Source: Planctomycetota bacterium (GTDB taxonomy: Bacteria; Planctomycetota; B15-G4; SIAN01). From it: DNA of 64,000 bases. Positions 1 through 64,000 of this stretch are shown here, piece after piece; within the stretch, counting starts at the first letter, position 1; every line of letters begins with the position of its first letter. A model generated the notes under the pieces. The model made no database searches, was not told the DNA's origin, and saw nothing but the letters and a program-made list of their open reading frames with translations. The position numbers were made by a program, and so were the translations under genes. Where the stretch lies: positions 101,206 to 165,205 of the forward strand of contig JANQQL010000005.1 in NCBI GenBank assembly GCA_028289345.1. Direction: 5' to 3'.

Positions 1-1
1 C

Positions 2-679
2 TATCTGATCTCGTGCACGGCGCCACTTCCTGTCGACGTGGCCGAAGCCTTCTCGCAGCGCTTTCATGCGTCGATCTGCCAGCACTACGGATCCTCGGAA
101 ACTGGCGGCATCTCGTTGACTCACCACTCCGCGGCGGCCCGGCACTTCGACTCGGTCGGACGGGCCCTGCACGGCGTGCAGCTGAGCATCCTCGGTCCGA
201 ACGGAGAGTCGTTGCCCGTTGGGAGTCGCGGCGAGATCGTCATCGGAGGAGCAGCCACCGCGTCGGGCTACATCCGCGGGGTGACCAAGCACGACACGGA
301 CGGCTTCCGAAATGGCCGTTATTGGACCGGTGACGTGGGGACCCTTGACGCGGACGGATTCCTTCACCTCGACCGCACCCGTCCCGGCGTGGTGCATGTC
401 GGCGGTTGGAAGGTGTCCTTGGCAGAGGTCGCCCGTGTGATCGAATCACACCCATCGGTCCGCGAGAGTTCGGTCATCGACGTCGAGGACGCCCGCGGAT
501 TGGCGCGCATCGTCGCCGCTGTCACGCTGCAAGGTCCTGTCGAGGAAGCCGCGCTCATGGAGTTCTGCCGGTCGCGGCTGGCCGACTACAAACAACCGCG
601 ACGCATCCATATCTTGAAGAAGCTACCGCAGGCCGCGAACGGTGAGTTCGCCTGGAACGCCGAGCGTCCGCCCGCATGA
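2..679 (+). CDS. AMP-dependent synthetase/ligase (ANL adenylating enzyme), C-terminal part; 5' end is off-window
   Basis: Frame is open from nt 2. Motifs YGSSETGG, TGDVGTLDADGFLHLDR, GGWKVSLAEV and LADYKQPRR are typical of acyl-CoA/acyl-ACP ligases. Confidence 0.85.
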   Translation, partial: YLISCTAPLPVDVAEAFSQRFHASICQHYGSSETGGISLTHHSAAARHFDSVGRALHGVQLSILGPNGESLPVGSRGEIVIGGAATASGYIRGVTKHDTDGFRNGRYWTGDVGTLDADGFLHLDRTRPGVVHVGGWKVSLAEVARVIESHPSVRESSVIDVEDARGLARIVAAVTLQGPVEEAALMEFCRSRLADYKQPRRIHILKKLPQAANGEFAWNAERPPA

Positions 680-763
680 ATGGCTTGCTTGCCCGCATTC
701 TTTTTGAAGGCTTGCCCCGCTGCCGTGGCGAGGACCGCCACCGTTTGAGAGGTTGAAGCGCGC

Positions 764-1984
764 ATGAGACGAGTCGTCATCACCGGGATGGGTGCCGTCT
801 CGTGCCTCGGCAACTCGGTGGCCGAGGTTCTTGCCTCGTTGCGCGCTGGTCGCTCGGGCGTCGTGTACGACGAGTCCTACCGGAAGGCTGGACTGCGCTC
901 CCAAGTCTCGGGCCTCGTCGACATCGACTTCGACGCGCACCTCGACCGACGGGCCCGACGCCATATGTGTCCCGCAGCGGTCTACTCCTGGATCGCTATG
1001 GGCGAGGCCCTGCTCGATGCGGGACTTGCGCCCGATGCCATCTCTGATCCACGCATCGGCGTCATTGCCGCGGCCGGCGCCTCGTCGGCAGCGAGCCTGG
1101 TCGAAAGCGTGGACGCCTTGCGCCAACGCGGATTGCGTCGAGTCAATCCGTTCACCGCCCCGCGCACCATGGGCAGCAGCGTCGCCGCGAGCCTCGCAAC
1201 GTCCTACCGCATTCGGGGCCTCAGCTACGGAGTCACCTCGGCCTGCGCAACCAGCGCCCACTGCATCGGCGCGGCCATGGAGCAGGTCCAATGGGGCAAG
1301 CAGGACATCATCTTCGCCGGTGGTGGCGAAGAGATGGACTGGACCATCGCCTGCCGGTTCGATGCCATGGGCGCCCTCTCGACGCACTTCAACGAAACCC
1401 CCGCACAAGCGTCGCGACCCTACGATCGAGCTCGCGACGGCTTCGTCATGTCGGCGGGTTCGGGAATGGTCGTGGTCGAAGCCCTCGACCATGCCTTGGC
1501 ACGCGGGGCGCGGATCCATGCCGAGCTTTTGGGATACGGCGCGACGTCCGATGGCGACGACATGGTCGCTCCGTCCGGCGAGGGCGCCGTTCGATGCATG
1601 CGGCTGGCCCTCGAAACCGTCGACAAACCCATCGACTACGTGAACACCCACGGCACGAGCACCCCGCTTGGCGACCTCCGGGAGATCGAAGCGCTACGCA
1701 CAGTCTTCGGCGACAGTGTGCCGCCCTTCTCGTCAACCAAGTCGATGGGCGGTCACACCCTGGCGGCCGCCGGCGCGCTGGAGGCCATCCACTGCATGCT
1801 CATGCTTGAGCACAACTTTGTTGCGCCCTCGATCAACACGACCGATCCCGACCCCGAGCTCGACGGACTGCCGCTGGTCACGGAGCGCCGTGACGACGTC
1901 GGCCTGTCCACCATCATGACAAACAACTTCGGGTTCGGTGGGACCAACGCGTGCCTGGTGCTGCGGCGGTACCCAAGTCCATGA
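764..1984 (+). CDS. beta-ketoacyl-ACP synthase (KAS I/II type)
   Basis: 406 aa. VVITGMGAVSCLG N-terminus; active-site Cys in TSACATSAHCIG; His motifs NTHGTSTPLGD and KSMGGHTLAAAG; C-terminal NNFGFGGTNACLVL. Confidence 0.9.
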   Translation: MRRVVITGMGAVSCLGNSVAEVLASLRAGRSGVVYDESYRKAGLRSQVSGLVDIDFDAHLDRRARRHMCPAAVYSWIAMGEALLDAGLAPDAISDPRIGVIAAAGASSAASLVESVDALRQRGLRRVNPFTAPRTMGSSVAASLATSYRIRGLSYGVTSACATSAHCIGAAMEQVQWGKQDIIFAGGGEEMDWTIACRFDAMGALSTHFNETPAQASRPYDRARDGFVMSAGSGMVVVEALDHALARGARIHAELLGYGATSDGDDMVAPSGEGAVRCMRLALETVDKPIDYVNTHGTSTPLGDLREIEALRTVFGDSVPPFSSTKSMGGHTLAAAGALEAIHCMLMLEHNFVAPSINTTDPDPELDGLPLVTERRDDVGLSTIMTNNFGFGGTNACLVLRRYPSP

Positions 1985-2994
1985 CGAAACGGACCGTGAC
2001 GAAAGCGGAACTCCTCCTGCGCCGGTCGAACCCCGCCGATGCCTCGGCCATCGCGGACCTCATGACGACCACCTTCGGTGGCGACGACACTCAAAAGCTC
2101 GATGCCGCGTGGTGGCGTTGGAAATACGGTAGCAATCCTGCGGGATTCCAGGGACTTGTGGCCCAGGATGCCGACGGTCACCTCATCGGGCACTTCGGCG
2201 GCATCCCACTAAGCGTTCGCGCTGACAATGAGTTGTTCACGTTCGCGCAGAGTTGCGACACTTGCATCGACCCCGCGATGCGCCGCGGTCTGCGCAACCC
2301 GGGCCTGTTCGTGCGTCTGGCTCAGGCCTACACCTCCACGTACGGGATCCCCGGCGTCAACGATGTCATGTTCGGCTTCCCCAATCGGCGCGCCTATCGC
2401 ATCGGCAACCGCTACTCCGATTACTGGATGCTGCGTCAGCAGTGGCAGCTCGTGTCTGAAGGCGAGTCGTCGGAACCGACCGACACCAGCATCCAGATTC
2501 ACGAAGCGACGTCCCTCGACGAAGACGTGACCGCCCTTTGGGAGCGCCTGCTGCCCCGCTATCGCTGCTTGACGCGAAGGGACGCACGGTTCCTCCGCTG
2601 GCGGTTCCTGGACGCGCCCGACTCGCCGTACCGGATCACCCTCGCCCGAAGCAAGACCGACCACACGCTCCGAGCCTATGCCGTGCACCGCCTCGCGCGC
2701 CTCAACGACAATGACGTCGGCGTCCTGGTGGACTGGCTCTGCGACCCCACCGACCAAGCCGCGGCCAGGTCGCTGCAGGCAGCCGTGCGCGAGCGCTACA
2801 CGCGGCTCGGTCGCTCCATGGTCGTGTTCCTCTGCTCCACGTCCTCGCCCTGGTTCGGCGCGTTTCAGGACTGGGGATTCCGTGTCCGGCCATCGCACTA
2901 CGTGATGACGGCGCGTCCGTTCGTTCCGCAGCTCGAACCGCACTTCCTGCGCGAGCACTGGTACTACACGCTGGCCGACTTCGACATCCTCTGA
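1981..2994 (+). CDS. GNAT-superfamily-like acyltransferase (tentative), paralogue 1
   Basis: ATG at 1981 overlaps the KAS stop (ATGA). About 337 aa, clean long ORF. N-terminal segment LLLRRSNPADASAIADL...GHFGGIPL resembles GNAT folds. Shares length and a C-terminal motif (HWYYTLADFD vs NWHVTLADAG) with the next ORF. Confidence 0.5.
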   Translation: MTKRTVTKAELLLRRSNPADASAIADLMTTTFGGDDTQKLDAAWWRWKYGSNPAGFQGLVAQDADGHLIGHFGGIPLSVRADNELFTFAQSCDTCIDPAMRRGLRNPGLFVRLAQAYTSTYGIPGVNDVMFGFPNRRAYRIGNRYSDYWMLRQQWQLVSEGESSEPTDTSIQIHEATSLDEDVTALWERLLPRYRCLTRRDARFLRWRFLDAPDSPYRITLARSKTDHTLRAYAVHRLARLNDNDVGVLVDWLCDPTDQAAARSLQAAVRERYTRLGRSMVVFLCSTSSPWFGAFQDWGFRVRPSHYVMTARPFVPQLEPHFLREHWYYTLADFDIL

Positions 2995-3025
2995 TGGTTC
3001 CCGGAACAGAAACGCGAGCACGCTG

Positions 3026-4057
3026 ATGGGGCACTTCGAGCTTCGCACCGCGACGGACGAGGACGGGGCCGGCATCGCGGACGGGTTCGCGAGAGCCATC
3101 GGCAGCGACCCAAACCAGATCCGATCGCACGTCGTTTCTGCGTTGCACAACAACCCGCACGGCTCCTCGAGCGTCGTCGCCGCCGCCCCGGACGGACGCA
3201 TCATCGCGCACCTGGGCGTAACCCACGTTCCCATGCTGGTGAACGGCGAGCCGCTTCTCTTCGGCCGCTTCCACAGCTGCTTTGTGGACCCGGTCTATCG
3301 CACCGGCGGAGTGCACGGCCTCTTCAATGCCCTCGACAACTTGTTCCGGGAAGCTTTCGAGATCCGCGAGCACCTCGCCGCCGTGTTCGGCCAGTGGGAC
3401 GAGATGGACTGGTGGTACTTGCGACGCGCCCGCGGGCATGATGCCGTCGCCACGTCCATCGACCTACGTTGCCCGGCCAATCATCCCGTCCTCGAACTTG
3501 GCGGAGAAGGGATCGTCATCACCCAGGACGGCGAGGGCTCGGAGTCAGCCAACTTACTGAAGGTTGGCAACTGCGGAGTACGCCACGACGGCAAGCTCGA
3601 TGCCTGGCGAGCGGCAGCTCCCGGACGCTCCGATCACCTCTGGCAGGCCTGGCGCGCGGGCGAGCGAACCGGCATGGCCATCACCCGGGACATTGGCGGC
3701 GTTCGTCGGATCCTCGACTGGACCGTGGAGCCCGAGGATACAGAGTCGATCCGCGCGCTCCTGCACGCCTTGACCGTCGACACGGGTGTTCCGGTGCACA
3801 CGCGCTTCTGGACCTCGGACGTGCCGACCCTGCTGCTCTTTCAAGAAGCCGGCTTCCAAGTCGTGGCCGGCCCCGAAGTCTATCTCTCCGTCCGCCCGGT
3901 GCTGCCGCACCTCCACCAATTGTGGCTCTCGGAAAACTGGCACGTGACGCTGGCCGATGCGGGCTTGCACCCGTTGCCACGGCTCACCATCGGCGAATCG
4001 ATCGTGGTCCCGCCGTCGCCAGGCACGTGGGGTGGACGGCAGCACGACGCGGAATGA
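3026..4057 (+). CDS. GNAT-superfamily-like acyltransferase (tentative), paralogue 2
   Basis: 343 aa. FELRTATDEDGAGIADGF...IIAHLGVTHVPM parallels paralogue 1, in tandem and in the same orientation. Confidence 0.5.
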   Translation: MGHFELRTATDEDGAGIADGFARAIGSDPNQIRSHVVSALHNNPHGSSSVVAAAPDGRIIAHLGVTHVPMLVNGEPLLFGRFHSCFVDPVYRTGGVHGLFNALDNLFREAFEIREHLAAVFGQWDEMDWWYLRRARGHDAVATSIDLRCPANHPVLELGGEGIVITQDGEGSESANLLKVGNCGVRHDGKLDAWRAAAPGRSDHLWQAWRAGERTGMAITRDIGGVRRILDWTVEPEDTESIRALLHALTVDTGVPVHTRFWTSDVPTLLLFQEAGFQVVAGPEVYLSVRPVLPHLHQLWLSENWHVTLADAGLHPLPRLTIGESIVVPPSPGTWGGRQHDAE

Positions 4058-4178
4058 GGTCGCTCGCGGGATGAGAGTCCGCGATTCGCACATTCCGTTG
4101 AGGATAGAGATCGTCGGAATGACAAAAGCCAGGAAGGAACGTAGGCCATTCGCAGTAGGCCTACGTGACCGATCCAGG

Positions 4179-5435
4179 CTAGCCGCTCGGCGGGTCACTG
4201 CGCTCCGCGCCTTCCCCCGGTGCAGGCATCCTCTCGATCCGCCACTCGTGGTCGTGGAGTACGGCGCCGAGCTCCCTCTGTTTCGACACGGTGATGTGTA
4301 GGTTTTCGGTCGTGGGGATCTGGTGGTACCGGTGAAATCCGGTCCCATCCATGAGCGCGCACAGCACGACGAACTCTCCCGAGAGGACGCGGAGCTCGTG
4401 TAGGCATAGCGTCACAAAGCCCTCGGTCGGCAGATCGACCGGCACCTGATCCATCTCCGTGCTCGCGGAGACCAGAACAATCTTGTCGCCTCGAATCAAC
4501 GCGCAGCCGACCGAGATCTCCGTCGGCACGGCTCCGTTGCGGACGTGGATGCGGACCCCCACCGCCTCGCCCGGTTCGAAGCGGTGGCGCGGATCGCCGG
4601 TGTGCAGGTCGATGAGCGTCGCGGACACGATGTGCGGCAACTCGTGGTCGCAGTCAATCCGCATCATGTCGGGCGACCCGCCGTCGGTATCGTAGAGCTT
4701 GTTCTGCCAAGTCGAGTACTCGGTCGTCACCGAGATGGCATCGCCCTGCATCCGCAGCTGGCCTTGCTCGAGCCACATCGCGGTATCGCAAATCTGGCGC
4801 ACGTCGTAGAGTGAGTGCGAACAAAAGAACAGTGTCTTGCCGCGCTGCTTGTATTCGTTGATCCGCTCCGAGCACTTCCGTTGGAAGCGCATGTCGCCGA
4901 CCGCCAAGATCTCGTCGAGGATCAGGACGTCGGGATCCACCGAGACGGCAACCGCAAATCCGAGCCTGCAAATCATGCCCGACGAGTAGGTGCGGAGCGG
5001 CGCGTCGATGAACTCCTCGAGCTCGCTGAACTCGAGGACCTCGTCGAAGCGCCGCTTCATCTCCTTGCGCGGAATGCCGAGAATCGCGCCGTTCATGTAG
5101 ATGTTCTCCGCACCCGAAAAGTCCATCATGAACCCGGCGCCCAGTTCGAGAAGGCTCGCCACGCTGCCTCGGATCTCGTAGCTGCCAGTGTTCGGGAACG
5201 TCGTGCCGGTCAGAATCTTGAGCAGCGTCGACTTTCCGGCGCCATTGCCACCGACAAGGCCGACGCACTGTCCAGGCATGACGTCAAAGCTGATGCTCTG
5301 GAGCGCATGAACCTTCTTGTGGTGCGGTCGTTTGTTCCACGGCCAGAGTTCTTTGATCCGACCGAATGGGTTGCCATAGATGCGGTAGGTTTTCGACACA
5401 TCCCGGACGACGATCGCTGGCTGCTGGTGGGTCAT
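4179..5435 (-). CDS. ABC transporter ATP-binding protein, Wzt/TagH (polysaccharide/teichoic-acid export) type with C-terminal extension
   Basis: VRDVSKTYRIY...HALQSISFDV; Walker A GGNGAGKST; signature YSSGM; Walker B VLILDE. About 170-aa C-terminal domain as in Wzt. Start set at MTHQQP (ATG 5435); the ORF-track extension to 5603 is not protein-like. Confidence 0.85.
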   Translation of the reverse strand: MTHQQPAIVVRDVSKTYRIYGNPFGRIKELWPWNKRPHHKKVHALQSISFDVMPGQCVGLVGGNGAGKSTLLKILTGTTFPNTGSYEIRGSVASLLELGAGFMMDFSGAENIYMNGAILGIPRKEMKRRFDEVLEFSELEEFIDAPLRTYSSGMICRLGFAVAVSVDPDVLILDEILAVGDMRFQRKCSERINEYKQRGKTLFFCSHSLYDVRQICDTAMWLEQGQLRMQGDAISVTTEYSTWQNKLYDTDGGSPDMMRIDCDHELPHIVSATLIDLHTGDPRHRFEPGEAVGVRIHVRNGAVPTEISVGCALIRGDKIVLVSASTEMDQVPVDLPTEGFVTLCLHELRVLSGEFVVLCALMDGTGFHRYHQIPTTENLHITVSKQRELGAVLHDHEWRIERMPAPGEGAERSDPPSG

Positions 5436-5589
5436 CCGAGGCCTGAGAACTTGCGCTTGTGGCTCATGAAGAATGTGTCGCCGACGGTAGAAAGGAACGC
5501 CGCAAACATCGACGCGAAGCGGCGTTGGAGGGTGAATCGTACCCCTCAGGGAGTTTCCCGTCGAGGTCGCGATGCTGACTTGAGGGAGA

Positions 5590-5725
5590 CCACTCCCCTC
5601 CAACTCGTCCTCGCAAGGTCAGGTCATTGACTACCTCCGCGGAAGGAATCAGGTTCTCAAGGAGCAGCTCAACAGCAAACGGCTCCGACTGACCGACCGT
5701 CGCGCCCGACTCGACTCGGTCGTCC
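5590..5725 (+). mobile_element. Fragment of IS family B (5' part of the transposase gene only)
   Basis: Translation gives TPLQLVLA..VIDYLRGRNQVLKEQLNSKRLRLTDRRARL. It aligns at nucleotide level with 49866-50020 of the near-complete copy ([43 protein letters not shown]), with an internal deletion and a frame change. Confidence 0.5.
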
Positions 5726-5872
5726 CCCACTCGCGTTCTTTCCCGTCAGCGGCACGAGGCAGGTTCGCGCGTCGGCTAGACTATGCCACGTCTCCGGACA
5801 CGGAACGTGGCGACAGACGAGCGGATTGTCGCTATATCTGGAAGAATCCCCATAACTCCGCAAGATATCCCG

Positions 5873-6370
5873 ATGGCTCAGATAAAGAAGAAGTTCTGCA
5901 TGCTCGGTGCATTCGGGGTCGGGAAGACCAGCCTCGTCGCGCAGTTCGTCCACAGCATCTTCTCGGAAAAGTACATGACGACTGTCGGCGTCAAGTTGGA
6001 TCGCAAGGATGTATGCATCGAGGGGCGGGACGTGTGCCTGATGATCTGGGACTTGCACGGTGAGGACGAGTTCATGTCCGTGAAGGATAGCTACCTCCGT
6101 GGATCCTCGGCGATGCTGTTCGTGTCGGACGGCACACGCCCCGAGACGGTGCGAGCGGCACTCGATATCCGGAGAAGAACAAGGGAAGCATTCCCCGTTC
6201 CCGCCCTATCCCTCGTGAACAAGAACGACCTCACCGACGAGTGGAGAGTGGCCGGAGCAGACCTTGATGTGCTCGAACGAGAAGGCCTCGACCCGCGTAC
6301 CACCAGCGCGAAAACCGGAGAGAACGTGGAGGGGGCATTCCGCGAGCTGGCGCGACGCACCCTCGCCTAG
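5873..6370 (+). CDS. small Ras/Rab-like GTPase
   Basis: 165 aa. G1 GAFGVGKTS, G3 WDLHGED, G4 NKND, G5 SAKTG. Start set at MAQIKKK (ATG 5873). Confidence 0.8.
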   Translation: MAQIKKKFCMLGAFGVGKTSLVAQFVHSIFSEKYMTTVGVKLDRKDVCIEGRDVCLMIWDLHGEDEFMSVKDSYLRGSSAMLFVSDGTRPETVRAALDIRRRTREAFPVPALSLVNKNDLTDEWRVAGADLDVLEREGLDPRTTSAKTGENVEGAFRELARRTLA

Positions 6371-6387
6371 GTTCGGGGGACATACCG

Positions 6388-7506
6388 ATGAACCGGGAAC
6401 AGCAGGTCACACTCTTGCGCGAAGATGTAGACGCCTGGAACTCATGGCGTCAGTCAATCGTCGACCCTCCTCTCGATCTTCGCGGTGCTCAGTTGCGTGG
6501 CACCCGACTGGCGGGGGCGAACCTCTGCCGTACTGTGTTGAGCCGCGCTGATCTCGCTGGCTGCGACCTATCCATGTGCGATCTCCGGAGTGCAACGCTC
6601 GGGTCAGCAGATCTCAGCGAAGCCAACCTGGACCACGCGATTCTCGACGCAGCGGTACTGGACGATGCCGTTGCGCGAGAGACCAACTTCAATCGCTCGA
6701 GTTTGAGAGGATGCAGTCTGGACCGTGCCGATCTGACCAACGCGGTTCTCCAGGGAGCGGACCTGACGGACGCGAGCTTTCGGGATTCGCAGCTGATCGG
6801 GGCGGACTTGGCGGAGACCTTGTTTCGTAGGACGACACTGTCTGGCGCCGACGTGACAAACGCGGCTCTGATGGGGACAGTCTTCGCTTGGACCGACCTG
6901 AGCGAGGTCGTCGGACTGGAAGCTTGTGTTCACATCGGTGCATCGTCAGCGGACCAAAAGTCGCTCGCGTGCCTTGGAGACGAGCATGAGGGCTTTCTGG
7001 CCGGAATGGGAGTTCCATTCGGCAGCCGCGCAGCGGCGACAGCTCCGCCCCTTTCGAGCCCGATGGCTTCGTGCTTCATCAGTCACGCGAGCGAGGACCT
7101 GAGCTTCGCCCGCAAGCTGCGCGACGATCTGCATCGGAACGGACTCCGCGCTTGGCTCGCCGCGGACGAGCTCCAGGTCGGCGATCGCCTGCGCGGGTCG
7201 ATCGAACGCTCGATCTGGCAGCACGACTACGTCTTGCTCGTCGTGTCAGCCAATTCGATCAAGAGCTCGTGGGTGGCCCACGAAGTCGAGATCGTCGTCA
7301 GAAAGGAACGTGAAACGAACATGAGTTCCTTACTTCCCATCCGACTCGACGAGACGTGTGAACTCGATGGATCCCACTGGAAGGACAGCGCCTTGAACGA
7401 CCGCCTAATGTGCGACTTTGTCGGATGGCAAGACGAAAACAAGTATCGCGGAGCGTTGAAGAGGATTCTCGAACGCATGGTCAAGATTCCGCCGTCTGCG
7501 CCGTAG
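6388..7506 (+). CDS. pentapeptide-repeat protein with C-terminal TIR domain
   Basis: aa 30-170 are A(D/N)LxG-type pentapeptide repeats (nt ~6475-6897). aa ~228-355 form a TIR domain (CFISHASEDLSFARKL..., LLVVSANSIKSSWVAHEVE with the catalytic-type Glu at nt 7282-7284). Lies 17 nt downstream of the GTPase gene. Confidence 0.85.
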   Translation: MNREQQVTLLREDVDAWNSWRQSIVDPPLDLRGAQLRGTRLAGANLCRTVLSRADLAGCDLSMCDLRSATLGSADLSEANLDHAILDAAVLDDAVARETNFNRSSLRGCSLDRADLTNAVLQGADLTDASFRDSQLIGADLAETLFRRTTLSGADVTNAALMGTVFAWTDLSEVVGLEACVHIGASSADQKSLACLGDEHEGFLAGMGVPFGSRAAATAPPLSSPMASCFISHASEDLSFARKLRDDLHRNGLRAWLAADELQVGDRLRGSIERSIWQHDYVLLVVSANSIKSSWVAHEVEIVVRKERETNMSSLLPIRLDETCELDGSHWKDSALNDRLMCDFVGWQDENKYRGALKRILERMVKIPPSAP

Positions 7507-7532
7507 GGCCGATCCCACGAGCGTTCCTCCCG

Positions 7533-8411
7533 TCACCTCTTCCGCTTGATCTCGACGAGGCACGCCTGCAGCCGGGGCGCGATGAGTTCGAACGGCGTCG
7601 TGTCGCCGTCGAACTCGCGCATCCTCGGTCCCAGGTCGGCGTGAATCGACTCGAGCGTCTCCATGAAGTCGCGTTGCGTGCTTGAGGGGGGAACCCCATG
7701 GGTATAGGTGACGAGATGCGCCAGAGGACCACTCGCAACGAGCACCGTCATCCCGCCGTAGTCGAAGCGATCCAGCTGGTCGGACTCATCGCGGCCCATC
7801 GTGTCGCGGGCGAACTCTCGAATCACGGTGAGCATCGCCGATACGAGATCCGGATCCTTCGCCGCATCGGAATCGGTGCGTCCTGAATGGGCAAGGAGCA
7901 GTCCGGTTTCCGCGTGGACGAGCATGACCAGGTCGACGCGAAAGACCAACGAGTGCATTCGTGCGACCTCGGCGAACGGCTTGCCCGTCCGCCAAGCCTC
8001 GATCCACCATCGTACTCCTCGGAGCGTCATCGCACCGCGCAGCGCATGAACAAAGCTCTCAGCCGCGGTCTCTAGGGATCGCGAAAACGACTCGCGAATC
8101 GCCGGCCCGAGAACGGGAAACAGATAGCTAGCGACGGCCTTTGGATCGTTTTTGACCGACGTGCCCAGCGCTCTCTCCACGACCGGCGCAAACGCGGATT
8201 CGATGCGAGAATCAGTCTTCGACAGACGGTGGATCAATTCAGGAAGCCGTTGCTCCACGACGGTGAGCACGTGTTGTTCCGCATCCGACTCCGTCTCCTG
8301 CCATCGAGCTTGCGGATTCGCTGAGGCGGCGAGAGCCGCTTGCACGTCGCGAAGAGAATCTTCAAGTGCAGCAATCCTCGTCAAGAGCGCACGCTCACTG
8401 TCACTTTGCAT
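7533..8411 (-). CDS. coiled-coil protein with C-terminal Roadblock/LC7(MglB)-like region (tentative)
   Basis: Start at MQSDSE (ATG 8411, GAGGGGGA 7 nt upstream). The C-terminal LVMLVHAETGLLLAHSG...VSAMLTVIREFARDTM...GGMTVLVASGPLAHLV pattern resembles Roadblock/LC7 folds. Assigned by eye only. Confidence 0.5.
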   Translation of the reverse strand: MQSDSERALLTRIAALEDSLRDVQAALAASANPQARWQETESDAEQHVLTVVEQRLPELIHRLSKTDSRIESAFAPVVERALGTSVKNDPKAVASYLFPVLGPAIRESFSRSLETAAESFVHALRGAMTLRGVRWWIEAWRTGKPFAEVARMHSLVFRVDLVMLVHAETGLLLAHSGRTDSDAAKDPDLVSAMLTVIREFARDTMGRDESDQLDRFDYGGMTVLVASGPLAHLVTYTHGVPPSSTQRDFMETLESIHADLGPRMREFDGDTTPFELIAPRLQACLVEIKRKR

Positions 8412-8839
8412 TCTTATCCCCCTCGAACGGCATCGAGCAAAGCGGGGCGAAGCAGCGTATTGCTCTCTGCCTGTCGTCCGACATTGTAGCTCGTCTGCGG
8501 GGCGAGTCGCCCAGCGGCGATCGCCGAGCCGGGGAGCATCCTCCGACGTGGCGCGCGAGCACGGTGTGTGCGTGTCGCAACCAACCAGTGTCATCTCTCG
8601 CAGGGAGGGCCGTCCAGTTTTCCCAAAGCGCGCCACCGTCCGTGTACAGGGTTACGGCACGGTCGATTGTCTGGACGAGATGCCGTCAGACTCCCCGGAT
8701 TGAGTCCGCCAAACACCCTGCGATGCAGATCTTTTCTGGTTTTCTGCAAACCAATTCGATCGGCGAGTACGCCTGCGGTTGTCGCGACGGCAGTCTCAGC
8801 CCTTCTTAATCCACAGCTACTCATCTTCGGGAGAATAGA

Positions 8840-9196
8840 ATGTTTGTATTCAAGAACCTTCCTCTGTTGGTCTTTGCTGCATTTGCACTGTGTCTCGTCC
8901 CGGTTTCGGACATCGAGGCAGGATCCCCGGCACCGGCTCCGATTTCCGCATCGCCCGCAGGAGGGACGATCGAGCTCGGCCAAACGATTTGTGTCTCGAA
9001 CCATACAGGGACCCCCCTACCGATCACTTTCAAACTCAATGGTGTGCCTGCATCGAGCGGCGTCATCCCGCCCTTTGGAGGGACGGTTTGCGCACCGGTT
9101 CCGATGCTTCCGGGGCTCGTCGGGGCAAAGGTAACGGTATGCGTCGATGGCAAGCAAACCGGCTTCTGCTGGGAGATTGTCAGACCCGCACAGTAA
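8840..9196 (+). CDS. small secreted protein, unknown function
   Basis: 118 aa. N-terminal signal-peptide-like LPLLVFAAFALCLVPVSDIEA; four Cys. Confidence 0.45.
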   Translation: MFVFKNLPLLVFAAFALCLVPVSDIEAGSPAPAPISASPAGGTIELGQTICVSNHTGTPLPITFKLNGVPASSGVIPPFGGTVCAPVPMLPGLVGAKVTVCVDGKQTGFCWEIVRPAQ

Positions 9197-9333
9197 GCGA
9201 TCGTTGCACGCGTCGTCACCACGCACGAAGCGCGTGCTGTGGTGGCGGCGCATGTCGTCTTTGGACCACGTCGCTGCGAAGATTTTCTGAACCGATTCTC
9301 CGGTCGAGCTGGATTCCCTGGTCGGAGCCTCTC

Positions 9334-10626
9334 ATGAACGACCCGACCTCGCCCCTTCGACTCGACGACCTCTTGGAGCACTCTCAGTTTGTGCGCAGGC
9401 TGGCGCGAGGGCTGGCGCAGGACGAGCACGCGGCGGACGACATTGCGCAGCAGACCTGGTTGTCGGCGCTGGAGCGGCCTCCGTCGAGTTCGCGCAACCT
9501 GCGATCCTGGCTCGCAGTCGTCGCGCGCAATGCGGCGGGGAAGTCCTGGCGATCCGAGCAGAGTCGACGACGGCGGGAAGAGCTCGCTGCGCGATCGGAG
9601 GCGGTAACGCACGAGGGGCTCGCCGAGCGCGCCACCTTGCAGCAGCGAATCGGGCAGCTGGTCTTGGAACTCGACGCGACGTATCGCACCCCGTTGCTGC
9701 TGCGTTTCTATGAGGATCGACGGCCTCGGCAGATCGCCGCGGAACTCGACCTCCCGGTGGAGACGGTGCGCACGCGGATCAAGCGCGGTCTCGAACGCGT
9801 CCGTCAGCGACTCGACCGCGAACAAGGTGGACGCAAGGCGTGGCTCGCGCTGCTGGCCCCGACACCCCATCACAAATCTCTCGCGGCAAACGGAAGCTCC
9901 CCATCGAACTCCTGGGTCGGTGCGCCCTTCGTTGTTTCGGGTGGCCTGCTCCTCGTCGCGGTGTTCCCGTTTGTTCATTGGTTCGGAGGCTCCGAAGGCA
10001 CCGAGTCCGCCGCGAACCCTTCGGGAATGATTTCAAGCGCGTCGCTCCGCGAACGGCGAGACTCACAGTTCGTCGCATCGCCGGTGATCGTCGAGAGGAA
10101 CGCCGATGCTCGATCCGAGCTTCCGTCCGATCCGATCAAAGCGACGCCAGCCTCGAAGCTCCTCCCGCTCGAAGGCCGCATCGTCGATCCGGACGGCCAG
10201 CCGCGCGAAGGGATCCAGGTCGCCTGGATCCTCGATCAGTTCGACCGCGACCTCGGCATGGGCACGCGAACCGAAGTCGACCAACCGACCACTCGCAGCA
10301 ATGCCGACGGCTGGTTCGTGCTGCCCCGGATCGAGGATCCCAGCGCGGTGATCCAAGTGCGCGACGCCGACTGGCTGTCCCTCGGGCGCAGCGTCGAGAA
10401 GAGAAGAGGCAATGAGCATCAAGTCTGGGTCGTGACCCGTCGTCGTCAGCTCACGGGCCGGATCGAAGACCAGGCCGGTCATCCGATCGAGGGAGCCAAG
10501 GTCCATGTCATCCCCGACTCGGCTCGCTTCCAGGACTTTGATCGCTCACCATCACGGTTAGATCATTGGATCTCCAATGTTCGCATCAGGTTCAAACGGT
10601 TTCCACTAAGCGTGTCGAGGATCTGA
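9334..10626 (+). CDS. ECF sigma-70 factor fused to a transmembrane segment and carboxypeptidase-regulatory-like repeats
   Basis: Start at MNDPTS (ATG 9334). Region 2 (AADDIAQQTWLSAL) and region 4 (YRTPLLLRFYEDRRPRQIAAELDLPVETVRTRIKRGLERVR), then TM APFVVSGGLLLVAVFPFV, then LEGRIVDPDGQPREGIQV and LTGRIEDQAGHPIEGAKVHV. Confidence 0.8.
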   Translation: MNDPTSPLRLDDLLEHSQFVRRLARGLAQDEHAADDIAQQTWLSALERPPSSSRNLRSWLAVVARNAAGKSWRSEQSRRRREELAARSEAVTHEGLAERATLQQRIGQLVLELDATYRTPLLLRFYEDRRPRQIAAELDLPVETVRTRIKRGLERVRQRLDREQGGRKAWLALLAPTPHHKSLAANGSSPSNSWVGAPFVVSGGLLLVAVFPFVHWFGGSEGTESAANPSGMISSASLRERRDSQFVASPVIVERNADARSELPSDPIKATPASKLLPLEGRIVDPDGQPREGIQVAWILDQFDRDLGMGTRTEVDQPTTRSNADGWFVLPRIEDPSAVIQVRDADWLSLGRSVEKRRGNEHQVWVVTRRRQLTGRIEDQAGHPIEGAKVHVIPDSARFQDFDRSPSRLDHWISNVRIRFKRFPLSVSRI

Positions 10627-11441
10627 GCTGAAACAGACAGCCTCCCCTCGCTCGACTCATCCGGAGCAACCACGATCCCATCGATCGCCAGTTGAAGGGC
10701 ACCGCGCTCCGGCAGCGCCTTGCCTTCCCATAGCTCACCGGCGGTCCATGGAACAAGTACCCGCGCTCTACTGTCTACCACACGATAGCGGACCCTGAGC
10801 CGACCTCGGCCACGGTCATCCTTTGAGCCACCCCCGAACACGATAGTCCCTACTACCGTTTCCCCACGGCGAACGGCACTAACTTCAGGCAACCTCACTC
10901 CCTGCGCTTGCGTCTCCCAAGTCGCTTGCAAACCTGACATATCATCGGCAAAAAATAGGAGCGCTCCTAGATTGCCGCACGCTTTTCGCCAGGGCGTATC
11001 GGGCAACACGACGCCGCCTGGCCCCCTCCAAACGAACTCTTGGCCGTGCACGTGATCGATCAGAAGATCAGCGAATTCCTCAACATCTGCCCAGGTTTTT
11101 CCAACCATGGGCGCTACCTTCACAGCGCTCTCGGCGGCTGTACCCACTGGGCGACGAGAATTCAGTGCAACCGTACTCTGCGTCAGTAAGCCCACCGCGC
11201 CCTCGGCAAATGTACTAAGAGCAACGCACCGACGAAGTTCTCCCTCCTCGTCCGACAAGACCTCGCTAACCTTGACGGCAAACGAACAGCCATCAGCAAA
11301 CGTGCAACCGCCACCAAAGGCATCGGCGGCGGGAGTGGAGTCGAGCGCCTGACACTCCAGGTCCCTGGCCGTAGTGCTTGTTACGGTTTGTCCCGCAAGC
11401 GCGATGAGGACACCTAGAAATCGGATGCTCACTTCAAGCAC
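10563..11441 (-). CDS. hypothetical secreted protein
   Basis: 292-aa ORF in an AT-richer island with a signal-like N-terminus (IRFLGVLIALAGQ). No recognisable domain. Confidence 0.45.
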   Translation of the reverse strand: MLEVSIRFLGVLIALAGQTVTSTTARDLECQALDSTPAADAFGGGCTFADGCSFAVKVSEVLSDEEGELRRCVALSTFAEGAVGLLTQSTVALNSRRPVGTAAESAVKVAPMVGKTWADVEEFADLLIDHVHGQEFVWRGPGGVVLPDTPWRKACGNLGALLFFADDMSGLQATWETQAQGVRLPEVSAVRRGETVVGTIVFGGGSKDDRGRGRLRVRYRVVDSRARVLVPWTAGELWEGKALPERGALQLAIDGIVVAPDESSEGRLSVSAQILDTLSGNRLNLMRTLEIQ

Positions 11442-11937
11442 TCCTCAATGTACTCCTAGGAAATCGCACACAGCCTCGCAAGCAATGTGCCCACAACTCA
11501 TGCCTCCCGTCGTATTGCCACACTGTTGGTCCTCGATAGTCCTTTCTCTCAATCTCAGTCAGACGTTCCCCTTTGAAGTGGAGAAGCAGCCAAGCATTCG
11601 CCCCCGCGATACTAACGTGCCACAGCTTAGCTCGCTTGACCTTATCGAACTCTTCAGGCTGCACAGACTTAGTTCGAAATCGCTTACTTTCCCCAAGCTG
11701 AAGCGCGGAAACCTCCAGCGACAGAATCGCGCCTCGCTCCAACAGCTTGGCCAGTTGGCCGTAACACTCTGCTTTGTCCGATCCGATACTCAGCCCCATG
11801 AACTCTCCGGCCACGATCGAATGAGTCTTCGTCCAAGGCCAGTTAGAAAAACTCACGGCCACCGAATGGCAAAGAAAAACGACCAGCAATAGAAACAGCA
11901 CGCCTACCGCCGCAATAGAGAATTTTGAAGCGCTCAT
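11434..11937 (-). CDS. hypothetical membrane-anchored protein
   Basis: Start set at MSASKF (ATG 11937). One TM (AAVGVLFLLLVVFLC). Confidence 0.4.
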   Translation of the reverse strand: MSASKFSIAAVGVLFLLLVVFLCHSVAVSFSNWPWTKTHSIVAGEFMGLSIGSDKAECYGQLAKLLERGAILSLEVSALQLGESKRFRTKSVQPEEFDKVKRAKLWHVSIAGANAWLLLHFKGERLTEIERKDYRGPTVWQYDGRHELWAHCLRGCVRFPRSTLRSA

Positions 11938-12047
11938 TGCCCGACTCCGATTTGCAAGTTCACCCGCTAACCGAGCGAGACTAAGTGAGGACACCTGTGC
12001 AAGAAGCTGGGCCAGGCTCCTTTGACTTTCCCAAGCACGGAAACTCC

Positions 12048-12497
12048 TCAGCGAAACACAGGCCAAAAGTAGACGCCCGACGGGGGCGCCATTGGAGCAA
12101 TTCGAGGTGGTGTACCAGGCACAGGAAGCTCCATTCCAGCAGCACGCTGCGCGACGGCCTGAGCAGCAGAGTTACTGTTTATCCCGATAGGGTCGTAATC
12201 TTGAATCTCTTCCAACTGACTAGCGGCATGCTGCACCTCGGCTGAGGTAGCAGGTATTCTAACGAGTTCAAGGTTCGCCCAAAGGGAGCCAGGAATCAGC
12301 GATTCCCAGTGATTTCGGTCTGTCGCATGGGTGCCGGCTGACATACCGGTCGTGTGCTCGTCCACTCGACCCATTTCAGGGTTAGCGTTACCCCAGGACA
12401 GAACGTTAGCCTCTGGATCACCAACGTAGCTCGCGTCCGTTACGATGTAGTTATGCGAAAACGCCGGCGAAAAAGAAGCTCCTCGAAGAGCCCTCAA
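12048..12497 (-). CDS. hypothetical protein
   Basis: 149-aa ORF with a TTG start. There is a His...NSNS pattern (SHNYIV ... GINSNSAAQAV), but I could not assign it to any family. Confidence 0.3.
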   Translation of the reverse strand: MRALRGASFSPAFSHNYIVTDASYVGDPEANVLSWGNANPEMGRVDEHTTGMSAGTHATDRNHWESLIPGSLWANLELVRIPATSAEVQHAASQLEEIQDYDPIGINSNSAAQAVAQRAAGMELPVPGTPPRIAPMAPPSGVYFWPVFR

Positions 12498-12559
12498 GCG
12501 TGCACGAGGTGACGCCGCACTGCATCAGCAGACCGAGGAGCTGCTGACCAAGGTCGAGC

Positions 12560-12965
12560 AGGCTCTGAGAGATGGTCCGGTTGGCGGAGCCAGTGACCGT
12601 GCAGCTTTCGTTATGCCGAGGCACCTTCGGCGCGTTTCTCCATATGCCTTGACATCGTGCAGCACCCTGGCCGTCGGCGACACGAGCGGTGATTTCCTCC
12701 GCAAGAACCAAGGCCGGTTCGACGAGGCCTTGCCTTGCAATCGGGAGGTTCTCGAAGCAAGGTGCCAAGCCCTCGGTGACGAACACTCCCATCCCTCGTC
12801 AGCCTCCACAACCTGGCGACCACGTTGCCTTCCACGGGTCGGATCGACGGAGCAGAGTCGTACTTCCGGGAACCCATGGACGGAATGCCACGCGCATTGG
12901 GCGACACGCACCAAGACACTCTCCTCTCCCTTGCCGGCCTGGCCGCCACGCTCGGAAACGCTCAA
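12560..12965 (+). pseudogene. decayed TPR (TPR_12-like) gene remnant
   Basis: Frame-hopping translation gives FDEALPCNREVLEARCQALGDEHSHP... then ...LGDTHQDTLLSLAGLAATLGNAQR*. This resembles the TPR units of the kinase at 53852-56707 (EALAIEREVLKCQVQRLGEEHPSTL). Confidence 0.35.
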
Positions 12966-13019
12966 CGATGAGTTTTCAGCGGTCTTCTCTGAGGGATGTC
13001 AAACTTGTGCCCCAGTAGG

Positions 13020-13400
13020 TTTCCGGCGCGTTCCTTTCTTGAAGAAGGTTTGTGGCGAGTCATCGCAGGGCCCGACAAAGCCCCTGGCAAAACGGGTAAC
13101 GCAAGCGCGTGATCGGGTTGATTCGACGCGAGTGCACGGACCATGTCAGACCATTTGGCGAGAAGCACTTGCAACCGCTCCTCAGTGAGTTTGCGGTGTA
13201 CCACAGCGAATCGCGGACACACCGAGCGCTAGACGAAAACTCACCGATCGCTCGCGACGTTGAACGCTTCGACCGTTTGATCTCGGAGCGTGTGCACGGC
13301 GGGCTTCCTCATCGCGATTGCGCGGTCGCGTCGCACGCACACCGATTTCGTTGACTCTCCCTGTCAGAGTTTGGTCGGGACGACGCTTTCGGGGAGCACC
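13020..13400 (+). mobile_element. 3' fragment of IS family A (rve transposase tail plus right end)
   Basis: Translation is SPWQNG*RKRVIGLIRRECTDHVRPFGEKHLQPLLSEFAVYHSESRTHRALDENSPIARDVERFDRLISERVHGGL. It matches 57690-57939. Nucleotide similarity continues past the stop (13330-13400 vs 57940-58005). In-frame TAA present. Confidence 0.7.
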
Positions 13401-13430
13401 GCCTCGGTTGGAAAAGACCCGCCGTTCGCC

Positions 13431-14429
13431 CTACAGTGTTTTCAGGGCCTGCCGCGTCATTTCCCGGGTGTAGCGGTGAATCTTCCAGTGGCCGGGGGCC
13501 CAGCCTGCCAGAAAACGGTGGAAGTCGGCCCACGCCGCGGGATAGAGGGCACGCCACTCTCGCTCCACGGCGTCGGCATCCACGGACGGTGCCAGGTGCT
13601 CGCGGAGCAACGTGAAGTATGTGTCGAGATGATCCGCCGCATGCGCCTCGCATTCCGCGTCGCTGAGACAGCTGCTCAGGAAGTAGGCCACGTCCTTGAT
13701 TCCACAGCCGCCGCCCACGTATTGGAAATCCACCGCGGCCACGTCCTGGTCGGCGAAGCAGAAGTTCGCGACCTTGGCGTCCCCGTGGACGAGGGTCTGA
13801 AACCGTGCGCCGCTCAGCGCGGCGTCCAGCGGCAGCGCCGCCTGACGGAGTTCGGGATCGTTCAATGCTTCCAGCTCCTCGGCGCGAGTGGCCAGGTGCC
13901 AGTAGGTCCCGGTTTCCCAGAGCCCGGTAGGGGGTGATCCGAGGAACTGCGCGTGAAACGCGGCCAGCCAACGAAGGCAGCGGCGGATGCGAGGCCCGTC
14001 GAGCCGGGTCCGACGCCCCGAGTAGCCCGCGGCGTCAAGGTCTTCGAGGAGGAAGCGCCAGCCACCGTCGGTCTTCTCGGCCGCGTGACATGTAGCGGTC
14101 CGAAAAGCGTCGCGGGAGTCCGGGCACCAATGCGAATAGAAGTAGCACTCGACGTCGTAGGAGCGAAGCTTGCGCTGGTGCGACGCATCCCCGGACCAGC
14201 CGCGCGGGTGAGTCCGAACTCGCGGGGGCGCGACTTGTTTCACGATCACGCTAGGAACATCCGAACCGTCCAACCTCACGCGCACGATCTCGCCGTAACC
14301 GCTCCACAGCGACTGGATCGGCTCGACCGATGCTGGCCGGCCAGCGACGTGTCGTTGCAGCCATGCGAAGGAGGACGGATCGGACAGCAGGTGGTTCGCA
14401 AACGGGTTCGCTCGTCTTCGATCGCTCAT
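13431..14429 (-). CDS. phosphotransferase-family kinase (APH/choline-kinase/EcKinase-like)
   Basis: 332 aa. [11 protein letters not shown] (HGDxxxxN) and VDFQYVGGG motifs. ATGA overlap with the upstream LytTR ORF. Confidence 0.8.
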
Positions 14430-14956
14430 CGAGGAATCCGGTCGTCCTCGAGCGACTCGCGCAGCTTCTTGAACGGGCGTTCGCTGACGATGATCTCGCT
14501 CCCGGCGCGGTCGGCGGGGAGCAGGACGTCGGTCGCTTTGACGGATGGTTCGATAACGGATGGCCCGATTTCCCGATCCCGGTTCACGATCACGTCACGG
14601 CCAGCGAGGAAGAACGGCGGCTGCGACAGCTGGGGTTGGAACTCGCGGATGGTGGGCTTGACCCGATCGACCTCGTCGGTGGTGTGCAGTCGCACCTGAC
14701 CGTGCTCGATGTCGAAGAACACGACCTCGGTGAGCGAGACGAGCTCGAACCTCTTCTCGGTGTGCACCACGATTCTCTCCGGTCGTGCCGGGCTTCGATC
14801 GAGAAGCCGCCGAGATCTGGCCCCGCTCTTCCACGATCTCGCGGACGGCAAGTTTTGGCAGCGACCGATGGCGCGGGCCAGCGAATCCTGACCGATCGGC
14901 TTCAACGGGTAGGCAACGGCATCGGCTTCGAAGGCGGCCAGCGCGGTGATCTTCAT
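14426..14956 (-). CDS. LytTR DNA-binding domain protein; receiver domain largely missing
   Basis: LytTR region is [33 protein letters not shown]...[16 protein letters not shown]. Only the last receiver element ([18 protein letters not shown]) is in frame. Confidence 0.65.
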
Positions 14957-15400
14957 AGGGAACGGTCTTCACTCTCTCGTGCGTTGCTCCGCGAGGCCGG
15001 TGGTCGGTCGCAGGATTCTCAGATTCCGGTTCATCGAATATCCGAAGGGAGATCCGCGTGCCCTCGCCCGGGTGCGACCACACCGATAGCGTACCTCGAT
15101 CATTGGAAAAGGCCCGGACTCGCTCCGCCGTCGCGATCAGTCGACCGCCTTCTTCCTCCGGCTCGGTGGCGGATGGACGCGCGGACCGTGCCGGGAACTC
15201 CAGCCCCTCCGCGTCGAATCCAGACCGGGGCGAACCTGTTCGCATCCCGCTTCCGGAGTTTCTCGAGGGATGCGCATTGCTTCGGGAGTGGAAACACCTC
15301 GACGGCCGGCTCCGGCGACGGCTCGACCGTGGCAGAAGCGTCGCCTCCCGCGAATGCTCCCCCTCGATCCACGGGACCTCTTCCAGATCCAGCACGCCTC
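14957..15400 (-). pseudogene. remnants of a response-regulator 5' end and a LytS-type histidine-kinase 3' end
   Basis: A short MNRNLRIL... start runs into a stop at ~15030-14965. Upstream, a frame encodes GGRLIATAERVRAFSNDRGTLSVWSHPGEGTRISLRI (HATPase_c tail) without a proper stop. Confidence 0.3.
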
Positions 15401-15539
15401 GGACGAACCGCTCGCTGGTTTCGCCGAAGACCTGGGTGAACGCGGCGGCAATTCAACGGGGACTAGGCGAAGAACTCGAGATCCGTGATACTCAGTCACT
15501 CGCAGCTTCCGAGCCATTCCTGTCCGCGAGGATGCGAAG

Positions 15540-17063
15540 ATGAAACCACTCCGCATTGCGTGTTTCACGATGGGCGCCGCGGCGTCGTGGTCGTCGGCGC
15601 AAGTGGCTCCCGACCTCCCTCCACCGCCATCCCTGGAATGCCAGTTCTTCGGCTCGGGATCGAGCGACTCGTGGTGGAAGCTGGGCAATCCGTCAGGACA
15701 GAGTGACTGGTTCAATGTCGACTTCGACGACACCGCCGAGGGAGATCAGGTTCTTGGAATCTGTGTGGACGTGTGGAGCAGACTTCAGTCCGAAGAGGTG
15801 ATGACCTTGGGCATCTACCCGGAGTCCACGGTGTTCCCCCACGCACCGGACCTTGCCTCTCCGGTCGCCGAGGTTCGAGCGACGGTGTCCGCGGACGATC
15901 TCTTCGCGGACCTGGTTTCCTACTCTCTTCCGTGCCTGCACCTGGGGTCGACGGATCTCCACGTCGCCTTGCAACCACGGCCCGGAGATTCAGCCACCTG
16001 GCTCGGCGGAGATTCGCAGGGCCCGGCGTTCAACCGCTCGTTCGCCAGTTCCACCGCCTACAACACCGGGGCTTCAGCCCAGAGCCTCAACTGGACCCTT
16101 GGAATGCTGACGCGACCGAGCGTCGCGACCAAGAACTCACTACTGGTCAACGGACAGGTCAGCTCGAGCGTGATCGTCGAATCGACCGCCTGCCTCGCCT
16201 TCTGGGGGACCCACGCGGGTCAGAAGTCCTTGCTGTACTTCTGCTCTGGCGGAGTGCCGGTCCTCCCGCTCCTCCTCCTGCAAACGGGAAGCCCGTTCTT
16301 TCCAGGCCCGAAGCCTGAGACCTGGGAGATCTGCATTCCGACCGTCTGTCCGTTCACCCAGGTGCCCCTGACGTTCTGTGCGATTTACCAGGACTACTGT
16401 GACTTGAAACCCAGCGGCAAACCGAAGCTGAAGCTCGGCAACACCGCAACGCTCGTCGTCAACGACGTGCTTGGCTTCTGCCAGGGTTGCTTCGGGATGA
16501 GAGACGACGGCGATCACGATGGCATGCTGTGGAAGCTCAGCAATCCTGGTGGTCCCTCGGACTGGTTCACCGTCGACCTGGGCACCGCCAGCACCAACAC
16601 GGGGGCGGGGACAGGATCGGCGGTGGTGACCAGCGTGGAGATCGAGCTGGCGAACTTCTGCTTTCCCCGCTACGACCGCTTCCTCGCGTCTGTCGGAGTT
16701 CACCCCGCCGACGTCACCCAGGACCCTGGGGGGTCCACGCCTGATCTGTCCCAGGGAAGCGCCGTCACCAACGTCCACGTCCCACAGACAACCTGGGATG
16801 GCCTGTACCCGGGAATGCAGTTCGCGCTCCCCGATCTTCCCATCAACCCTGGTGGGACCCGTTCCATCGTCGCGGCTCGCTGGCACAGCTATGACACCTG
16901 CATCTGGATCGCCTCGGACACCGATGGAACCGACGTGACCAACGGGTGCGGTTCCCCGCTTCCGAACGGCTTCAGCGCCTCCAACCGGGACGACTTCGCA
17001 ACGAACGCCACCCCGGCCAGCGTCGCAAACTGGGCAATCAAGGTGAACTGGAACGACCCGTAG
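15540..17063 (+). CDS. secreted protein with internal duplication, unknown function
   Basis: 507 aa with a signal peptide. Repeated motif WWKLGNPSGQSDWFNVDF / LWKLSNPGGPSDWFTVDL. Confidence 0.6.
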   Translation: MKPLRIACFTMGAAASWSSAQVAPDLPPPPSLECQFFGSGSSDSWWKLGNPSGQSDWFNVDFDDTAEGDQVLGICVDVWSRLQSEEVMTLGIYPESTVFPHAPDLASPVAEVRATVSADDLFADLVSYSLPCLHLGSTDLHVALQPRPGDSATWLGGDSQGPAFNRSFASSTAYNTGASAQSLNWTLGMLTRPSVATKNSLLVNGQVSSSVIVESTACLAFWGTHAGQKSLLYFCSGGVPVLPLLLLQTGSPFFPGPKPETWEICIPTVCPFTQVPLTFCAIYQDYCDLKPSGKPKLKLGNTATLVVNDVLGFCQGCFGMRDDGDHDGMLWKLSNPGGPSDWFTVDLGTASTNTGAGTGSAVVTSVEIELANFCFPRYDRFLASVGVHPADVTQDPGGSTPDLSQGSAVTNVHVPQTTWDGLYPGMQFALPDLPINPGGTRSIVAARWHSYDTCIWIASDTDGTDVTNGCGSPLPNGFSASNRDDFATNATPASVANWAIKVNWNDP

Positions 17064-17508
17064 TTGGGAGGGGATCGTTCGTGGGGGGATGGGGCGGAGA
17101 TCCATCTGAGAACGGGGCGCCTTTCCCTCTGATCCGACTGTGCTCGAAGTGCCTTCCTATGCGAATTCGATGATCACGATGCACGCCTTGATGGCCAGCG
17201 TGGCGACGAGTCCTGCGCATGTGCAGAAGGAGCTGGTCTATGGCGAGGCAATCACGTAGGACGCGGCCGAGTTTCTGCACCCAATGCGAGTCCGCCGAGT
17301 CGAGGCCAAGTTCTCCGGCAACTCCTCGAGCCAGCGATGCCGATGGCACCTAGGGGCGAGCCACCGCGCGACCAATACACCATTGCAACTCCGGTATCTC
17401 AAGAAGACATCACAGGTCTCACACCCCATCGTGTGCTGGCCCCACGAACGCTTGGCCGCCGAGGAAACTCCCTCATCGTGGTGGCCAACCATTGAGAACG
17501 CGTAGGAC

Positions 17509-18915
17509 CTACAAGAATATTCCGCGACGCAGACAGCTCTCGAGACAGAAAGCCAGGACGTTGGTCAAGGGTTCTCCGGAATCCAAGAGTGAACGGATCG
17601 CCTTAGCGGTCGCCGGAATCGCTTTGAGATCACCGTGCTCCAGCAGCGTGTCCGAAGCTTGACGCGCCTTCTTCAGGACAACATTCGCGTCGAGCCGGGT
17701 GTACGCGACACCGAAGATCGCCGGCTCGAAGTTCCGTTCCTCCACGAAAGGTTCGAATAGCTCGACTCGAGCGATATCGGCTCGTTCGAGCCCGAGCTCT
17801 TCAAAGAAGCCCCGGTAAGTAGTTGCGGAAGCATCAAACTCCTGGTCGTAACGATCGCTCAAGCTGAGCCCCTCGTTCATCGCAACATGCCAATGACCTT
17901 GAGTTTCATCCGAGTTCGCAATATTGGCTGAGCGCTGACTCAAGATCAGATGCGGCTCTCCGCCACGTGGTGCAAGCAACAACAGATCGAAACCGAAAGA
18001 CCTCAGAAGGCCCGCGTACTCGGTAAGGCTCCGAGAATAGTCAGGTTCTATGGCCCCTCGAGCGCGCAGCCGTCGATAGAGGCGCTTTGCAAACTGTGAG
18101 GTGAAATAGTCCGTGAGGTAGACGACCACGTTGAGCAGGTGCTCTTCCGATTCTTCAGTTCGTGATCGACGGAACGCCGACACGCCAAACTTCTTTCCGT
18201 TGAACACTTGCCACCCAGAGCTTCGTTTTCGATCAACCAGTTCGCGGACCTCGGCCTTCGCCGCGAAGACGTCCTCTTTCGTCACGCCAAGCTTGGGCCC
18301 ATTGCTTCCGAGCCGCACGTATTCCTCCAAATCATCGAACTCCAGGGCGTCCAGGCTCGTATCGACGATCTGCTCTTCGCCTGCGTGGGTAAAGGTAACC
18401 TGATCAAGTCGATAGCTGTGATCGGAGTGATCCAACACGGCGATGTCAGAAACCGGCATCGCTTCGCTGCCGCTACTGGGTCGCCCCCTAGTCATCTCAG
18501 CGAAACGGGTCTTTTTCTCGAAGCGGTCCTCCAACGCCGCGGAGATTTGACCCGCGACACCGTTCGCGCCGGAGACCCGAAGATCCGCATAGCCCAGATC
18601 CGCGACTTCGGGTGGGAGCGAGGCGTCGTCGACCTTCACCACGATCATCCGGTTCTCGTCGCGGCTAGTCGCGTATCGGAACTCTCGCATGGTCCATTCC
18701 TTCTCGAGATATGATTTCGAGATCAAGGCCACGACAACGATTCCCTCGGCGCCATAGATCTCAGCTAGTTTCGGCGGTAGCGGCAAGCCAAGGAGCTTGT
18801 GCATTCGATTGGGGCCGTAGAAGCAACTGAAACCATCGCGTCTCAACCTCGTAGCAATTGCATCAGCGATCGAGACGTCTTCCGAGGCGTACGAGATCGC
18901 GACATCGTAATCCAT
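17509..18915 (-). CDS. TIR domain protein with C-terminal Nudix-like module
   Basis: aa 1-135 are TIR (YDVAISYASEDVSIADAI..., ALISKSYLEKEWTMREF). aa ~305-445 (nt 17581-18003): LILSQRSANIANSDETQGHWHVAMNEGL...YRGFFEELGL, a degenerate Nudix-box pattern. Confidence 0.85.
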   Translation of the reverse strand: MDYDVAISYASEDVSIADAIATRLRRDGFSCFYGPNRMHKLLGLPLPPKLAEIYGAEGIVVVALISKSYLEKEWTMREFRYATSRDENRMIVVKVDDASLPPEVADLGYADLRVSGANGVAGQISAALEDRFEKKTRFAEMTRGRPSSGSEAMPVSDIAVLDHSDHSYRLDQVTFTHAGEEQIVDTSLDALEFDDLEEYVRLGSNGPKLGVTKEDVFAAKAEVRELVDRKRSSGWQVFNGKKFGVSAFRRSRTEESEEHLLNVVVYLTDYFTSQFAKRLYRRLRARGAIEPDYSRSLTEYAGLLRSFGFDLLLLAPRGGEPHLILSQRSANIANSDETQGHWHVAMNEGLSLSDRYDQEFDASATTYRGFFEELGLERADIARVELFEPFVEERNFEPAIFGVAYTRLDANVVLKKARQASDTLLEHGDLKAIPATAKAIRSLLDSGEPLTNVLAFCLESCLRRGIFL

Positions 18916-19062
18916 GAACAGTCACTCAAGCGTTGTGGTTCGCGAGACCTGCAAATGGGATATGCTCAAGGCCTATCAACAGGGCGCGCTCACCGGTTGT
19001 CAGAGATGTCAGCCGAAGGTACTCGTCCAGCAAGGGGCTGCTCGCGGCTTCCATTCTAGCCT

Positions 19063-20979
19063 ATGCCGCACGAGGGACGGGACTACGAGGAAGAACATGA
19101 CCACGTTCGCGAATCGGCCAAGGCCTTCGGTGAACTGATGCGCTGCGTCGAACGCTTCGTGGCGAGTAAGACCGGGAATGAGGAAACGTGCGAGGATGCG
19201 GCGGGAGTTCTCAGCCACTTCGCATTCGTGGTCGACGGTGGTAGCAGCCCCCATCGCGCTGATGACCCGCGCTCCGGCCGGATCGCAGCCGTCGCGATCG
19301 CTAACGCGCTCCAGCAGACTTCTCCTCGGTGCACGGCACATGAGGCAGCCGAGTTTCTGACCCGCGCCCTAGCCGAGCAGCTCCGATCCCTAGGACTAGA
19401 ACCGGATCACGATGGTGACAGACCTTGTGCTTCGCTGGCCTGCTTCAGTCTCAATCGCCGGGAAGTCTGGCTGATCGGAGGCTGTCAAGCCCTACTAATC
19501 ACCGGCGGAGAGCCGGGTGATCGCCTGACCGGCGAGGCTTCGATCGACATCGCCCTGGCGTCGACACGAGCCCTCGTTTTGGCGACGGAACTAAGCCGGG
19601 GACGAAGCGTGCATGAGCTTCGCGCCCAGGATCCAGGGCGTGCTTTCATCGAGCCTCTACTTCGTCAAGCTTACCTCTTTCGCAATCGGCCAACGACCGA
19701 GAGATTCTCGTTCTCGGCTCTCGACGGAGTCCGAGTGCCGGACGTGCGAGTGTTCCCTGTCGCGTCAGCTGTCGAGGAGGTGGTGCTGGCGACGGACGGC
19801 TATCCCATGCTCGAATCGACGTTGGCCGCTAGCGAAGCACAGCTGGCCGGTCTGCTGGCGGACGATCCATTGCTGATTGATCGAGTGATCTCAACGAAGG
19901 GTCTCGCACCGCACCTGCTCTCCTTTGACGACCGCGCCTACGTCCGCCTCAGGCTGGAAGTGCCTCCTGGTGCGATCGCCACCGAAGATCGGATCCCGGA
20001 CCTTGGCGGAATGCAACTTGCATTCGGTGCACGCTGGGTTGAATACGCTCCGTTTCACCCAGCCGGACTCTCAGTCGAAGCATCTTATGGTCCTGGTGCG
20101 CCGCATCGCCCGCCCTCGTTGGACCAAGCGACGCACGAAATCGCCGAAGCGATTGAGGCTGGAATGATTTCCAACACTTTTGATGCGCCGCGATACGCCT
20201 TGGTGGGCACGCAGACTCGCTCGCCAGATGCCAACACCGAGCGCCCACGGTTGGTCCTTCACTTCCGCGATTCGAGTTACTCGACGTTCCTCGCATCGAA
20301 CGGTTGGAACCGGAAGAAACTATCCTCAATCGAAGCGGATACGGTGCAGGTAGACCCGCGACCGGAAATGCGCGTACTGCCGTGGCGCGAGATGCTCGCC
20401 GGCGGTTTTGCAAACTGCCTCGGGGCCTGCTGGATTGTGGTACTCGAGAACGGCGGTTCGCCGCTGACTTACCTAACGCGACGCTATGGCGGCATCCTCG
20501 ACGGTTACTGGGATGGCGCTGTCGACGAAGGACTTCGCCGCGGCTCCGCCTCGCGACGCTTCGATCAGAGATCGGAACAGGATCTGACACCAGACCTCGA
20601 GTCCTTCATTCTACGTGCAATTGCAGAAGAGGCCGGCCTGCAGGTTGGGGCCAACTGTTGCACGCTCTTCACGGCCGGCCACGACACTTTCAGTCTTCAA
20701 CCCGCACTAGTTGGCTGCGTCGAGGTAGACTTGACCCGCGAAGAACTTCTAGATCATCTCCGCATCGCGATAGGCCGCGAAGAGTCTGACCGCATCCGCT
20801 GGCTCTCACTGGAGCCAGAGGTGGTCGTGCAGACGGTCGAGAGATTGAAACGCGAACAGCGCCTTCTGCCATGGGTCGAGATCGGACTCTTCGGAACGCT
20901 TGTCGTGCGCGCCGCTCGAACGGGATCTCTCGGAAGCCTCTTGCGCAGGCTCCGGCTTGCGCGTAGCTCGAATCTTTGA
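19063..20979 (+). CDS. PP2C-like (tentative) N-terminal domain plus C-terminal Nudix-like module
   Basis: 638 aa. FAFVVDGGSS ... VVLATDGYPML ... DPLLIDRV..FDDRAYV resembles PP2C_2-type phosphatase folds. aa ~360-615: LTYLTRRYGGILDGYWDGAVDEGL...ILRAIAEEAGL parallels the C-terminus of 17509-18915. Confidence 0.7.
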   Translation: MPHEGRDYEEEHDHVRESAKAFGELMRCVERFVASKTGNEETCEDAAGVLSHFAFVVDGGSSPHRADDPRSGRIAAVAIANALQQTSPRCTAHEAAEFLTRALAEQLRSLGLEPDHDGDRPCASLACFSLNRREVWLIGGCQALLITGGEPGDRLTGEASIDIALASTRALVLATELSRGRSVHELRAQDPGRAFIEPLLRQAYLFRNRPTTERFSFSALDGVRVPDVRVFPVASAVEEVVLATDGYPMLESTLAASEAQLAGLLADDPLLIDRVISTKGLAPHLLSFDDRAYVRLRLEVPPGAIATEDRIPDLGGMQLAFGARWVEYAPFHPAGLSVEASYGPGAPHRPPSLDQATHEIAEAIEAGMISNTFDAPRYALVGTQTRSPDANTERPRLVLHFRDSSYSTFLASNGWNRKKLSSIEADTVQVDPRPEMRVLPWREMLAGGFANCLGACWIVVLENGGSPLTYLTRRYGGILDGYWDGAVDEGLRRGSASRRFDQRSEQDLTPDLESFILRAIAEEAGLQVGANCCTLFTAGHDTFSLQPALVGCVEVDLTREELLDHLRIAIGREESDRIRWLSLEPEVVVQTVERLKREQRLLPWVEIGLFGTLVVRAARTGSLGSLLRRLRLARSSNL

Positions 20980-21188
20980 CGCCTTCCCGGCTAGATGTGG
21001 AGGCTAGGGACGTGCGTCACCGAATGAGCCTGAGTTTGGCGACCGAGGTCATGGAAGACCTTTCTCCGAGCCCACTGAGATTCGATTGCTGTCACGGACC
21101 TTTCCACGGATGAGGTATGGACACCCCGAAGATTGAAGAACGCGAAGGATCACCATCGCAGCAGTCACAACCCATCCACACGGTCGAT

Positions 21189-21614
21189 TCATGAATCTTC
21201 CCTCTTGCTCGATGTCAATGGAGGGGCTTGAGGCGTCCCCCACGGGAATCCACCACGATCCCGCTTTGGCATCAAACTCAGCCATCCCGCTTGAACGCCC
21301 AGGTCGGTAGTACATGAGTACTGAATCGAGGATTTGTCGGAGTTCTCGAAACCTGTGCCCCGCACCCATCCGCCTGGAACAAGCTCATCGAGCCCGCTCC
21401 ACGAGGACGCAGTAAGATCTATCGTTTCTGTCCATTGTCGGTACCCCCGCGCGGAGACCCGACACCAGTACTTGTCCACGGGAAGCGACTCAAACCCGAC
21501 CCGCCCCTGAGCATCTGACCCTCGGGACGACATTTTCGGGATGCACAGGTAGTGTCGGTGGGTCGGATTTGGCCAATCAGCTTGGTAGCTCTGTGATCCT
21601 CCGTGGACCAGCAC
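21189..21614 (-). CDS. ORF with carboxypeptidase-regulatory-like motif; overlaps the TM-TIR ORF in another frame
   Basis: SDAQGRVGFESLPVDKYWCRVSARGYRQWTETIDL. 196-nt overlap with 21419-22576 suggests a frameshifted continuation or a separate small gene. Confidence 0.3.
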   Translation of the reverse strand: MLVHGGSQSYQADWPNPTHRHYLCIPKMSSRGSDAQGRVGFESLPVDKYWCRVSARGYRQWTETIDLTASSWSGLDELVPGGWVRGTGFENSDKSSIQYSCTTDLGVQAGWLSLMPKRDRGGFPWGTPQAPPLTSSKREDS

Positions 21615-22576
21615 ACGCCACGAAAGTCCGGAATGAAGAGCTTTCCCACCAGGTTAGTCAGACCGCCCCTCGGCCCGTAGTTGCTCCGCCACTCCTGGAT
21701 CACTTCCATATCCACGAGTCGAATCGGTAGCAGGACGTCAGGATCGGTGATCACGCAGCGTGCCTCGAGTCGCACCCAGCGGCTCCTCAAACTTGCCTGC
21801 GACATCACTAAAACGACCCTGCGACTCGAAGCAATGGCCTTGATCAGCTGCTCGGTGACCCCCTTGCCGTACTTTAGATCCTTCGCATCCCACCACACTC
21901 GCAGGCCGACACCATCCAAGAATCTGCAAAGGGACATCGCGAACGGAAAGTCGGCACTCGAATAGGAAATAAAGCAATCGTATCGATCAGATGGAGCAAG
22001 GAGTCTCCAGGGACTTGCTACGACCACGTATCCGATCAAGTAGACTGCCAGGGCACCGACGAAAGCCCACCACGTCACGTGGGAGAGCGGATCTGCAATG
22101 CCAGAGTAGACCGCGCAAAGGAAACCGAGAACGACAGCTGTACAGACTGCGAGAAGTCGGGTGTAGCACTTGGCGGTAGCGTTCGGTCGCAGGATGTGCC
22201 ATGCGACAGCGATCCGCTGTAGCAAATCGGGGGCAAGCTTGGGCATCACAGCCCAGTACGTTCCGCACAGAATCAAGTACATCGCACAGAACCACAGCAC
22301 AACTGTGAGGTCTCTGCCACTGTAAGCCGCGATCGTGGACGCGCCCACTGCCCCACTTCCGCTGAGCACGGCCAGCACGTCAACGGCATCAACCAAACGA
22401 GAACCGGATCCCCAGGGGAGATCTTTCTGGCGCCATGCCCAAACATCGAATAGGCAGATGAGGGAGAGCAAGAGCGATACCAGAGAACGAAACAATGCTA
22501 GGTCGAATACGGCGCCGACTGCGGCAACGAGTCCAAGGACTCCGGTCGCGAGATAGAACCACCAGTGGACATTCAT
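21419..22576 (-). CDS. polytopic membrane protein with C-terminal TIR domain
   Basis: About 6 hydrophobic helices in aa 1-190. TIR at aa ~199-300 (nt ~21677-21982): YDCFISYSSADFPFAMSL..., VLVMSQASLRSRWVRLEA. Confidence 0.8.
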   Translation of the reverse strand: MNVHWWFYLATGVLGLVAAVGAVFDLALFRSLVSLLLSLICLFDVWAWRQKDLPWGSGSRLVDAVDVLAVLSGSGAVGASTIAAYSGRDLTVVLWFCAMYLILCGTYWAVMPKLAPDLLQRIAVAWHILRPNATAKCYTRLLAVCTAVVLGFLCAVYSGIADPLSHVTWWAFVGALAVYLIGYVVVASPWRLLAPSDRYDCFISYSSADFPFAMSLCRFLDGVGLRVWWDAKDLKYGKGVTEQLIKAIASSRRVVLVMSQASLRSRWVRLEARCVITDPDVLLPIRLVDMEVIQEWRSNYGPRGGLTNLVGKLFIPDFRGVCWSTEDHRATKLIGQIRPTDTTCASRKCRPEGQMLRGGSGLSRFPWTSTGVGSPRGGTDNGQKR

Positions 22577-23292
22577 GGCAACGGTCTCCGCTTTCGGAAT
22601 GGACGATTCGGGCTCTCACCCGACGCAACGCGGCTGATCAAGCAAGTCGATTGAAATAGCTCTGGCATGGCGTCAACCTCCTTGCCCTCTCCAACCGGAT
22701 TGGGACCCGTTCGCGACAGAAAATCATGCGGAATCGCTCGAATGGCATGGTTCCGCCCCATCGACGAATGAGCCAGAAGTCACGACCGACAGGAAAGCCC
22801 AGAGATGTCCGCTCGGATCTCCGCGTCCAGGCTGCGGCGCCTGAACGACCGGCACGAATGGGCGACGTGATTCCGTACCGTTGCAGCCGAGCCAACGGGC
22901 ATCTGCGGCCTTGAAGCTCAGAGTTCCGATGCCGAGCTACGCAAGAGTGACGAAGCGGCAGATGTGTTTTCGCCATGGCCATCTCGAGGGTGGCCACAAT
23001 CCGCAGCGACCGTAGAGCTTCATCCCTCACCCATGAGCCCTTGGGACCTTCGAGGCGAAAGTCGGGGGGCCGTTTCCATGGCGGTCAGGAGTAGGAAACG
23101 CCCAGTATCAGTGTGGAATGCGAGCATCAGTAACCACTCAGCCCGGAGACGGGAATTCGAGATTTCTCCCGTCTCATTCTTCGGGACGCTCAGTTCAAGA
23201 GAGTGTCAGGGCGCAGCGCGGGCCCGGCGGTGCTTTTCTCAGCCTCCGAATCGGGGGCTCTCTCCCTATCGCCAGGAAGGAAGAACAGGACC

Positions 23293-25569
23293 ATGCTCCT
23301 TCTCCGGATCTCCATTTTCACCAGTGCTTTGCTGTTCGGCTCACCCTCACACCTTGTGAAGCACCTTGGGAACCCGAAGGGCGTCCGCAAATCGCCGGAA
23401 GAGGTCGTCGAGCTCCTGCGGTCGGTCGATCGCTCAACCCGCGATGTCCAATCAGTCACCTACCAGGCCTCCTGGAAGCCGGAGGGAATTGGCGTGGGCC
23501 CCCGATTCGAGGGACGAGTCAGCCTCGCACTGGACACAGCTGCAGAGAATCAGGCTTGGTACCTGCTCGTTGATGGCGAATTCTCCGAGTCGGGCGAACC
23601 TCCTCGGAAAATCTGGGCGTCCAAGAACAGCGAAGGTTGCTTCCTCATCGATGACTCGAGGAAGTTCTACTGCGCCGAGCCGAGCGACGCCTCCGGGGCC
23701 GCCGCTTCGTTGCTGGCCCGGCTCAAGGGAGCCTGGCTCCCTGAGTTCCTCACCGACACACCGTTCGTCGACGAAATGGAGGCACATCTCTCGCGTCACG
23801 AGGGAAGCAAGTCCGTCGCGGGTGTTCCGTGTGAGGTCGTGTTCGTGGAGTACTCGGCAAACCTGGACTCCTCTCCGACTCGGTGGTACTTCGGGGCAAT
23901 CGATCATCTCCCACGGCGGGTTGAACGATTGAGTCGGAAAAACCAAGCCGATGGGCACCAAACTTTGACGATCTCAAACCTCCAGACTGGAGGAGGCGTC
24001 GACAACGGTGCCTACACGCTCGAGAGGCCCGACGGTTACACGGACGCTCGAGACATCCTGCGCGAAGTCGACCAGGCCGTCCGCGACGTGACCAACGTCT
24101 CATACCATGCATCCTGGAGCCCGGAGGGAGCAGGCTTCGACGACCTTCTCCAATTCGAAGGGAGGGTTCACCTGGCCACCAAGGGCCCGTCGGAGTCCGC
24201 CATATGGAAGATCCGTTTGGACGGCGAGCTCTCCGACTCAAGGGTGACCTCAAAGAAGATTTCTATAGCGAGCGATGGTCAGAACATATCCGCGATTGAC
24301 CACAGCAATGAGCTCTTTCGTGAAGGGCACATGGGGTCTGCCGGCGTTGCGCAAATCGAACGCCTCTCTGGAGCATGGCTTCGAGAGTTCCTGGTGGACA
24401 CTCCCTTTGATCACGAGATCGACGCTCCGATCGTCCTCTATGAGGGTCAGCAGAGCGTGAAGGACGTTCTCTGCGACGTGTTGTTCGTCGAGTACACAGA
24501 TGCGCCCGATTCATCGAGGACACGCTGGTACCTCGGCGTGGACGACAAACTACCCCGTCGAGTTGAACGCTTGACACGGAAGGGACAGGAAAACGGCGCC
24601 ATGGTCCTCGTCATCTCCTCCCTCAACACGGACACAGCGCTCCCAGACACCACCTTCCAACTGCGACGACCCGAGGACTACGAGTCCGAGGAGTTCCCTC
24701 CATACTGCGTCGACATTTTGGAGGGCCAAGAGCGCGTTGAGATCATCCGCACGCCCTATTCTTCATCGTCCGGTAAGTCCGCATCCTTCGCTGCTTCGCG
24801 GAGGATCCCGGATTCCCCTGATTCCCTCTCATCGAGGATTCGCAACACGCTGACGATCCCCTGGTTCGGTGACTTCCTGCTCGACCTCTCTCGTGCAGAT
24901 GCGAACGAACGTGGTGACCTGTGGCGCGACCTGGAGAAGCAGACCCCGAACATCTACTCCTCGCTCAAGCCTCTGCTTGACCAGTTGTTAGACGACGGGA
25001 GCTTCGGTACCACAGAATACGGTAAGGTCGACCGCTCGGATGATGGGTTCTACTGCGAGATCAATGGCACTCGCGCCGAAGTCGCGTCTCTGCTGTTCTT
25101 CGAGCCGCATCGCAAAACTCTCTGCGACGTCTCGGATTCCAAGAGCGCCATCGCCAGGGTGAAGAGAGCCGAGAGACGGCTGACGAGCTATCCCGACTGG
25201 CCGTTTCTCGAGAGACCCTATGCAGATGTGACTCTCCTCGGCGACTCTCGCAGCTCGACGACCCCGAGGCCCAGCTCCACGGCCCGGATCGCGTACACCG
25301 TATCCGTCAACTGGTGGCCTGACTTCACGTCAGATCTCACAGTGCAAGATCGGTTTGACTACGACGGAGTCCCGATCTGCCTGTACTACTCCCTGACGGA
25401 TCGCTGGAAGTACTTCCACGGCGTTGACTATTACTTTGGGATCCAAACTCAAGATGGGACTTTTGTCGCGCTTTTGATGGTGACCGAGTTTCGGTGTTCC
25501 AAGGACAATCCTCTTCAAATCGTCCGGGAGAACCAAGGTTCGCTCAAGTATCATGCCGAGAACCGATGA
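23293..25569 (+). CDS. secreted protein with two tandem LolA-like/lipoprotein-sorting-like repeats and an unknown C-terminal domain
   Basis: Start at MLLLRISIF (ATG 23293, AGGAAGGAAG upstream). Two ~230-aa repeats (VQSVTYQASWKPEG...RWYFGAIDHLPRRVERLSRK / VTNVSYHASWSPEG...RWYLGVDDKLPRRVERLTRK). Confidence 0.7.
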   Translation: MLLLRISIFTSALLFGSPSHLVKHLGNPKGVRKSPEEVVELLRSVDRSTRDVQSVTYQASWKPEGIGVGPRFEGRVSLALDTAAENQAWYLLVDGEFSESGEPPRKIWASKNSEGCFLIDDSRKFYCAEPSDASGAAASLLARLKGAWLPEFLTDTPFVDEMEAHLSRHEGSKSVAGVPCEVVFVEYSANLDSSPTRWYFGAIDHLPRRVERLSRKNQADGHQTLTISNLQTGGGVDNGAYTLERPDGYTDARDILREVDQAVRDVTNVSYHASWSPEGAGFDDLLQFEGRVHLATKGPSESAIWKIRLDGELSDSRVTSKKISIASDGQNISAIDHSNELFREGHMGSAGVAQIERLSGAWLREFLVDTPFDHEIDAPIVLYEGQQSVKDVLCDVLFVEYTDAPDSSRTRWYLGVDDKLPRRVERLTRKGQENGAMVLVISSLNTDTALPDTTFQLRRPEDYESEEFPPYCVDILEGQERVEIIRTPYSSSSGKSASFAASRRIPDSPDSLSSRIRNTLTIPWFGDFLLDLSRADANERGDLWRDLEKQTPNIYSSLKPLLDQLLDDGSFGTTEYGKVDRSDDGFYCEINGTRAEVASLLFFEPHRKTLCDVSDSKSAIARVKRAERRLTSYPDWPFLERPYADVTLLGDSRSSTTPRPSSTARIAYTVSVNWWPDFTSDLTVQDRFDYDGVPICLYYSLTDRWKYFHGVDYYFGIQTQDGTFVALLMVTEFRCSKDNPLQIVRENQGSLKYHAENR

Positions 25570-25572
25570 GGC

Positions 25573-26205
25573 ATGGAAGCGACGGCACTTCGATGTGGTA
25601 ATGGAGAATGCGACCGAATCATGCCCGCAGAAGAACGATGCCCCTGCACTGTCGAGCAAATGACCGAAAAAGACGAGATCCGCAAGATCTGTCGGTCTGC
25701 CCTTCTTGTGCTCTCGGACGCCCGCATCGAAGTCGATGATCTCTCGCAAGGAGTGACGGTGCGTCTCATTGCAAGATGGTGCAACAAATGCCGGGAACGT
25801 GAGTTGGTGTGCATCGAGTACTGTTTTGTAAGGGATGGCGAACGTTACCCCACTGCCTACATCTCGAAATCAGCCACCAATGTTCTGCTTGACATGAAGA
25901 AGAAACAGGCTCGAGAGAACCACTTCGAAGAGGAGCCGACCGGCGGCGAAGTTGCGGAGCAACGAGAAAGAAGCCGGCGCCTTGTCGAAAGCGCCCTAAT
26001 GACACTCGCCCCGCATCAGCGCCACTTGATCGAATTGAAACACCTCAACAACGTCAAGACTCGAGACCTGGTGGCGATCTTTCGAGATGAAGAGCGATGG
26101 ATGAAGAACTCCCAAAAGGAATACAAGCGGGTATCCAAACTCATCGACCGGAACTGCAAGAAGGGGCTCGCCCAGCTCAAGCGAATCCTGGAAGAATTGA
26201 GCTAG
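25573..26205 (+). CDS. sigma-70/ECF-like transcription factor (divergent)
   Basis: 210 aa, starting 3 nt after the previous stop. Region-4-like LAPHQRHLIELKHLNNVKTRDLVAIF...KGLAQLKRIL. Confidence 0.5.
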   Translation: MEATALRCGNGECDRIMPAEERCPCTVEQMTEKDEIRKICRSALLVLSDARIEVDDLSQGVTVRLIARWCNKCRERELVCIEYCFVRDGERYPTAYISKSATNVLLDMKKKQARENHFEEEPTGGEVAEQRERSRRLVESALMTLAPHQRHLIELKHLNNVKTRDLVAIFRDEERWMKNSQKEYKRVSKLIDRNCKKGLAQLKRILEELS

Positions 26206-26224
26206 AGAGACAGGAGAACGGTGA

Positions 26225-27178
26225 ATGAGATCCGCCAACCGCCAGTGGCAAGAGCTGGTCCGCCAGCACCCCCAGCTCACTGACCCGAATCTGTGGCCGC
26301 CACTCCCGGACGCGGTGACCGATCGGATTGGTGAGCACATTGTCCGATTGGCGGCAATTCCGTTCCACCGAACGAGCGCCTGGACAGTTCGCCTGCTCCA
26401 ACGGACCCGCTCAGCCAGTGCGGCCCTCGTCGTTCTCCCAACATTCCTCATTCCGTTCGACTGGCCGGGAAAACACCTCACTCTCTATGCGATCGCAACT
26501 GTCTGCATCTTCATTCTCACGGCAGTGTTCATCCGAGATCGAGCCTGGGCACCCGCCTTCGCCGCTGGCGGCCTCGGTATCCTGGCCTTCGTCGACTGCG
26601 TTGCGTGGCTCCGCATTTTTGACGAGGTCAAGGATTCGGGATTTCCGCGAGTCCTTGCGTACATTGACGTGATCGCCTACGGATCCATAGTCGGTGCGGC
26701 GATGAGCTTGTTCGGGTCAGTCCGAAAGACCTCAGGAGCTCATCCCTCGAGATGGCTCTACATCCTCTTTACATCCTATTGCGCAGCGGCATGCTACTTC
26801 TGGTACTTGCTTGCCGGCCCCTTGAGCGACTCACGTCTGGCAAGCAAACTCCGAGATGTATGGGACCTCGATGGGTATGCGTCGTCTGCAGATGCCTTCC
26901 TGCAATCGCTCGGAACCACTGTACTTCAGGACGTCGAAGGACTTCGTTTCATGGCGTGGCTCGTCTGGGCCTTGTACGGGATTTCCGGGACGGTGTCATT
27001 GGCTTTGCTGTTCTGCCGAGTCTCGCTTCGTGCGACGGTTCGATGGATTCTGATTCCCGCCGCCCTGTATGCCGTCGCCGGCCCCTGGACCAATGAGTCG
27101 TGGGAGTGGTTCCGGTATCTGTTCTTGTTGCTTCCGCTCGCTGGTGCAATCGACTGGGCGACGACTAGAAGCAAGTAG
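26225..27178 (+). CDS. polytopic membrane protein (possible anti-sigma partner)
   Basis: 317 aa with about 7 hydrophobic segments. Follows the sigma-like gene by 19 nt. Confidence 0.55.
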   Translation: MRSANRQWQELVRQHPQLTDPNLWPPLPDAVTDRIGEHIVRLAAIPFHRTSAWTVRLLQRTRSASAALVVLPTFLIPFDWPGKHLTLYAIATVCIFILTAVFIRDRAWAPAFAAGGLGILAFVDCVAWLRIFDEVKDSGFPRVLAYIDVIAYGSIVGAAMSLFGSVRKTSGAHPSRWLYILFTSYCAAACYFWYLLAGPLSDSRLASKLRDVWDLDGYASSADAFLQSLGTTVLQDVEGLRFMAWLVWALYGISGTVSLALLFCRVSLRATVRWILIPAALYAVAGPWTNESWEWFRYLFLLLPLAGAIDWATTRSK

Positions 27179-27297
27179 CCGAATGCCGTAAGGGCTCTGG
27201 GTCTTCCAACACATCAAGTGCCTCAAGATCGCAACGCTCTATTGGCCATACGACCCCATAGACGCGATGGTCACATCGCTGCTCAGTACTCGCCACA

Positions 27298-27485
27298 CCT
27301 GTAGGGTACTAGAACCCGGCCGTCCCCTCGCGAGGCACCCTTCCTGGCTACGCTGGTAACATCCGCGAGCCATGATTCCCGTCCTCCAACCATTCCAGGC
27401 ACTCGCCGCCATCCTCGCGGGCTGGTCCAATCGGCACCATGCGAGTGATCGAGTCTCTCCTGGGGGAGAACCGCCTGTACCGAGA
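27298..27485 (+). mobile_element. 5' fragment of IS family B (left inverted repeat plus first ~40 codons)
   Basis: CCTGTAGGGTACTAGAACCCGGCCGTCCC...ATGATTCCCGTCCTCCAACCATTCCAG... aligns with the left ends at 37267, 43039 and 48853. Confidence 0.7.
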
Positions 27486-27733
27486 CGATTCTCGACCACT
27501 TGTCGATCTAGAAGTTGAAACTTCAGCCGATGATTTAAGAAACTGGCAGAACCGAGGCCGCGTCTTCACGGAATCGGGTGCCATAGAGTGCAAGAACACG
27601 TTCGCAGAGCGAGTTGTCGGACACTACGGTGCCCGCCGACCAAGCTTTCGAGCCCTGTCGACTTTGCGTTTCCGGTGTGATCGCTCCGAGGTCAAGATAG
27701 TGAGGTGCCGACTGATCCCTGTGGAGCCACGCG

Positions 27734-29122
27734 ATGAAGGTCGACGTGTTCCTGAGCTACGCGAGAGAAGACAGGACGAAAGCCGAGAGACTCGTGCACC
27801 GCCTGGAGTCCCGAGAACTCTCCGTCTGGTGGGACCCAGATGTTGCACCCGGTAAAGACTGGCCTGAATCGATTGAACAGGCGTTGAACTCCGCGACCTG
27901 CGTGGTCGTGCTTTGGTCGCAGATCTCCGTGAAAGCTCGCTTCGTCAGGGAGGAAGCGGAAAGTGCGAAGAATCGAGGTGTCCTCCTCCCGGTGTTGATC
28001 GACACCGTCGAAATCGAGAACTTGCCACTGGGCTACAGGACCATCGAGTCGGCGGACCTCAGTCGCTGGCGTGGCGATCCGTACGATCACGAGTATTCGC
28101 TTCTATGTGATCGAATCTCGTCCATCCTCAGCGGGGAGGAAGTCAGCTCCGCGAGGGACGAAGCGAGAAGGGCCCGCCGGCGACGACAATCCGTTCGAAG
28201 CCTCGCGGCGCTACTACTGATTGTTGCGGTCGGTGTCCTCCTGTACACCGAGCCCTGGGTTTCCAGTGCTCCACCCACGATCTCAGATTTCGCCGTGGAG
28301 TCGACTTCGATCCCCTGGAACAGCTCGACTGCGCTGGTCTGGAAGTCCGACGACGCGGATCGCGTCGAGCTCACCGCAAATGGCTCGGTGGTCGGAGAAC
28401 TGGATCCGGAGGGACGTCATCCCGTAAGTCCAGGAGAGACAACAACGTATCGGATTCGCGCCATGCGGGGCAACGTCCGGGGAACCGACGTGAGCGAACT
28501 CATCGTCCGGGTTGGCTCTCCGGATCTGTCCGGGACCTGGAAGAGCTCTGAAGGCGGGTACTACGTGGTCACCTCAACACGGAGTGGATACAGGTGGGAG
28601 GCGTACACAATTGAGAACGGGAAGGCGATGTTCCACAACTACGGGGCGTACGCCACGGCGACGGTCGAGTACATGTCTTCTGCCGTCCCAAGCGTTGAGT
28701 CGAGGGCGACCTTCGCAGCGATTCCCCCGAAAATGCTGCACCCTCCCACCATCTCCTGGTCTCATGGGGAGAAGTTCACGAAGGTTCAGGAGGGAGTCGC
28801 CTACATTGCTCATTCGCCATTGACGGTGTACGGAAAGTGGGTGAATGAGCAAGGACGCCAGTTCTCCATCGACCAAGTGCCCGAGGGGTTCTCTTGGTCC
28901 GTGCCGGTTCACTTCGAATCGGGAGATGTGACCGCGGATGGCGGCCGGCTGTCTGTCCAGACAACACCCGCCAGCGAGTTCGGCTCGTGGATTTCTGCCG
29001 GCACTTTGACCGGAACAACGATCGGGGACTCCGGGTCGGTTCAGCCCACTCAGATCGCCTGGAACAACGGCGTGACGTTTCAGGCGGTCGATTCGATCCC
29101 GTTTCAGCTGCATGGCAACTGA
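27734..29122 (+). CDS. N-terminal TIR domain, single TM, large extracytoplasmic C-terminal region
   Basis: KVDVFLSYAREDRTKAERL..., VVVLWSQISVKARFVREEAESA. TM SLAALLLIVAVGVLLYT. About 290 aa of beta-rich C-terminal sequence. Confidence 0.85.
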   Translation: MKVDVFLSYAREDRTKAERLVHRLESRELSVWWDPDVAPGKDWPESIEQALNSATCVVVLWSQISVKARFVREEAESAKNRGVLLPVLIDTVEIENLPLGYRTIESADLSRWRGDPYDHEYSLLCDRISSILSGEEVSSARDEARRARRRRQSVRSLAALLLIVAVGVLLYTEPWVSSAPPTISDFAVESTSIPWNSSTALVWKSDDADRVELTANGSVVGELDPEGRHPVSPGETTTYRIRAMRGNVRGTDVSELIVRVGSPDLSGTWKSSEGGYYVVTSTRSGYRWEAYTIENGKAMFHNYGAYATATVEYMSSAVPSVESRATFAAIPPKMLHPPTISWSHGEKFTKVQEGVAYIAHSPLTVYGKWVNEQGRQFSIDQVPEGFSWSVPVHFESGDVTADGGRLSVQTTPASEFGSWISAGTLTGTTIGDSGSVQPTQIAWNNGVTFQAVDSIPFQLHGN

Positions 29123-29326
29123 CTGTCATGACGCGGCTTTTTTGAAACCGAGGCGTTGCCGCAGCGGCTCCGAACCCAGTGCGCTCACACCGCAGTTGAT
29201 CGATGTCCTCCGAACGAGAAGTACATCGCCGCGTTCGGACCCTGGTTGACTGTGGTCCCAGCCGGTCGCTCAGATCCCGACGGTCACGAGCGACGCCGGT
29301 CTTTCCCATTCCCCGGACCCCGAACT

Positions 29327-31810
29327 TCACAAGTTGAGGTAGTGCTCGAACCAGTTTCCAGTGTCTACCCGAGTCAGCTCGTCAAGAAGCTCCAAGCTGA
29401 CTGCCCGGACGAAGAACGAAGTGTTCCATCCGCTGTTGCTGAGTACGACGAAGCCGGTCCCATGGTTTGGGAGAAGCCAGAAGTCTGCGCTCATGCCGTC
29501 AATTCCACCGGCATGGTTGTACGCTTCGTCGCCGTGCCGAAGGACTCTGAAGAGACCGAGTCCATAGGTCAGCTCTTCCACGTCTGGAAACCAGAGATCC
29601 AAGTTGAACTCCGAAGGGGCTTGGACCACGACACGAGCTCGAGCTTGCTCGACGAGTGCATCGAGATTCTCATTGCCGAAGGACATTCGCTGCATGACTT
29701 TCGCGATTCCTCGGGGAGTCGTCACGACGCTGCCTGCCGGCCCAACACTGGTGAGCACACGGTGAGGGATGACGCGCTTCTCTGACCCCCTTCCAGAATG
29801 AGGCCGAGCGCTGTTTGGACCGGACTCTTCCAAGTCAAAAGCAAGGGGGAGATGATCTCCGCCAAAGAAAAGAGAGCGAATCTGGTGTTCCCAGGGGACA
29901 CCGGCGAGGCGCTCTACAGCAAGGCCGAGTGCGGCATAGCCAACATTCTGATAAGAGAAGACGTCGCGAGATGGGCTTGGGTCCTGCGTCGCGGCAAGCT
30001 CGCGGACCAGTTCGCATCGTCCCATGGTTCCATCCCACCAGAGAGACGTCGTGCGAGGATACCCGGTTCGCATCGCCGCAAGGTCTTCGAGCGTGAGAGG
30101 ATTCGCTCCGCCTTCTCCCCTGAGTTCGGGAATCAGACCGCCCACAGCCTCTCCCCAGGACAAAAGACCGGCATCAGCGTGCTGTTGCAAAAGATGGGCC
30201 GTGAGCACCTTGGTCACCGAACCAATCTGCATTCTCGATGCGGGACCAAGAAGGGTCCCGCGACGGTGATCAGCAAAACCCAAGTAAGTTTCATGCTGGA
30301 TGCCGCTCGAGTCGAAAGTCACGATCGCGAGGCCTGGTTGGTCGTACTCGTCCCAAGCCTCGGCAAGTCGGCGCTCGAACGGGAGAAACCCGTCCTGCGA
30401 GTGTCTGGAGTGGTCGGAAAGAATCCCACGACCAGCGGTGACTTCGTCTTGAACAACGTTGTCGCTGACGGTGACTGCCCCATTCACGATCACGTGAGAG
30501 ATCCCTTCAGAGAACACGGCTGGGCTCTCAAAGCTCGCACGCGAGTCGATCCGCGTCGGATCAATCAAAGTGAGATCCGCGATCGCTCCCACCTGGAGAC
30601 GTCCGCGCTCGGCGAGGTCCGACGAAACATGCTCGAGCTTTCGGGCGGGCGCGAGAGTGATCTTCTCGAGTCCTTCCAGCCAGGTCAGGGGGCCATCGAC
30701 GACATACTCTCGAAGAAACTTCGCAAAAGACCCCGCACCACGGGGATGGCCTCTGCCGTTCCTGATCCCTCCATCACTCCCCACCGAACACCGAGGATTC
30801 CGCACAGCCGCGTCAACGACACTTCGATCGATGAAGTGGATGATGATGGGTGTCGGAATCTCGTCATTCCGATGGTGAAGGAAGGAAGATTCATCGAGGC
30901 GCTGACCCGAGAACAGCTGAATGTCTTCGTAGGAACAGTTCATCCGCTCTTGCCAGCCAGGATCGAACACCGAAGACTCGAGCATTGTCGATCCCGCAGT
31001 GTAGGGGTAGGCATTCGCCGCGACTCGCAGCCCGGACCTTGCCGCCCCGTCGATCAGGCGCAACGCCCGAGAGATGTCGGTGTGCAGCATGGAGTTGATG
31101 TGCATGATCTCGAGATCGGCCCCGGACGCAACGGCGAGTGACAGGCATTCCTCGAGCCCGCGAAGTCCGGACGTGGGCTCTCGAGAGCCGAGCCAGCGCA
31201 CGTGGACGTGGCATGGGACCCCCCAGTGAGCCGCGGTATCGAACATCGCCGCAAGCTCATCGTGAGAAGCGCCTGGCGTGTACTGGATCCCAAACCCAAT
31301 TCCGAGAGCTCCGCTCTTGATCTCCTCGACGATCAGCTGGTTCATCGTGCTGATTTCATCCTCGGTCGCGGCTCGATCTCGTTCGATCACTCCTGCGGCC
31401 TCACGGGCGGCCCAATGGCCGGTCGCCGCACCGACATTGGTGTAGACGCCAGTGGCAACTAACTCGCGAATCATTTCCTGTACATGGAGTGGTCCCGACT
31501 CCATCCCCAGCTGAGTGGTCACTCCGTCCGTGACTTTGTACAGACTCCCTTCGACCGTGAAACCATCGGCAGCCGCATCGATGAATCCGGGCGAGACAAT
31601 CAGTCCCGTGGCATCGATGAGGCGATCGGCTTCGATCGTCTCCGTCGTCACGGCGGTGATGCGATCCTTGGTGATCCCGATGGAACGAATGGCATCAAGA
31701 CCCGTTTCTGGGTCGACCACCCTGCCGTGGAGGATGGCGATGTCGTGTTGCGCGGAGCCGATTGAACTCGAAAGAGTCAAAGAAGCGATACAGGCAAGTG
31801 TCTTCCGCAT
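29327..31810 (-). CDS. fusion of D-aminoacylase-like amidohydrolase and serine beta-lactamase/PBP-like hydrolase
   Basis: Start at MRKTLAC (ATG 31810, GGAGG upstream) with a signal peptide. N-terminal half reads ILHGRVVDPETG...IVSPGFID. C-terminal half has SVTK (SxxK) in MQIGSVTKVLTAHLL. Confidence 0.85.
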   Translation of the reverse strand: MRKTLACIASLTLSSSIGSAQHDIAILHGRVVDPETGLDAIRSIGITKDRITAVTTETIEADRLIDATGLIVSPGFIDAAADGFTVEGSLYKVTDGVTTQLGMESGPLHVQEMIRELVATGVYTNVGAATGHWAAREAAGVIERDRAATEDEISTMNQLIVEEIKSGALGIGFGIQYTPGASHDELAAMFDTAAHWGVPCHVHVRWLGSREPTSGLRGLEECLSLAVASGADLEIMHINSMLHTDISRALRLIDGAARSGLRVAANAYPYTAGSTMLESSVFDPGWQERMNCSYEDIQLFSGQRLDESSFLHHRNDEIPTPIIIHFIDRSVVDAAVRNPRCSVGSDGGIRNGRGHPRGAGSFAKFLREYVVDGPLTWLEGLEKITLAPARKLEHVSSDLAERGRLQVGAIADLTLIDPTRIDSRASFESPAVFSEGISHVIVNGAVTVSDNVVQDEVTAGRGILSDHSRHSQDGFLPFERRLAEAWDEYDQPGLAIVTFDSSGIQHETYLGFADHRRGTLLGPASRMQIGSVTKVLTAHLLQQHADAGLLSWGEAVGGLIPELRGEGGANPLTLEDLAAMRTGYPRTTSLWWDGTMGRCELVRELAATQDPSPSRDVFSYQNVGYAALGLAVERLAGVPWEHQIRSLFFGGDHLPLAFDLEESGPNSARPHSGRGSEKRVIPHRVLTSVGPAGSVVTTPRGIAKVMQRMSFGNENLDALVEQARARVVVQAPSEFNLDLWFPDVEELTYGLGLFRVLRHGDEAYNHAGGIDGMSADFWLLPNHGTGFVVLSNSGWNTSFFVRAVSLELLDELTRVDTGNWFEHYLNL

Positions 31811-32689
31811 CGGGAGTCCTCCGGATGGCTCCTGGGCTGATGGGCACATATCGGTAACTAGTTACATTCAAGGCAATTTACTTCGCCCCCGCGGATGGAA
31901 TCCAGAGTGGAGGCAACTTGTGGGTTTTTCCGCAGGGGCACCGACGCTGCACGAACAGTTCGTGACGGCGACGCGTAATCCGGACCAGGAAAGCACGTCG
32001 TTTCCGATCGGACCCTGGACCCAGGCGAGTGCGCGAGCGGACTCCGGGGCAAAAGCTCCGAACGAGGATTGAAAGAACAGGCCCGTCGCTCCGACACGCC
32101 AAACAATTGCGGGATAGGCTTCACGGCCCGTCGTCACCTCGCCGGGCTCGGAATTCCCTCTGACGGCTCTTGCATCATCGTTTTTGTCAATGCCGTTCTG
32201 CGGCGAAGTCCGCCCTGCGTGTTTGGGGGGTCGCAACACGGAGCCGCTCGCAGAGCGGAAGCGTCTCTCCAGCTTGATCCGTGTTGAGGATCTCGAGCGA
32301 AATTCCCACGACGCGAACTCAAATTCGCACCTACCGCTAGGTTCGGGGTCCGTGTAGGACTCGAACGCGGTGGGAAGGCACTGTCACTCAGTCACTCGCG
32401 CGCCCGACCCCTGGTATACTCGTCAAGCGCTTGGCGACTCGACGAGGGATTTGAGTTTCCGGCCGGGACAGGACGTCGGCTGCTCTTCGCGCAACACTCA
32501 GCCCCGCTCCGATGATGGAGCTGTTTCAGCAGCCTCGACCGTACCATCGACGTGCTGAACCGAAGTTGACTCCGGCCCCGGATCCACCTCGATAGCCAGA
32601 CGCCATGCCGCCGTTGAGGCTCCTCTTGGATCGACGAAAGGACGAAGGTCATTCCCAAACAGAATCCCGTCGATCGATCGACGAAGGTC

Positions 32690-33874
32690 CCCGTTCTCGT
32701 TCTGAACGGTTTCCTCGGATCCGGCAAGACCACGCTCCTGAGAAGTCTGCTCGTCCAGGCCCACAGGAAGAGCCTGGCGCTCGGGGTCATCGTCAACGAC
32801 ATGAGCGAGCTCGATGTCGATGGCATCATCGTCGCCAAGACGGACTTCTTCGAGGAGAGCGATCCCCACTTCGCGTCCATCCATGGGTGCGTCCTGAGCA
32901 GCCGGAAGGGAATCGAGGAGCTTCGAAACGCGACGAAGCGGATGCTGGCGAAGAGTGCACCCGATCTGCTCATCGTCGAGACGTCGGGAAGCTGCCACCC
33001 CATGCCGCTCATCGAGTTCTTTCACGCGCAACCAGAGTTTCGACTCACGGGCGTCTTGACCATGGTCGACAGCGCAATGATCGACGAGGAATATGACGCC
33101 GGCCGACAACTCTTCCCGGCCATGCAGCGCAACGTGCGAAACGGGCACCGGGACACCACGAATCTGCTGGTGGAGCAGGTGATGTTCTGCAGTCACTTGC
33201 TCCTGACCAAGGTCGACCGCATCGAGGAGAGCAAGCTCCCCACCATCGCGCAGTCCATCCACGAGCTGAACCCCTTCGTGGAGGTCCTTTCCGTGCCCTT
33301 CGGGAATCTGCCTCTCGACAAGGTGCAGGCCATTCCGGACTTCGATCACCATCGCGTCGCGAAGTTGATCCAGGAACTGAAGCCGTCCTTCGAGCCAGAT
33401 CGTCAGGACGAGCGCCCCTACAACCTGGCGACTCGGGTCCTCGAGGACGACCGCCCCTTCCATCCCCAGCGCCTCTGGGACACCTGCCAGCATCAGCTCG
33501 GCCAGCTCATCTACCGAAGCAAGGGCTTCTTCTATCTCGCGAGCCGCGACCAGTTCTCCCTGCTCTGGAATCAAGCCGCCGGCGGAATTGCCCTCGAGCT
33601 GGCGGGGTACTGGCGGGCGGGAATCCTCGAGGATGAGAACAACGGCCTGGACGAGACGGAGATCCAGGCGCTGAAGGATTTCATCGCCAAGAATCCCGGA
33701 CGCTTCGGTGATCGCCGCTGCCATCTCACCGTGATCGGAGACCGGTCTCAGGTGGACCGCTTCACGGAATTGCTCACGGAATGCTTCCTCACCGAGGAAG
33801 AGATCGAGCACTGGAGGTCGGGCGGAGAGTTTCCGGATCCGTGGCCTGACAACTTCGTAACGAGGGAGTACTGA
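32690..33874 (+). CDS. COG0523-family (CobW/YjiA-like) GTPase; start codon unresolved
   Basis: P-loop VLVLNGFLGSGKTTLL (GSGKT at ~32717-32731), LLIVETSG, LLLTKVD, C-terminal CobW_C-like region. The frame opens at 32618 but has no ATG/GTG/TTG before the P-loop; the first ATG in frame is 32801. Confidence 0.75.
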   Translation, partial: PVLVLNGFLGSGKTTLLRSLLVQAHRKSLALGVIVNDMSELDVDGIIVAKTDFFEESDPHFASIHGCVLSSRKGIEELRNATKRMLAKSAPDLLIVETSGSCHPMPLIEFFHAQPEFRLTGVLTMVDSAMIDEEYDAGRQLFPAMQRNVRNGHRDTTNLLVEQVMFCSHLLLTKVDRIEESKLPTIAQSIHELNPFVEVLSVPFGNLPLDKVQAIPDFDHHRVAKLIQELKPSFEPDRQDERPYNLATRVLEDDRPFHPQRLWDTCQHQLGQLIYRSKGFFYLASRDQFSLLWNQAAGGIALELAGYWRAGILEDENNGLDETEIQALKDFIAKNPGRFGDRRCHLTVIGDRSQVDRFTELLTECFLTEEEIEHWRSGGEFPDPWPDNFVTREY

Positions 33875-33989
33875 GGGCGTGGGGAAGTGACCGTGGGCGC
33901 CAGCACAGAGCGCGATGGGCACCGCGGCTAGAACGCTGCACTGCGCCATCAAGGAATCGGAAACGAGCTAATCGCCCCAAGTCCATTCC

Positions 33990-34100
33990 CCATTGCGGCG
34001 CTGGACTCGTGCAATTTCGAGAAAGGCTCGGCGGGTTGCTTCGTTTCTATCGTCGGTGCGCTGCGTGAATTGGACGGTCCTATCTTTGCACCCTACGGGT
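33990..34100 (+). mobile_element. solo 3' fragment of IS family B (last codons plus right inverted repeat)
   Basis: Encodes LGGLLRFYRRCAA* followed by ...TCTTTGCACCCTACGGG, as at the right ends 38104, 43921 and 46558. Confidence 0.6.
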
Positions 34101-34120
34101 AGGCGCGACGAGATTCTTGA

Positions 34121-36448
34121 TCAGTCCGTCTCGATTCCAGCAACTGGCACCGAATCGCGGATCACGATTCGCCCGCCAAACACGGGACTGATCGGGCCCG
34201 TGCCAGGTTCCAGGCCCCTGCTATTGTCGTACACGACGAGATTCCCATCAGCCCTGTCCCAGATTTCCATCCGGAACAGGTCCTTCGAAGTGCTCGGGTC
34301 GAGCCTCGAGTCGATCACCGTCGTCCGGAAACCGTAGTTTCCTTCTCCGTTGATCGTGCCGGATCCCTGGAACTGCGCACGCGCTCCGTCGACCACCAGG
34401 AACTCGTAGGAACTCGAATACAGCTCCAGCTCGTCACATGCAAAACGGAAGACCAGATGACCTCGAGGTTCGCTCTCGCCGTCCCGGTACTTGGCGGTGA
34501 ACTCGAGCTGAGCCCGCCCACGGATCGCGCAGGCGTCCGTCAATGTGCATGAGCCCTCGGGAGAGTGAACGGATCCGCAACCAAAGACAGCTCCCGCATC
34601 CGGGTCGAACACGACGAGTGACAGGCACTCTTCCCGGCTGACATTGCCCGCAGAGTCGGTGCAGGTGATGCAGAGACTCCGGGTGCCCGCCTCGTCGAAC
34701 CCGAGAGGGATGACGAGATCCTCGACGGTCTCGTCGAACGCTCCGTCCGCGGCCTGCATGGCGAACGGCCCAGCGCCATCGATGGTGTAGGAAGCACTGG
34801 CGATGGTCGAGTTGCCAGTGCCGACATCCGTTGCCACGGCGGTCAGCACTGTCGTCGTCTGGACCACGACGGGAGAGGGAGTCGCCGAGAGATCGAGGAC
34901 CGAGGGGGCCTGGAGATCCCCAGGTTCCCCGCCCTGCCCGAAGAACAGGAAGGCACTGCCCGAGGAAACCGCCGCCACGTTGTTGTCACCGGTCGCACCG
35001 ATGATCACGTCTGCAGCAGCGTCACCGCCGAAGTTGCCCGCGGACGCCACGGAGCCGCCGAAGAAGTCCTCCAGATCCTGACCGAGGAAGACCACGTCCG
35101 CGCCAGTCACGGGGTCATCAATCGATCCCGACCGACCGCCGCGAAACAGGAACGCGGCCCCGGGGATGAGCACACAGTCATCCGCACAGTTGTCCCCCGC
35201 AGCTCCAATGATGACATCGTCGAGTCCGTCTCCATCGAAGTCCCCGGCCCCCGCCACGGAAAGCCCGAGGAAATCACTCACTCCCTGCGTGCTCACCACC
35301 AAGGCAGCATCACTTGTGTCGAGGATCCCCGTCTCTCCGCCGAGGAAGACGAAGGCACCACCCACTCCTGCTCCCACGAAGTAGAAGCTGTCACCGATGA
35401 TCACGTCGTCGAATCCGTCCCCGTTGAAGTCACCCGCCGAAGACACCGAGATCCCGAACTCGCCGAATCCCAGCCCGCTCCCGTCCCCATGCAGGACCAC
35501 GTCCGCCTGGAGCTCGGGATCGGTGATCGTACCGGTACGCCCCCCGAAGTAGACGTAAGCGCTGCCCCTCCCCTGGCTCGTGAACGCACCCACGATGACA
35601 TCGTCTCGCCCGTCCGCGTTGAAGTCCCCCGCCGTCGAGACAGAGATGCCAAAGCCATCGTTACAGGCCCCGGCGCTCAGAACGACATCGGCGTCGGACG
35701 AGGCATCCAAGAAGAGCTGCGAGTCGAGGTCGCGGCCGAAGATCAGGTGGACATCGTTCCTGCACACCCCATCCAGGAAGTAGTCCCACCCGCCCACGAT
35801 GAGGTCGTCCTTTCCATCGCCGTCGAAGTCTCCCGCGGAAGCAACGCTGTTTCCCAGCTGACTCCCTTGGTCGCCGCGGATCACGATGTCGGCGTCCGTG
35901 TCCGCGAACAGGACGATCGGAGACACGACGTCCCGACCGAAGAAGACGAAGGCACTCCCGGAGCTGGGCCCGTTGTCGTCGTCTCCCGGGGCACCGATGA
36001 CGATGTCCTGGAGGCCGTCCCCGTTGAAGTCCCCCACACCGGCGACCGAGATCCCGAAGGAATCCGCCTCCCCCGCGCCGTGCAGTACGACATCGGCATT
36101 CATGTCGGGGTTGTTGATCGGACCATCCCTTCCGCCGAAGAAAACATATGCCGAGCCACTGAAGCGTGCCCCGCCATCGTGGACCGGATTGCCGACGATG
36201 ACGTCATCGAGACCGTCGCCATTGAAATCCCCCGCGCACGCCACCGAGTCTCCGAAGATGTCCGCGCTCGTCGGATCGTCGTCCTCCTGGCCGTTCAGCA
36301 CCAAGTCGGCATCCGCGTCCGCGACGAGGACCTCACCCAGAACCGATGCCTGGGCAGACAACGTTCCGCCGCCAGCCCCGATCAAGACCGGAAGGAGAAC
36401 GGCAATGAGGAGTTGGATGCGTGTCCGCGAAAGGACGAGGGGTGCCAT
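34121..36448 (-). CDS. FG-GAP/VCBS repeat (integrin-alpha-like) secreted protein
   Basis: Start at MAPLVLSR (ATG 36448) with a signal peptide. More than 10 repeats of GDFNGDG(L/F/R/K)DDVI(V/I)G. Confidence 0.85.
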   Translation of the reverse strand: MAPLVLSRTRIQLLIAVLLPVLIGAGGGTLSAQASVLGEVLVADADADLVLNGQEDDDPTSADIFGDSVACAGDFNGDGLDDVIVGNPVHDGGARFSGSAYVFFGGRDGPINNPDMNADVVLHGAGEADSFGISVAGVGDFNGDGLQDIVIGAPGDDDNGPSSGSAFVFFGRDVVSPIVLFADTDADIVIRGDQGSQLGNSVASAGDFDGDGKDDLIVGGWDYFLDGVCRNDVHLIFGRDLDSQLFLDASSDADVVLSAGACNDGFGISVSTAGDFNADGRDDVIVGAFTSQGRGSAYVYFGGRTGTITDPELQADVVLHGDGSGLGFGEFGISVSSAGDFNGDGFDDVIIGDSFYFVGAGVGGAFVFLGGETGILDTSDAALVVSTQGVSDFLGLSVAGAGDFDGDGLDDVIIGAAGDNCADDCVLIPGAAFLFRGGRSGSIDDPVTGADVVFLGQDLEDFFGGSVASAGNFGGDAAADVIIGATGDNNVAAVSSGSAFLFFGQGGEPGDLQAPSVLDLSATPSPVVVQTTTVLTAVATDVGTGNSTIASASYTIDGAGPFAMQAADGAFDETVEDLVIPLGFDEAGTRSLCITCTDSAGNVSREECLSLVVFDPDAGAVFGCGSVHSPEGSCTLTDACAIRGRAQLEFTAKYRDGESEPRGHLVFRFACDELELYSSSYEFLVVDGARAQFQGSGTINGEGNYGFRTTVIDSRLDPSTSKDLFRMEIWDRADGNLVVYDNSRGLEPGTGPISPVFGGRIVIRDSVPVAGIETD

Positions 36449-36730
36449 GGTCACTCTCCAGGGATCTGCGCCAATGGACGGGCGGGACTTGCACTGTGAC
36501 GGCATCAACGAGATCGGCGCTGGACACCCGACAGCCATTTTGTGTTTTTTTGGGGTCCCAGGCTGCGGGACACCCGACAGAGTCACGGCTTCGTCGGAGC
36601 AGTGCGTTTTTCCGGAGAGGTCGCCGCCCGTGCCTCGTCCAATAACGACGACGGATTCGTAGACGAGCAGGAGCGGACACGAGTGACATCAGCAACCATG
36701 GTGGCAGCCTCTGTCGTGGCCACCGACTTT

Positions 36731-37230
36731 TCACGCGGCTTTCGCGAGTTTGACGACCAGGAGGTGGCGGCGACCTTCCAGGTCGCTGACTTGCATTCTC
36801 AGCAGTTCCCCGTGATTTCCTTTCGCCTCAGCCCATGGTGCCGCGCACCCACTCTTTTTTGGCCAACGGCGTCGCGACTCGTGCCCCCATCGTTCGCAAG
36901 CCGGAATTCGACCTCTGCACACTTCATCAGGAGTCCGGCCTCTCCGGCCGTGATGAGGTCGATGTTGGTTGAACCATTCGACAGACAGTGATCGGGGAAC
37001 CTCCGACCAGTCTCGACCACACTCCATCCTCGCATAGCCCGCAGCTCCAAGATGGCCATCCGACTGAGTGCTTGGTAGTGGGAACGACGAGCTGGCGGTA
37101 GTCCTGCCATCCTCTCGTCCTTGAGCCGTAACTCTTCATTGAGCAAGGCGATCTCATTGCGAGGACATTCGAGTTCTCGTTGGGCCACGACAGTGACTTC
37201 GTAACTCTTGGCGTGATCGCCATTTCTGTG
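36731..37230 (-). mobile_element. internally deleted remnant of a third transposase type (IS family C)
   Basis: N-terminal-type segment EIALLNEELRLKDERMAGLPPARRSHY..RMAILELRAMRGWS is joined to a C-terminal rve tail EWFNQHRPHHG..GRTPDEV. The catalytic core is absent. Confidence 0.5.
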
Positions 37231-37266
37231 GGGCGGCGTGGGCGATCGACAATCAGCCGACCTAAA

Positions 37267-38104
37267 CCCGTAGGGTACAAAAATTCGGCCGTTCCCCGCG
37301 AGACACCACTCCTGGCTACACAGGTAACATCCGCGTGCCATGATCCCCGTTCTCCAGCCATTTCACGTGCTCGCCGTCATCCTCGCGGGCTGGTCCAATC
37401 GGCATCAGTTGCGAGTGATCGAGTACTTGCAGGAAGAGAACCGGGTCTTCAAACAACAGATGCGGAAGCGAAGACTTCGACTGACTGACACTCAGCGTGC
37501 TCGGCTCGCAGTCGATCGTCGCCACGGACTTCTTCACGGCCGAAGTCCGGACGCCCCGAGGATTGAAGACGTACTACATCCTCTTCTTCATGGAACTTTC
37601 CACGCGAAGAGTCACCATCGCTGGGTTCACGCCCCGTCCTCACGGTCGATTCATGGCTCAGGTCGCCCGAAACCTCACCGATGAAGAGGATGGGTTCCTG
37701 AACGGCAAGCGGTTCTTGATCCACGACCGGGACACGAAGTACACCGACCAGTTCCTTCGAATCCTTGGAGACGCTGGCGTCGAGTCTGCTCAATGCCCAG
37801 CGAAAGCGCCCAACTGCAACGCGTATGCTGAGCGGTTCGTTCGATCCATCAAGGAAGAGTGTCTCAGCCGGATGACCTTCTTCGGCGAGAAATCACTCAG
37901 ACGGGCGATCACTGAGTACGCCGTGCACTACCACTCTGAACGGAACCATCAAGGACTCGGGAACGAGCGGATTGAACCCGAGCCCAAGCCCCATCGCGTG
38001 ACCGGTTCCATCCGATGCCGCTCGAGACTGGGCGGACTCCTTCGCTTCTACCACCGGCAGGTTGCCTGACTGGGAGCGCGATCTAGTTTCTGCACTCTAC
38101 GGGG
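37267..38104 (+). mobile_element. IS family B copy 1 (internally deleted, both ends present)
   Basis: Left end CCCGTAGGGTACAAAAATTC, right end CTAGTTTCTGCACTCTACGGGG. Transposase is MIPVLQPFHVLAVILAGWSNRHQLRVIEYLQEENRVFKQQ..., then a deletion to ATDFFTAEV...HDRDTKYT...NAYAERFVRSIKEE (rve/DDE core). Confidence 0.8.
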
Positions 38105-38262
38105 CTTACCGAAGACCCTATCGATCCTCTGCCGAACGAACCAGGGCCCTAGGGCCCTGGCTGGACTTCTACAACCACCAGAGAGAACATCGAGGCATCC
38201 AGTCCATGACCCCGATCGCCAAACTCAGGCACATCCGGTGACGAACGTCCCTAGCCTTCACA
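38105..38262 (+). mobile_element. C-terminal fragment of an IS481-like transposase gene
   Basis: Translation WLDFYNHQREHRGIQSMTPIAKLRHIR, then after a frame change VTNVPSLHT*. No catalytic region upstream. Confidence 0.4.
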
Positions 38263-38263
38263 C

Positions 38264-39049
38264 CTAGTCCCTCGGAAAATAGCGCCTGATCGCCTCCCTG
38301 GCTCGATCGCGAACCATCGACGATGGGTCACTGTCCGCTATGAGCATAACAGCCCCATGAACAACGGGATCGCCTGGAAACTCCTTCAAGGCATCGATTG
38401 CAAATCTTCTCACCTCTTCATCGGGCGAACTCACCAGTCGGTCGAAATAGACGCTCTTCACCGACGGGGGAGTCTCGATCCTCGCAAGCGCCGCCAGAAG
38501 AGTAATCTCAACTTCACGATTGGGCGCCATGAATAGGTCATTTCTCCAAACGTCTACCATATCACTGGTGAGGTGAAGGTTTGGCTCTGGCAACAGCGTA
38601 ATGCTGTCAAAGGCTTTAGCTCGGTGCTTCGGATCAGACTGAGGATCCAGGATCACACGCTTGTAGTACGAAATCGAATAGACCTTATCGACGAGTCTGC
38701 CACTTGCTCCTTTGACGCGGGGATCAACCAGCTTGAATTGAGAGCGCATTCTCGCGCGAAGCTTTGCGCACTCCTCTTGGAGCTGCTTGATACGACCGAT
38801 TGCACTCTCCGAGCGCAGTTCAATATTGGAGTTGCGCACTATCAGCAAATCGCTGAGCTCCCGGTCAGCCCGGGCAGCTCGATCGATGAGGGCACCAAGT
38901 CCTGACCACAGCGCAAGCTGATGGCGTGGCTCAGGAAAATTGCGTTGCCTTATGACGCTAACACCCCAAGTCGAGGTGAAGAGAACTGCGACTAGGGACA
39001 CGACAGAAGCCATGGCAGCTAAAAGCCCAATGCGGCTCATCTGTTTCAT
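38264..39049 (-). CDS. membrane-anchored coiled-coil/HEAT-like repeat protein (paralogue of 40700-41515)
   Basis: TM IGLLAAMASVVSLVAVLF. C-terminal EEVRRFAIDALKEF...DSDPSSMVRDRAREAIRRY (HEAT-like). Confidence 0.6.
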   Translation of the reverse strand: MKQMSRIGLLAAMASVVSLVAVLFTSTWGVSVIRQRNFPEPRHQLALWSGLGALIDRAARADRELSDLLIVRNSNIELRSESAIGRIKQLQEECAKLRARMRSQFKLVDPRVKGASGRLVDKVYSISYYKRVILDPQSDPKHRAKAFDSITLLPEPNLHLTSDMVDVWRNDLFMAPNREVEITLLAALARIETPPSVKSVYFDRLVSSPDEEVRRFAIDALKEFPGDPVVHGAVMLIADSDPSSMVRDRAREAIRRYFPRD

Positions 39050-39072
39050 GCCAAACTGTCTCCAGATCCAAG

Positions 39073-39960
39073 CTATAGATCAAGCACGCTTGAGAAAGGA
39101 ATCAGATAGAGCTGCAGTATTGCAAAAACTGTCAGATACACCAGCGCTGACACCTGCTCTTTCATCGAACATTGGGAGTAGCCCATAATTGTAAGGATCC
39201 ATCCAAAACCGATGACAGTTGCGATCGGGTACGTCAAAATCACAAAGTGTAGCAAGGCGACGTTCCGCATCGAATGAAGCCACTTCCACTTCAAGGGAAC
39301 AAGGAAGAGAATCGCAATGACCGACTCCGAGAAGAGTGTCCAGTAAGTAACTGCGTGCGCAAGAATAACCGAGCTTCCTGAGTCCAACAGTTGAGCGTTC
39401 GCTAACCGGCCGCTAATCACCAACCCAATCAGCTCAGTGTTGTTCTGCACGGTCTCATCAGAGACCCCTGCAGCGATCTTTGCAAAAGCCTCAAACCGAC
39501 TATCGGCCAACAAAGAAAAGTGCATAAAAGAACCATCGACGAAGTCTTTCGATACCCACTTCCAGAACGATGCAAGCGCCATAACGCAGCCGACAGTCAA
39601 CCTGGCATTCAACGCGAGACGGCGTTCACTTCCTGCGGAGAGGGCGAGTGCCATACACCAATATGCCATAAGCACTTTGTGGTTATCCACGACATAGAGT
39701 CGGCCGTAGAGGCCGCGCATCTGAACAACCGCCATCAACATCCAAAACCAGCCCTTGCAATAGGATGCAGGAACCATCATCCCGAAAGCAGCCAGTATGA
39801 CCGTTGGGATTTGCAGATCCCAGAACCGCGCGCCATACAAGACAAGTAAGAGTAGAGTTAAACGCGAAGCAACGTCATGGCGATCAGATGCCGCTAGACT
39901 CCGCGCCACTTTGCGACCCGGGCTCAGGACCAAGTACAGTAGCCGCCGTGCCCTATTCAA
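39073..39960 (-). CDS. polytopic membrane protein, HTTM/vitamin-K-dependent-carboxylase-like (tentative)
   Basis: 295 aa with about 8 TM. VVDNHKVLMAYWCMALAL and ALASFWKWVSKDFVDGSFM resemble the conserved NHxYL and K..DW..G motifs of HTTM domains as I recall them. Confidence 0.5.
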   Translation of the reverse strand: MNRARRLLYLVLSPGRKVARSLAASDRHDVASRLTLLLLVLYGARFWDLQIPTVILAAFGMMVPASYCKGWFWMLMAVVQMRGLYGRLYVVDNHKVLMAYWCMALALSAGSERRLALNARLTVGCVMALASFWKWVSKDFVDGSFMHFSLLADSRFEAFAKIAAGVSDETVQNNTELIGLVISGRLANAQLLDSGSSVILAHAVTYWTLFSESVIAILFLVPLKWKWLHSMRNVALLHFVILTYPIATVIGFGWILTIMGYSQCSMKEQVSALVYLTVFAILQLYLIPFSSVLDL

Positions 39961-40693
39961 TCAGAGCTTCCGCGACGTATTCGCTTGACAACCCCAGCTT
40001 CTCGGCAACCTCGTCAATCGGCAGCCCTGGGACGGACACCGTATGGATCTCGTCACGGCGTAGGTTGCGAGTTTTCAGGTCGTAAGCGAGTCGATACACT
40101 GTGATGACTATTTCATCTACTAGCAGAATGCTCAAGTGCCTGGTAGGGTTCTGGCTATACGGATAGAGCGTCTCTCTTTCCCACCCTCTACGCAAGAAGT
40201 CGAGATCCTCCAGGTCTAACGGGTGCCCCGCCTTGCTTGTGTAGCTTTCTGCCCTCAATTTGCTTTCCGATCTACGTTCACGGCGGCCCCACACATTGTT
40301 CGCCAACGCAGTCGCCACAAACTCAAGATTGGATGTACTTGGAAGCCGCCTTGAAAGGCGAGTCGCGTCGCTGAGATCCTTATCATGTGGGAGCTGGACG
40401 TTGTAGCTACGCCCACCACTGATCGCTTCAATTCTTATTGCTCGGTTTGCTCCCGCATCGACGGTGGAGAACATGCCGAAGCCGCCTCCTTTCCACTTTG
40501 TCAGATCCTTGCTAACTACGAGATAGAAATGAACTGAGGCAACTGACAGCAAAACCGTTACAACGGCATAGTTTTGCACTGCGTCTTTCTGGCTGAGCAC
40601 AACTTTTTTTGCGACAGCGTTCAAGCACACACAGAGATATCGGAAGCTTCGCTTCATCTGGCAGGCGGTTGATGATCGCCAAGGGACGACCAC
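39953..40693 (-). CDS. single-TM protein resembling the segment that follows the HTTM domain in gamma-carboxylase homologues (tentative)
   Basis: GTG 40693 or ATG 40657. TM VVTVLLSVASVHFYLVV, then KGGGFGMFSTVDAGANRAIRIEAISGG. 8-nt overlap with the HTTM-like ORF. Confidence 0.5.
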   Translation of the reverse strand: MVVPWRSSTACQMKRSFRYLCVCLNAVAKKVVLSQKDAVQNYAVVTVLLSVASVHFYLVVSKDLTKWKGGGFGMFSTVDAGANRAIRIEAISGGRSYNVQLPHDKDLSDATRLSRRLPSTSNLEFVATALANNVWGRRERRSESKLRAESYTSKAGHPLDLEDLDFLRRGWERETLYPYSQNPTRHLSILLVDEIVITVYRLAYDLKTRNLRRDEIHTVSVPGLPIDEVAEKLGLSSEYVAEALIE

Positions 40694-40699
40694 GGAGTC

Positions 40700-41515
40700 T
40701 TAGTCGGGCGAATCTTCTTCCCAATCCTCGAGCATTGCTGCAATGTGCCTACGAATGCGCGATGATGGGTCACGATTCGCAGCCACCGATAGCACGTCCA
40801 CTACATCGGACCGGTACAAGAAACTCCTCAGGGCCTGCGCGGCCTCTCTCCTCGTACCCTGATCTTCATCATCTTGAAGGATGTTGATGAGTGGCTCAAC
40901 AAGCCTCTCGTTGTCGTGATCTTTCAGCCCGTCGATGATTTCATCGCGAACGTTTGAATCACTACTGCTGCTCAGCATATCTAGGGCTGCAGACACAACA
41001 GCTTCGTTGCGTGCCTGATGCTCTTTAGGAAACCTCCGAAGCATTCGCAGGGCCGCAAGCCGGTCCTCAATCGTCGATGAAACATCAATAAAAACAGACT
41101 GGTAGGCGTTCACTGCATCCGCAGAGAGCTGGGACTCGACAACCTCACGCGATTTGCCGCTGTATTCCGGCGCACGACCATCACCCGGCTGGAATTGATC
41201 GGCATCGATCTCTTCCCGAAGAACCGCAATCTCCTCCGTGAGCGAGGAAATCGCGGCCTCGATCACGTCATCTGTCGCCTCGAGTTGGCTCTGGCCATCG
41301 ACTTCGAACCGAGACGCGTGAACAGAACTCACCTTCTCTTCGAGCGACTTCACCTGACTTGCGAGGATTTGGACCTTCGCCTCGATCTCCGCCTTGTGAA
41401 CCTCTTCGAAGGGCATTGTCGCGGCAGTGGAACTAGATTCAGCGAGCACAATCACGCAGTACGCCACAGAACATGCAGAGAGCAACAGACTTAGCACTGA
41501 GACGAGCCTTACCAT
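40700..41515 (-). CDS. membrane-anchored coiled-coil/HEAT-like repeat protein
   Basis: TM VSVLSLLLSACSVAYCVIV, a coiled coil, then RLAALRMLRRF...DSNVRDEIIDGL...DQGTRREAAQALRSF...DPSSRIRRHIAAML. Confidence 0.6.
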   Translation of the reverse strand: MVRLVSVLSLLLSACSVAYCVIVLAESSSTAATMPFEEVHKAEIEAKVQILASQVKSLEEKVSSVHASRFEVDGQSQLEATDDVIEAAISSLTEEIAVLREEIDADQFQPGDGRAPEYSGKSREVVESQLSADAVNAYQSVFIDVSSTIEDRLAALRMLRRFPKEHQARNEAVVSAALDMLSSSSDSNVRDEIIDGLKDHDNERLVEPLINILQDDEDQGTRREAAQALRSFLYRSDVVDVLSVAANRDPSSRIRRHIAAMLEDWEEDSPD

Positions 41516-41536
41516 GGCAAGTTGACTTCCGCTGGC

Positions 41537-41950
41537 CTAGTTGCCGGTAGCCTCTTCACGCTGAAGCTCGTAGTCGGATTTCTTGTTTTCTCTGAGCCAC
41601 TCTTGTCGCCCCTCGTGCTGACTCTCACCCTCTCCCACCGATAACAGCTCCTTGATCTCCTCAGAAATACCCTCGTACACATTCTCTCGCGCTTCGGGCG
41701 TCCAAGTTGAGGACTCCCATTCGGGGCTTTCGAAAAGGAGCTCGGACTCCCAAGCCTCATCGTTTTCCAAGAAACCAGGACCCGCACTCTCGAACCACTC
41801 AGCGACCTCTCTCCTGCCTTCTAATCGACTCGTCTCACTACCAATGCCGTTCTCTACAGCGCTATGAGTGGTAGAGGTGCCCACAAGCAGAACTACACAC
41901 AGGGCAAACGGCAGTAGAGAGATTTTCCCTGTGAGTGCTTTCATCATCAT
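41537..41950 (-). CDS. small secreted Glu/Trp-rich acidic protein, paralogue 1
   Basis: 137 aa with a signal peptide (ISLLPFALCVVLLVGTS). LEGRREVAEWFES...EAWESELLFESPEWESSTW...EGRQEWLRENKKSD. Confidence 0.6.
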   Translation of the reverse strand: MMMKALTGKISLLPFALCVVLLVGTSTTHSAVENGIGSETSRLEGRREVAEWFESAGPGFLENDEAWESELLFESPEWESSTWTPEARENVYEGISEEIKELLSVGEGESQHEGRQEWLRENKKSDYELQREEATGN

Positions 41951-41956
41951 CGCTTC

Positions 41957-42346
41957 TCAGCCCTCTTCATTCTGTCGTTCGCTATCCGATTTTTTTACCT
42001 CGCGAAGCCACTCGACCCGACCCTCAACATAAGATTCCTCCGTTGACGGAGGAACGACTTCTTCACGAACCTCTTCCGCAACACCATTGTAAACTTCCTC
42101 GCGCTCCTCCGCAGACCAACCACTCTCCTCCCATTCATGCCCTTCAAAAAACGACTCAGCTTCTTCTCGTTCATGGTTGGAAACGGGACTATTGAACCAG
42201 CTTTCCATCTCGCCCATGCCTTCAAGTTTTTTGGTCTCGGACATAGTGTCTCGCTGCTCCGCCCCTCTGAGACCAGCTTCCAGAGCACCGACGACAACTA
42301 CAGGCGCCATTACGATTAGGGATAGCGACTTGCGTATTCTCGACAC
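41957..42346 (-). CDS. small secreted Glu/Trp-rich acidic protein, paralogue 2
   Basis: GTG 42346, 6 nt after GGAGGG. Signal-like SLSLIVMAPVVVVGALEA. LEGMGEMESWFNS...EEAESFFEGHEWEESGW...EGRVEWLREVKKSD aligns with paralogue 1. Confidence 0.55.
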   Translation of the reverse strand: MSRIRKSLSLIVMAPVVVVGALEAGLRGAEQRDTMSETKKLEGMGEMESWFNSPVSNHEREEAESFFEGHEWEESGWSAEEREEVYNGVAEEVREEVVPPSTEESYVEGRVEWLREVKKSDSERQNEEG

Positions 42347-43038
42347 ACTCAACCCTCCATGTAGAAGCGAAACCCGTTCGCAAGGGAGTGGCAACCCAAG
42401 TGACTGACAAACCAAGCTTCATGGTAATTGCGCGAAGTGTCAAGAACAGCCCGTTAACCGCACATTCGCAACATTGCTCCATTCCAATTCGCGGTTGCAT
42501 TCCGCTCAAGAACTCACGAATGGCCTAGGCACATCCATCAACCTAGAGCTCAGCCTCTACCAAACGACAAGATGGACGAGCTCAAACGGGATAGCTCGCA
42601 TTCACCCCGTTCCCTGCCCAATGGTGTCACAGTCGACTGTAAGACATGCTAGTGACGCGATACATCATCGTCGTTCACGGAATGGGCAACCAGAAGCCTT
42701 GGGAGACAACCTCACGGATCTTTGTTGGCCTGTTGGCCTGGCGAATGCCGTACGGTACAAGAACCCGGCCGTCCCCGCGGGTGGCGGGGGCTGGAAACGG
42801 GCTTGGAGTCGAGTGCCGCGCCAGCTCCCGACCCTACCACCTTGGACCCCAAAAACCGCAATTGGTGGCTGCGGCTGCTAGCGAGCGGAATGTGGTGGTG
42901 CTCCCGGCCGAACCGGTCTCGGGGGAGTTGAGAGTCAATCTCTGACGGCCTCGACAATCATCTCTTCGGTCGCTTCGTTTGGCTGAGCCAAGTCAACAGA
43001 TTCCGACCAAAAGGAAGTGTCATTGCTCCATGCTAGGA

Positions 43039-43921
43039 CCCCGTAGGGCACAAGAACTTGGACGGCTTCCCGGAAAACGCCGACCAAGGCTGCGCGGGTA
43101 ACATCCGCGGGACATGATCCCCGTCCTTCAACCATTTCACGTGCTCGCCGTCATCCTCGCGGGCTGGTCCAATCGGCATCAGTTCCGAGTGATCGAGTAC
43201 TTGCTGGAAGAAAACCGAGCCTTCAAGCAACAGATACGCAAGCTGCTGAATCAGGTTGCAAACATTGTCACACCCGACACAATCATGCGCTGGCACCGAC
43301 GCCTGATCGCCCTGAAGTGGACCTACGAGAGGGGCAAACCGGGTCACCCGGGAACGGCTGAAGTATGGACACCCCAAGGACGGAAGACTTACTACATCCT
43401 CTTCGTCATGGAGCTCACCACGAGGAGAGTCACCATCGCTGGCATCACACCCCATCCTCACGGCCGATTCATGGATCGAGTCGCGCGAAACCTCACTGAT
43501 GAAGAAGACGGATTCCTGATCGGCAAGCGGTTCTTGATCCACGATCGAGATACGAAATACACCGACCAGTTTCGTCGAACCCTAGGAGACGCTGGCGTCG
43601 AGTCTGTTCCATCCCCAGCCAAATCGCCCAATTGCAACGCGTACGCCGAACGGTTCGTTCGATCCATCAAGGAGGAATGTCTCAGTCGAATGATCTTCTT
43701 CGGCGAGGAATCACTGAGACGGTCGGTCACTGAATACGCCGTGCACTACCACTCTGAGCGGAACCACCAAGGGCTCGGGAACGAGCTGATCGAACCCGAG
43801 CTCCGGCCCTACCGAATGGATGGACGTGTTCGATACCGGAGCAGACTGGGCGGCTTGCCGCGCTTCTACCATCGGCAGGTTGTCTGACATTGCCCGCGAT
43901 TGAGTTCTTGCACCCTACTGG
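43039..43921 (+). mobile_element. IS family B copy 2 (internally deleted, both ends present)
   Basis: CCCCGTAGGGCACAAGAAC ... GAGTTCTTGCACCCTACTGG. The 257-aa ORF 43114-43887 lacks the segment between KWTYERGKPGHPG and TAEVWTP. Confidence 0.8.
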
Positions 43922-43987
43922 CTCGCTCTTCTGGATCACCGGCGCCATTCATTCCGTGTGAACCGAGTGCGTACACCCGTCGTCAAC

Positions 43988-45430
43988 CTACTTCCGCTGA
44001 TCCCCATCACCCATCGGGGGCGCATCGACCTTCGGTAGCCACTCGGCCAGGGACTCCTTGACCGCTGCGAGTTCAGGATCGTCGGCCACGTTGCGCCACT
44101 CGTGTGGATCCTGCTCGTGGTCGTACAGCTCCTCCGACCCGTCGCGGTAGCGGATGTAGCGATAGCGGTCGCCGCGTACGGCATGGTTGCCCATGCCGTG
44201 CGTCGTGACGGCGCAACGCGCGCTGTCTTTCTCGGGGTCGGCGAGCTGGGGTTCCAGACTTTTCCCTTCGAGCGCCTGCGGCGGCGCCTCGAGCCCGCAG
44301 AGGCCGAGCAAGGTCGGGTAGAGGTCGAGCAGGCTGACGGGCTCGCGGCAAACCTGGCCGGCGCGGCCAGCCTGGCGGGGGTCGATGACGATCACCGGGA
44401 CGTGGGTCGTGTCCTCCCACAGGGCGAACTTTTCCCAGTGCCGCTTCTCGCCGACGTGGTAGCCGTGGTCGCCCCAGAGCACCACGACCGTGTTCTCCGC
44501 GCGAGGACTCGCGTCGAGTGCGCGCATCAAGCGTCCGACCATTGCGTCCGCAAACGCGATGGACGCGAGGTAGCCCTGCACCGCACGATGCCACTCGCCG
44601 TTTTCGACGATCCACTCGTGCCAGTGATCGAACGTCCGCTCCCGGCCAGCATCCGGAATGTCCCCGAGATCGTCGACGCCGGTCTTCGGCAGGCGCACCT
44701 CGTCGAGCGGGAAACGGTCGAAGTACTCCTGCGGCACGTACCAGGGCACGTGCGGACGGTAGATGCCGACGGCGAGGAACATCGGCGGATCGCCAGCCGC
44801 TCGATCCGCGGCGAGGGCAGTCTCTGCCCAAGCAACGACCTGTCCGTCGGCCATCTCGTCGTCGCGGATCGCCATCGGAGACCAGTCGAAGAGGCCACCG
44901 TACATCGTGCTCGTCGTGCGCACCGGCCAGCCTTTCGGCTTGAGATCCTCCGGCAGTTGCTGGGTGAGGGACGGGAAGTAATCGTGCCAGGCTTCGGGCT
45001 GGCTGTGGCCGGTCATCGCCGCCGTCGAGAGCGTGTGCCCGTGGAAGATCTTGCCGGCGCCGATCGTGCGGTAGCCACTTTGCTTGAAATGCATCGGCAA
45101 AGTGACCGCGCCCCGGAGTTCCTCACACTCTCGCCAGTCGTGGTCGTTTGAGTAGACGCCGCTCGTCGACGGGCGCACGCCGGTGAGAAGACTCGCCCGC
45201 GATGGCGCGCACCCCGGTGCCGTGCAGTGCGCGTTCGTGAACAACGTGCCGCGACGAGCGAGAGCGTCGATATGCGGTGTGCGAGCCTGAGGATGCCCAC
45301 CGAGCACCCCCACCCAGTCGTTCAGGTCGTCCACCGCGATGAACAGGACGTCGGGCCGCGAGTCCTGCGCGGCGGGACCCATCCCGCTGAAGGCCCCGGC
45401 AATGATCGCATTTCGAAAGGGATTGAGCAT
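43988..45430 (-). CDS. sulfatase (arylsulfatase A family)
   Basis: Start at MLNPF (ATG 45430). DVLFIAVDDLNDW and formylglycine motif CAPSR in CTAPGCAPSRASLLTG. Confidence 0.9.
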   Translation of the reverse strand: MLNPFRNAIIAGAFSGMGPAAQDSRPDVLFIAVDDLNDWVGVLGGHPQARTPHIDALARRGTLFTNAHCTAPGCAPSRASLLTGVRPSTSGVYSNDHDWRECEELRGAVTLPMHFKQSGYRTIGAGKIFHGHTLSTAAMTGHSQPEAWHDYFPSLTQQLPEDLKPKGWPVRTTSTMYGGLFDWSPMAIRDDEMADGQVVAWAETALAADRAAGDPPMFLAVGIYRPHVPWYVPQEYFDRFPLDEVRLPKTGVDDLGDIPDAGRERTFDHWHEWIVENGEWHRAVQGYLASIAFADAMVGRLMRALDASPRAENTVVVLWGDHGYHVGEKRHWEKFALWEDTTHVPVIVIDPRQAGRAGQVCREPVSLLDLYPTLLGLCGLEAPPQALEGKSLEPQLADPEKDSARCAVTTHGMGNHAVRGDRYRYIRYRDGSEELYDHEQDPHEWRNVADDPELAAVKESLAEWLPKVDAPPMGDGDQRK

Positions 45431-45689
45431 GGTCCAGGACTTACCAAAGCAGCGGACCACGATCCATAACCCGGCGACCTCGGAAAGGGTTCGAATGGCA
45501 ACTTCGCCCATCGCGATTCGCGCGGCGATCAGGCGCTCTCGCAGTTCTTGCGCAACCTCGGTCCGGACCAGGGTCACCGTATCGAGAACCGCGGCGAATG
45601 CGGCGTCTACTACCAGGACAGCGACGCGTCCCCGGCGGCCGCCGACTACGACGGGGACGGCGATGTCGATCTCGTCACTGTTGGGCGGC

Positions 45690-46558
45690 TGTTTTCGCAA
45701 CGAGGTCGACCAGCGCGCCCTGACGGTGCGCCCGCCGTGGACCGGGTCGACCCGGTGTCATGCGCCAGATCAGCGAACTGACTCCTCGCATGGCCAAGGA
45801 GAATCCATCCTGGAGATACGACCAGATCGAGGGTGCGCTGAAGAACGTCGGACACCGCGTGGCCCCGACCACGATCGCCAACATTCTCAAGCGCCACGGC
45901 ATCGAGCCAGCACCCGAGCGGCGAAGGCGTACCTCATGGAAGACCTTTCTTCGAGCTCACTGGGAGTCGATTGCTGCCACGGACTTCTTCACGGCTGAAG
46001 TATGGACACCCCGAGGATTGAAGACGTACTACATCCTCTTCGTCATGGAGCTCACCATGCGGAAAGTCAACATCGCTGGCAGCACACCCCATCCACACGG
46101 TCAGTTCATGGATCAAGTCGCGCGAAACCTCACTGATGAAGAAGACGGGTTCCTGAGCGGCAAGCGGTTCTTGATCCACGACCGAGATACGAAATACACC
46201 GACCAGTTTCGTCGAATCCTAGGAGACGCCGGCGTCGAGTCTGTTCCATGCCCAGCCAAATCGCCCAATTGCAACGCGTACGCCGAGGGGTTCGTTCGAT
46301 CCATCAAGGAAGAGTGTCTCAGTCGAATGATCCTCTTCGGCGAGGAATCACTCAGACCGGCGGTCACTGAGTACGCCGTGCACGACCACTCTGAACGGAA
46401 CCACCAAGGACTCGGGAACGAGCTGATTGAAACCGACTCCAAGCCCCATCGCGTAACCGGTTGCGTCCGATGCCGGAGCAGACTGGGTGGACTCCTTCGC
46501 TTCTACCACCGGCAGGTTGCCTGACTGGGAGCGCGATCTAGTTTTTGCGCCCTACGCG
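45690..46558 (+). mobile_element. IS family B copy 3 (5'-truncated)
   Basis: ORF 45760-46524 encodes the central and C-terminal transposase (ENPSWRYDQIEGALKNVGHRV...ATDFFTAEVWTPRGLKTYYILFVMEL...). Right end CTAGTTTTTGCGCCCTACGCG. Confidence 0.8.
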
Positions 46559-46622
46559 ATCGGCTCTGAGAGACACCGCACGACGATGGCGATCAAGACA
46601 TGCTGATGAACCAGAAGACCGC

Positions 46623-47411
46623 TTAGCAACTCGTTGGATTGAGCGGCGGCGTCACGACCGCACGACCGCTCGAGCCCTCGATCACCTCTTCCGAGCTGGC
46701 ATCTGGATCCTCAAAGAAGCTAAAACACTTCTTGATACCGGGCTTTGGTACAAATGCAGGAACTACATACGAGAAGATGTTCATGCGATCCGCCAGATGG
46801 CGAAGTGTGTCCTCCAAGTCCTTTTCTTTTCCCGCAGCAAGATCCTCGTAGATGTCCTTTCGATCTTCGCTTACGATCAGGACTATGAACACAAACCGAT
46901 ACTGAATTCGGTAGAGGTATCCTTGACCAATCGCGTCCTTCAGACCGGCATATGTGATGAATTTCAGCTCTATGGCGACCCCGTCCGTGTCCAGAGTCAT
47001 ATCAGGACGGTGCCTTTTGCCAAAGCAGCGCACACTGTTTACGGTCGTGGACTTGTCGATCTGAGTAATGGGCTTGGAGTGGAAGTCACGTCTTCTTGAG
47101 ATCAGATTGGTTGCGAAGCCGGTCTCAAACTCCCTTTCGCTCTTCCCCGTCGTGTGGAAGGGGAACTCACGAATCATCTCGTCAAGCTTCTTTGCGTCGT
47201 CCCAGCACCTACTGCCGCGCCGTCCCGGCTCAAACCCCATTGGACATCTCCCATGCAGAGAACTCACGAGCGCACAGACTGCCGTGGAATCCTGTCGGCA
47301 ATGGGCCGAAGACATTCGGCCGAATGGCCTACGGACGTCCCGGACAATCACAGTCTTCATTCGTCCCAACTCCGAATGGAACTTGAGTCCCCCCAACCGA
47401 GACTCGCCCAT
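46623..47411 (-). CDS. PD-(D/E)xK nuclease-fold protein (restriction-endonuclease-like), tentative
   Basis: HRPDMTLDTDGVAIELKFI gives a PD...ExK arrangement. AT-richer ORF; the true start within the first ~60 codons is uncertain. Confidence 0.45.
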   Translation of the reverse strand: MGESRLGGLKFHSELGRMKTVIVRDVRRPFGRMSSAHCRQDSTAVCALVSSLHGRCPMGFEPGRRGSRCWDDAKKLDEMIREFPFHTTGKSEREFETGFATNLISRRRDFHSKPITQIDKSTTVNSVRCFGKRHRPDMTLDTDGVAIELKFITYAGLKDAIGQGYLYRIQYRFVFIVLIVSEDRKDIYEDLAAGKEKDLEDTLRHLADRMNIFSYVVPAFVPKPGIKKCFSFFEDPDASSEEVIEGSSGRAVVTPPLNPTSC

Positions 47412-47423
47412 TCGCGCCCTGGG

Positions 47424-47660
47424 TTACGTCCTACGCTCTTCAGCCGCCCGAACTAGTTGCCAGACTCGCATCTCCAGCGTTGCAGCCATGAGCGAGACCG
47501 TCGTGAGAGACGGTGCCTTTAGCCCTGGCCCAGTTGACTGATGTACGTCAGGTCGAAGTCGCAGCGATGGGCAAACTCTTCCTGTGACAGACCTGCCTGG
47601 GTCCGGTAGCGGCGGAGAGCATCGCCGAATCCCTGGTCAGGTTGCAGGATGGGGCAGGCA
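47424..47660 (-). pseudogene. XRE-family HTH regulator, frameshifted and without a canonical start
   Basis: GDALRRYRTQAGLSQEEFAHRCDFDLTYISQLGQG* then, in another frame, LKAPSLTTVSLMAATLEMRVWQLVRAAEERRT*. Ends 12 nt before the nuclease-like ORF. Confidence 0.5.
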
Positions 47661-47774
47661 CCCCACTCCGTTCCAACTCTGCGGACTAACGCACTACAGG
47701 CTTGGGCGATCGCGGGTCGAGAGTCGGTATGACGCCAATACCCGTTGTGAACATAACTGACAGGGAATCACGAA

Positions 47775-48575
47775 ATGGCAAGACGACCAGCTCCCCGCTC
47801 TGGCACCCAAAGGAAAGTGCAACGAAGTCCGTCCGGGATCATCGCCATTGCTTTCATCGTCCTTCTCGTCGTGTGCGGACGAACCTGGATATCCAGAGAT
47901 TCAATTCAGGTTGAAAGCCCCCCCCAAACGGCAGTTCTTTTGCCTACTGCCCCCGTTCCAAGTAAGAGTGACACCCTACAAGTCGATGCGTTTTCGCTTC
48001 CCGAGAACCTAGATATCGAGGTGATCAGCTGCAGTGAGACATCCCACACCAAAGTCTCCCTCGAAGTACGCCTCAGCCGCCGAGTGACGAAACAAGAGCT
48101 CACGGACCTTGCCCATGGACTCTGGAAGCAAAACGAAGGGAATCAACACGAGCGGACTTTCATCCTCTATTACCTTCCAGGCATGGAGGTCGGTGCTGGC
48201 GCTTGGGCCACCACCCACTTCAATCCCGATCTTGAGGTCAAGATCCAAGGATCCTCGATTGAGCAGGATCGGCAGTTTAGAAAGACAGCCGCTAGCTTCG
48301 AAGGCGACGTCGTCGGCAAGTGGATGGACGAGACGCCTTTTGCGGGAGGCACACTCGTGATCTTCCAAGAAGGTGAAACGGTCAAGCTCGAAAGGACTTA
48401 TCTGGACGGTAGCTCCGACATCCGGGAGCTGGTTGAACGGAAAGTCGATGGCGAGACTCGTTACTCAAAGGCGGGAGCAAACGCGTTCAGCGAATACTAC
48501 GTAATCGACGGGGGGGGAAACCTGCGGCTGTTTGACTCAGAGGGATTCATCTGTGAGGCAAAGCGGATTGACTGA
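47775..48575 (+). CDS. membrane-anchored hypothetical protein
   Basis: 266 aa. N-terminal basic stretch plus TM IIAIAFIVLLVVC. Confidence 0.5.
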   Translation: MARRPAPRSGTQRKVQRSPSGIIAIAFIVLLVVCGRTWISRDSIQVESPPQTAVLLPTAPVPSKSDTLQVDAFSLPENLDIEVISCSETSHTKVSLEVRLSRRVTKQELTDLAHGLWKQNEGNQHERTFILYYLPGMEVGAGAWATTHFNPDLEVKIQGSSIEQDRQFRKTAASFEGDVVGKWMDETPFAGGTLVIFQEGETVKLERTYLDGSSDIRELVERKVDGETRYSKAGANAFSEYYVIDGGGNLRLFDSEGFICEAKRID

Positions 48576-48852
48576 TCCCCTGAGCACGCCTTGCCGGAAT
48601 TGTGTTGGACCCTGTTAGAATTGACATGCATTGACTTCCGCAAACCAGCGCGCTTGTGCCTCCCAGCCCTCTCCATCGCCTCACCTCCAAGCCGCGTGCA
48701 AGCCCCCTGGAGTTGGCCATGGAGATCCGTCGCGTCCCCCTCAGCTCCCTTTGCCTGGACCCCTCAAACGCAGTCAACTCGGGGTCATTGCCCGACTATT
48801 CGAAGCTGGACCCCCCGGCAAGGAAGGTTGTCCATCGGGGAAGCTGTTTCAT

Positions 48853-49772
48853 CCCGTATGGCACAAGAACTCGGCCGTCCCCCGCGAGACACCACTCCTG
48901 GCTACACCGGTAACATCCGCGAGCCATGATCCCCGTCCTCCAGCCTTTTCACGTACTCGCCGTCCTCCTCGCAGGCTGGTCCAATCGGCACCAGCTGCGA
49001 GTGATCGAGTATCTGCTGGAGGAGAACCGCGTCTTCAAGGAGCAAGTACGGAAGCGAAGAGTTCGCCTGACTGACGCTCAGCGCGCTCGTCTCGCAGTCA
49101 AGGGAAAGGCACTCGGACGCAAGGTGTTGAACCAGGTGGCCAACATTGTCACACCGGACACGATCATGCGATGGCACCGACGCCTGATCGCCCTGACGTG
49201 GACCGACGAGAGCCGCAGACCGGGTCGTCCCGGCGTGATGAAGGCGATCGAGAGACTAGCGATCCGGATGGCTAGAATCCGTCCTGGGGCTACGACAAGA
49301 TCGAGGGTGGCCTGAAGAATTTGGGCCATCGCGTAGCGCCTACCACGACTGGGAACATTTTCAAGCGCCATGGCATCGAGCCAGCACCCGAGCGTCGCAA
49401 ACGCACTTCCTGGAAGACCTTTCTCCGCCAACTGGGAATCGATTGCTGCCACTGACTTCTTCACGGCTGAAGTATGGACCCCGAGGATTGAAGACGTACT
49501 GCGTCCTCTTCTTCATGGAACTTTCCACACGGAGAGTCACCACCGCTGGGATCACGCCCCACCCTCATGATCGATTTATGGCACAGGTCGCCCGAAACCT
49601 CACCGATGAAGACGACGGCTTCCTGAGCGGCAAGCGATTCCTCATCCACGACGAGGATACGAAGGATACCAACCAGTTCCTTCGCATCCTTGGAGACGCT
49701 GGCCTCGAGTCTGTTCAATGCCCGGCCAAATCGCCCCACTGCAACGCGTATGCCCAGCGTTTCGCTCGATCC
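48853..49772 (+). mobile_element. IS family B copy 4 (frameshifted, 3'-truncated)
   Basis: Left end CCCGTATGGCACAAGAAC. The transposase is split over ORFs 48926-49315, 49370-49570 and 49443-49865. Similarity stops inside AERF(V/A)RS at ~49772, where copy 5 begins. Confidence 0.8.
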
Positions 49773-49839
49773 CGAAGTATCCGAAAACTGCATCGCACTG
49801 CCAAGACACGACTTACGACCCTGTCAAACCAGAGACACC

Positions 49840-50922
49840 ATGGACAATTCAGGCATGATGCCTGAAACGATTCACCTCCAACTCCTCCTCGCAACGTTCG
49901 CCGGCTGGGTCAATCGCGAACAAGCACAAGCCATCGAGTACCTCAGGGAGGAAAATCGGGTTCTCAAAGAACAACTCAGGGGCAAGCGCCTCCGTCTGAC
50001 CGATGACCAGCGACGTCGACTTGCCGCGAAGGGCAAGAAGCTCGACCGCAAACTCCTTGGCAAGGTCGCCACCATCGTCACCCCGGACACCATCCTCCGC
50101 TGGCATCATCGCTTGATCGCCGCCAAGTGGACCTAACCCACTAAGAAGCGAGTCGGACGACCCGGAATCATGAAGCGGATCCGCGAGCTCATCGTCCGCA
50201 TGGCAACAGAGAACTCGAGCTGGGGATACTGCAGGATCCAGGGAGAGCTCAAGGGCCTCGGCCACCGGGTTGCCACCAGCACGATCGCAAAGACCCTCAA
50301 GGAGCACGGGATCAAGCCAGCGCCTGAACGCCCCACCACATGGCGGACCTTTCTCGAGTCCCACGCCCAAGTCATCGGTGCCACCGATTTCTTCACGACC
50401 GAAGTCTGGACCGCTCGGGGCCTCGTCACGTACTACACCGTGTTCGTGATCGACATCGCGACGCGCGCCGTTCACATTGCGGGAACGACAACCAAGCCGG
50501 ACTCGCAGTTCATGGCCCAAATCGCTCGCAACCTTACCGACTGCGTCGATGGCTTACTCCTTGGAAAACGCTATCTGATTCTCGACCGTGACGGGAAGTA
50601 CTGCCCAGCGTTCAAGGAGATCATCAAGGCAGCCGGCGTGCAGATCATCCTGACCAGCTACCAGGCTCCGAATATGAACTCGTTCGCGGAGCGCTTCGTC
50701 CTTTCCATCATAAGAGAGTGCCTCGGCCGCATGATCTTCGTTGGCGAGAGTTCGCTGCATCGAGCCCTTCGCCAGTTCGTCACTCATTACCATGCGGAGA
50801 GGCCACATCAGGGCCTCGGTAACGAGCGGGTCAACGGCCAGACCTCTACAGAGTCCAGCCAAGTCATGGTTCGAGAACGCCTTGGCGGGCTCCTCAAGCA
50901 CTATCACCGTCGCGCTGCGTAG
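49840..50922 (+). pseudogene. rve/DDE transposase interrupted by one in-frame TAA
   Basis: ORFs 49690-50136 and 50170-50922 are in the same frame. TAA at 50134-50136 sits where copy 2 has Tyr (KWT-Y-ERGKPG). Confidence 0.75.
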
Positions 50923-51233
50923 CGAAGATTCCCAAGGCCGCGGTCAAAGCCAGGCCCCGACTCTGCCCACTGCGGAAAAGCTCGGCCAGCTCCCGACGCC
51001 GAGAACCCCGAAACACACAAACGAGGTGCGCTCCATGAACAGATTGGGGGTCGGCTGAGTTCTCGGACACCACGGCCCCGCCGTTTGTGTTTCCAACGAT
51101 CCTGACCAGCCCCCAATCGCGCGTCCACCCGCTATGAGAGTTTGCTGCCCAGTTTCGGTCCGGTGAGCTTTCCCCAAAGTGAGGTCCACCGCTACTGCGA
51201 AAACTCTCAAAATACGGTCGACCTCTTTTTGGG

Positions 51234-51257
51234 GATCACGTCACCGGTGACGTGATC
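51234..51257. repeat. perfect 24-nt palindrome GATCACGTCACCGGTGACGTGATC
   Basis: Verified by reverse-complementing the string. Overlaps the start of the copy-5 right end and is followed by TAGCTTTTG. Confidence 0.9.
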
Positions 51258-51472
51258 TAGCTTTTGCACCTGCGGACTCGAAACCCACCTCGCCGAGCTT
51301 CTCGGCCGACTTCGAAGTCCCCCATCACCATTTCAGGAGTCCCTAAGAATGCCCGAATCGAGGTCCGCCGAGTATTCGGATATCAAGAGCACAGAGTTCG
51401 TTCTCGAGCAGCATAACCCGCGAAATCGGGAAGTCTGGCCCATCCACTACGTTCTCGGGAAGCAGACGCGCG

Positions 51473-52549
51473 TCACGATTCCCACGTCGCGAAAGTAGTA
51501 ACCTCGAAGGTAACCTCTTCGCCCGACATCGGGCTTCCAATCAAGTCTAGCCGGACATTACTGGCAGTACCAATTTCAGTCACTCCCGAACCAATCTCAA
51601 GGCCGAGCCCGTTTGACGATCGAACACGCTCGCCAGGTGACGCTGATGGATTCTTCAGGATGGCCTGGAAATAGATGTGAACACCACTCCACGAAGGACG
51701 GCTCGGAAGGACAAACGACGGCATAGCACCCGCCGAAACCGGAACAATGGAGATTGGATCGACGACAAGACGGGCTCCACTAGAGAACGAGAGATCGACC
51801 AGACGGGTTCCAACCACGAGGAAGCACTCCGGACGGATTGCAGGACCGCAAGCCTCTGTAGCAAGATTCGTCGCATCCAGTCTCACGGCCAAACCCGTGG
51901 ATGAGTCAAGGAGTTCGATCGTGCCCTGACTAACCGTCGGAGCTGTTCGCTGGGGCGTCGCCCTCGTCACTTGTTCCCCAGGCATTACCGTGACGCCGTT
52001 GAATGGAGTTCCAGCCCACGACACAACGTACGGTGAATCCAAAGAATTGGTCACGGTGAACAGCACGTTTTTTCCATCCCACATCGAGTCATAAGAAACA
52101 GACTTGGACTCCGCCATGCTATCGGAGTAGCTATTGACGATCCACGAGTTGCGACCAACGGAGTCCTTACATTCGTCAAGGAACATTGCAGTAACATCGC
52201 AATCGTCACTGCTCGCTCCGCAGGCGAAGGAACCCTCACTCACACACGGGGTAATCGTAGCTGATGAGAAGTCCATACTGACGGACTGAACGCCACCCTG
52301 CGAGGACCTGTGGATTTTTCTACAAACTTCGGATTGGATGCCAGGCACGTCGACGCAAATGTAGCTACTAGAGCTAACGATTCTTGTTAGGACGCAGTCC
52401 TCAAAGCAGTAGGTGATTGAGCTGTCGCCGCAGTCGTTCGACACCGTATCCGCAAGAAGTCGCTCACAAGTAATCAACGACGATGCGATCAAATACGACA
52501 AAGGAACGACTGTCTGAAATGTCTTGTATGCGATTTGCTTGAATTGCAT
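51473..52549 (-). CDS. secreted Cys-rich hypothetical protein
   Basis: 358-aa ORF in an AT-richer segment. N-terminal hydrophobic segment; many Cys in the first 130 aa. Confidence 0.5.
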   Translation of the reverse strand: MQFKQIAYKTFQTVVPLSYLIASSLITCERLLADTVSNDCGDSSITYCFEDCVLTRIVSSSSYICVDVPGIQSEVCRKIHRSSQGGVQSVSMDFSSATITPCVSEGSFACGASSDDCDVTAMFLDECKDSVGRNSWIVNSYSDSMAESKSVSYDSMWDGKNVLFTVTNSLDSPYVVSWAGTPFNGVTVMPGEQVTRATPQRTAPTVSQGTIELLDSSTGLAVRLDATNLATEACGPAIRPECFLVVGTRLVDLSFSSGARLVVDPISIVPVSAGAMPSFVLPSRPSWSGVHIYFQAILKNPSASPGERVRSSNGLGLEIGSGVTEIGTASNVRLDLIGSPMSGEEVTFEVTTFATWES

Positions 52550-53313
52550 CTCATCTTCTCCTGTCCCAATGAACTAGGCGTCCAATCTATGACCTCACCG
52601 ACACACGTTGTTCAGAAAGCGTAGGCCGCCGGCGGCGCATCCGGTTCTTTCCCAAACCCCTCCCTCGGACGACGCTGAGTGGGGCACCGTAGGCGAAAGC
52701 CGAGGTCAACTGCACGCCCTTTCGAGTGGCCAAGTGCTCGAAGCTTGTTTGCAGCTTCCCTGTCGACGTTTCACCAATCACTATGGTCTCCACAGAAGTG
52801 GAGTTCGAGATTCAGAAGCCGGTCCCCATAGTGCCCTGCGATTACAGTGACAGCGGACCTACACAGAACGCGGTCATTCGCCGACACCGAAATGTCTACG
52901 AGTACCACTGAAAGTGCTTTCATAACCCAGGAATGTCGGGCTACCGCGGATCAGCTTCAAACCCATTCCCGCGATTCCTCGCCCTTCGCTCGAAAAGCAC
53001 TGGCTCCTTCTCGTGCCCAACGATCTGTGTAGCCTCCCGTCTCCGAGGAAGGCCCTAGCGAACAAGCTGAATCCAGCGCAGTTTCAGCGTTTCATTTCAT
53101 TGCTCCTTTGACCTTTCGCCCTGCGCAGACACCCACCGGGAGGCGACTCGGACCTGCGTTCGGGCTACCCCGCCCGAGTCGAATGGCCAAGCGGAATCGC
53201 CGTCGCAAAACGGGGGATGAAAAATCCGACGACCTTTCGTCAACTACTTTGAGTGGGGATTGTCCTCCACTATGATGAGCGCTGTCAGGAATGAGCCAGG
53301 GAGACATTCTTCC

Positions 53314-53865
53314 ATGTCACAAGCCGCACAACCGCGTCCGGACCTGGATCAACACATGGTTGCCCTCTACCACGACCTTCGAAAGTCCGTCCGCCAGAGG
53401 ATGCACAAGTGCGAGCGTCCAGGACATACGCTCAGCCCGACGGATGTCGTCAATGAAGCCTATCTGCGCCTCAGTCAACGGAACCAGTCCTGGGCGAGTA
53501 AGACTCATATCCAAGCATTGGCCGTGAAATGCGCCTGGGACGTATTGGTGGACTATGCCCGCAAGCGGAACGCCGAAAAGCGTGGCGGGCAGCAGCAGCG
53601 CGTCACGCTTCTCGATGGGGATCTCGTCTCCAAGGAACTGTCCCTGGATGTCCTCGACCTGTATGCGGCACTCGAAAAGTTGGAAGAGAAACGACCTCAG
53701 CAGCGCAAGGTTGTCGACTTGCGTTTCTTTGGTGGTATGAGCTTTCGCGAAATCGGGGACTTCCTCTACATTTCACCATCCACCGCCAGGGAGTACTGGG
53801 CCTATGCCCGCGCTTGGCTCATGAGCGAACTGAGAACCCCTGGAGTCGAATGTGATCGACCGTAA
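53314..53865 (+). CDS. ECF sigma factor (type found next to Ser/Thr kinases)
   Basis: DVVNEAYLRL, RKVVDLRFFGGMSFREIGDFLYISPSTAREYWAYARAWL. ATG 53314 with GGGAGA upstream; a TTG at 53260 is also possible. Confidence 0.8.
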   Translation: MSQAAQPRPDLDQHMVALYHDLRKSVRQRMHKCERPGHTLSPTDVVNEAYLRLSQRNQSWASKTHIQALAVKCAWDVLVDYARKRNAEKRGGQQQRVTLLDGDLVSKELSLDVLDLYAALEKLEEKRPQQRKVVDLRFFGGMSFREIGDFLYISPSTAREYWAYARAWLMSELRTPGVECDRP

Positions 53866-56707
53866 TCGATCCTTCGAACTGTTCATCGCGGCACGAAGGC
53901 TACCGACCCAACGACAACGCGAGGCGCTTCTTAGGCGGGAATGTGGCGCGGACGAAGAGTTGCGCTCGCGGATCGAGGACCTGCTCCGCGAAGACAACAG
54001 TCGCGGCGGACTAGACGGTATTCTGGAAGAGGTGCAGAATGACCCGCCGGGGATCTCTCTTCCGGAACGGATCGGTCCCTACCAGATTCTCAGTCTTCTT
54101 GGGGAAGGGGGCATGGGCATCGTCTACGAGGCGCAACAAGAGCATCCTCACCGCACCGTCGCCGTGAAAGTCATACGCTTTGGATTGGTCACGGAGAGAA
54201 TGCGACGTCGCTTCGAATTTGAAACCGATGTCCTCGGAACGCTTCAGCACCCCGGCATTGCTCAGATCTATGGCGCCGGCACCGAAACCACCCCCCAGGG
54301 ATCCTGTCCCTATTTCGCCATGGAGCGAATCCACGGCCAAACACTTCTAGAGTACGCGCGGGACCAACGGCTCAGCGTCCGCTCAAAACTCGAACTCTTC
54401 CTACGGATTTGTGATGCGGTGCACCATGCCCACCAAAAAGGCGTGATCCATCGCGATCTCAAACCCAGCAACATCCTGATCACCGCGGACGGTCAGCCGA
54501 AGATCCTCGATTTCGGAATTGCACGGTCGACCAACGCCGATCTCAGCGCCTCGACGGCTCACACCGAAAGCCAACAGGTCCTCGGAACCCCGGCTTACAT
54601 GAGTCCGGAACAGGCGGCGGGAGAGACCAAGAGTGTCGATCTCCGATCGGATCTCTACTCGCTTGGAGTGATTCTCTACGAGCTACTTGCCGGAACTCCT
54701 CCCTTCCAGCTTGACGAGATGCCACCGCTGCGAGCGTTGTGGACGACTCGCGAAAAGCAACCATCGCCCTTGGGGAACCACGACCGCACCTGTCGCGGCG
54801 ATCTTGAAACCATCGTCGGCAAGGCGCTCGAAAAAGAGCGCGAACGACGCTACGCATCGCTTGTGATGATGGCCGAAGATCTCCGCGCCTACCTGCAAAA
54901 CCGGCCAATCTCCGCACGTCCCGCCAGCCATTGGTATCGCTTCCAGAAGTTTTGCAAGCGTAACCGGATGTTGTCCGCCTCACTAGGGGCGGTGGCAGTG
55001 TCTTTGCTCGCCGGTTTGATCGTGACCGGACTCCTTTTCAACGAGAACCGTAAACAACTGATCAAGACACAATTCATGGTCGGACTGAACGAAGAGATGT
55101 GGAGGGCAGCGGATCCTTATCTTGACTTTTCCCACAATGTGACGGTGCGCGAGGTTTTGGACCATAAGTCCGGCTCCGCACTCCAACAACTCGAACAGTA
55201 CCCGGAGTTGCACGCGAGGTTTCAAGCAGTCTTGGGTGAGACCTACTACGGCCTGGGCGCTCTTGAATCCGCCCGATTCCATCTCGAACGCGCTCTTCAG
55301 CGCTCTGAAGAATCTTTCGGCTCCGAGCATCGTTTGACTCTGACAACTCGACACAACCTCGCCAAAACGCGTCTCGCCGAGGGGAAGTACGTTGAGGCAC
55401 GCGAAGAATTCCAAGTCTTATTGAAGGATCAAGAGCACATTCTGGGCAAAGAAGATCCGGACACACTCATCACCTCTCATGAACTGGCCCGCGTGCTCAC
55501 GCATCAGGGCAATGCGAAAGAAGCACTGGAGATGCACCGCCAGAACCTTGCGATCCAGGAACGCACACTGGGAGACGATTATCCTGACACGTTGAACTCC
55601 CGCGCCAGCATCGCGTTTCTTCTTATGTCTCTTGGTCAATACGAAGAAGCAAGAGCGCTCCACGAGGAGGTCTTGGCTGCCGAACAAAGAACCGTTGGCG
55701 ACGATCACCCCTCGACCTTGACGGCGCGCCACAACATCGCCTGGACCCTCGCCGCCGAAGGTCGCCATCAAGAGGCCCTCGCCATCGAACGGGAAGTCCT
55801 GAAGTGCCAGGTTCAACGGCTTGGCGAGGAACACCCCTCCACACTTCGAACACGTAACAACATGGCTTGGTCTCTCGCGTCTCTCGGCATGTGGGAAAAG
55901 GCGACCTCAATTCACAACGACGTGCTGAGGATTCAGCAACGTCACTTGGGCCCGGAACATCCAGAATCCATCAACTCGATGTTCAACCTCGCGGCGATTT
56001 CCGCCTCCCAAGGAAACCACGCCGCGGCTCTGCGCGGCTTCCAGCAAGTGTTGGAAGCTCGCCTGCGTCAGAATGGAAGCAGCCACCCAAAGACGTTTGA
56101 GGCGCGCCTTCGGATCGCCGCCGTCTGGGAATCCATGGGCGACCTCGTCCTCGCTCTCAAAAGCGCGAGAAAGACTCTGGAGGACATGGAATCAGCGTTC
56201 GGCGTCGATCATCCGCGCACGGAATCAGCGAAAGACCCACTGGTCAGATACCTGGACCGGGTCGAAGAAGATCGCCGCAATCAACTTGCTCGAGCGACGA
56301 AGATTCGAGATCGCGACCCACAGGCGTGGTTCGAAGCCGTCGATTCCCTCGCCTGGCTTCTCGTGGAGTATCACCGTTTTAGACGAGAGGGTGCCCTCGA
56401 AGAAGCGGCGGACCTCTACGGAGACGCTCTTGATTCGAAGGATTGGCGGGTGTTCGAATCGGAAATCGTCGGCGGCACCCTCCGCCTTCATCACGGGATT
56501 TGTCAACAAGAACTCGAAGAACTTCTCGAAGCCGAAGACAGCTTGTGCCTTTCCTACCAGATCCTAGACCGCCATGCCGGCCCGAGTCATGCCGCCACTC
56601 GCGCAGCGCTGCGCGCCCTCGTCCGCTTCTATGAGAAGGACGAGGACAAAGCAAAAGCTCACCGATACCAGGAGCTTCTGAACCAGTCGACGCTCGCGGA
56701 AGAGTGA
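53852..56707 (+). CDS. Ser/Thr protein kinase with TM and C-terminal TPR repeats
   Basis: GTG 53852 overlaps the sigma gene end. GEGGMGIVYEA, HRDLKPSNILI, DFGIAR, GTPAYMSPEQ. TM SLGAVAVSLLAGLIVTGLLF. Multiple TPR_12-like units. Confidence 0.9.
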   Translation: MIDRNRSFELFIAARRLPTQRQREALLRRECGADEELRSRIEDLLREDNSRGGLDGILEEVQNDPPGISLPERIGPYQILSLLGEGGMGIVYEAQQEHPHRTVAVKVIRFGLVTERMRRRFEFETDVLGTLQHPGIAQIYGAGTETTPQGSCPYFAMERIHGQTLLEYARDQRLSVRSKLELFLRICDAVHHAHQKGVIHRDLKPSNILITADGQPKILDFGIARSTNADLSASTAHTESQQVLGTPAYMSPEQAAGETKSVDLRSDLYSLGVILYELLAGTPPFQLDEMPPLRALWTTREKQPSPLGNHDRTCRGDLETIVGKALEKERERRYASLVMMAEDLRAYLQNRPISARPASHWYRFQKFCKRNRMLSASLGAVAVSLLAGLIVTGLLFNENRKQLIKTQFMVGLNEEMWRAADPYLDFSHNVTVREVLDHKSGSALQQLEQYPELHARFQAVLGETYYGLGALESARFHLERALQRSEESFGSEHRLTLTTRHNLAKTRLAEGKYVEAREEFQVLLKDQEHILGKEDPDTLITSHELARVLTHQGNAKEALEMHRQNLAIQERTLGDDYPDTLNSRASIAFLLMSLGQYEEARALHEEVLAAEQRTVGDDHPSTLTARHNIAWTLAAEGRHQEALAIEREVLKCQVQRLGEEHPSTLRTRNNMAWSLASLGMWEKATSIHNDVLRIQQRHLGPEHPESINSMFNLAAISASQGNHAAALRGFQQVLEARLRQNGSSHPKTFEARLRIAAVWESMGDLVLALKSARKTLEDMESAFGVDHPRTESAKDPLVRYLDRVEEDRRNQLARATKIRDRDPQAWFEAVDSLAWLLVEYHRFRREGALEEAADLYGDALDSKDWRVFESEIVGGTLRLHHGICQQELEELLEAEDSLCLSYQILDRHAGPSHAATRAALRALVRFYEKDEDKAKAHRYQELLNQSTLAEE

Positions 56708-56913
56708 TTCGCGGGGAAAGTCCCCCCCCACCCCCAATCACTTCCTAAACCACTTTCATGCTCTATCCGATCTCACATAGAGTTCGAGAGCCGTCCCGGA
56801 CTGGGCTGTGCCTCCCAAAAACTTGTGCGCCCTCACACACCCTAGCAGACTAATCGATTGAGGCAGATTCGGCCAAGCCAGCTCCACACGACGGCACTAG
56901 GTAAAATCACGCC

Positions 56914-58005
56914 ATGGCTGCGCTGTTACAACTCATGCATCTGCTCCGATCACTCGCCAGAGATCGCGACGCCCTTGCCTTGGAGAACATCGCTCTTCGT
57001 CATCAGCTCGCGGTTCTGAAACGCACGGTGAAGCGGCACACGTCAAAGACTCCGACCGGATCTTCTGGATCATGATGCGCCGATTCCTCAAGGATTGGCA
57101 GGACGCCCTGATCTTCGTCAAACCGGAAACGGTGATTCGCTGGCACCGCAAAAAGGATGGAAGTACTATTGGAAACGGAAGTCCAAGCCGAAGAAGGTTG
57201 GACGGCCTCCCATCAGCCTCAAGCTCATTCACTTGATTCGTCGTCTTTCGAAAGAGAACCCTCTCTGGGGCACGCCTCAGATCCGGGACGAACTGGCCCT
57301 CTTGGGACACGAGGTGGCCGAGTCCACCGTCGCGAAGTACATGGTGCACACGCCTGACCCCGGTCGGCAACAGTCCTGGCGCACCTTCCTCAAGAACCAC
57401 CTGGATGCAACGGCAGCGTGCGACTTCTTCACGGTGCCTACTCTGACGTTCAAGACCCTGTACTGCTTCGTGGTGCTGTCGCATTGCCGCCGCCGAATCC
57501 TCCACACCGGTGTCACCAAGAACCCGACCGCCGAGTGGACGGCCCGCCAGCTCCTGGAGGCGTTTCCTGGCGACGGCGCGGAGCCCGAGTACCTCATCCA
57601 TGACCGGGACTCGATTTATGGCGGCGTGGTCGACGATCAGCTTGAGATCCTACAGATCGACCCCGTCGTCACGGCCAGACGGAGTCCCTGGCAGAACGGC
57701 TACTGCGAACGCGTCATCGGATCGATTCGACGCGAGTGCACACGGACCATGTGATTCCACTAGGTGAGAAGCACTTGCTACGACTTCTCTATGAGTATAC
57801 CGCGTACTACAACGAATCGCGGACACACCTAGCGCTAGACGGGAACTCACCTGTCGCTCGCGACGTCGAGCACGCCGACCGCTTGATTTCGGAGCGTGTG
57901 CTTGGCGGGCTTCATCACCGCTATCGCGCGGTCGCGTGACACGCACCCCGATTTCGTCTACTCTTACCAACAGAATTGGCTCGGGACGACGTTTTCGGGA
58001 AGCAA
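56914..58005 (+). mobile_element. IS family A copy with a multiply frameshifted rve transposase
   Basis: MAALLQLMHLLRSLARDRDALALENIALRHQLAVLKRTVKR... then frame changes near 57040, 57150 and 57745. Core is ACDFFTV...IHDRDSIYG...PWQNGYCERVIGSIRREC. The tail matches 13020-13400. Confidence 0.75.
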
Positions 58006-58189
58006 AGCGGGAAAGCCGAACCATCTGCCACTCTCGGGCTATTAGGGCACGAACGCACTACAGCCCACTGACGGGCTACCGCGGCGACTCGCTGGGTATG
58101 CGCGAGAGCCTCATGAATCCCTAAGCAATGTCGAACAAACCCAGCAAGAGTCGCTTCTCTGAGAATCGTGCAGCATCCGAGATAACGTA

Positions 58190-59416
58190 ATGGCAACCAG
58201 CATCATCGTTGATGGATATGGCTCTGGTGGATTACTCGCCCCGGAATTCCGAAGCAAAGGAATAGGCGCCGTCCACATCGAAACAGGGACTGCCTTGAAA
58301 GCGCTCTGTCGCTCCCACCAGCCGAGTGATTACTCCGCGGAATTTCAGCTTCTGCAGTATGAGTCTATCGAGCTCCTTGCGAAACAGCTTCGCTCATTGG
58401 ACCCTATTGCAGTAGTCCCTGGCGTGGATAGCGGTGTAGCTGTCGCAGATTCTCTTGCACACCATCTTGGTTTACCGGGTAACGATCCAAGTACTAGCCC
58501 TTTACGCCGGGATAAGTTTGAGATGATCTCCCATCTGGCGCAATCTGATTGTCGTATGAGAAAATGCTGGCGCGTGCGTAACCTAGACGATCTGCGCAGG
58601 GTGGAACTAGAGACAGACGGTGGGCCCCTAGTCCTGAAGCCAACCATGCTTGCCGGTGGCCGCGGTCTAACGATTTGCCACACCGCCAGTGCTTTGCGCG
58701 CGGCCTGGGATAAGGTCCTCGAATGCAGTGAAGGCCCTGTGGCGGCTGCGATAGTCGAGGACTGGATCGAGGGAAGCGAGTATGAAGTGAACACGGTTAG
58801 CTGGAACGGCCGTCATGGAGTGACGGATCTATGGCAGTACGTAAAACGCAAGAATCAGCAAGGTGTTATTTATGACTGGGGTCGCCTAATCCCGTCGCGA
58901 GGGCGAGTCCAAGACACAATACTTGAATACACCAATAAGGTGCTTGATGAGCTCGGAGTTCGGTTCGGCGCGGCCCACACAGAAGTATGCATGGAGCAAG
59001 GGGGCCCAACACTCATTGAAGTTGGCGCAAGGCTCTGTGGGGGAAGGGCACCAGAAGTGGTTGCCCAATGCACCGGCTACGGACAGCACCAGGCCCTTGT
59101 CGACGCGTACAGCGAGGAAACAGCCTACGATCTTCCGGGTCGACACTATAAACACCGCTCGCTCTGCCTCAACGTCCACCTGATTTGCCCTGAAGATGGG
59201 CTAAGAATCTCTTCAGCTGGTGAGAAGGCGCTTAGAGACATGGATCACTGCTTGCGCGTTGACCTGCTCGAAGAGCCTCGGGAGCGATTACGGCGCACTA
59301 CGGACTTGCTGTCGTCACCAGGCACAGTCCGGTTTATCGCGGAAACCTGGGAAGTGCTTGCGCCCTGCATCGAGCACGTGCGCGAACTTGAATCGGAGAT
59401 CCTATACAAGCCCTAG
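58190..59416 (+). CDS. ATP-grasp domain protein
   Basis: 408 aa. PLVLKPTMLAGGRGLTIC, IVEDWIEGSEYEVNTV, AHTEVCMEQGGPTLIEVGARLCGG. Confidence 0.75.
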   Translation: MATSIIVDGYGSGGLLAPEFRSKGIGAVHIETGTALKALCRSHQPSDYSAEFQLLQYESIELLAKQLRSLDPIAVVPGVDSGVAVADSLAHHLGLPGNDPSTSPLRRDKFEMISHLAQSDCRMRKCWRVRNLDDLRRVELETDGGPLVLKPTMLAGGRGLTICHTASALRAAWDKVLECSEGPVAAAIVEDWIEGSEYEVNTVSWNGRHGVTDLWQYVKRKNQQGVIYDWGRLIPSRGRVQDTILEYTNKVLDELGVRFGAAHTEVCMEQGGPTLIEVGARLCGGRAPEVVAQCTGYGQHQALVDAYSEETAYDLPGRHYKHRSLCLNVHLICPEDGLRISSAGEKALRDMDHCLRVDLLEEPRERLRRTTDLLSSPGTVRFIAETWEVLAPCIEHVRELESEILYKP

Positions 59417-59477
59417 CCGAGAGCTCGGCCCGAAGGCGGCCCGCGATTTCTTATTGACGCCGCCCGACGACTCGTTC

Positions 59478-60656
59478 CTACCGGATGTCCCGCATATGCT
59501 GTTCTGCTGAATCGATAATCTGTCCCTGATGACTTTGAAGACTCTGTCCAGCGATCTGCTGCATCTCTCTGAGGAACGGGTCCTGAACGGATGTCTCTTG
59601 CCCGGAAATCTCTTCAAGAACGGCCAATGCCATAAATGGTACTGTCGCAGGACAGTAGCCCCCCTCGTGGAGCAGAACGAGCCTCCCAGAGCAGAGACGC
59701 ACTGATGACTCCATCATGCTCCTCGCCAGAAGCCTGAACGACTCACTATGTAAGAGCTGTCGCCCAAGGGGATCGTACGCACCCGCATCGAAGCCGCAGG
59801 CGACAATAATCAGATCTGGCTGAAACCTATGCAAAGCCGGCTCAACTACCCGGTGTATGGTGTCTAGATAAGCCTCGTGCCCTGAACCCGCAGGCAGTGG
59901 GACATTGAGGTTATACCCAAGCCCTGCCCCTCCGCCGCGATGCTCCAGAAGCCCTGAGCCCAGAGGATACAGGCGATCCTGGCGCACTGAGATCGTCAGC
60001 GTATTGGGATCATCCCAGAAAGCGTGCTCGGTGCCGTTGCCGTGATGCACATCCCAATCAACAAATGCAATACGGTCCACCTCGTGAATCAGGCGGGCAT
60101 GCAGAGCCGCCAGTACCCCGTTGTTGAATATGCAGAAGCCCATTCCTCTATCCGCCAGTGCGTGATGTCCCGGCGGCCTCGTGAGCGCGTATGCATTTTG
60201 CACCCTCGACGACATAACTTCGTCCACGGCAGAGATGGCTGCGCCCACTCCGAGACTCGCAATCTCGAATCCACCCTTACTCATCAAGGCGCCTTCGCCC
60301 GTATCGCCTCCGTATTGGTCACTCAACCGCTGAACGACTTGTAAGTAGCTTGCCGTATGAAATCGCTCAAGCTGCGAGAGAGTTGCTGGACGTGGCTCGA
60401 CTAGGGCGAGTGACGACATCATTCCGCTTACATCTACTAGATTCTTGATCCTGCGCTTACTTTCGGGCCCTTCAAAATGAGACCCGGGCTCGAGGTAACC
60501 GCCAGCGGCAAGAAAGCCTGAACTTGCCACGGCGCGATGCCACATGCAGCGCTCATGCCAGATGAACCCGGTAGTCAATTGCAGCGCGTCCTGTAGTCGT
60601 TTAGCGAGGCATTCGCTGGGGTGCCGCCTTCTTGGAGGGATCAATCGGCTCCACAT
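59478..60656 (-). CDS. histone-deacetylase-family (HDAC/acetylpolyamine amidohydrolase-like) hydrolase
   Basis: LTRPPGHHALADRGMGFCIFNN, VDWDVHHGNGTEHAFW. The start is uncertain; ATG 60656 would overlap the upstream ORF by 56 nt. Confidence 0.85.
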   Translation of the reverse strand: MWSRLIPPRRRHPSECLAKRLQDALQLTTGFIWHERCMWHRAVASSGFLAAGGYLEPGSHFEGPESKRRIKNLVDVSGMMSSLALVEPRPATLSQLERFHTASYLQVVQRLSDQYGGDTGEGALMSKGGFEIASLGVGAAISAVDEVMSSRVQNAYALTRPPGHHALADRGMGFCIFNNGVLAALHARLIHEVDRIAFVDWDVHHGNGTEHAFWDDPNTLTISVRQDRLYPLGSGLLEHRGGGAGLGYNLNVPLPAGSGHEAYLDTIHRVVEPALHRFQPDLIIVACGFDAGAYDPLGRQLLHSESFRLLARSMMESSVRLCSGRLVLLHEGGYCPATVPFMALAVLEEISGQETSVQDPFLREMQQIAGQSLQSHQGQIIDSAEQHMRDIR

Positions 60657-61706
60657 TCACAACATCTATACGCTCAAGCTTGCTAAAGACCGCCTCCAGA
60701 GTGAGTCCGGCGATATATGCGACAATCATCGCGAAGATGGCAATGAGGCGGAATCTAAGATTTAGCTCCTCAGCGAGAGATGGGGCTGTCGCCCATTGGG
60801 ACGCAGCGAACAATAGAGCAGAAACTAGCCCAGCTCCCGCACCGAGAGCAACGGTGCCCTCGACTGTGTATGCTGTCGCGGAAGTCACAGGCCTCCGGAG
60901 CTGGCGCAGGGTTTGGGTCAGCGCTCCCGCAATGCCCGCTAACATGGGTATCAGGAGAAAAGCCACTCCAAAGAAGGAGAGGGGGAGGCTCGTAAAGACC
61001 GCAACGGCAGCAAGTGCCGCAGCTCCCGCCAAGGATGCGATCGTCCATCGAGCAGTTGAGACTTCTAGACTCGCGTCACCCAAATTAGCGCTGATATGCC
61101 TCCGACCCAAGCTGTCAGAAATCGTACGCTGAAGCACGCCCGCACATGCTTCGGCATGCCCCTTTGGCCAAGGCTCTACGGCCAAGAGCGCGTGATCTTC
61201 TTCGGAGAGATCATCCGTGCTCAACCTCCACAACTCTTCCCCCGCACCACCGAATGAAGCAAGAGAAAGAACCGGTACTCCGAGCGCCATGCAAACGACT
61301 CCGGCTATGAGCGAGGATCTTCCGCCGCCAACTACGATCGCCGCATCGACCACGAGTAGCGTCTTAATGAACCCGATACACCATTGGGTACTTGGGCTCG
61401 GCCTTACCGAGAGCCAGCTTGCACCTCGCAGGAACTGGAGCTGCGGGGCTTCCAGATCGAGACCTACCCCTGCAGGCTGGTAAAGCACAACAGACTTCTT
61501 CTTTCCTGCTGCCCTAGCATAACCCCGCACTACGTCAAGTTCGACGAAGAGAACGGCTGCAGGGAGAACACCGCCAGGCCAAAACCAACCTTCGCAAGTG
61601 CCGCTCCCAACGACTCGCAGGATTCCGTTTTACCACCGGCATTGCGAATCGCTGGCTCGTAAGTTCGCGACGCATCGATGCTGCCAAATATTGCAACGGT
61701 CTTCAT
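60601..61706 (-). CDS. SLOG/LOG-like Rossmannoid domain fused to ~4 TM helices; reading frame broken near 61560-61585
   Basis: ATG 61706 gives MKTVAIFGS...ESLGAALAKVGFGLAVFS, then a stop. The adjacent frame continues LFVELDVVRGYARAAGKKKSVVLYQP...AAIVVGGGRSSLIAG...LASFGGAGEELW (LOG-type GGG and GGxGxxEE motifs), followed by hydrophobic helices. Confidence 0.7.
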
Positions 61707-62704
61707 TCTATGCTCGAAAGGGATAACTGGCCTGTATTATGAAGGATGGCTTGCCGCAAGAGTGATGATGCAAAATCCTCTCGCGCTCGATAGGTGTACG
61801 ACTCATCTGCTAATCCTTCCGACGTGAGGCCGATGTAAATCTTAGCACCGGCATCAGCACTTTCTCGCGCCAGTCCTAGCACGTCAGAGAGTCGCGGGGG
61901 TTGATACAATTCACTCGCGTTTTCGGCCGCTTTCCGCCACGGCGTGCCTCGGGCGGCGTACATTGGATTCAGCCGTATGGTCAGGTCGATGCTCCGCTTC
62001 GCGGACTCGGCAACAAGGTACGCGATTGAGTCTCGCGCCTCCTGGATAGCCTCGTCGTCTGACATGGTGGGCACGGGCTTGAAGAGAACATACGCCGTAA
62101 GCTCGGCGCCAGCGGCTTCCAATACGTCCAATCCATGCAGAAAAGTGTCGATGGGCTCCTGTTTGCCAAGCACCTCATCTCGTACCTGCTCATTGAGCGT
62201 CTCGAAGCCTGTCAGTACGTTGATCGTCTTTTGGCATGCTGCACGCGAAGCCAAGAGATTTTCGTCGTTAACAAATTCCAAACGAGACTCGAAAACGACC
62301 CGGCGTACGTTCGGTAGTTTGCGCGCGGAAGCTGCTATCTCAAGGAGCGAGTCGAGCGGAAACGTCGCGGGATCGAATACAGAGCCCTCGTTCGCAATGG
62401 TCAACCGGTCAATGAGCCCGAGGGCGTGGCGCACCTCGTGGATTACGAAACGGAATTGGCTTCTTAGATCCTCACCAGAGACGGGCTTGGCTGATGACTT
62501 GTGCGGCAGAGCACAGAAGTCACATGAGTAACGGCAACGTTTGGAGTTAAACAGCACTGCAAGGTCTTGCTCGCCTAGAAACTTTCGAAGAAGAAAGAAG
62601 TGCGGCTCATGGACCGTATCAGCTCCACCGCCCATCGCCTTAGGCGGCCCGAAGCTCCTGTAGCTCTTTTCAACAAAGCTCTCAAGATCGCCTACTAGGG
62701 ACAT
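61703..62704 (-). CDS. radical SAM enzyme
   Basis: 333 aa. CX3CX2C motif CRYSCDFC (nt 62513-62536) preceded by AVLFNSKR. The stop overlaps the SLOG ATG (ATGA at 61703-61706). Confidence 0.75.
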   Translation of the reverse strand: MSLVGDLESFVEKSYRSFGPPKAMGGGADTVHEPHFFLLRKFLGEQDLAVLFNSKRCRYSCDFCALPHKSSAKPVSGEDLRSQFRFVIHEVRHALGLIDRLTIANEGSVFDPATFPLDSLLEIAASARKLPNVRRVVFESRLEFVNDENLLASRAACQKTINVLTGFETLNEQVRDEVLGKQEPIDTFLHGLDVLEAAGAELTAYVLFKPVPTMSDDEAIQEARDSIAYLVAESAKRSIDLTIRLNPMYAARGTPWRKAAENASELYQPPRLSDVLGLARESADAGAKIYIGLTSEGLADESYTYRAREDFASSLLRQAILHNTGQLSLSSIE

Positions 62705-62707
62705 TAC

Positions 62708-64000
62708 TCATTCCTCTTCTGTTGACTCGAAATCTTGCAGAGCGGTTGTCAGGATTTCGAAAATGTCTTTTTCTACGGACGACAACGAGTACTTGAAAGA
62801 CCGGCGAGTGGAGAGGTCAAATGGCATCCTTGTTTGGTCTTGTCGTACTATGAGTGCGGGTTTACCTAGGGCGTGAGCCAGCCCAAGCTCGTAGAGGACG
62901 TTTGGACTGTATGTCGAAATGTCGACAACAATTACTGTCGATCGGCAAATGAGACGCCAGATCTCCTTCAGCGCGTCTGGGTCCTGGCGCGAGTGGTCCG
63001 CGCGAACGGTGTGCCACCCCGCCTCACGCGCGCCGACCTCGAGGGCATCGAGCACGTCGGTAGACCAAGCTTCCTCATATGGCATGCAAATGAAGGCCGT
63101 TTTCTTATCCGCCTTCGCCCATGTCTCTGAGGCGGAGAAGAGTGGCGCAGTAGAAACACGGGCACAGGAGTCACCGAGAAAATCCAGGTGCTGGATTGAC
63201 AGGTCACGAATGCCAATAGCCTCAAGGAGCGGGCTGGCTCTTGGGGACTGCCGCTCAGACCGAGTCCGAAACGCAGCAAAGGCGCCTGTGGCGGCAGCTC
63301 GAAGCGCGCGAGACAGAAAGCGCGCGAGCAGAGCGGATAGCGCCAGCAGGACGAGAAGCAACGCTAACCCGGACATGTCGTTAGCGTAGGCCGTCGTGGC
63401 GACAACAGTTGAACAGATCAGGGTTGTTAGTGGAGGTATCATGTTGACCAACAGCAAGCCAGAGTTCTTGTTCGTGGCAGAGGCCTCGGCAATTCGTTCG
63501 AAGAAAGAGGCGGTACCAACAATCAGCAGTAATTGTGAAAGCGTCCAGGCAATCTCCGCTAGGCTATTGGGAGAGCCCTCGTTAGACAGCTCGCGAGCAT
63601 TGAAGTAGAGATCGGCTGCTATGAGCAGGGCGAATGAGACTGTTATCGCCGGGACCACGAAGTTTGACACCGCTAAGGCAGCCATGCAAAGCGCCAGGCC
63701 CACCAGACCGAGCCACACATATAGGTAGACAAAGACGTCTTGAGCAAGCTCGGGCGCTTGGAGTCGTAACACGCTTGCGTGATACGCGATGAACACGACA
63801 AAGAGCCCGGCACTAGTGACGATGCCCGATATCGCGCCGGTGTATCGAGCATGCCGCACCACTCCACGGCGAAGCTCGTTGACCCAGAAGTACACCCAAA
63901 TCAGAAGAACCAGTAGGTATGGGACCCTGTTGGTGATGATGCTTAGCGCTGGTCGCCCCGCATCGGCGGTCAGATTCAGCTCGAGACCCCACGTCAGGTT
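62708..64000 (-). CDS. polytopic membrane protein with C-terminal nucleoside 2-deoxyribosyltransferase/TIR-like domain; 5' end probably off-window
   Basis: The frame stays open from 63895 to the window edge and remains hydrophobic. The C-terminal domain (nt ~62741-63106) reads KKTAFICMPYEE...STVIVVDISTYSPNVLYELGLAHALGKPALIV...PFD. Confidence 0.7.
   Translation of the reverse strand, partial: NLTWGLELNLTADAGRPALSIITNRVPYLLVLLIWVYFWVNELRRGVVRHARYTGAISGIVTSAGLFVVFIAYHASVLRLQAPELAQDVFVYLYVWLGLVGLALCMAALAVSNFVVPAITVSFALLIAADLYFNARELSNEGSPNSLAEIAWTLSQLLLIVGTASFFERIAEASATNKNSGLLLVNMIPPLTTLICSTVVATTAYANDMSGLALLLVLLALSALLARFLSRALRAAATGAFAAFRTRSERQSPRASPLLEAIGIRDLSIQHLDFLGDSCARVSTAPLFSASETWAKADKKTAFICMPYEEAWSTDVLDALEVGAREAGWHTVRADHSRQDPDALKEIWRLICRSTVIVVDISTYSPNVLYELGLAHALGKPALIVRQDQTRMPFDLSTRRSFKYSLSSVEKDIFEILTTALQDFESTEEE

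Follow-up and report, generated by a model that had tools for sequence, protein, structure and literature searches.

Can a Ras-like small GTPase act as the switch for a TIR-domain NAD+ hydrolase in bacteria? The question is raised by a locus from a Planctomycetota bacterium in which a small GTPase gene is followed by a gene for a pentapeptide-repeat TIR protein (PPR-TIR) and, convergent to both, an ORF with a Roadblock-like domain. An earlier note on this DNA had read these genes as a GTPase molecular switch gating a TIR NADase, a pairing that its author did not know from characterized defense systems. Analysis of the window (the whole 64-kb stretch of DNA) points to a different answer. The locus is probably a rearranged, incomplete Group 1 Rup module lying beside an autonomous PPR-TIR gene, and a dedicated GTPase-TIR system is probably not what is encoded here.

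The gene structure described earlier stands in full, including the coordinates, the convergent third ORF, the 17 nt between the GTPase (rup) stop and the PPR-TIR start, both on the forward strand, and the 26 nt between the PPR-TIR stop and that of the convergent ORF (Table 1). Because the gap is only 17 nt and terminator prediction gave none at the junction, rup and the PPR-TIR gene are likely co-transcribed; this carries no implication of control by Rup. The PPR-TIR gene is preceded by its own ribosome-binding site (GGGGGA), and GAGGGGGA lies immediately before the ATG of the convergent ORF.

Table 1. Features of the locus, in window coordinates.
Feature	Location	Strand	Basis or remark
IS3-family orfA remnant	5617..5760	+	48 aa, GQVIDYLRGRNQVLKEQLNSKRLRLTDRRARL...
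Rup GTPase gene	ATG 5873 to stop 6370	+	165 aa, frame intact
PPR-TIR gene	ATG 6388 to stop 7506	+	372 aa
PPR-TIR, two-helix N-cap	residues 3-23	+	AF2 model
PPR-TIR, 29-repeat beta-helix	residues 29-173; 6472-6906	+	repeat register
PPR-TIR, conserved linker	between beta-helix and TIR domain	+	
PPR-TIR, TIR domain	residues 228-365; 7069-7482	+	TIR_2
PPR-TIR, catalytic-type Glu E299	7282-7284	+	AbTIR alignment
Convergent ORF (Unc homologue)	stop 7533-7535, ATG 8411	-	7533-8411
Unc homologue, N-terminal helical part	residues 1-145; 7977..8411	-	alignment with 34-35 homologues
Unc homologue, Roadblock/longin-like domain	residues 146-292; 7536..7976	-	AF2, Foldseek

The GTPase matches Pfam Ras (3e-26) and Roc (6e-19), and the alignment bears out the full set of G motifs that had been read from its sequence (G1 GAFGVGKTS, G3 WDLHGED, G4 NKND, G5 SAK). 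An alignment with 35 homologues confirms the start codon; the window sequence shares all columns that are invariant among the resulting 36 sequences, and the gene has no frameshift and no stop. The nearest solved structures are eukaryotic Rabs (Rab4B, 4.8e-20), and over 7,800 homologues carrying the annotation "Rab family GTPase" share 50-61% identity with the protein. At G3, Glu replaces the catalytic Gln (WDLHGE versus WDTAGQ of Rab4B), and the consensus of the 36-sequence alignment at this motif is WDLxGEDEF. The missing G3 Gln has been described for the Group 1 Rup GTPases (PMC4316618). Like the members of that group, the window protein is a single-domain Ras-superfamily GTPase with G1-G5 motifs that lacks the DxxGQ glutamine, its 165 aa fall within the range of 150-240 aa, and it groups with the GTPases of the four-gene Rup neighborhood. 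On the strength of its sequence we assign it to the Group 1 Rup GTPases of Wuichet and Søgaard-Andersen (2014, PMC4316618).

The Group 1 Rup system was predicted from genomes (Wuichet and Søgaard-Andersen 2014, Genome Biol Evol, PMC4316618), and its canonical cassette runs in the order coiled-coil protein, membrane/OmpA protein "Unc", rup, and signaling output (PMC4316618). The module that had seemed an unfamiliar pairing is a truncated and rearranged form of this system, known since 2014, and hence not new. In the loci sampled here, Unc lies directly upstream of rup and in the same orientation in 42 of 48, and upstream of the GTPase in every closest-homologue locus with enough upstream DNA; an HMM made from five coiled-coil proteins detected the coiled-coil gene in 42 Rup loci. 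Just downstream of rup, 50 of 61 loci have an ORF bearing an N-terminal domain of about 200 aa, here called RupOutN, which is common to 33 of the 35 Rup outputs. These outputs comprise adenylate/guanylate cyclases, histidine kinases, HD, GGDEF and PP2C proteins, and a sigma-54 activator (by Pfam, 15 cyclase, 11 HATPase_c, 3 HD, 2 GGDEF, 2-3 PP2C/SpoIIE, and 1 sigma-54). The nearest homologues of the window GTPase (57-61% identity) have Unc upstream and/or RupOutN outputs downstream. In the remaining 11 of the 61 loci no RupOutN output follows rup; among nine ORFs from seven such loci, seven match unrelated housekeeping-type families (those found after rup include polyphosphate kinase, LexA, amidohydrolase, and MFS) and two gave no match. 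A Rup module without an adjacent output also occurs at locus L168.

Measured against this cassette, rup is the sole intact Rup component of the window. Neither the coiled-coil gene (no match at E<=1) nor a RupOutN output (no window ORF at E<=10, PPR-TIR included) occurs anywhere in the 64 kb, and no Unc with a transmembrane helix and periplasmic/OmpA part lies upstream of rup and co-oriented with it.

What the window does contain is the convergent ORF, which by homology is a truncated version of the Rup-associated Unc protein. It is 41-44% identical to the Unc proteins of canonical cassettes, the identity being 41% for the gene that immediately precedes rup at a related Planctomycetota locus (L001). 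Canonical Unc proteins consist of a cytoplasmic helical part and a Roadblock/longin-like domain, one transmembrane helix, a periplasmic part, and often OmpA, and the best 150 representatives are 427-1508 aa in length. The stop codon of the window homologue falls just short of the point where its relatives run on into the transmembrane helix, so that the periplasmic and OmpA parts are absent, and an HMM of the C-terminal part of Unc had no match anywhere in the 64-kb window. The gene is inverted relative to rup and lies 1.1 kb downstream, with the PPR-TIR gene standing between the two. Of 78 highly conserved columns it departs from 26, more than any other of the 35 sequences. It has kept an open frame and a strong ribosome-binding site, and in both rup and the Unc fragment GC3 exceeds GC2, as is typical of coding sequence. 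The fragment also stops cleanly at the edge of a domain, and its state as a whole could be the result of selection for a soluble regulator.

The N-terminal part of the Unc fragment contains a conserved region (FPVLGPAIR... W-R..RTG) and is predicted to form long helices (AF2, pLDDT 58-71). The C-terminal half (residues 146-292) is modeled with much higher confidence (pLDDT 86-98) as alpha-beta-beta-alpha-beta-beta-beta-alpha, a Roadblock/longin fold. Foldseek searches of the PDB with this domain returned only Roadblock/longin proteins (TRAPP Bet5, LAMTOR/Ragulator, dynein LC7, Sec22b, MglB [6izw_C, 3t12_B], and Mon1-Ccz1) at E values of 5e-4 to 5e-3, the top 50 matches having probabilities of 0.93-1.00 and target-normalized TM scores of 0.27-0.67. 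The earlier note had seen a Roadblock-like C-terminal third; all of its domain calls proved correct, this one at the level of fold only and over the C-terminal half. HMMs recovered Ras, Pentapeptide, and TIR_2, and did not recover Robl_LC7 (PF03259), which matched none of 35 family members at E<=1. The ORF itself had no match in Pfam, NCBIfam, or PADLOC, and scanning it with its 34 homologues against Pfam and NCBIfam to E<=1 yielded OmpA alone, in three long homologues. Structure prediction thus suggests that the Unc family carries a cryptic Roadblock/longin-like domain. The 2014 survey reported no MglB coupling for Rup (PMC4316618), and our literature search beyond that survey found no experimental work on Rup and no Roadblock domain in Rup partners. 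The link between GTPase and Roadblock-like protein is supported, and the earlier proposal that the two are partners gains strongly from the immediate upstream, co-oriented position of the family at those 42 of 48 homologous loci.

Lacking the G3 Gln, Rup would depend on a residue contributed in trans. Its GAP or GEF would be the Roadblock/longin platform of Unc, a role modeled on those of MglB, MfpD, and Ragulator, and GTP-bound Rup would then bind the N-terminal domain of the output. The Rup and Unc pair of the window may have kept its cycle and its signaling, with partners encoded elsewhere; it may also be in decay.

The PPR-TIR protein matches Pfam Pentapeptide (3.5e-31) and TIR_2 (7.3e-23), with bit scores above the gathering thresholds for TIR_2 (81.8 versus 28) and TIR (33.6 versus 21.3). 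The architecture and catalytic-type Glu noted earlier are confirmed, and the repeat count becomes 29 in place of about 28, in a single unbroken register over residues of about 29-173. The AF2 model (pLDDT 86.9) consists of a two-helix cap, a beta-helix, and a TIR domain. E299, in the sequence SSWVAHEVE, aligns with the W-x-x-x-E Glu of the NAD+ hydrolase AbTIR (8g83/7uwg, 1.4e-10 to 2.6e-10), which we take to be the AbTIR catalytic residue, and conservation at this position reaches at least 90% in a family alignment of 34 sequences. PADLOC matched the TIR part only (PDC-S66, ThsB, SAVED-TIR, Argonaute-TIR, RT-TIR) and gave no match to the GTPase or the third ORF; the PDC-S66 match (8e-19) is to a candidate, not a validated, system. 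Tandem paralogues, 2-4 per locus, occur in 14 of 80 PPR-TIR loci, and these arrays fit a diversifying immune-type sensor. Three further TIR proteins are encoded in the window. A literature search found no account of PPR-TIR proteins, activity tests included.

Judged by its relatives, the PPR-TIR gene appears to belong to a widespread stand-alone family. No TIR gene was found near the closest relatives of the GTPase (0 of 80 loci), and no GTPase, Unc, coiled-coil, or output-domain gene near the closest relatives of PPR-TIR (0 of 82 loci, even at E<=0.01), in samples that, with a few look-ups, represent families of thousands of members. The window is the one place where the pairing was found, and missing synteny in other genomes is what the earlier note had itself named as grounds for refuting its inference. 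Since the PPR-TIR family stands alone and no other member sampled lies beside such a GTPase, and PPR-TIR itself lacks RupOutN, the proposed GTPase switch gating a TIR NADase is unsupported. With the pairing a singleton and comparative genomics giving no support for coupling, the locus is weak as a candidate defense system. In our preferred reading PPR-TIR would work alone, its 29-repeat beta-helix serving as a sensing or assembly surface and its TIR domain, once triggered, cleaving or cyclizing NAD+ through E299.

The main alternative, which we consider unlikely, is that the Rup module has captured the TIR protein as a new effector. GTP-bound Rup would bind the PPR-TIR beta-helix and license or restrain TIR oligomerization and NAD+ cleavage, with the soluble Unc fragment as GAP or GEF. 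This idea keeps some probability because of the precedent of MfpB and MfpA, in which MfpB-GTP binds the pentapeptide protein MfpA and the Roadblock protein MfpD is the GAP (PMC3575795, PMC9769811). Rup outputs are naturally interchangeable, spanning at least six enzyme classes, and PPR-TIR sits exactly in the output slot, on the same strand as an intact rup, after a short gap with no predicted terminator. The Unc fragment has kept its Roadblock-like domain, and pentapeptide proteins abut the Rup module in three other loci (L001, L084, and L127). Against capture stand the singleton status of the pairing, the lack in PPR-TIR of the domain that nearly all real Rup outputs use, and an N-terminal cap that PPR-TIR shares with family members that have no GTPase neighbors. 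MfpB belongs with the conservon GTPases of the MglA family and not with Rup (PMC4316618), and among the family members sampled none is more divergent than the Unc fragment. Pentapeptide genes near Rup are scarce as well, with 1 instance in 80 metagenome loci, and a lineage-specific Rup-pentapeptide link was considered and rejected: the proteins in the related Planctomycetota loci L001 and L084 show generic repeat similarity only and have no TIR domain, and because these loci are syntenic they amount to effectively one observation. Several points already named also count against the rearranged-module reading that we prefer, namely the exact placement of PPR-TIR in the output slot, the intact rup, the open frame, strong ribosome-binding site, and confident Roadblock-like fold of the Unc fragment, the mfp precedent, the pentapeptide proteins of L001 and L084, and the limited sample of 80 plus 82 loci and a few look-ups among thousands. 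Were capture true, a Ras-like switch would for the first time have been shown to govern a bacterial TIR NADase, and it would be a natural switch over an NAD+-depleting immune effector.

The most likely origin of the adjacency of rup and PPR-TIR is a rearrangement associated with IS elements, at the margin of a variable region. The IS fragment reported just upstream of rup is real, and lies at about 5617-5760 and not at 5590-5725. In tblastn, its translation (48 aa) finds similar orfA segments in IS3-like copies at 49924-50004 (70% identity), 37415-37507, and 49001-49093, and the ORFs adjacent to these copies (37497-38069 and 50170-50922) carry rve_3 and HTH_21. The remnant occupies the slot that Unc has in canonical Rup loci, and at this point ORF GC3 falls from about 0.80 to 0.58-0.74. 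Derivation of the window gene order from the order seen at L084 through a single inversion was considered and dropped, as the orientation of the PPR gene and the loss of the kinase could not both be reproduced; the sole residual synteny with that order is an ECF-sigma/CarboxypepD_reg gene (40% identity) head-to-head with Unc.

Taken further, an IS-mediated disruption could have left rup and the Unc fragment as non-functional leftovers that are being lost, with PPR-TIR alone under selection. Three of the four canonical Rup components are missing or truncated, the IS3 remnant lies where Unc is expected, and the divergence of the Unc fragment at conserved columns points the same way. We nevertheless give this reading rather little credence, given a rup gene with all invariant columns and no frameshift or stop, coding-type GC3 in both ORFs, an Unc fragment with an intact frame, ribosome-binding site, and confident predicted fold, and the occurrence elsewhere of output-less Rup modules such as L168. 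That the TIR domain is a protein-protein adaptor or scaffold and PPR-TIR no immune effector, as the lack of activity reports for the family and PADLOC matches confined to the TIR domain (the PDC-S66 candidate among them) would allow, is highly improbable in view of the conserved Glu, the NAD+ hydrolases (AbTIR and a TIR domain protein) that are the nearest solved relatives, and tandem paralogue arrays typical of conflict genes.

Group 1 Rup is among the closest known systems. The window GTPase resembles the cassette GTPases (50-61% identity) in being small and Rab/Ras-like and in lacking the G3 Gln, and the convergent ORF is homologous (41-44% identity) to the Unc that precedes rup. The window differs in that Unc is inverted and cut before its transmembrane, periplasmic, and OmpA parts, the coiled-coil gene and an output with the shared N-terminal domain are missing, and PPR-TIR and the IS3 remnant occupy the output and Unc slots.

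The PPR-TIR protein resembles the bacterial TIR NADases (AbTIR, ThsB, PDC-S66) in its TIR_2 domain, conserved catalytic-type Glu, and AbTIR-type relatives, and departs from them in its N-terminal pentapeptide beta-helix and in having no ThsA-like or other known partner nearby. It does not fit Thoeris: the ThsB_TIR score is 19 bits against a cut-off of 21.2, the PADLOC ThsB match covers the TIR domain only, and the neighbors are the GTPase and the Unc fragment, with no adjacent ThsA (SIR2/TM-SLOG). Roc-COR (AP-GTPase) systems likewise combine Ras-like GTPases with TIR-type effectors and repeat sensors (Kaur et al. 2020, PMC7159879; 2021, PMC8195603). There, however, the GTPase is fused to COR and effector-associated domains (EADs) in large proteins (PMC7159879, PMC8195603), whereas the window Rup is free-standing, with 165 aa and no COR or EAD, and its Pfam Roc match reflects the shared G domain only.

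The mycobacterial mfp operon (MfpE-D-C-B-A) is an experimentally established combination of a small GTPase with a pentapeptide effector and a Roadblock GAP (Tao et al. 2013, PMC3575795; Huang et al. 2022, PMC9769811). It shares with the window a small GTPase, a Roadblock-fold regulator, and a pentapeptide gene directly after that of the GTPase (here PPR-TIR, after 17 nt). The differences are that MfpB and CvnD belong to the MglA family and the window GTPase is Rup/Rab-like; that MfpA, whose target is DNA gyrase, lacks a TIR domain; and that the Roadblock-like domain of the window sits in a larger protein with no Pfam Robl_LC7 match. Of the other conservon components, none of Robl_LC7, DUF742 (MfpC), and a CvnA-type kinase gave a match among the neighbors scanned.

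In MglA/MglB, Rag-Ragulator, TRAPP, and Mon1-Ccz1, as in Rup cassettes, a Roadblock/longin domain is encoded alongside a small Ras-superfamily GTPase, on which it presumably acts. These platforms have no detectable sequence similarity to the Unc domain, and Unc homologues, unlike them, carry it fused between a long helical N-terminal region and transmembrane/OmpA parts. The present analysis tells more about the poorly studied Group 1 Rup cassette than about defense. The Unc membrane partner family comprises about 6,900 clusters at 50% identity and has no Pfam model, and the outputs, often adenylate/guanylate cyclases, are joined through a shared N-terminal domain that likewise has no existing model. 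The predicted Roadblock/longin-like domain of Unc would group Rup systems by design with MglA-MglB, the conservons, and Rag-Ragulator.

The gene layout described in the earlier note, a small GTPase gene followed closely by one for a pentapeptide-repeat protein with a TIR domain (PPR-TIR) and then by a convergent third ORF, agrees with the ORF map and the sequence. No terminator-like site was found between the GTPase and PPR-TIR genes. The likely ATG start of the third ORF has GAGGGGGA just before it; a longer reading from GTG-8636 adds an Arg/Cys-rich extension that aligns with none of the homologues.

Features of the window considered in this analysis
Feature	Coordinates	Strand	Remarks
AMP-binding enzyme, ketoacyl synthase and Wzt-like ABC ATPase genes	38-5603		ORF GC3 ~0.78-0.82
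IS3 remnant	5617-5760		translation matches orfA part of in-window IS3-like copies
GTPase (rup) ORF	5873-6370	+	165 aa; from ORF map and sequence
PPR-TIR ORF	6388-7506	+	372 aa; 17-nt gap after GTPase ORF
Third ORF	end 7533, likely start ATG 8411	-	convergent; 26 nt beyond PPR-TIR ORF
Roadblock/longin-like domain of Unc homologue (predicted)	7536-7976	-	within third ORF
ECF sigma factor-CarboxypepD_reg fusion	8890-10626	+	real start near 9334
TIR_2 protein	17509-18915	-
TIR_2 protein	21419-22576	-
TIR_2 protein	27734-29122	+
IS3-like elements/fragments	49690-50922; 37415-38069; 48926-49315		orfA-like ORFs and ORFs with HTH_21, rve_3
ECF sigma factor gene overlapping Ser/Thr kinase-TPR gene	53260-56707	+	kinase-TPR product 951 aa

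The window GTPase matches the Pfam models Ras (3e-26) and Roc, its nearest solved structures are eukaryotic Rabs, and its G3 motif reads WDLHGE, with Glu replacing Gln. Group 1 Rup GTPases are Rab/Ras-like proteins without the G3 Gln, co-encoded with three further proteins: one is a coiled-coil protein, one (“Unc”) is uncharacterised and combines a conserved domain with a TM helix and OmpA, and one is a signalling output with a conserved N-terminal region (Wuichet & Søgaard-Andersen 2014, PMC4316618). The window GTPase and the third ORF are components of such a Group 1 Rup system, known since 2014; literature searches found no experimental follow-up of these systems. Our own sampling of related loci recovers the published cassette: a coiled-coil gene is present in 42 Rup loci, and a gene with a shared N-terminal domain of ~200 amino acids, here called RupOutN, lies directly downstream of rup in 50/61. 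RupOutN has a consensus that includes a QQKA motif and is without a Pfam model (e.g., L095:2472-3650, L102:4229-5395, and L001:6508-8016 in related loci). The catalytic parts of 35 outputs are adenylate/guanylate cyclases (15), histidine-kinase ATPases (11), HD (3), GGDEF (2), PP2C/SpoIIE (2-3), and a sigma-54 activator (1). The frequency of cyclases is a useful by-product, the 2014 survey having stressed GGDEF/EAL and kinase outputs instead.

Searches of Pfam, NCBIfam, and PADLOC with the third ORF gave no match, and neither Pfam nor NCBIfam has a model for the Unc family as a whole (related loci L085-L164, L001, L084, L167, and L168). Word-indexed homologues of the third ORF number 54, and an Unc profile search returned 6,898 representatives at 50% identity, the best 150 of which span 427-1508 aa, several with a C-terminal OmpA domain. 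In the family alignment, the N-terminal region is helical and leads into a conserved globular domain; a hydrophobic helix comes next and then a periplasmic part. An AF2 model of the third ORF predicts the globular domain at residues 146-292 (pLDDT 86-98), with an alpha-beta-beta-alpha-beta-beta-beta-alpha topology, for which Foldseek against the PDB found solely Roadblock/longin proteins (Bet5, LAMTOR subunits, dynein LC7, Sec22b, MglB, and Mon1-Ccz1). The likeness to Roadblock is one of fold only, because no family member matches Pfam Robl_LC7. At that predicted level the model bears out the earlier guess of a Roadblock-like neighbour, and the proposed link to the GTPase is supported by metagenome loci: 80 were sampled for the GTPase's nearest relatives, and of the 48 in which upstream DNA extends to 1.5 kb or more, 42 have an Unc gene immediately upstream of and co-oriented with the GTPase gene. 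Additional look-ups gave the same arrangement, and the gene of the closest homologue of the GTPase (58% identity, Planctomycetota) is directly preceded by one for a 474-aa third-ORF homologue (41% identity).

The PPR-TIR protein matches Pfam Pentapeptide (3.5e-31) and TIR_2 (7.3e-23). It has 29 pentapeptide repeats in a single register, and its confident model (pLDDT 86.9) begins with a two-helix cap, continues as a beta-helix and a linker, and ends in the TIR domain. E299 aligns with the W-x-x-x-E Glu of the NAD+ hydrolase AbTIR, the catalytic residue of that enzyme. Homologues of the same architecture (30-40% identity) are common across several phyla, among them Acidobacteriota, Chloroflexota, Cyanobacteria, and Chlorobiota, and the window protein, which carries the N-terminal cap usual for them, is by sequence comparison a member of a stand-alone family. 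The most frequent neighbour of a PPR-TIR gene is another one, with 2-4 paralogues arrayed in tandem in 14 of the 80 genome loci (L037, L048, L026, L017, and ten others). Genes for diversifying sensors or effectors typically show this pattern.

The idea that the GTPase gates the TIR domain is not supported by this comparison. The earlier note had named a lack of synteny between the homologues as refuting it, and TIR domains occur in 0/80 Rup loci, while neither a GTPase gene nor an Unc, coiled-coil, or RupOutN gene was found near PPR-TIR in the 80 genome loci (flanks up to 6 kb) and two more look-ups, even at E<=0.01. We think it probable, and the likeliest reading, that here the remnant of a rearranged Rup module adjoins a PPR-TIR gene that acts autonomously. 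It is unlikely that the Rup switch instead captured PPR-TIR as a new output, an alternative to which the exact position at the output slot, closely spaced behind rup, and the natural interchangeability of Rup outputs would lend themselves. The mycobacterial mfp operon offers a possible analogy, in which the small GTPase MfpB binds its effector, the pentapeptide-repeat protein MfpA, and has the Roadblock protein MfpD as its GAP (PMC3575795, PMC9769811). A pentapeptide protein also adjoins the Rup module in two Planctomycetota loci (L001 and L084); these are syntenic, however, and count as one observation, and their protein is without TIR, having only generic repeats in common with the window protein. 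An HMM search of the window ORFs found no RupOutN domain in PPR-TIR. Moreover, 11/61 Rup loci have no RupOutN output downstream of rup, and among nine ORFs scanned in seven such loci, seven match unrelated housekeeping-type families and two have no match. Position at the output slot is therefore weak functional evidence by itself.

The signs of a rearranged remnant lie in the rest of the cassette. The window rup is intact. In contrast to the canonical arrangement, Unc is convergent rather than upstream and lacks the TM and periplasmic part: its product ends right before the hydrophobic-helix position of the alignment, and no trace of the remainder was found anywhere in the window. It differs at 26/78 highly conserved columns, the most among 35 sequences. 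The 64-kb window contains no coiled-coil gene and no RupOutN-bearing gene. The canonical Unc position is occupied by an IS3 remnant; the IS fragment noticed earlier upstream of the GTPase is genuine, and ORFs neighbouring the in-window IS3-like copies carry rve_3. In a metagenome Rup locus (L108:5998-11164), rup (+) is inverted relative to Unc and a PAS-kinase-receiver output (-), so within-cassette inversions are also found outside the window.

Because GC3 falls near 5600, to 0.58-0.74 for most ORFs beyond 5.7 kb, the three genes appear to lie at the margin of a region that bears IS elements and differs in composition; this region contains the IS3 copies and three further TIR proteins. These TIR_2-domain proteins, all within 23 kb of the locus, have the TIR domain N-terminal in two cases and at residues 202-288 in one; their other parts have no Pfam match, and PADLOC matches are limited to the TIR part. 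Strong PADLOC “PD-T4-6” matches of the kinase-TPR gene are limited to its generic kinase domain. The ECF sigma factor fusion is head-to-head with the Unc fragment, and a similar ECF sigma gene (40% identity over the sigma part) flanks the L084 Rup locus in the same relative orientation, which may be residual synteny.

Also useful as a by-product is the prediction that the Unc family, which is large and unmodelled, has a cryptic Roadblock/longin-like domain. The 2014 survey reported no Rup GTPase coupled to MglB (PMC4316618), and the modelled Unc fold may therefore be a counterpart of MglA-MglB and Rag-Ragulator that has gone unrecognised.

Follow-up and report, generated by a model that had tools for sequence, protein, structure and literature searches.

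The divergent genes A and B, which lie in the window analysed here (a stretch of 64,000 nucleotides from a Planctomycetota bacterium), appear to form a hitherto undescribed unit for nucleotide sensing, which would be part of a candidate immune or signalling system of bacteria. Both proteins carry a homologous module of about 240-310 residues. Its predicted fold resembles human NUDT22, in which a beta-rich nucleotide-recognition domain precedes a Nudix domain, and its Nudix box is modified (Table 1). In A, this module, hereafter called the core, is fused to a TIR domain and in B to a PP2C-like phosphatase domain. Neither of the two genes is annotated and all members of the families are named "hypothetical". 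Defence is a candidate function of the pair, assigned by domain logic only.

A preliminary description of the locus had reported two head-to-head open reading frames separated by 147 bp, with A on the minus and B on the plus strand, and this layout was reproduced. Moreover, every peptide string quoted there was found in A (KEWTMREF, A72-79; FNGKKFGV..., A238-272; LILSQ...NEGL, A323-350; YRGFFEELGL, A367-376) or in B (FVVDGGSS, B55-62; VLATDGYP, B241-248; FDAPRYAL..., B373-410; LTYLT...DEGL, B468-491; ILRAIAEEAGL, B516-526). However, the motif spacers given as 18 and 27 residues were recounted as 16 in A and 24 in B. The pair had also been called richer in AT than its flanks, but its GC content of 0.593 equals the window mean of 0.594 (A, 0.567; B, 0.613; 5 kb upstream, 0.633; 5 kb downstream, 0.582). 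A sigma-70-like site was not found inside the 147-bp spacer; other promoter types may be used by the organism.

Table 1. Positions of genes, domains and motifs of the A/B locus in the window
Feature	Position	Strand	Description and basis
Gene A	17509..18915	minus	ORF, 468 aa; TIR + NUDT22-like core protein
TIR domain of A, aa 1-130	18526..18915	minus	Pfam TIR_2; KEWTMREF contains the catalytic-type Glu E78
NUDT22-like core of A, aa ~157-468	17512..18447	minus	Foldseek on AlphaFold model
Core subdomains of A			Beta-rich N-terminal, aa ~157-300 (FNGKKFG, TDYFT motifs); Nudix-fold, aa ~301-468
Modified Nudix box of A	17788..17871	minus	G349...R368-G-F-F-E372-E373-L-G-L376; sequence and spacing
Divergent intergenic spacer A/B	18916..19062	.	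147 bp
Gene B	19063..20979	plus	ORF, 638 aa; PP2C-like + diverged NUDT22-like module
PP2C-fold phosphatase-like domain of B, aa 26-298	19138..19956	plus	Foldseek fold match
NUDT22-like module of B, aa 352-592	20116..20838	plus	hhalign + BLASTP; paralogous to A215-444; contains FDAPRYAL segment and modified box
Modified Nudix box of B	20530..20640	plus	G490...R518-A-I-A-E-E-A-G-L526; sequence and spacing

Domain architecture of A and B

The presence of a TIR domain with a catalytic-type Glu in A was borne out by a Pfam TIR_2 match to residues 5-113 (E 1.6e-15; 58 bits, cutoff 28) and by a profile alignment, in which E78 falls on the W..E motif of the AbTir/BtpA-type TIR chains 4lzp, 7uxr and 7uwg. 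E78 is kept in 7/7 members of the A family, and Foldseek matched the domain to AbTir (7uxu) and to the TIR domain of MyD88. The AlphaFold model of A has a pLDDT of 81 and a pTM of 0.69; the homologues P0007-P0012 and P0015 share 47-60% identity with A.

When the model of A was compared to the PDB using Foldseek, the best matches were structures of human NUDT22 (5lou, 5lor, 5lf9 and 5r50; E 8e-12 to 5e-11). They cover the whole NUDT22 chain over ~320 columns, with TM-scores of 0.65-0.71 normalised to the target. Dozens of further Nudix structures, NrtR and TIRR among them, are placed below NUDT22, and the BFVD matches of the core are Nudix proteins as well. The connection to ADP-ribose put forward in the preliminary description is conjectural; the nearest fold is that of NUDT22 and not that of an ADPR-specific Nudix protein such as NUDT9. 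In the box of A, the G-to-R spacing is 19 instead of 14 residues and the RE pair is changed to RG, but the EE pair is retained. Among 11-12 core sequences, no variation is seen at R368, G369, E372, E373 and L374 or, further downstream, at the acidic residues E397, D422 and E426. In total, 29 residues are invariant across members fused to a TIR domain and members with transmembrane (TM) helices. The Glu of the RE pair is absent from all members. The invariant EE pair and the other acidic residues are equally compatible with an enzyme and with a sensor.

The relationship between the core of A and the C-terminal module of B was detected by BLASTP (A301-420 with B447-569, E 2e-5) and by hhalign, which aligned a profile of 12 core sequences to a profile of four B C-terminal sequences with a probability of 95.9% and an E value of 5.5e-9. 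The hhalign match extends over 219 columns (A215-444 with B352-592) and takes in the similar segment that had been noticed in front of both boxes; weak reciprocal HMM cross-matches were also obtained. In the box of B, the G-to-R spacing is 28, RE is changed to RA, and the EE pair is conserved in 4/4 full-length B homologues. The B residue that aligns to the invariant NFE397 of the core family is Gln (SLQP). The fold of the B module is assigned through its homology to A, its own model being unreliable (pLDDT <50). Two proposals of the preliminary description, namely a module shared by both proteins and a Nudix-type fold with an altered box, agree with the profile comparison and the Foldseek and BFVD matches, respectively.

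The N-terminal domain of B was likewise correctly recognised as PP2C-like. The top 50 of 50 Foldseek matches in the PDB are PPM/PP2C/SpoIIE phosphatases (best E 1.2e-6), and the pLDDT of the model is 60-88 over residues 45-250. The domain contains the motifs CED (43-45), VDG (57-59), ATDGYP (243-248) and SFDDR (287-291). In 40 members of the PP2C-like family, D58, G59, D245, G246, D289 and D290 never vary, while at least 90% have E44 and D45. The GD(C/S) motif has an Asp in nearly all members, but Gly140 takes its place in the window's B. In PP2C enzymes, this Asp binds the third metal, and the window's B may therefore be a weak phosphatase. B itself has no match in Pfam, NCBIfam, PADLOC or the PDB sequences, and its full-length homologues P0002, P0003 and P0004 show 43-48% identity. 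Its PP2C-like domain belongs to a separate, unnamed family of ~275-residue proteins with 1,740 representative clusters; close standalone relatives match Pfam PP2C_2 at its cutoff. Members of this family are also fused to the carbohydrate-related domains SASA (carbohydrate esterase), GDPD and DUF4996, which is a non-immune context. Furthermore, they are often paired with or fused to TIR and an uncharacterised TM-containing domain, X2; for instance, a TIR-X2 gene adjoins a PP2C-like gene in the loci L029 and L030, and P0041 is a TIR-X2-PP2C-like fusion.

Distribution and neighbourhoods of the core family

Both families are very rare: 17 core clusters and about five B-type proteins were found among 5.8 billion proteins, and viral contigs yielded no relatives. 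The core family is spread patchily across phyla, in Planctomycete-like contigs, Alphaproteobacteria, Firmicutes and Acidobacteria. The core is preceded by a TIR domain, by one or two TM helices or by nothing. Members of the TM-core type come from Planococcus, Clostridiales and an Acidobacteriaceae MAG, and where there is a single N-terminal TM helix, it may be a mere membrane anchor. P0018, a TIR-core protein, has a core that is closer to that of the TM-core protein P0013 (41% identity, E 7e-79) than to that of A (26%), and TIR and TM have thus been swapped on one clade of cores. The core is also linked to PP2C domains in four ways. In B, the PP2C-like domain precedes the core, in P0022 it follows the core, in L098 B is split into two overlapping genes, and in L015 a PP2C_2 gene of unrelated origin (Pfam E 4.3e-8) comes 20 bp after a TM-core gene.

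Homologues of A and B are neighbours not only in the window, where they are divergent, but also in the metagenome contigs L001 and L004, where they are convergent. Across the paired loci, the identity falls to 59% for A and 47% for B, and a third conserved gene or common flanks were not found among the three. All three paired loci belong to one clade of A, and the L001 and L004 copies are closely related to each other (78% and 72% identity), so that the adjacency amounts to about two independent observations. B adjoins an A-type gene in 3/9 loci, and the A-type gene is alone in the other 6/9; B occurs without A in L002, and no B was present within the 2.6-kb contig L099, which belongs to the same A clade as the paired loci. 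The preliminary description was to be abandoned if the modules lacked a Nudix fold or mutual similarity, or if the two genes were not adjacent elsewhere; fold, similarity and adjacency were all found. Its idea that a second protein is linked to TIR as the generator of a signal is a poor fit. B is missing from most A loci and TM helices replace the TIR domain in a sister clade, which suggests that A-type proteins are self-contained and that TIR serves them as output domain instead of producing a signal.

Also encoded in the window are sulfatases, ECF sigma factors and a TPR Ser/Thr kinase, together with several TIR proteins that differ in their architecture; four TIR proteins are located within 23 kb of the window. 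An A homologue adjoins a TIR-WD40 gene in L006 and lies amid IS elements and an integrase fragment in L005. Housekeeping genes flank the loci L001, L004, L013 and L010. By eye, the ORF next to the TM-core gene in L011 resembles an IS200-like transposase.

Possible functions of the pair

The reading that we tentatively favour, as plausible rather than probable, is that the core is a sensor or hydrolase of a nucleotide-diphosphate-X compound, that its toxic output can be exchanged between TIR and TM, and that B is an accessory regulator. Besides the domain assignments, the swapping of TIR and TM, the repeated association of core and PP2C, the A/B linkage, the A-type genes that stand alone and neighbours typical of genetic conflict (TIR genes, IS elements) speak for this reading. 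The merely generic PADLOC similarity, the lack of relatives in viral contigs, the small number of independent A/B pairs, B without A in L002 and the carbohydrate-related fusions of the PP2C-like family speak against it. The ligand would be an NDP-sugar or an ADP-ribose-like compound. [quoted passage not shown] Slow hydrolysis of the ligand has probably been retained, given that the EE pair, which binds metal, and several acidic residues downstream of it do not vary. Binding of the ligand would switch on the interchangeable toxic outputs, i.e. NAD+ destruction or membrane damage, most likely via oligomerisation as in other TIR effectors, and A would be a self-contained sensor-effector of the abortive-infection type. 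B would serve one sub-clade, in which its paralogous core may read the ligand of A or pair with the core of A. The PP2C domain would then reset or restrain the system; its substrate would be A, a different protein or the ligand in a phosphorylated form.

Essentially the model of the preliminary description, a Thoeris-like system is an unlikely alternative, in which the TIR domain of A would turn NAD+ into an ADP-ribose-derived messenger upon infection. The module of B would be the receptor in place of the SLOG/Macro domain of ThsA, the PP2C effector would dephosphorylate host or phage proteins, and the core of A would bind or degrade the messenger as feedback. The catalytic-type Glu, the joining of a nucleotide-binding-type fold to an enzymatic domain in B, the adjacency kept in three contigs and the additional link between TIR and PP2C-like domains via X2 are all consistent with this view, and Thoeris effectors differ between types (bioRxiv 10.64898/2026.01.22.701046). 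However, A-type genes mostly stand without B, and B without A in L002, replacement of TIR by a TM helix is expected of an output domain and not of a signal synthase, the fold comes closest to a hydrolase of UDP-sugars and not to an ADPR binder, and the literature search uncovered neither a PP2C effector nor a Nudix receptor in any Thoeris type. It is quite improbable that the proteins destroy NAD+ sequentially without signalling, TIR yielding ADP-ribose and nicotinamide and an active core cutting ADP-ribose (or NAD+/NADH) to AMP and a phosphosugar. Such irreversible depletion would block the rebuilding of NAD+ from ADPR, of which phages are capable (bioRxiv 10.1101/2024.02.11.579819; PMC13464706), and the PP2C-core protein would dephosphorylate the products or ADPR intermediates that carry a phosphate. 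Nudix enzymes do cleave ADPr and NAD+ (PMC9503650), NUDT22 is active without a conventional box (PMC5688067, PMC10101856), and the Nudix helix keeps R368, E372 and E373 in every core sequence compared, as is the case for the three downstream acidic residues. Nevertheless, the RE-pair Glu is missing throughout, B has Gln at the invariant NFE position, TM-core and core-only proteins have no TIR as a source of substrate, PP2C enzymes are as a rule protein phosphatases, and an ungated, constitutive TIR-Nudix combination would be toxic.

A role outside immunity is rather doubtful as well. The core would be a metabolic or envelope-stress sensor or an enzyme for a nucleotide sugar, PP2C would act in ordinary Ser/Thr phospho-signalling, and TIR would be an interaction domain or a regulatory NADase domain in cell physiology. 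The size of the PP2C-like family and its carbohydrate-related fusions, the kinase- and TIR-rich genome with the regulators and sulfatases of the window, and the housekeeping flanks speak for such a role. By contrast, the rarity and patchy distribution of the core are typical of accessory or conflict genes and not of core physiology, and the swapping of TIR and TM on one core and the IS elements at some loci (L005, L011) also argue against it. Finally, it is very improbable that the adjacency is a historical accident of one lineage, e.g. that the core was duplicated locally and the copies were then fused separately, with A and B not cooperating. All paired loci are indeed in one A clade and each gene is found alone elsewhere, but the adjacency has outlasted the sequence divergence, a switch between convergent and divergent orientation and a full turnover of the flanks. 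Moreover, core and PP2C have been joined independently by two fusions of opposite order, in addition to the unrelated PP2C neighbour.

Relation to known systems

A described defence system with this pairing was not found, in line with the preliminary description: defence-system models and a literature search gave no match, and the PADLOC models showed no more than generic TIR similarity. TIR-SAVED, TIR-STING, the CARF-TIR protein Cat1 and Thoeris are among the closest known systems, and like A they link a nucleotide-binding-type domain to a TIR domain that has a catalytic Glu. As in the A-type core, one and the same sensor is combined with TIR or transmembrane outputs in SAVED, CARF and SLOG/Macro effectors, and the layout of Thoeris ThsA/ThsB is like that of the TIR-containing A/B gene pair (bioRxiv 10.64898/2026.01.22.701046; PMC12162218). 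However, our literature search found a NUDT22-type Nudix sensor described for none of them, no CD-NTase, Cas10 or other messenger synthase is linked to A/B, and the partner of A carries a PP2C phosphatase and is facultative. With PPM/PP2C Ser/Thr phosphatases (PP2C_2, SpoIIE; PstP, tPphA, Stp1), B shares the fold and the ED, DG, DG and DD metal motifs, but it falls below Pfam/NCBIfam detection, belongs to its own unnamed family and lacks the third-metal Asp.

NrtR, NUDT9-H of TRPM2 and TIRR/NUDT16L1 likewise use a Nudix fold with a degenerate box as a binding module on an output domain. They are devoid of the NUDT22-type N-terminal subdomain. In the core, the EE pair and the R of the box helix are invariant, so that catalysis may be retained. 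Moreover, the outputs of the NrtR/TRPM2 type are a DNA-binding domain or an ion channel, in contrast to TIR, TM or PP2C here. Human NUDT22 (5lou, 5lor, 5lf9) resembles the core of A in its two subdomains, beta-rich N-terminal and Nudix fold, and neither of them has a conventional Nudix box (for NUDT22, PMC5688067). Sequence similarity between the two could not be detected (12-14% identity in the structural alignment, no HMM match to PDB sequences). Furthermore, NUDT22 is a stand-alone eukaryotic metabolic enzyme (PMC10101856), whereas in bacteria TIR, TM or PP2C domains are attached to the core.

Fold and conserved residues of the gene pair

The two divergent ORFs are located exactly where the preliminary description had placed them, head-to-head and separated by 147 bp. 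In protein A, residues 5-113 match the Pfam family TIR_2 (E 1.6e-15, 58.1 bits vs a cutoff of 28), and AbTir and the TIR domain of MyD88 were found as structural matches of this region by Foldseek. Residue E78 of the motif KEWTMREF occupies the W-x3-E position, which is known to be catalytic in TIR domains. It is invariant in seven homologues, and in a profile alignment it coincides with the Glu found at this position in the chains 7uwg, 7uxr and 4lzp, which are of the AbTir type. Judged by its sequence, the domain is an ordinary member of TIR_2 and by family it would be of the bacterial NADase type. The sole match of A in PADLOC-DB v2 was PDC-S66, again over the TIR region (E 1.8e-6).

Outside the TIR domain, A has no match in Pfam, NCBIfam, PADLOC or the PDB sequences. 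An AlphaFold2 model of A was built on seven homologues (pLDDT 81, pTM 0.69), and the best matches in a Foldseek search of the PDB were six human NUDT22 chains (E 8e-12 to 5e-11). The alignment comprises about 320 columns and its TM-score, normalised to NUDT22, is 0.65-0.71, so that the match spans the whole two-domain enzyme. Indeed, both the N-terminal beta-rich domain of NUDT22, which is UDP-binding, and its Nudix domain are matched along the entire chain. Dozens of other Nudix structures, such as 3dup, 3i9x, NUDT16, NUDT7, NrtR and TIRR, also match the model and are followed by TIR structures, and in the viral structure library BFVD all matches are Nudix proteins. As modelled, the core of A, i.e. 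the module that follows the TIR domain, has the Nudix alpha/beta/alpha fold.

Sequence homology between the core and NUDT22 was not detected. The identity in the structural alignment is 12-14%, and searches of the PDB by sequence and by profile did not retrieve NUDT22 even at E<=10; the profile search with the core family matched TIR chains only. Moreover, neither A nor B matches Pfam NUDIX (PF00293) at E<=1, and neither contains the canonical Nudix box GX5EX7REUXEEXGU. The G-to-R spacing, canonically 14 residues, is 19 in A and 28 in B, and the RE pair is replaced by RG in A and by RA in B, while the UXEEXGU part is kept (FFEELGL and IAEEAGL, respectively). For these three reasons, the core is filed as "NUDT22-like by fold" and not as a member of the NUDT22 family. 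In the box helix of A (R368-G-F-F-E-E-L-G-L), the residues R368, G369, E372, E373 and L374 are invariant in 11-12 diverse cores, and further downstream the acidic residues E397, D422 and E426 are likewise invariant in the core family; the glutamate of the RE pair is absent from the core. Other invariant residues of the core are N239, K242, R252, E257, D269, Y270, R328, W342, H343 and N347. NUDT22 itself is an outlier of the human Nudix family without a conventional Nudix box (PMC5688067) and converts UDP-glucose to UMP and glucose-1-phosphate (PMC10101856). The NUDT22 subfamily is characterised by Mg2+-dependent hydrolysis of UDP-glucose and UDP-galactose.

A diverged copy of the core is present in the C-terminal half of B. 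Residues 301-420 of A and 447-569 of B show local similarity (BLASTP, E 2e-5). The comparison of an A-core profile, which had been widened with distant relatives including cores preceded by a transmembrane (TM) helix, with a profile of the B C-terminus aligned A215-444 with B352-592 over 219 columns (hhalign, probability 95.9%, E 5.5e-9). A narrower comparison with close homologues only (A1 vs A2) gave little signal (probability 32%, E 5e-4), and it was the addition of the TM-type cores that lowered the E value to 5.5e-9. The similar segments preceding both modules (FNGKKFGV and FDAPRYAL), to which the preliminary description had drawn attention, lie inside the same hhalign alignment as the Nudix-like segment. 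All peptides quoted in that description were found, but the spacers between (N/D)EGL and R(G/A)..EE.GL comprise 16 and 24 residues and not 18 and 27. The C-terminal half of B is modelled with a pLDDT below 50, and its module is probably Nudix-type or NUDT22-like by virtue of its homology to A.

Because B as a whole found no match in Pfam, NCBIfam, PADLOC or the PDB sequences, a fold search was needed. The overall pLDDT of the B model is 47, with acceptable values for residues 45-250, and the top 50 fold matches in the PDB are all PPM/PP2C/SpoIIE phosphatases (Foldseek, E 1.2e-6 to 4e-4). The TM-score normalised to the target reaches 0.53, with a pLDDT of just 60-88 in the PP2C-like domain. An alignment of 40 family members revealed that D58-G59, D245-G246 and D289-D290 are invariant and that E44-D45 is conserved in at least 90% of the sequences; by inspection, these correspond to the four acidic motifs of PP2C enzymes (ED, DG, DG and DN/DD) that bind the metals M1 and M2. 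The Asp of the GD motif binds a third metal in PP2C enzymes such as tPphA. In the family, the corresponding GD(S/C) position is Asp in at least 90% of the members, but it is Gly140 in B and Ala in the full-length B homologue P0003. B itself has no match to Pfam PP2C or PP2C_2, and stand-alone relatives score close to the cutoff of 24 bits (24.3 bits, E 2.6e-5, in L023; 22.5 bits in L027). The N-terminal domain of B is a divergent PP2C, and all three domain calls that had been made by eye (TIR, Nudix-type and PP2C-like) were correct.

Coordinates of the genes and proteins discussed. Features without a locus prefix lie in the window; L-numbers denote other contigs and P-numbers homologous proteins.
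Feature	Position	Strand	Length and remarks
Pentapeptide-repeat + TIR_2 protein	6388-7506	plus	372 aa
EcKL/APH-type small-molecule kinase	13431-14429	minus	332 aa
LytTR DNA-binding protein	14426-14956	minus	
ORF A	17509-18915	minus	468 aa
ORF B	19063-20979	plus	638 aa
Multi-TM + TIR_2 protein	21419-22576	minus	385 aa
DUF2092 (LolA-like) protein	23203-25569	plus	788 aa; single match aa 349-492
TIR_2 + about 340 aa of uncharacterised sequence	27734-29122	plus	462 aa
Region around A homologue P0011	L005:8711-17000		
Protein after the lone B homologue	L002:11899-12972; also L003:1964-3037		357 aa
TM-core gene and PP2C_2 gene	L015:6875-8176 and L015:8196-9068		20 bp apart
Core then PP2C-like domain (P0022)	L097:979-2850		623 aa
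Split B gene, PP2C-like and C-module (P0023)	L098:1-879 and L098:876-1889		overlap ATGA
X2 and PP2C-like genes	L027:316-1149 and L027:1160-1993		
X2 and PP2C-like genes	L023:328-1110 and L023:1110-1937		
TIR-X2 fusion	L029:51-1457; L030:6652-8058		469 aa
X2-fusion proteins	P0041, P0005, P0029		P0041, 698 aa

Genomic context and distribution

Including A, the window encodes four TIR proteins within 23 kb and is thus rich in TIR genes around the pair. The possibility that the TIR protein at 27734-29122 shares the core with A was rejected, as the TIR regions alone align, and no similarity was found between the TM-TIR protein at 21419-22576 and a TM protein encoded at 26225-27178. The DUF2092 gene sits between TIR genes, and in its product an earlier segment resembles by eye an internal duplicate (…VRDVQSVTYQASWKPEGIG… and …VRDVTNVSYHASWSPEGAG…). 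The kinase and LytTR genes are located 3-4 kb upstream of A; in other contigs, they do not recur beside homologues of A or B.

The pair had also been described as richer in AT than its flanks, which does not hold, as its GC content is 0.593 vs a window mean of 0.594. Only A (0.567) lies below the 5 kb upstream (0.633); the GC content of the 5 kb downstream is 0.582. The window contains no tRNA genes, a promoter and terminator scan gave no informative matches, and the GC profile along the window does not distinguish the pair from its surroundings. An island boundary could not be drawn. In L005, the A homologue P0011 is flanked by a phage-integrase fragment on one side and by four transposase genes on the other (DUF772, HTH_Tnp_1/rve and twice DDE_Tnp_1), with a RelA_SpoT gene beyond, which suggests a mobile or rearranged region. 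Likewise, a TM-core gene of Planococcus adjoins an ORF that was read by eye as an IS200-like transposase. In L006, the A homologue is the neighbour of a TIR-WD40 gene. The remaining loci have housekeeping flanks, and a scan of viral contigs with the core revealed no relatives. Taken together, the gene context hints at a role in a conflict system, but it does not establish one.

Homologues of A and B also adjoin each other in the metagenome contigs L001 and L004, where the genes are convergent, 43-50 bp apart and surrounded by unrelated flanking genes. The L001 and L004 proteins are close relatives (78% and 72% identity), and the pair in the window shares 59% and 47% identity with them. All three A proteins that are paired with B fall into a single clade, which includes P0008, an A homologue from a 2.6-kb contig without B. 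Further A-type loci without B are L005, L006/7, L008/9, L100 and L010. Conversely, a single B homologue, that of L002, lacks an adjoining A and has none within 10 kb. It is directly followed, with a 4-bp overlap, by the gene for a 357-aa protein with weak similarity to DUF6395 (E 0.003), which is possibly an alternative partner of B. Thus, B is adjacent in three of nine A-type loci and A in three of four assessable B-type loci. The association is real, yet clade-specific and facultative, and A looks like an autonomous unit with B as an accessory. Cryptic B relatives were sought beside B-less A homologues (a 732-aa protein in L008, a 392-aa and a 378-aa protein in L006) and in the 357-aa protein of L002, and none qualifies; the neighbour of the A homologue in L006 is a TIR + WD40 protein. 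Around all A, B and core loci there is no third conserved gene, and the remaining clusters are antisense shadow ORFs.

Both families are exceedingly rare. Four relatives of B were found in a set of 5.8 billion clustered proteins, and a profile search with the core retrieved 17 clusters; every family member named in its source is labelled hypothetical. TIR-core proteins make up the A clade and a second clade, of which P0018 is the representative, and Salinarimonas chemoclinalis has a full-length homologue of this architecture. A TM helix precedes the core in Planococcus maitriensis, in Clostridiales MAGs and in an Acidobacteriaceae MAG, and P0021 consists of the core alone. The core of P0018 shares 41% identity with that of the TM-core protein P0013 (E 7e-79) and just 26% with that of A, which indicates that TIR and TM helix have been exchanged on one core lineage.

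The link between core and PP2C was observed in four ways, namely as a fusion in two orders, as a split gene and as an independent neighbour. In P0022, the core is followed by the PP2C-like domain, the reverse of the order in B, and this core gives the only Pfam NUDIX match in the family, which is below the threshold (E 0.035, 14.5 bits vs 21.1). The gene upstream of P0022 encodes a 307-aa protein that seems by eye to contain TM segments. When the B family was used in an exhaustive HMMER search, the B-type C-terminal module proved to be confined to B proteins and to P0023, the second half of a B gene that is split into two overlapping ORFs in L098; thus, the two halves can be separate polypeptides. 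In the Acidobacteriaceae MAG, the TM-core gene is followed by a PP2C_2 gene (Pfam E 4.3e-8), the product of which is unrelated to the PP2C-like domain of B at the BLAST level.

The PP2C-like domain of B is part of a large family without a name, which has 1,740 representative clusters and consists mostly of stand-alone proteins of about 275 aa (exhaustive HMMER search). Sufficient upstream sequence was available for 59 loci (L016-L095), and in 17 of them the PP2C-like gene is immediately preceded by a gene for X2, a protein of about 260 aa with an N-terminal TM helix and the conserved motifs TGxYxRxxTGxGQ, GGPKNN and GxHTxGTxAAAxYF. X2 is unrelated to the core and has no match in Pfam, PADLOC or the PDB sequences; together with the PP2C-like protein it looks like an uncharacterised two-gene module. 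A TIR-X2 fusion is encoded upstream of a PP2C-like gene, and X2 is also fused to the PP2C-like domain itself (TM-X2-PP2C-like in P0005, TIR-X2-PP2C-like in P0041). Thus, X2 is a further middle module, distinct from the core, that links TIR and PP2C-like domains. The PP2C-like domain also forms the C-terminal part of SASA/GDPD/DUF4996 proteins in gut-metagenome contigs (829 aa in L077/L083/L085; 599 aa in P0142), of which SASA is presumably a sialate O-acetylesterase-type domain. This carbohydrate or phosphodiester context argues against an exclusively immune role of the PP2C-like family.

Possible mechanism

The reading that we tentatively favour as the best one overall, at somewhat below even chances, combines a sensor core and an N-terminal toxic output in A with B as an accessory regulator. 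The NUDT22-like core would bind a nucleotide-diphosphate-X ligand and would probably still turn it over, as suggested by the invariance of the EE pair, R368, E397, D422 and E426. Ligand occupancy would switch on the N-terminal toxic output, either the TIR NADase or a membrane-active helix, which would make A a one-protein sensor-effector. B could be a second, paralogous sensor, the PP2C output of which would tune or reset A within a single sub-clade. A Nudix domain acting as a sensor has a precedent in NrtR (PMC9503650).

A Thoeris-like division of labour, in which the TIR domain of A makes a messenger and B is the receptor-effector, is unlikely given that A often occurs independently of B and that TIR and TM helix are swapped on the core. 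Cores without a TIR domain and the missing RE glutamate also speak against a purely enzymatic cascade from NAD+ via ADPR to AMP, which would in addition defeat the reconstitution of NAD+ by phages and which we regard as distinctly improbable. The analogy to NUDT22 and the fusions of the PP2C-like family to carbohydrate enzymes would fit a non-immune role in nucleotide-sugar metabolism or phospho-signalling; we consider such a role a minor possibility. It would be very surprising if the adjacency of A and B were due to chance. ADP-ribose signalling between the TIR protein and the PP2C-like protein, as proposed in the preliminary description, is possible, but it is not the reading that is best supported by the comparative data.

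A bolder version of the sensor reading, which we consider doubtful, is that the core represents an as yet unrecognised class of nucleotide-signal receptors of prokaryotic immunity. It would bind and self-limitingly hydrolyse a messenger derived from ADP-ribose or NDP-sugars, or an intermediate of phage NAD+ reconstitution, and thereby gate TIR or membrane effectors; PP2C would be a dedicated and recurrent regulatory arm and A/B a new Thoeris-like type. Since the proteins are small and soluble and offer clear candidates for catalytic residues in the TIR domain (E78), the Nudix box (E372/E373) and PP2C (D58/D245/D289), these hypotheses are directly testable.

Significance and relation to known systems

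If the core is a ligand-gated switch, NUDT22-type Nudix domains would join the small set of nucleotide receptors that control TIR or membrane effectors in bacterial immunity, and the otherwise isolated fold of human NUDT22 would gain its first prokaryotic structural relatives. PP2C phosphatases have repeatedly and independently been coupled to nucleotide-module proteins and TIR proteins, via the core and separately via X2, which points to a phosphatase regulatory layer that is missing from current defence catalogues. If the module is a metabolic enzyme, the gain would be a modest one in annotation, covering some 20 clusters of rare proteins and one large PP2C-like family that has no name.

The architecture is genuinely unannotated and very rare, with few independent occurrences; the comparative-genomic logic is coherent and the field of candidate systems is crowded. 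Beyond generic TIR similarity, the pair matches none of the defence systems catalogued in PADLOC-DB v2, where P0022, P0013, P0005 and B have no match, and full-text literature searches found no paper on a TIR-Nudix or PP2C-Nudix system. The layout of A/B resembles that of Thoeris and of sensor-TIR effectors. However, the consistent two-gene co-occurrence of Thoeris is not seen for A and B (3/9 A-type and 3/4 assessable B-type loci), and the pair has no ThsA-type match in PADLOC or NCBIfam. Neither a Nudix receptor nor a PP2C effector is part of the described Thoeris types (bioRxiv 10.64898/2026.01.22.701046). Instead of SLOG, Macro or another described ThsA sensor, the partner B carries a Nudix-type module together with PP2C. 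On the receptor reading, the core would be the Nudix-fold counterpart of the SLOG, Macro, SAVED and CARF domains. A is a candidate TIR protein of the sensor-effector kind that uses a new sensor fold, with the phosphatase B as its putative accessory.

Follow-up and report, generated by a model that had tools for sequence, protein, structure and literature searches.

Organization of the locus

The end of the window (by which we mean the whole 64-kb stretch of DNA that was analyzed) holds four minus-strand open reading frames, which the ORF listing returned where the initial annotation had placed them. We refer to them as g1 to g4; they are accompanied by a convergent ATP-grasp gene and by an insertion sequence (IS) remnant:

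62708-63895 as called, frame open to 64000, minus strand: g1, membrane protein with a DNPH1/NDT-like domain (ORF and open-frame translation)
61703-62704, minus strand: g2, radical SAM enzyme (ORF)
60601-61706, minus strand: g3, SLOG-4TM protein in two pieces, 61530-61706 (58 aa) and 60601-61530 (309 aa) (ORFs and frame translations)
59478-60656, minus strand: g4, HDAC-family enzyme (ORF)
58190-59416, plus strand: ATP-grasp ligase, PRK07206/DdaF-like, convergent with the operon (Pfam ATP-grasp families; NCBIfam)
57095-57939, plus strand: IS remnant, a split integrase-core/HTH transposase flanking the cluster (Pfam HTH_32, rve_3, HTH_21, and rve on split ORFs)

The four genes are tightly packed. 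Reading the sequence directly, we found a 3-nt spacer between g1 and g2 (62705-62707) and a 4-nt ATGA overlap between g2 and g3 (61703-61706), both as previously described. Between g3 and g4 there is a 56-nt overlap or, if translation starts at the TTG at 60578, which is probably the start of g4, a 22-nt gap with AGGA before it. Scanning the inside of the operon for promoters and terminators gave no signal above chance.

The window holds only part of g1, which runs off its end as had been noted. The rest could be read from Logan contig L001, which is the same locus (100% identity over 12,298 bp) and extends past the window end. On this contig g1 is 513 aa long (positions 5688-7229), and a fifth operon gene, encoding a 169-aa deaminase (dCMP_cyt_deam_1), lies upstream of it. 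The gene order is deaminase, TM-NDT protein (g1), radical SAM enzyme (g2), SLOG-4TM protein (g3), and HDAC-family enzyme (g4), and then the convergent ATP-grasp ligase. A 1058-aa TIR_2 protein is encoded divergently upstream, outside the window and ~3.2 kb from g3. Within the window itself, no TIR gene adjoins g3, and the NDT-like g1 lies two genes upstream of it. The surroundings match the earlier description of an AT-richer region adjoining an IS remnant: the locus lies in a low-GC stretch rich in such remnants, with a GC content of 0.54-0.58 at 58-64 kb versus about 0.60-0.66 over the first 37 kb. There are no known defense genes near the operon.

A membrane protein with a DNPH1/NDT-like domain

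By hydropathy, full-length g1 has about 8 hydrophobic segments, corresponding to roughly 8-9 TM helices. Its C-terminal domain spans about 62708-63105, has the motif STYSPNVLYELGLAHALGKP at 62858-62920 (read directly in the sequence), and keeps the YELG…GKP signature. Against Pfam Nuc_deoxyrib_tr (PF05014) it reaches E = 0.0023 and 18.5 bits, below the gathering cutoff of 28.8. A profile of the domain matches DNPH1/Rcl at 6e-7, and the alignment runs across the catalytic-Glu motif (YELG) and GKP. The AF2 model of the C terminus, of moderate confidence (pLDDT 69), superposes on DNPH1 and, among the CMP N-glycosidases (BcmB, MilB), on BcmB; both are among its best Foldseek matches. With the catalytic-Glu (Y/F)E(L/I)G motif and a predicted flavodoxin-like fold, the domain can be placed in the nucleoside 2-deoxyribosyltransferase/DNPH1 superfamily, which agrees with the initial view of g1 as a polytopic protein with an NDT-like C terminus. 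It differs from that superfamily in being fused to a membrane part of about 8-9 TM helices. A TIR label comes from a single model, PADLOC PDLC00733 ("Effector TIR"), which matches the C-terminal 67 residues (E = 1.2e-8); the Pfam TIR, TIR_2, and ThsB_TIR models give no match.

The membrane domain has no detectable relatives and no transporter-family match in Pfam and in the homologue search, and a collection of 5.8 billion protein clusters holds no full-length homologue of g1. Only 3 non-self homologues were found, each aligned over the C-terminal domain only, and the nearest homologues of this domain (P0122-P0124) do not adjoin SLOG-4TM genes. The domain type does recur around the g3 family. 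In the ~461-aa TIR partner of that family it makes up the middle domain, and at locus L067 a g1-type NDT-like protein fused to TPR-S adjoins a g3-family gene (ndt HMM, E = 2e-14). This last fusion can be compared with ThsI, the "CMP hydrolase and TPR" effector of type VIII Thoeris.

A SLOG-4TM family linked to TIR proteins

The motifs VVGGGRSS and FGGAGEELW can be read in g3, and hydropathy gives 4 TM helices, in agreement with the AF2 model (pLDDT 94.6) of an intact 381-aa homologue, P0125. The top PDB matches of this model in Foldseek are TM1055, the BcThsA SLOG domain with 3'cADPR (E = 1.9e-4, TM-score 0.65 on the target), LOG, a Moco carrier protein, DprA, and TRPM, in the N-terminal SLOG regions of TRPM2, TRPM5, and TRPM8. 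Judged on the P0125 model, and not on the broken window copy, the N-terminal domain of the family adopts the SLOG superfamily fold. The window g3 can be aligned with the family from end to end and has the same succession of SLOG domain and four TM helices, which is what had been proposed for it. Curated sequence models do not make this assignment: neither g3 nor P0125 has a Pfam match even at E <= 10, and among 93 family members 4 weakly match SLOG cluster2 and 1 matches SLOG cluster4 (best E, 9.6e-4). LSDAT_prok and LSDAT_euk match none of these proteins in any Pfam scan, and the LSDAT-like label first given to g3 is not supported by these scans.

The family has at least 661 members, 169 of them at E <= 1e-30. 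A ~461-aa TIR_2 protein is encoded immediately downstream in 17 of the 38 informative metagenome loci (spacing of -22 to +7 nt in intact examples); about half of the family genes have no adjoining copy of this partner. Together with L067, this sustains the earlier suggestion that NDT/TIR-type and SLOG-TM proteins belong together. A 2025 preprint lists "SLOG and 4TM" as a putative Thoeris configuration (Tables S1 and S2) and reports that two tested examples gave no defense in E. coli (10.64898/2025.12.03.692087). Its architecture is that of g3, and the TIR partner of the g3 family is 49-78% identical to the Ca. Nitrospira nitrosa TIR of the preprint. PADLOC leaves the operon unclassified, and the initial annotation did not know the four-gene combination as a named defense system; the SLOG-4TM/TIR configuration by itself is already on record as a putative Thoeris type. 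The window departs from the listed configuration in that g3 lacks the usual TIR partner, is frameshifted, and has as its neighbors an NDT-like protein with a TM anchor, a radical SAM enzyme, and an enzyme of the HDAC family. With type I Thoeris (ThsB TIR plus ThsA SIR2-SLOG), the family shares the SLOG fold noted above and, likewise, a genetic link to TIR proteins, whereas its output consists of four TM helices and not of the SIR2 domain of ThsA. PADLOC has no model for the family, and none of its Thoeris models matches it.

A radical SAM enzyme with a deaminase partner

The radical SAM assignment of g2 (333 aa) is confirmed. The cluster motif CRYSCDFC (CX3CX2C) can be read at 62513-62536, its three cysteines (C57, C61, and C64) are invariant in an alignment of 29 family sequences, and Pfam Radical_SAM matches at E = 0.001. 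The best profile matches, which share the CX3CX2C motif, are RaSEA, the archaeosine synthase beta subunit (NCBIfam TIGR01210, E = 5.8e-26 and 91.5 bits, under the cutoff of 212.15), and, for the family profile, queuine lyase (PDB 6p78, 2.4e-7). By sequence, these are the nearest characterized relatives of g2, and not viperin, the example initially named; in the PADLOC scan, which would show a prokaryotic viperin (pVip), g2 matched only PDC-M51A (E = 0.029). Nor does g2 fit RaSEA itself: it scores far under the TIGR01210 equivalog cutoff, and the locus has no ArcS-like gene. Where RaSEA has ArcS as its partner, g2 has a CDA-fold deaminase.

This partnership is conserved. We found 234 homologues of g2, at roughly 45-63% identity, and the closest of them (60-63%) are directly preceded by a gene for a 164-167-aa deaminase with 55-56% identity to that of the locus; the three members inspected in this short-deaminase/rSAM clade are all on short contigs. 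More broadly, a deaminase is present in 14 of 33 rSAM loci; in 13 of these its distance from the rSAM gene is about 1.6 kb at most, and the two are mostly adjacent or overlapping. From gene neighborhoods, the conserved partner of g2 is the deaminase and not g1. Other contexts include NRPS with carbamoyltransferase and YqcI_YcgG, ThiF with a 4HBT thioesterase, aldehyde dehydrogenase, Orn/Arg decarboxylase, and ATP-grasp; in L040, an ATP-grasp gene and the rSAM homologue overlap at the stop codon of the latter. For g2, this placement in NRPS and other small-molecule clusters is what the initial annotation had itself named as evidence against its reading. It had also asked whether the radical SAM gene travels with SLOG-TM and NDT-TM genes: relatives of g1, g3, or the HDAC gene lie beside rSAM homologues in none of 30 genome loci, and no rSAM or deaminase gene occurs in any of the g3-family loci examined.

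The HDAC-family and ATP-grasp genes

As initially proposed, g4 belongs to the HDAC family. It scores above the gathering threshold of Pfam Hist_deacetyl (PF00850, 270.8 bits, E = 1.9e-80), and its best PDB matches, the bacterial HDAC-like amidohydrolases dimethoate hydrolase, propanil hydrolase, and HDAH, cover it nearly in full length (1e-110 to 1e-87). These matches identify it as an HDAH-like amidohydrolase. No link between the HDAC/HDAH family and TIR/SLOG systems was found in the loci surveyed. The convergent ATP-grasp gene matches NCBIfam PRK07206 (9e-82) and DdaF (2e-53), both under their cutoffs.

Two modules or one system

There are two separate conservation patterns at this locus: the g3 family goes with TIR proteins, and g2 goes with the deaminase. 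We suggest that the operon is a one-off that interleaves two modules, each conserved separately elsewhere, an explanation whose chances of being right or wrong we consider evenly balanced. The first module, module A, would be Thoeris-like and consist of g3 and g1, with the 1058-aa TIR_2 protein encoded divergently upstream. The g3 family would provide a membrane effector, predicted to be gated by a TIR-made signal of the ADP-ribose type, and g1 a polytopic membrane anchor bearing a predicted nucleotide N-glycosidase domain of the DNPH1/NDT type. The second, module B, would be a small-molecule module made of the CDA-fold deaminase and the RaSEA/queuine-lyase-like radical SAM enzyme. It would probably take in the HDAC-type amidohydrolase and the ATP-grasp ligase as well, the ligase being a possible member. 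By analogy with the nearest characterized relatives, its chemistry would most likely combine radical C-N bond chemistry with deamination on a purine/7-deazapurine-like or amidine-bearing metabolite. We infer that the two modules act independently of each other. Among the loci examined, 30 from genomes and 42 from metagenomes, the five-gene interleaved arrangement was found only here, and because no other locus with this exact gene mix was found, it should be seen as an oddity and not as a demonstrated new system. Several points count against two modules. They alternate along the operon, and the junctions are very tight (22 nt, 3 nt, and a 4-nt overlap); such interleaving would be more easily explained if the arrangement had been selected as a unit. 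Further points are the small number of short-deaminase/rSAM clade members inspected (three, on short contigs), the nearest homologues of the g1 C-terminal domain, which do not adjoin SLOG-4TM genes, the g3-family genes, about half of the total, with no TIR partner beside them, and the frame break in g3, which may be an assembly error.

The tight interleaving favors an integrated nucleotide-centered conflict system, which is essentially the initial view. The deaminase and the radical SAM enzyme would make or alter a nucleobase- or nucleotide-derived signal or toxin, and the membrane NDT-like domain would cleave an N-glycosidic bond, releasing or generating the signal. SLOG-4TM would sense the molecule and damage the membrane, and the HDAC-type enzyme would reset or activate it. 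Five genes on one strand with junctions of the translational-coupling type fit this scheme, as do the divergent TIR_2 protein, the low-GC region rich in IS remnants, the nearest characterized relatives of g2, which act on modified purine bases, and the SLOG and NDT/TIR domains, which are typical of conflict systems and linked in other loci. We nevertheless think it unlikely. It has no second instance in the loci surveyed and no full-length homologue of g1 in the protein-cluster collection, its rSAM family sits in biosynthetic clusters, known defense genes are absent nearby, its presumed effector g3 is a pseudogene (see below), and neither the rSAM family nor the g3 family was found in viral contigs. 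Its more specific form is very unlikely, namely, one previously undescribed five-gene system with a modified purine-type signal or toxin as the product of the radical SAM enzyme and the deaminase, processed by the membrane-anchored DNPH1-like glycosidase and sensed by SLOG-4TM. If true, it would tie Thoeris-like signaling to radical-SAM nucleobase chemistry. The initial interpretation as a whole is supported in part.

The operon could also be purely metabolic, serving the biosynthesis of a modified nucleobase or nucleoside, although the chances of this seem small. A base would be released by two N-glycosidases, the NDT-like domain, comparable to the CMP hydrolases BcmB/MilB, and the SLOG domain, comparable to LOG phosphoribohydrolases. 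The deaminase and the radical SAM enzyme would tailor this base, an amide-linked group would be added and removed by the ATP-grasp and HDAC enzymes, and the TM parts would serve export or import. The models agree with this for g1 (BcmB and DNPH1) and for the g3 family (LOG enzymes), and so do the metabolic contexts of rSAM homologues, the ATP-grasp gene recurring beside one of them, and the small-molecule amidases that best match g4. However, in close to half of the informative loci of the g3 family the gene is paired with a TIR protein and not with metabolic genes, and in the loci surveyed the family never occurs elsewhere with rSAM, deaminase, or HDAC genes. Moreover, there is no glycosyltransferase or kinase of the kind common in nucleoside-antibiotic clusters, and the membrane domain of g1 resembles no transporter family.

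Probable decay of g3

The frame break in g3, already noticed in the initial annotation, is real, and P0125 aligns across both pieces. It lies near 61555-61566, near a CCC run (61562-61564), has no slippery heptamer, and is consistent with a 1-nt deletion. The frameshift was seen again only in L001, an identical contig that probably comes from the same sample. It is quite unlikely that g3 is intact and the operon fully functional in the organism, the break being a homopolymer assembly error, as its position at the CCC run, the preserved glycine-rich family motifs, and the possible common origin of the sole confirming contig might suggest, since two assemblies agree on the break and g3 has, besides, lost 16 of 55 conserved residues, a greater loss than in any of the 92 relatives it was compared with. 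It matches 39 of these 55 family-conserved positions, where the family minimum is otherwise 42. This divergence and the frameshift suggest that g3 is degenerating. Within the two-module explanation, module A is therefore probably defunct in this genome, its g3 being both frameshifted and the most divergent family member compared.

Organization of the operon and its surroundings

The initial annotation had described four tightly packed minus-strand genes as a candidate nucleotide-centred conflict or signalling operon. ORF calls place all four where it had them, and the Logan contig L001, which overlaps the window with 100% identity across 12,298 bp and reaches past position 64000, carries the neighbourhood further upstream:

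59478-60656, minus strand: gene 4, HDAC-family hydrolase
60601-61530 and 61530-61706, minus strand: gene 3, SLOG-4TM protein, in two pieces
61703-62704, minus strand: gene 2, radical SAM (rSAM) protein
62708-63895, minus strand, frame open up to the window end at 64000: gene 1, polytopic protein with a DNPH1/NDT-like C terminus
L001 5156-5665, beyond window position 64000, plus strand of L001: fifth operon gene, CDA-fold deaminase (TadA/guanine-deaminase-like; dCMP_cyt_deam_1)
L001 822-3998, beyond window position 64000, minus strand of L001: 1058-aa protein ending in a TIR_2 domain (Pfam E = 3.8e-7)

The 3-nt spacer and the ATGA overlap between operon genes are both present, as is the overlap of genes 3 and 4, which becomes a 22-nt gap if the start is the TTG at 60578. 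The sequence also contains the quoted motifs (STYSPNVLYELGLAHALGKP, CRYSCDFC, VVGGGRSS, and FGGAGEELW). Gene 1 is incomplete in the window, as had been noted, and L001 supplies its full length of 513 aa. The same contig adds a fifth gene on the operon strand, 22 nt upstream of gene 1, encoding a 169-aa dCMP_cyt_deam_1 deaminase with the zinc motif HAE…CEPCxMC. Further upstream, about 1.2 kb from the deaminase gene, the 1058-aa TIR_2 protein is encoded in the divergent orientation; it could be the TIR partner of gene 3.

The lower GC content and the IS remnant reported for this region were also recovered: 58-64 kb has a lower GC than the window's first 37 kb, and a split integrase core occupies 57095-57939. 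Together with 43114-43887 and 50170-50922, this makes three integrase-core (rve_3) IS copies or remnants inside 15 kb. They fall in a block of reduced GC (about 37-64 kb), which they mark as a variable region. At 53260-56707, an ECF sigma factor gene overlaps the gene of a TPR-rich Ser/Thr kinase of 951 aa. The kinase strongly matches the PADLOC PD-T4-6 models, which we attribute to the kinase domain common to both. Since the other nearby ORFs lack PADLOC matches, we rejected a defence island around the operon. The initial annotation had brought up prokaryotic viperins; no PADLOC match names a viperin or a known defence system for genes 2, 3, or 4.

A SLOG-4TM family with a TIR partner

The two gene 3 ORFs are pieces of one gene, since the repaired product aligns over 97% of its length (30% identity) with P0125, an intact 381-aa homologue. 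The reading frame breaks at a run of CCC near 61562-61564. A programmed frameshift was discarded because the sequence has no slippery heptamer at the break and the homologues are single ORFs. The window copy keeps 39 of 55 family-conserved positions, below the family minimum of 42 (median 50), and is thus both broken and unusually divergent.

No Pfam model matches gene 3. Word-indexed homologue searches returned almost nothing for gene 1 and the repaired gene 3, so that the latter looked like an orphan. An exhaustive HMMER search found 661 relatives (169 at E <= 1e-30), nearly all of 340-400 aa. Hydropathy gives gene 3 four TM helices. With 93 family sequences as input, AF2 models P0125 confidently (pLDDT 94.6, pTM 0.81), with an alpha/beta domain at the N terminus, one long helix, and four TM helices. 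By Foldseek, that alpha/beta domain belongs to the SLOG superfamily, with top matches to TM1055, the BcThsA SLOG domain with 3'cADPR, LOG, the Moco carrier protein, TRPM N termini, and DprA. The earlier SLOG/LSDAT-like assignment therefore stands as regards the SLOG fold, whereas LSDAT membership found no support.

We surveyed 42 metagenome loci of this family, gathered with a 9-sequence alignment. Among the 38 with enough downstream sequence, 17 have as the next gene, on the same strand, one encoding a soluble protein of ~461 aa, at -22 to +7 nt in intact examples. This partner (noted at L044, L045, L049, L055, L058, L059, L068, L076-L078, and L080) ends in a TIR_2 domain (Pfam E = 7e-16). 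Its middle domain is hit by the profile of the gene 1 C terminus, but the catalytic Glu appears, by eye, to be lost (…LYAAAHALGLP…). Its N-terminal region also looks TIR-like by eye. At the metagenome locus L067, the upstream neighbour of the gene 3 homologue is a gene 1-type NDT-like domain fused to TPR-S, with the Glu kept (…NVYYEIG…), a recurrence next to this family of a DNPH1-type domain whose catalytic motif is intact. None of the 42 loci has an rSAM or deaminase gene.

A December 2025 preprint (10.64898/2025.12.03.692087) includes “SLOG and 4TM” among putative effectors of Thoeris and reported no defence for two examples in E. coli. The TIR sequence it gives for Ca. Nitrospira nitrosa shares 49-78% identity with the partner TIRs in our loci, which identifies “SLOG and 4TM” with the gene 3 family. 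Finding this large family and its partnership with TIR independently, in metagenomes, lends weight to a prediction whose single functional test has so far been negative.

About half of the family genes have unrelated neighbours and no adjoining ~461-aa TIR partner (L034, L048, L051, L057, L062-L066, L069, L072, and L073 are named), so the family may also work alone or with distant partners. One copy, on a Streptomyces plasmid, adjoins recombinases and a large TPR protein; the small ORF downstream of it lacks a TIR domain. The ORF upstream of P0125 (L034 1-600) has an NDT-like layout by eye (…VIADVTNPKSSPLELQ…); it has no significant profile match and we do not count it as evidence.

Gene 1 and its DNPH1-like domain

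Full-length gene 1 has about 8 hydrophobic segments, corresponding to roughly 8-9 TM helices by hydropathy. Its sole Pfam match is a sub-threshold one to Nuc_deoxyrib_tr, and the PADLOC “TIR” effector model matches at 1.2e-8. A profile of its C-terminal domain and three homologues hits DNPH1/Rcl at 6e-7, in an alignment covering the catalytic-Glu motif (YELG) and GKP. For its AF2 model, which is moderately confident (pLDDT 69), the best matches include DNPH1 and the CMP N-glycosidase BcmB. The homologue search detected no relatives of the membrane domain and only three non-self proteins (P0122-P0124), each matching within the last ~110 residues only. Their neighbours are glycogen-synthase-like (from reading the translation), ADH, or MFS genes, or they lie on tiny contigs; no SLOG-4TM gene was found beside them. 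One lies on L089, whose run number (SRR20820740) neighbours that of L001 (SRR20820731), which suggests a shared study or habitat.

Gene 2 and its deaminase partner

The three cysteines of the gene 2 CX3CX2C motif are invariant in 29 homologues. The protein matches the RaSEA model at 5.8e-26, far under that model's cut-off, and queuine lyase (PDB 6p78) matches the profile of its family at 2.4e-7. A viperin identity was discarded, as no viperin-type PADLOC model matches. Its 234 homologues, roughly 45-63% identical, come from many phyla; we surveyed the context of 30 genome loci and several metagenome contigs. The two closest (60-63% identity) have immediately upstream a 164-167-aa deaminase, 55-56% identical to that of the operon. 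A deaminase occurs in 14 of 33 rSAM loci, in 13 no more than about 1.6 kb separates it from the rSAM gene, and the two are usually adjacent or overlapping. The operon deaminase is the conserved partner of the radical SAM gene. Relatives of gene 1, gene 3, gene 4, or the ATP-grasp gene were absent from all 30 genome loci by BLAST and HMM. A phage origin of the rSAM or gene 3 families was rejected; neither was found in IMG/VR contigs.

The HDAC-family assignment of gene 4 is clear (Pfam E = 1.9e-80); among solved structures, bacterial small-molecule amidases and HDAH are closest to it. The gene convergent with the operon encodes a PRK07206/DdaF-like ATP-grasp protein; at L040 as well, an ATP-grasp gene overlaps the stop codon of the rSAM homologue.

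Two modules or one system

We give about even odds to the operon interleaving two modules, each conserved separately. The first would be a Thoeris-like pair of an NDT/TIR-type domain and SLOG-4TM; the fold resemblance to the ThsA SLOG domain and the linkage to TIR genes suggest that it is most likely a ligand-gated membrane effector answering a nucleotide-derived signal. The second would be a small-molecule pair of the deaminase and the RaSEA/QueL-like rSAM, probably joined by the amidohydrolase and the ATP-grasp ligase. Judging from the nearest characterised relatives, its chemistry is most likely radical C-N bond cleavage and deamination of a purine-like or amidine-bearing compound.

Alternatively, the five genes could form one integrated system, as their tight, interleaved packing argues for joint selection. 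Against this packing stand four observations: we found no second instance, the rSAM family sits in biosynthetic contexts, no defence genes were detected nearby, and the SLOG gene is decayed. They make the integrated system rather unlikely and leave the two-module reading the better placed. If the modules truly cooperate, this would be the first TIR/SLOG-type system using radical-SAM base chemistry, and would add to the kinds of molecule that may act as immune signals. Both the individual domains and the linkage of SLOG-4TM to TIR were known or predicted before; new here are a DNPH1-like partner anchored in the membrane and the joining to an rSAM/deaminase pair. The arrangement itself is one sighting, in a damaged state.

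A conserved biosynthetic cluster

The pair of RaSEA-like rSAM and CDA-fold deaminase is widespread, apparently uncharacterised, and embedded in a conserved NRPS cluster in Actinomycetota, Pseudomonadota, and Acidobacteriota. Most deaminase-bearing rSAM loci also have a carbamoyltransferase, a YqcI_YcgG protein, a 2OG oxygenase, and a two-module NRPS. This apparently uncharacterised cluster (L002-L009, L011-L013, L015, and L084-L086), in which the deaminase has ~200-220 aa and the NRPS includes a methyltransferase domain, occurs in Streptomyces, Saccharopolyspora, Frankia, Mycoavidus, Ca. Paraburkholderia calva, Azospirillum, Arhodomonas, and an acidobacterium. The literature on this gene combination and on TIGR01210 yielded no characterised or named product. 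Downstream of the closest rSAM homologue, L039 (2681-3484) encodes a 267-aa protein without Pfam or PADLOC matches, whose N terminus looks hydrophobic (possibly a TM helix). The remaining rSAM contexts comprise ThiF-like and 4HBT thioesterase genes, aldehyde dehydrogenase, ATP-grasp, and an Orn/Arg decarboxylase fragment. In Chloroflexia and Ktedonobacteria (L016, L019, L020, L024-L026, and L029), the rSAM gene is flanked by those of a ~665-aa ThiF-domain protein and a ~170-aa 4HBT-type thioesterase.
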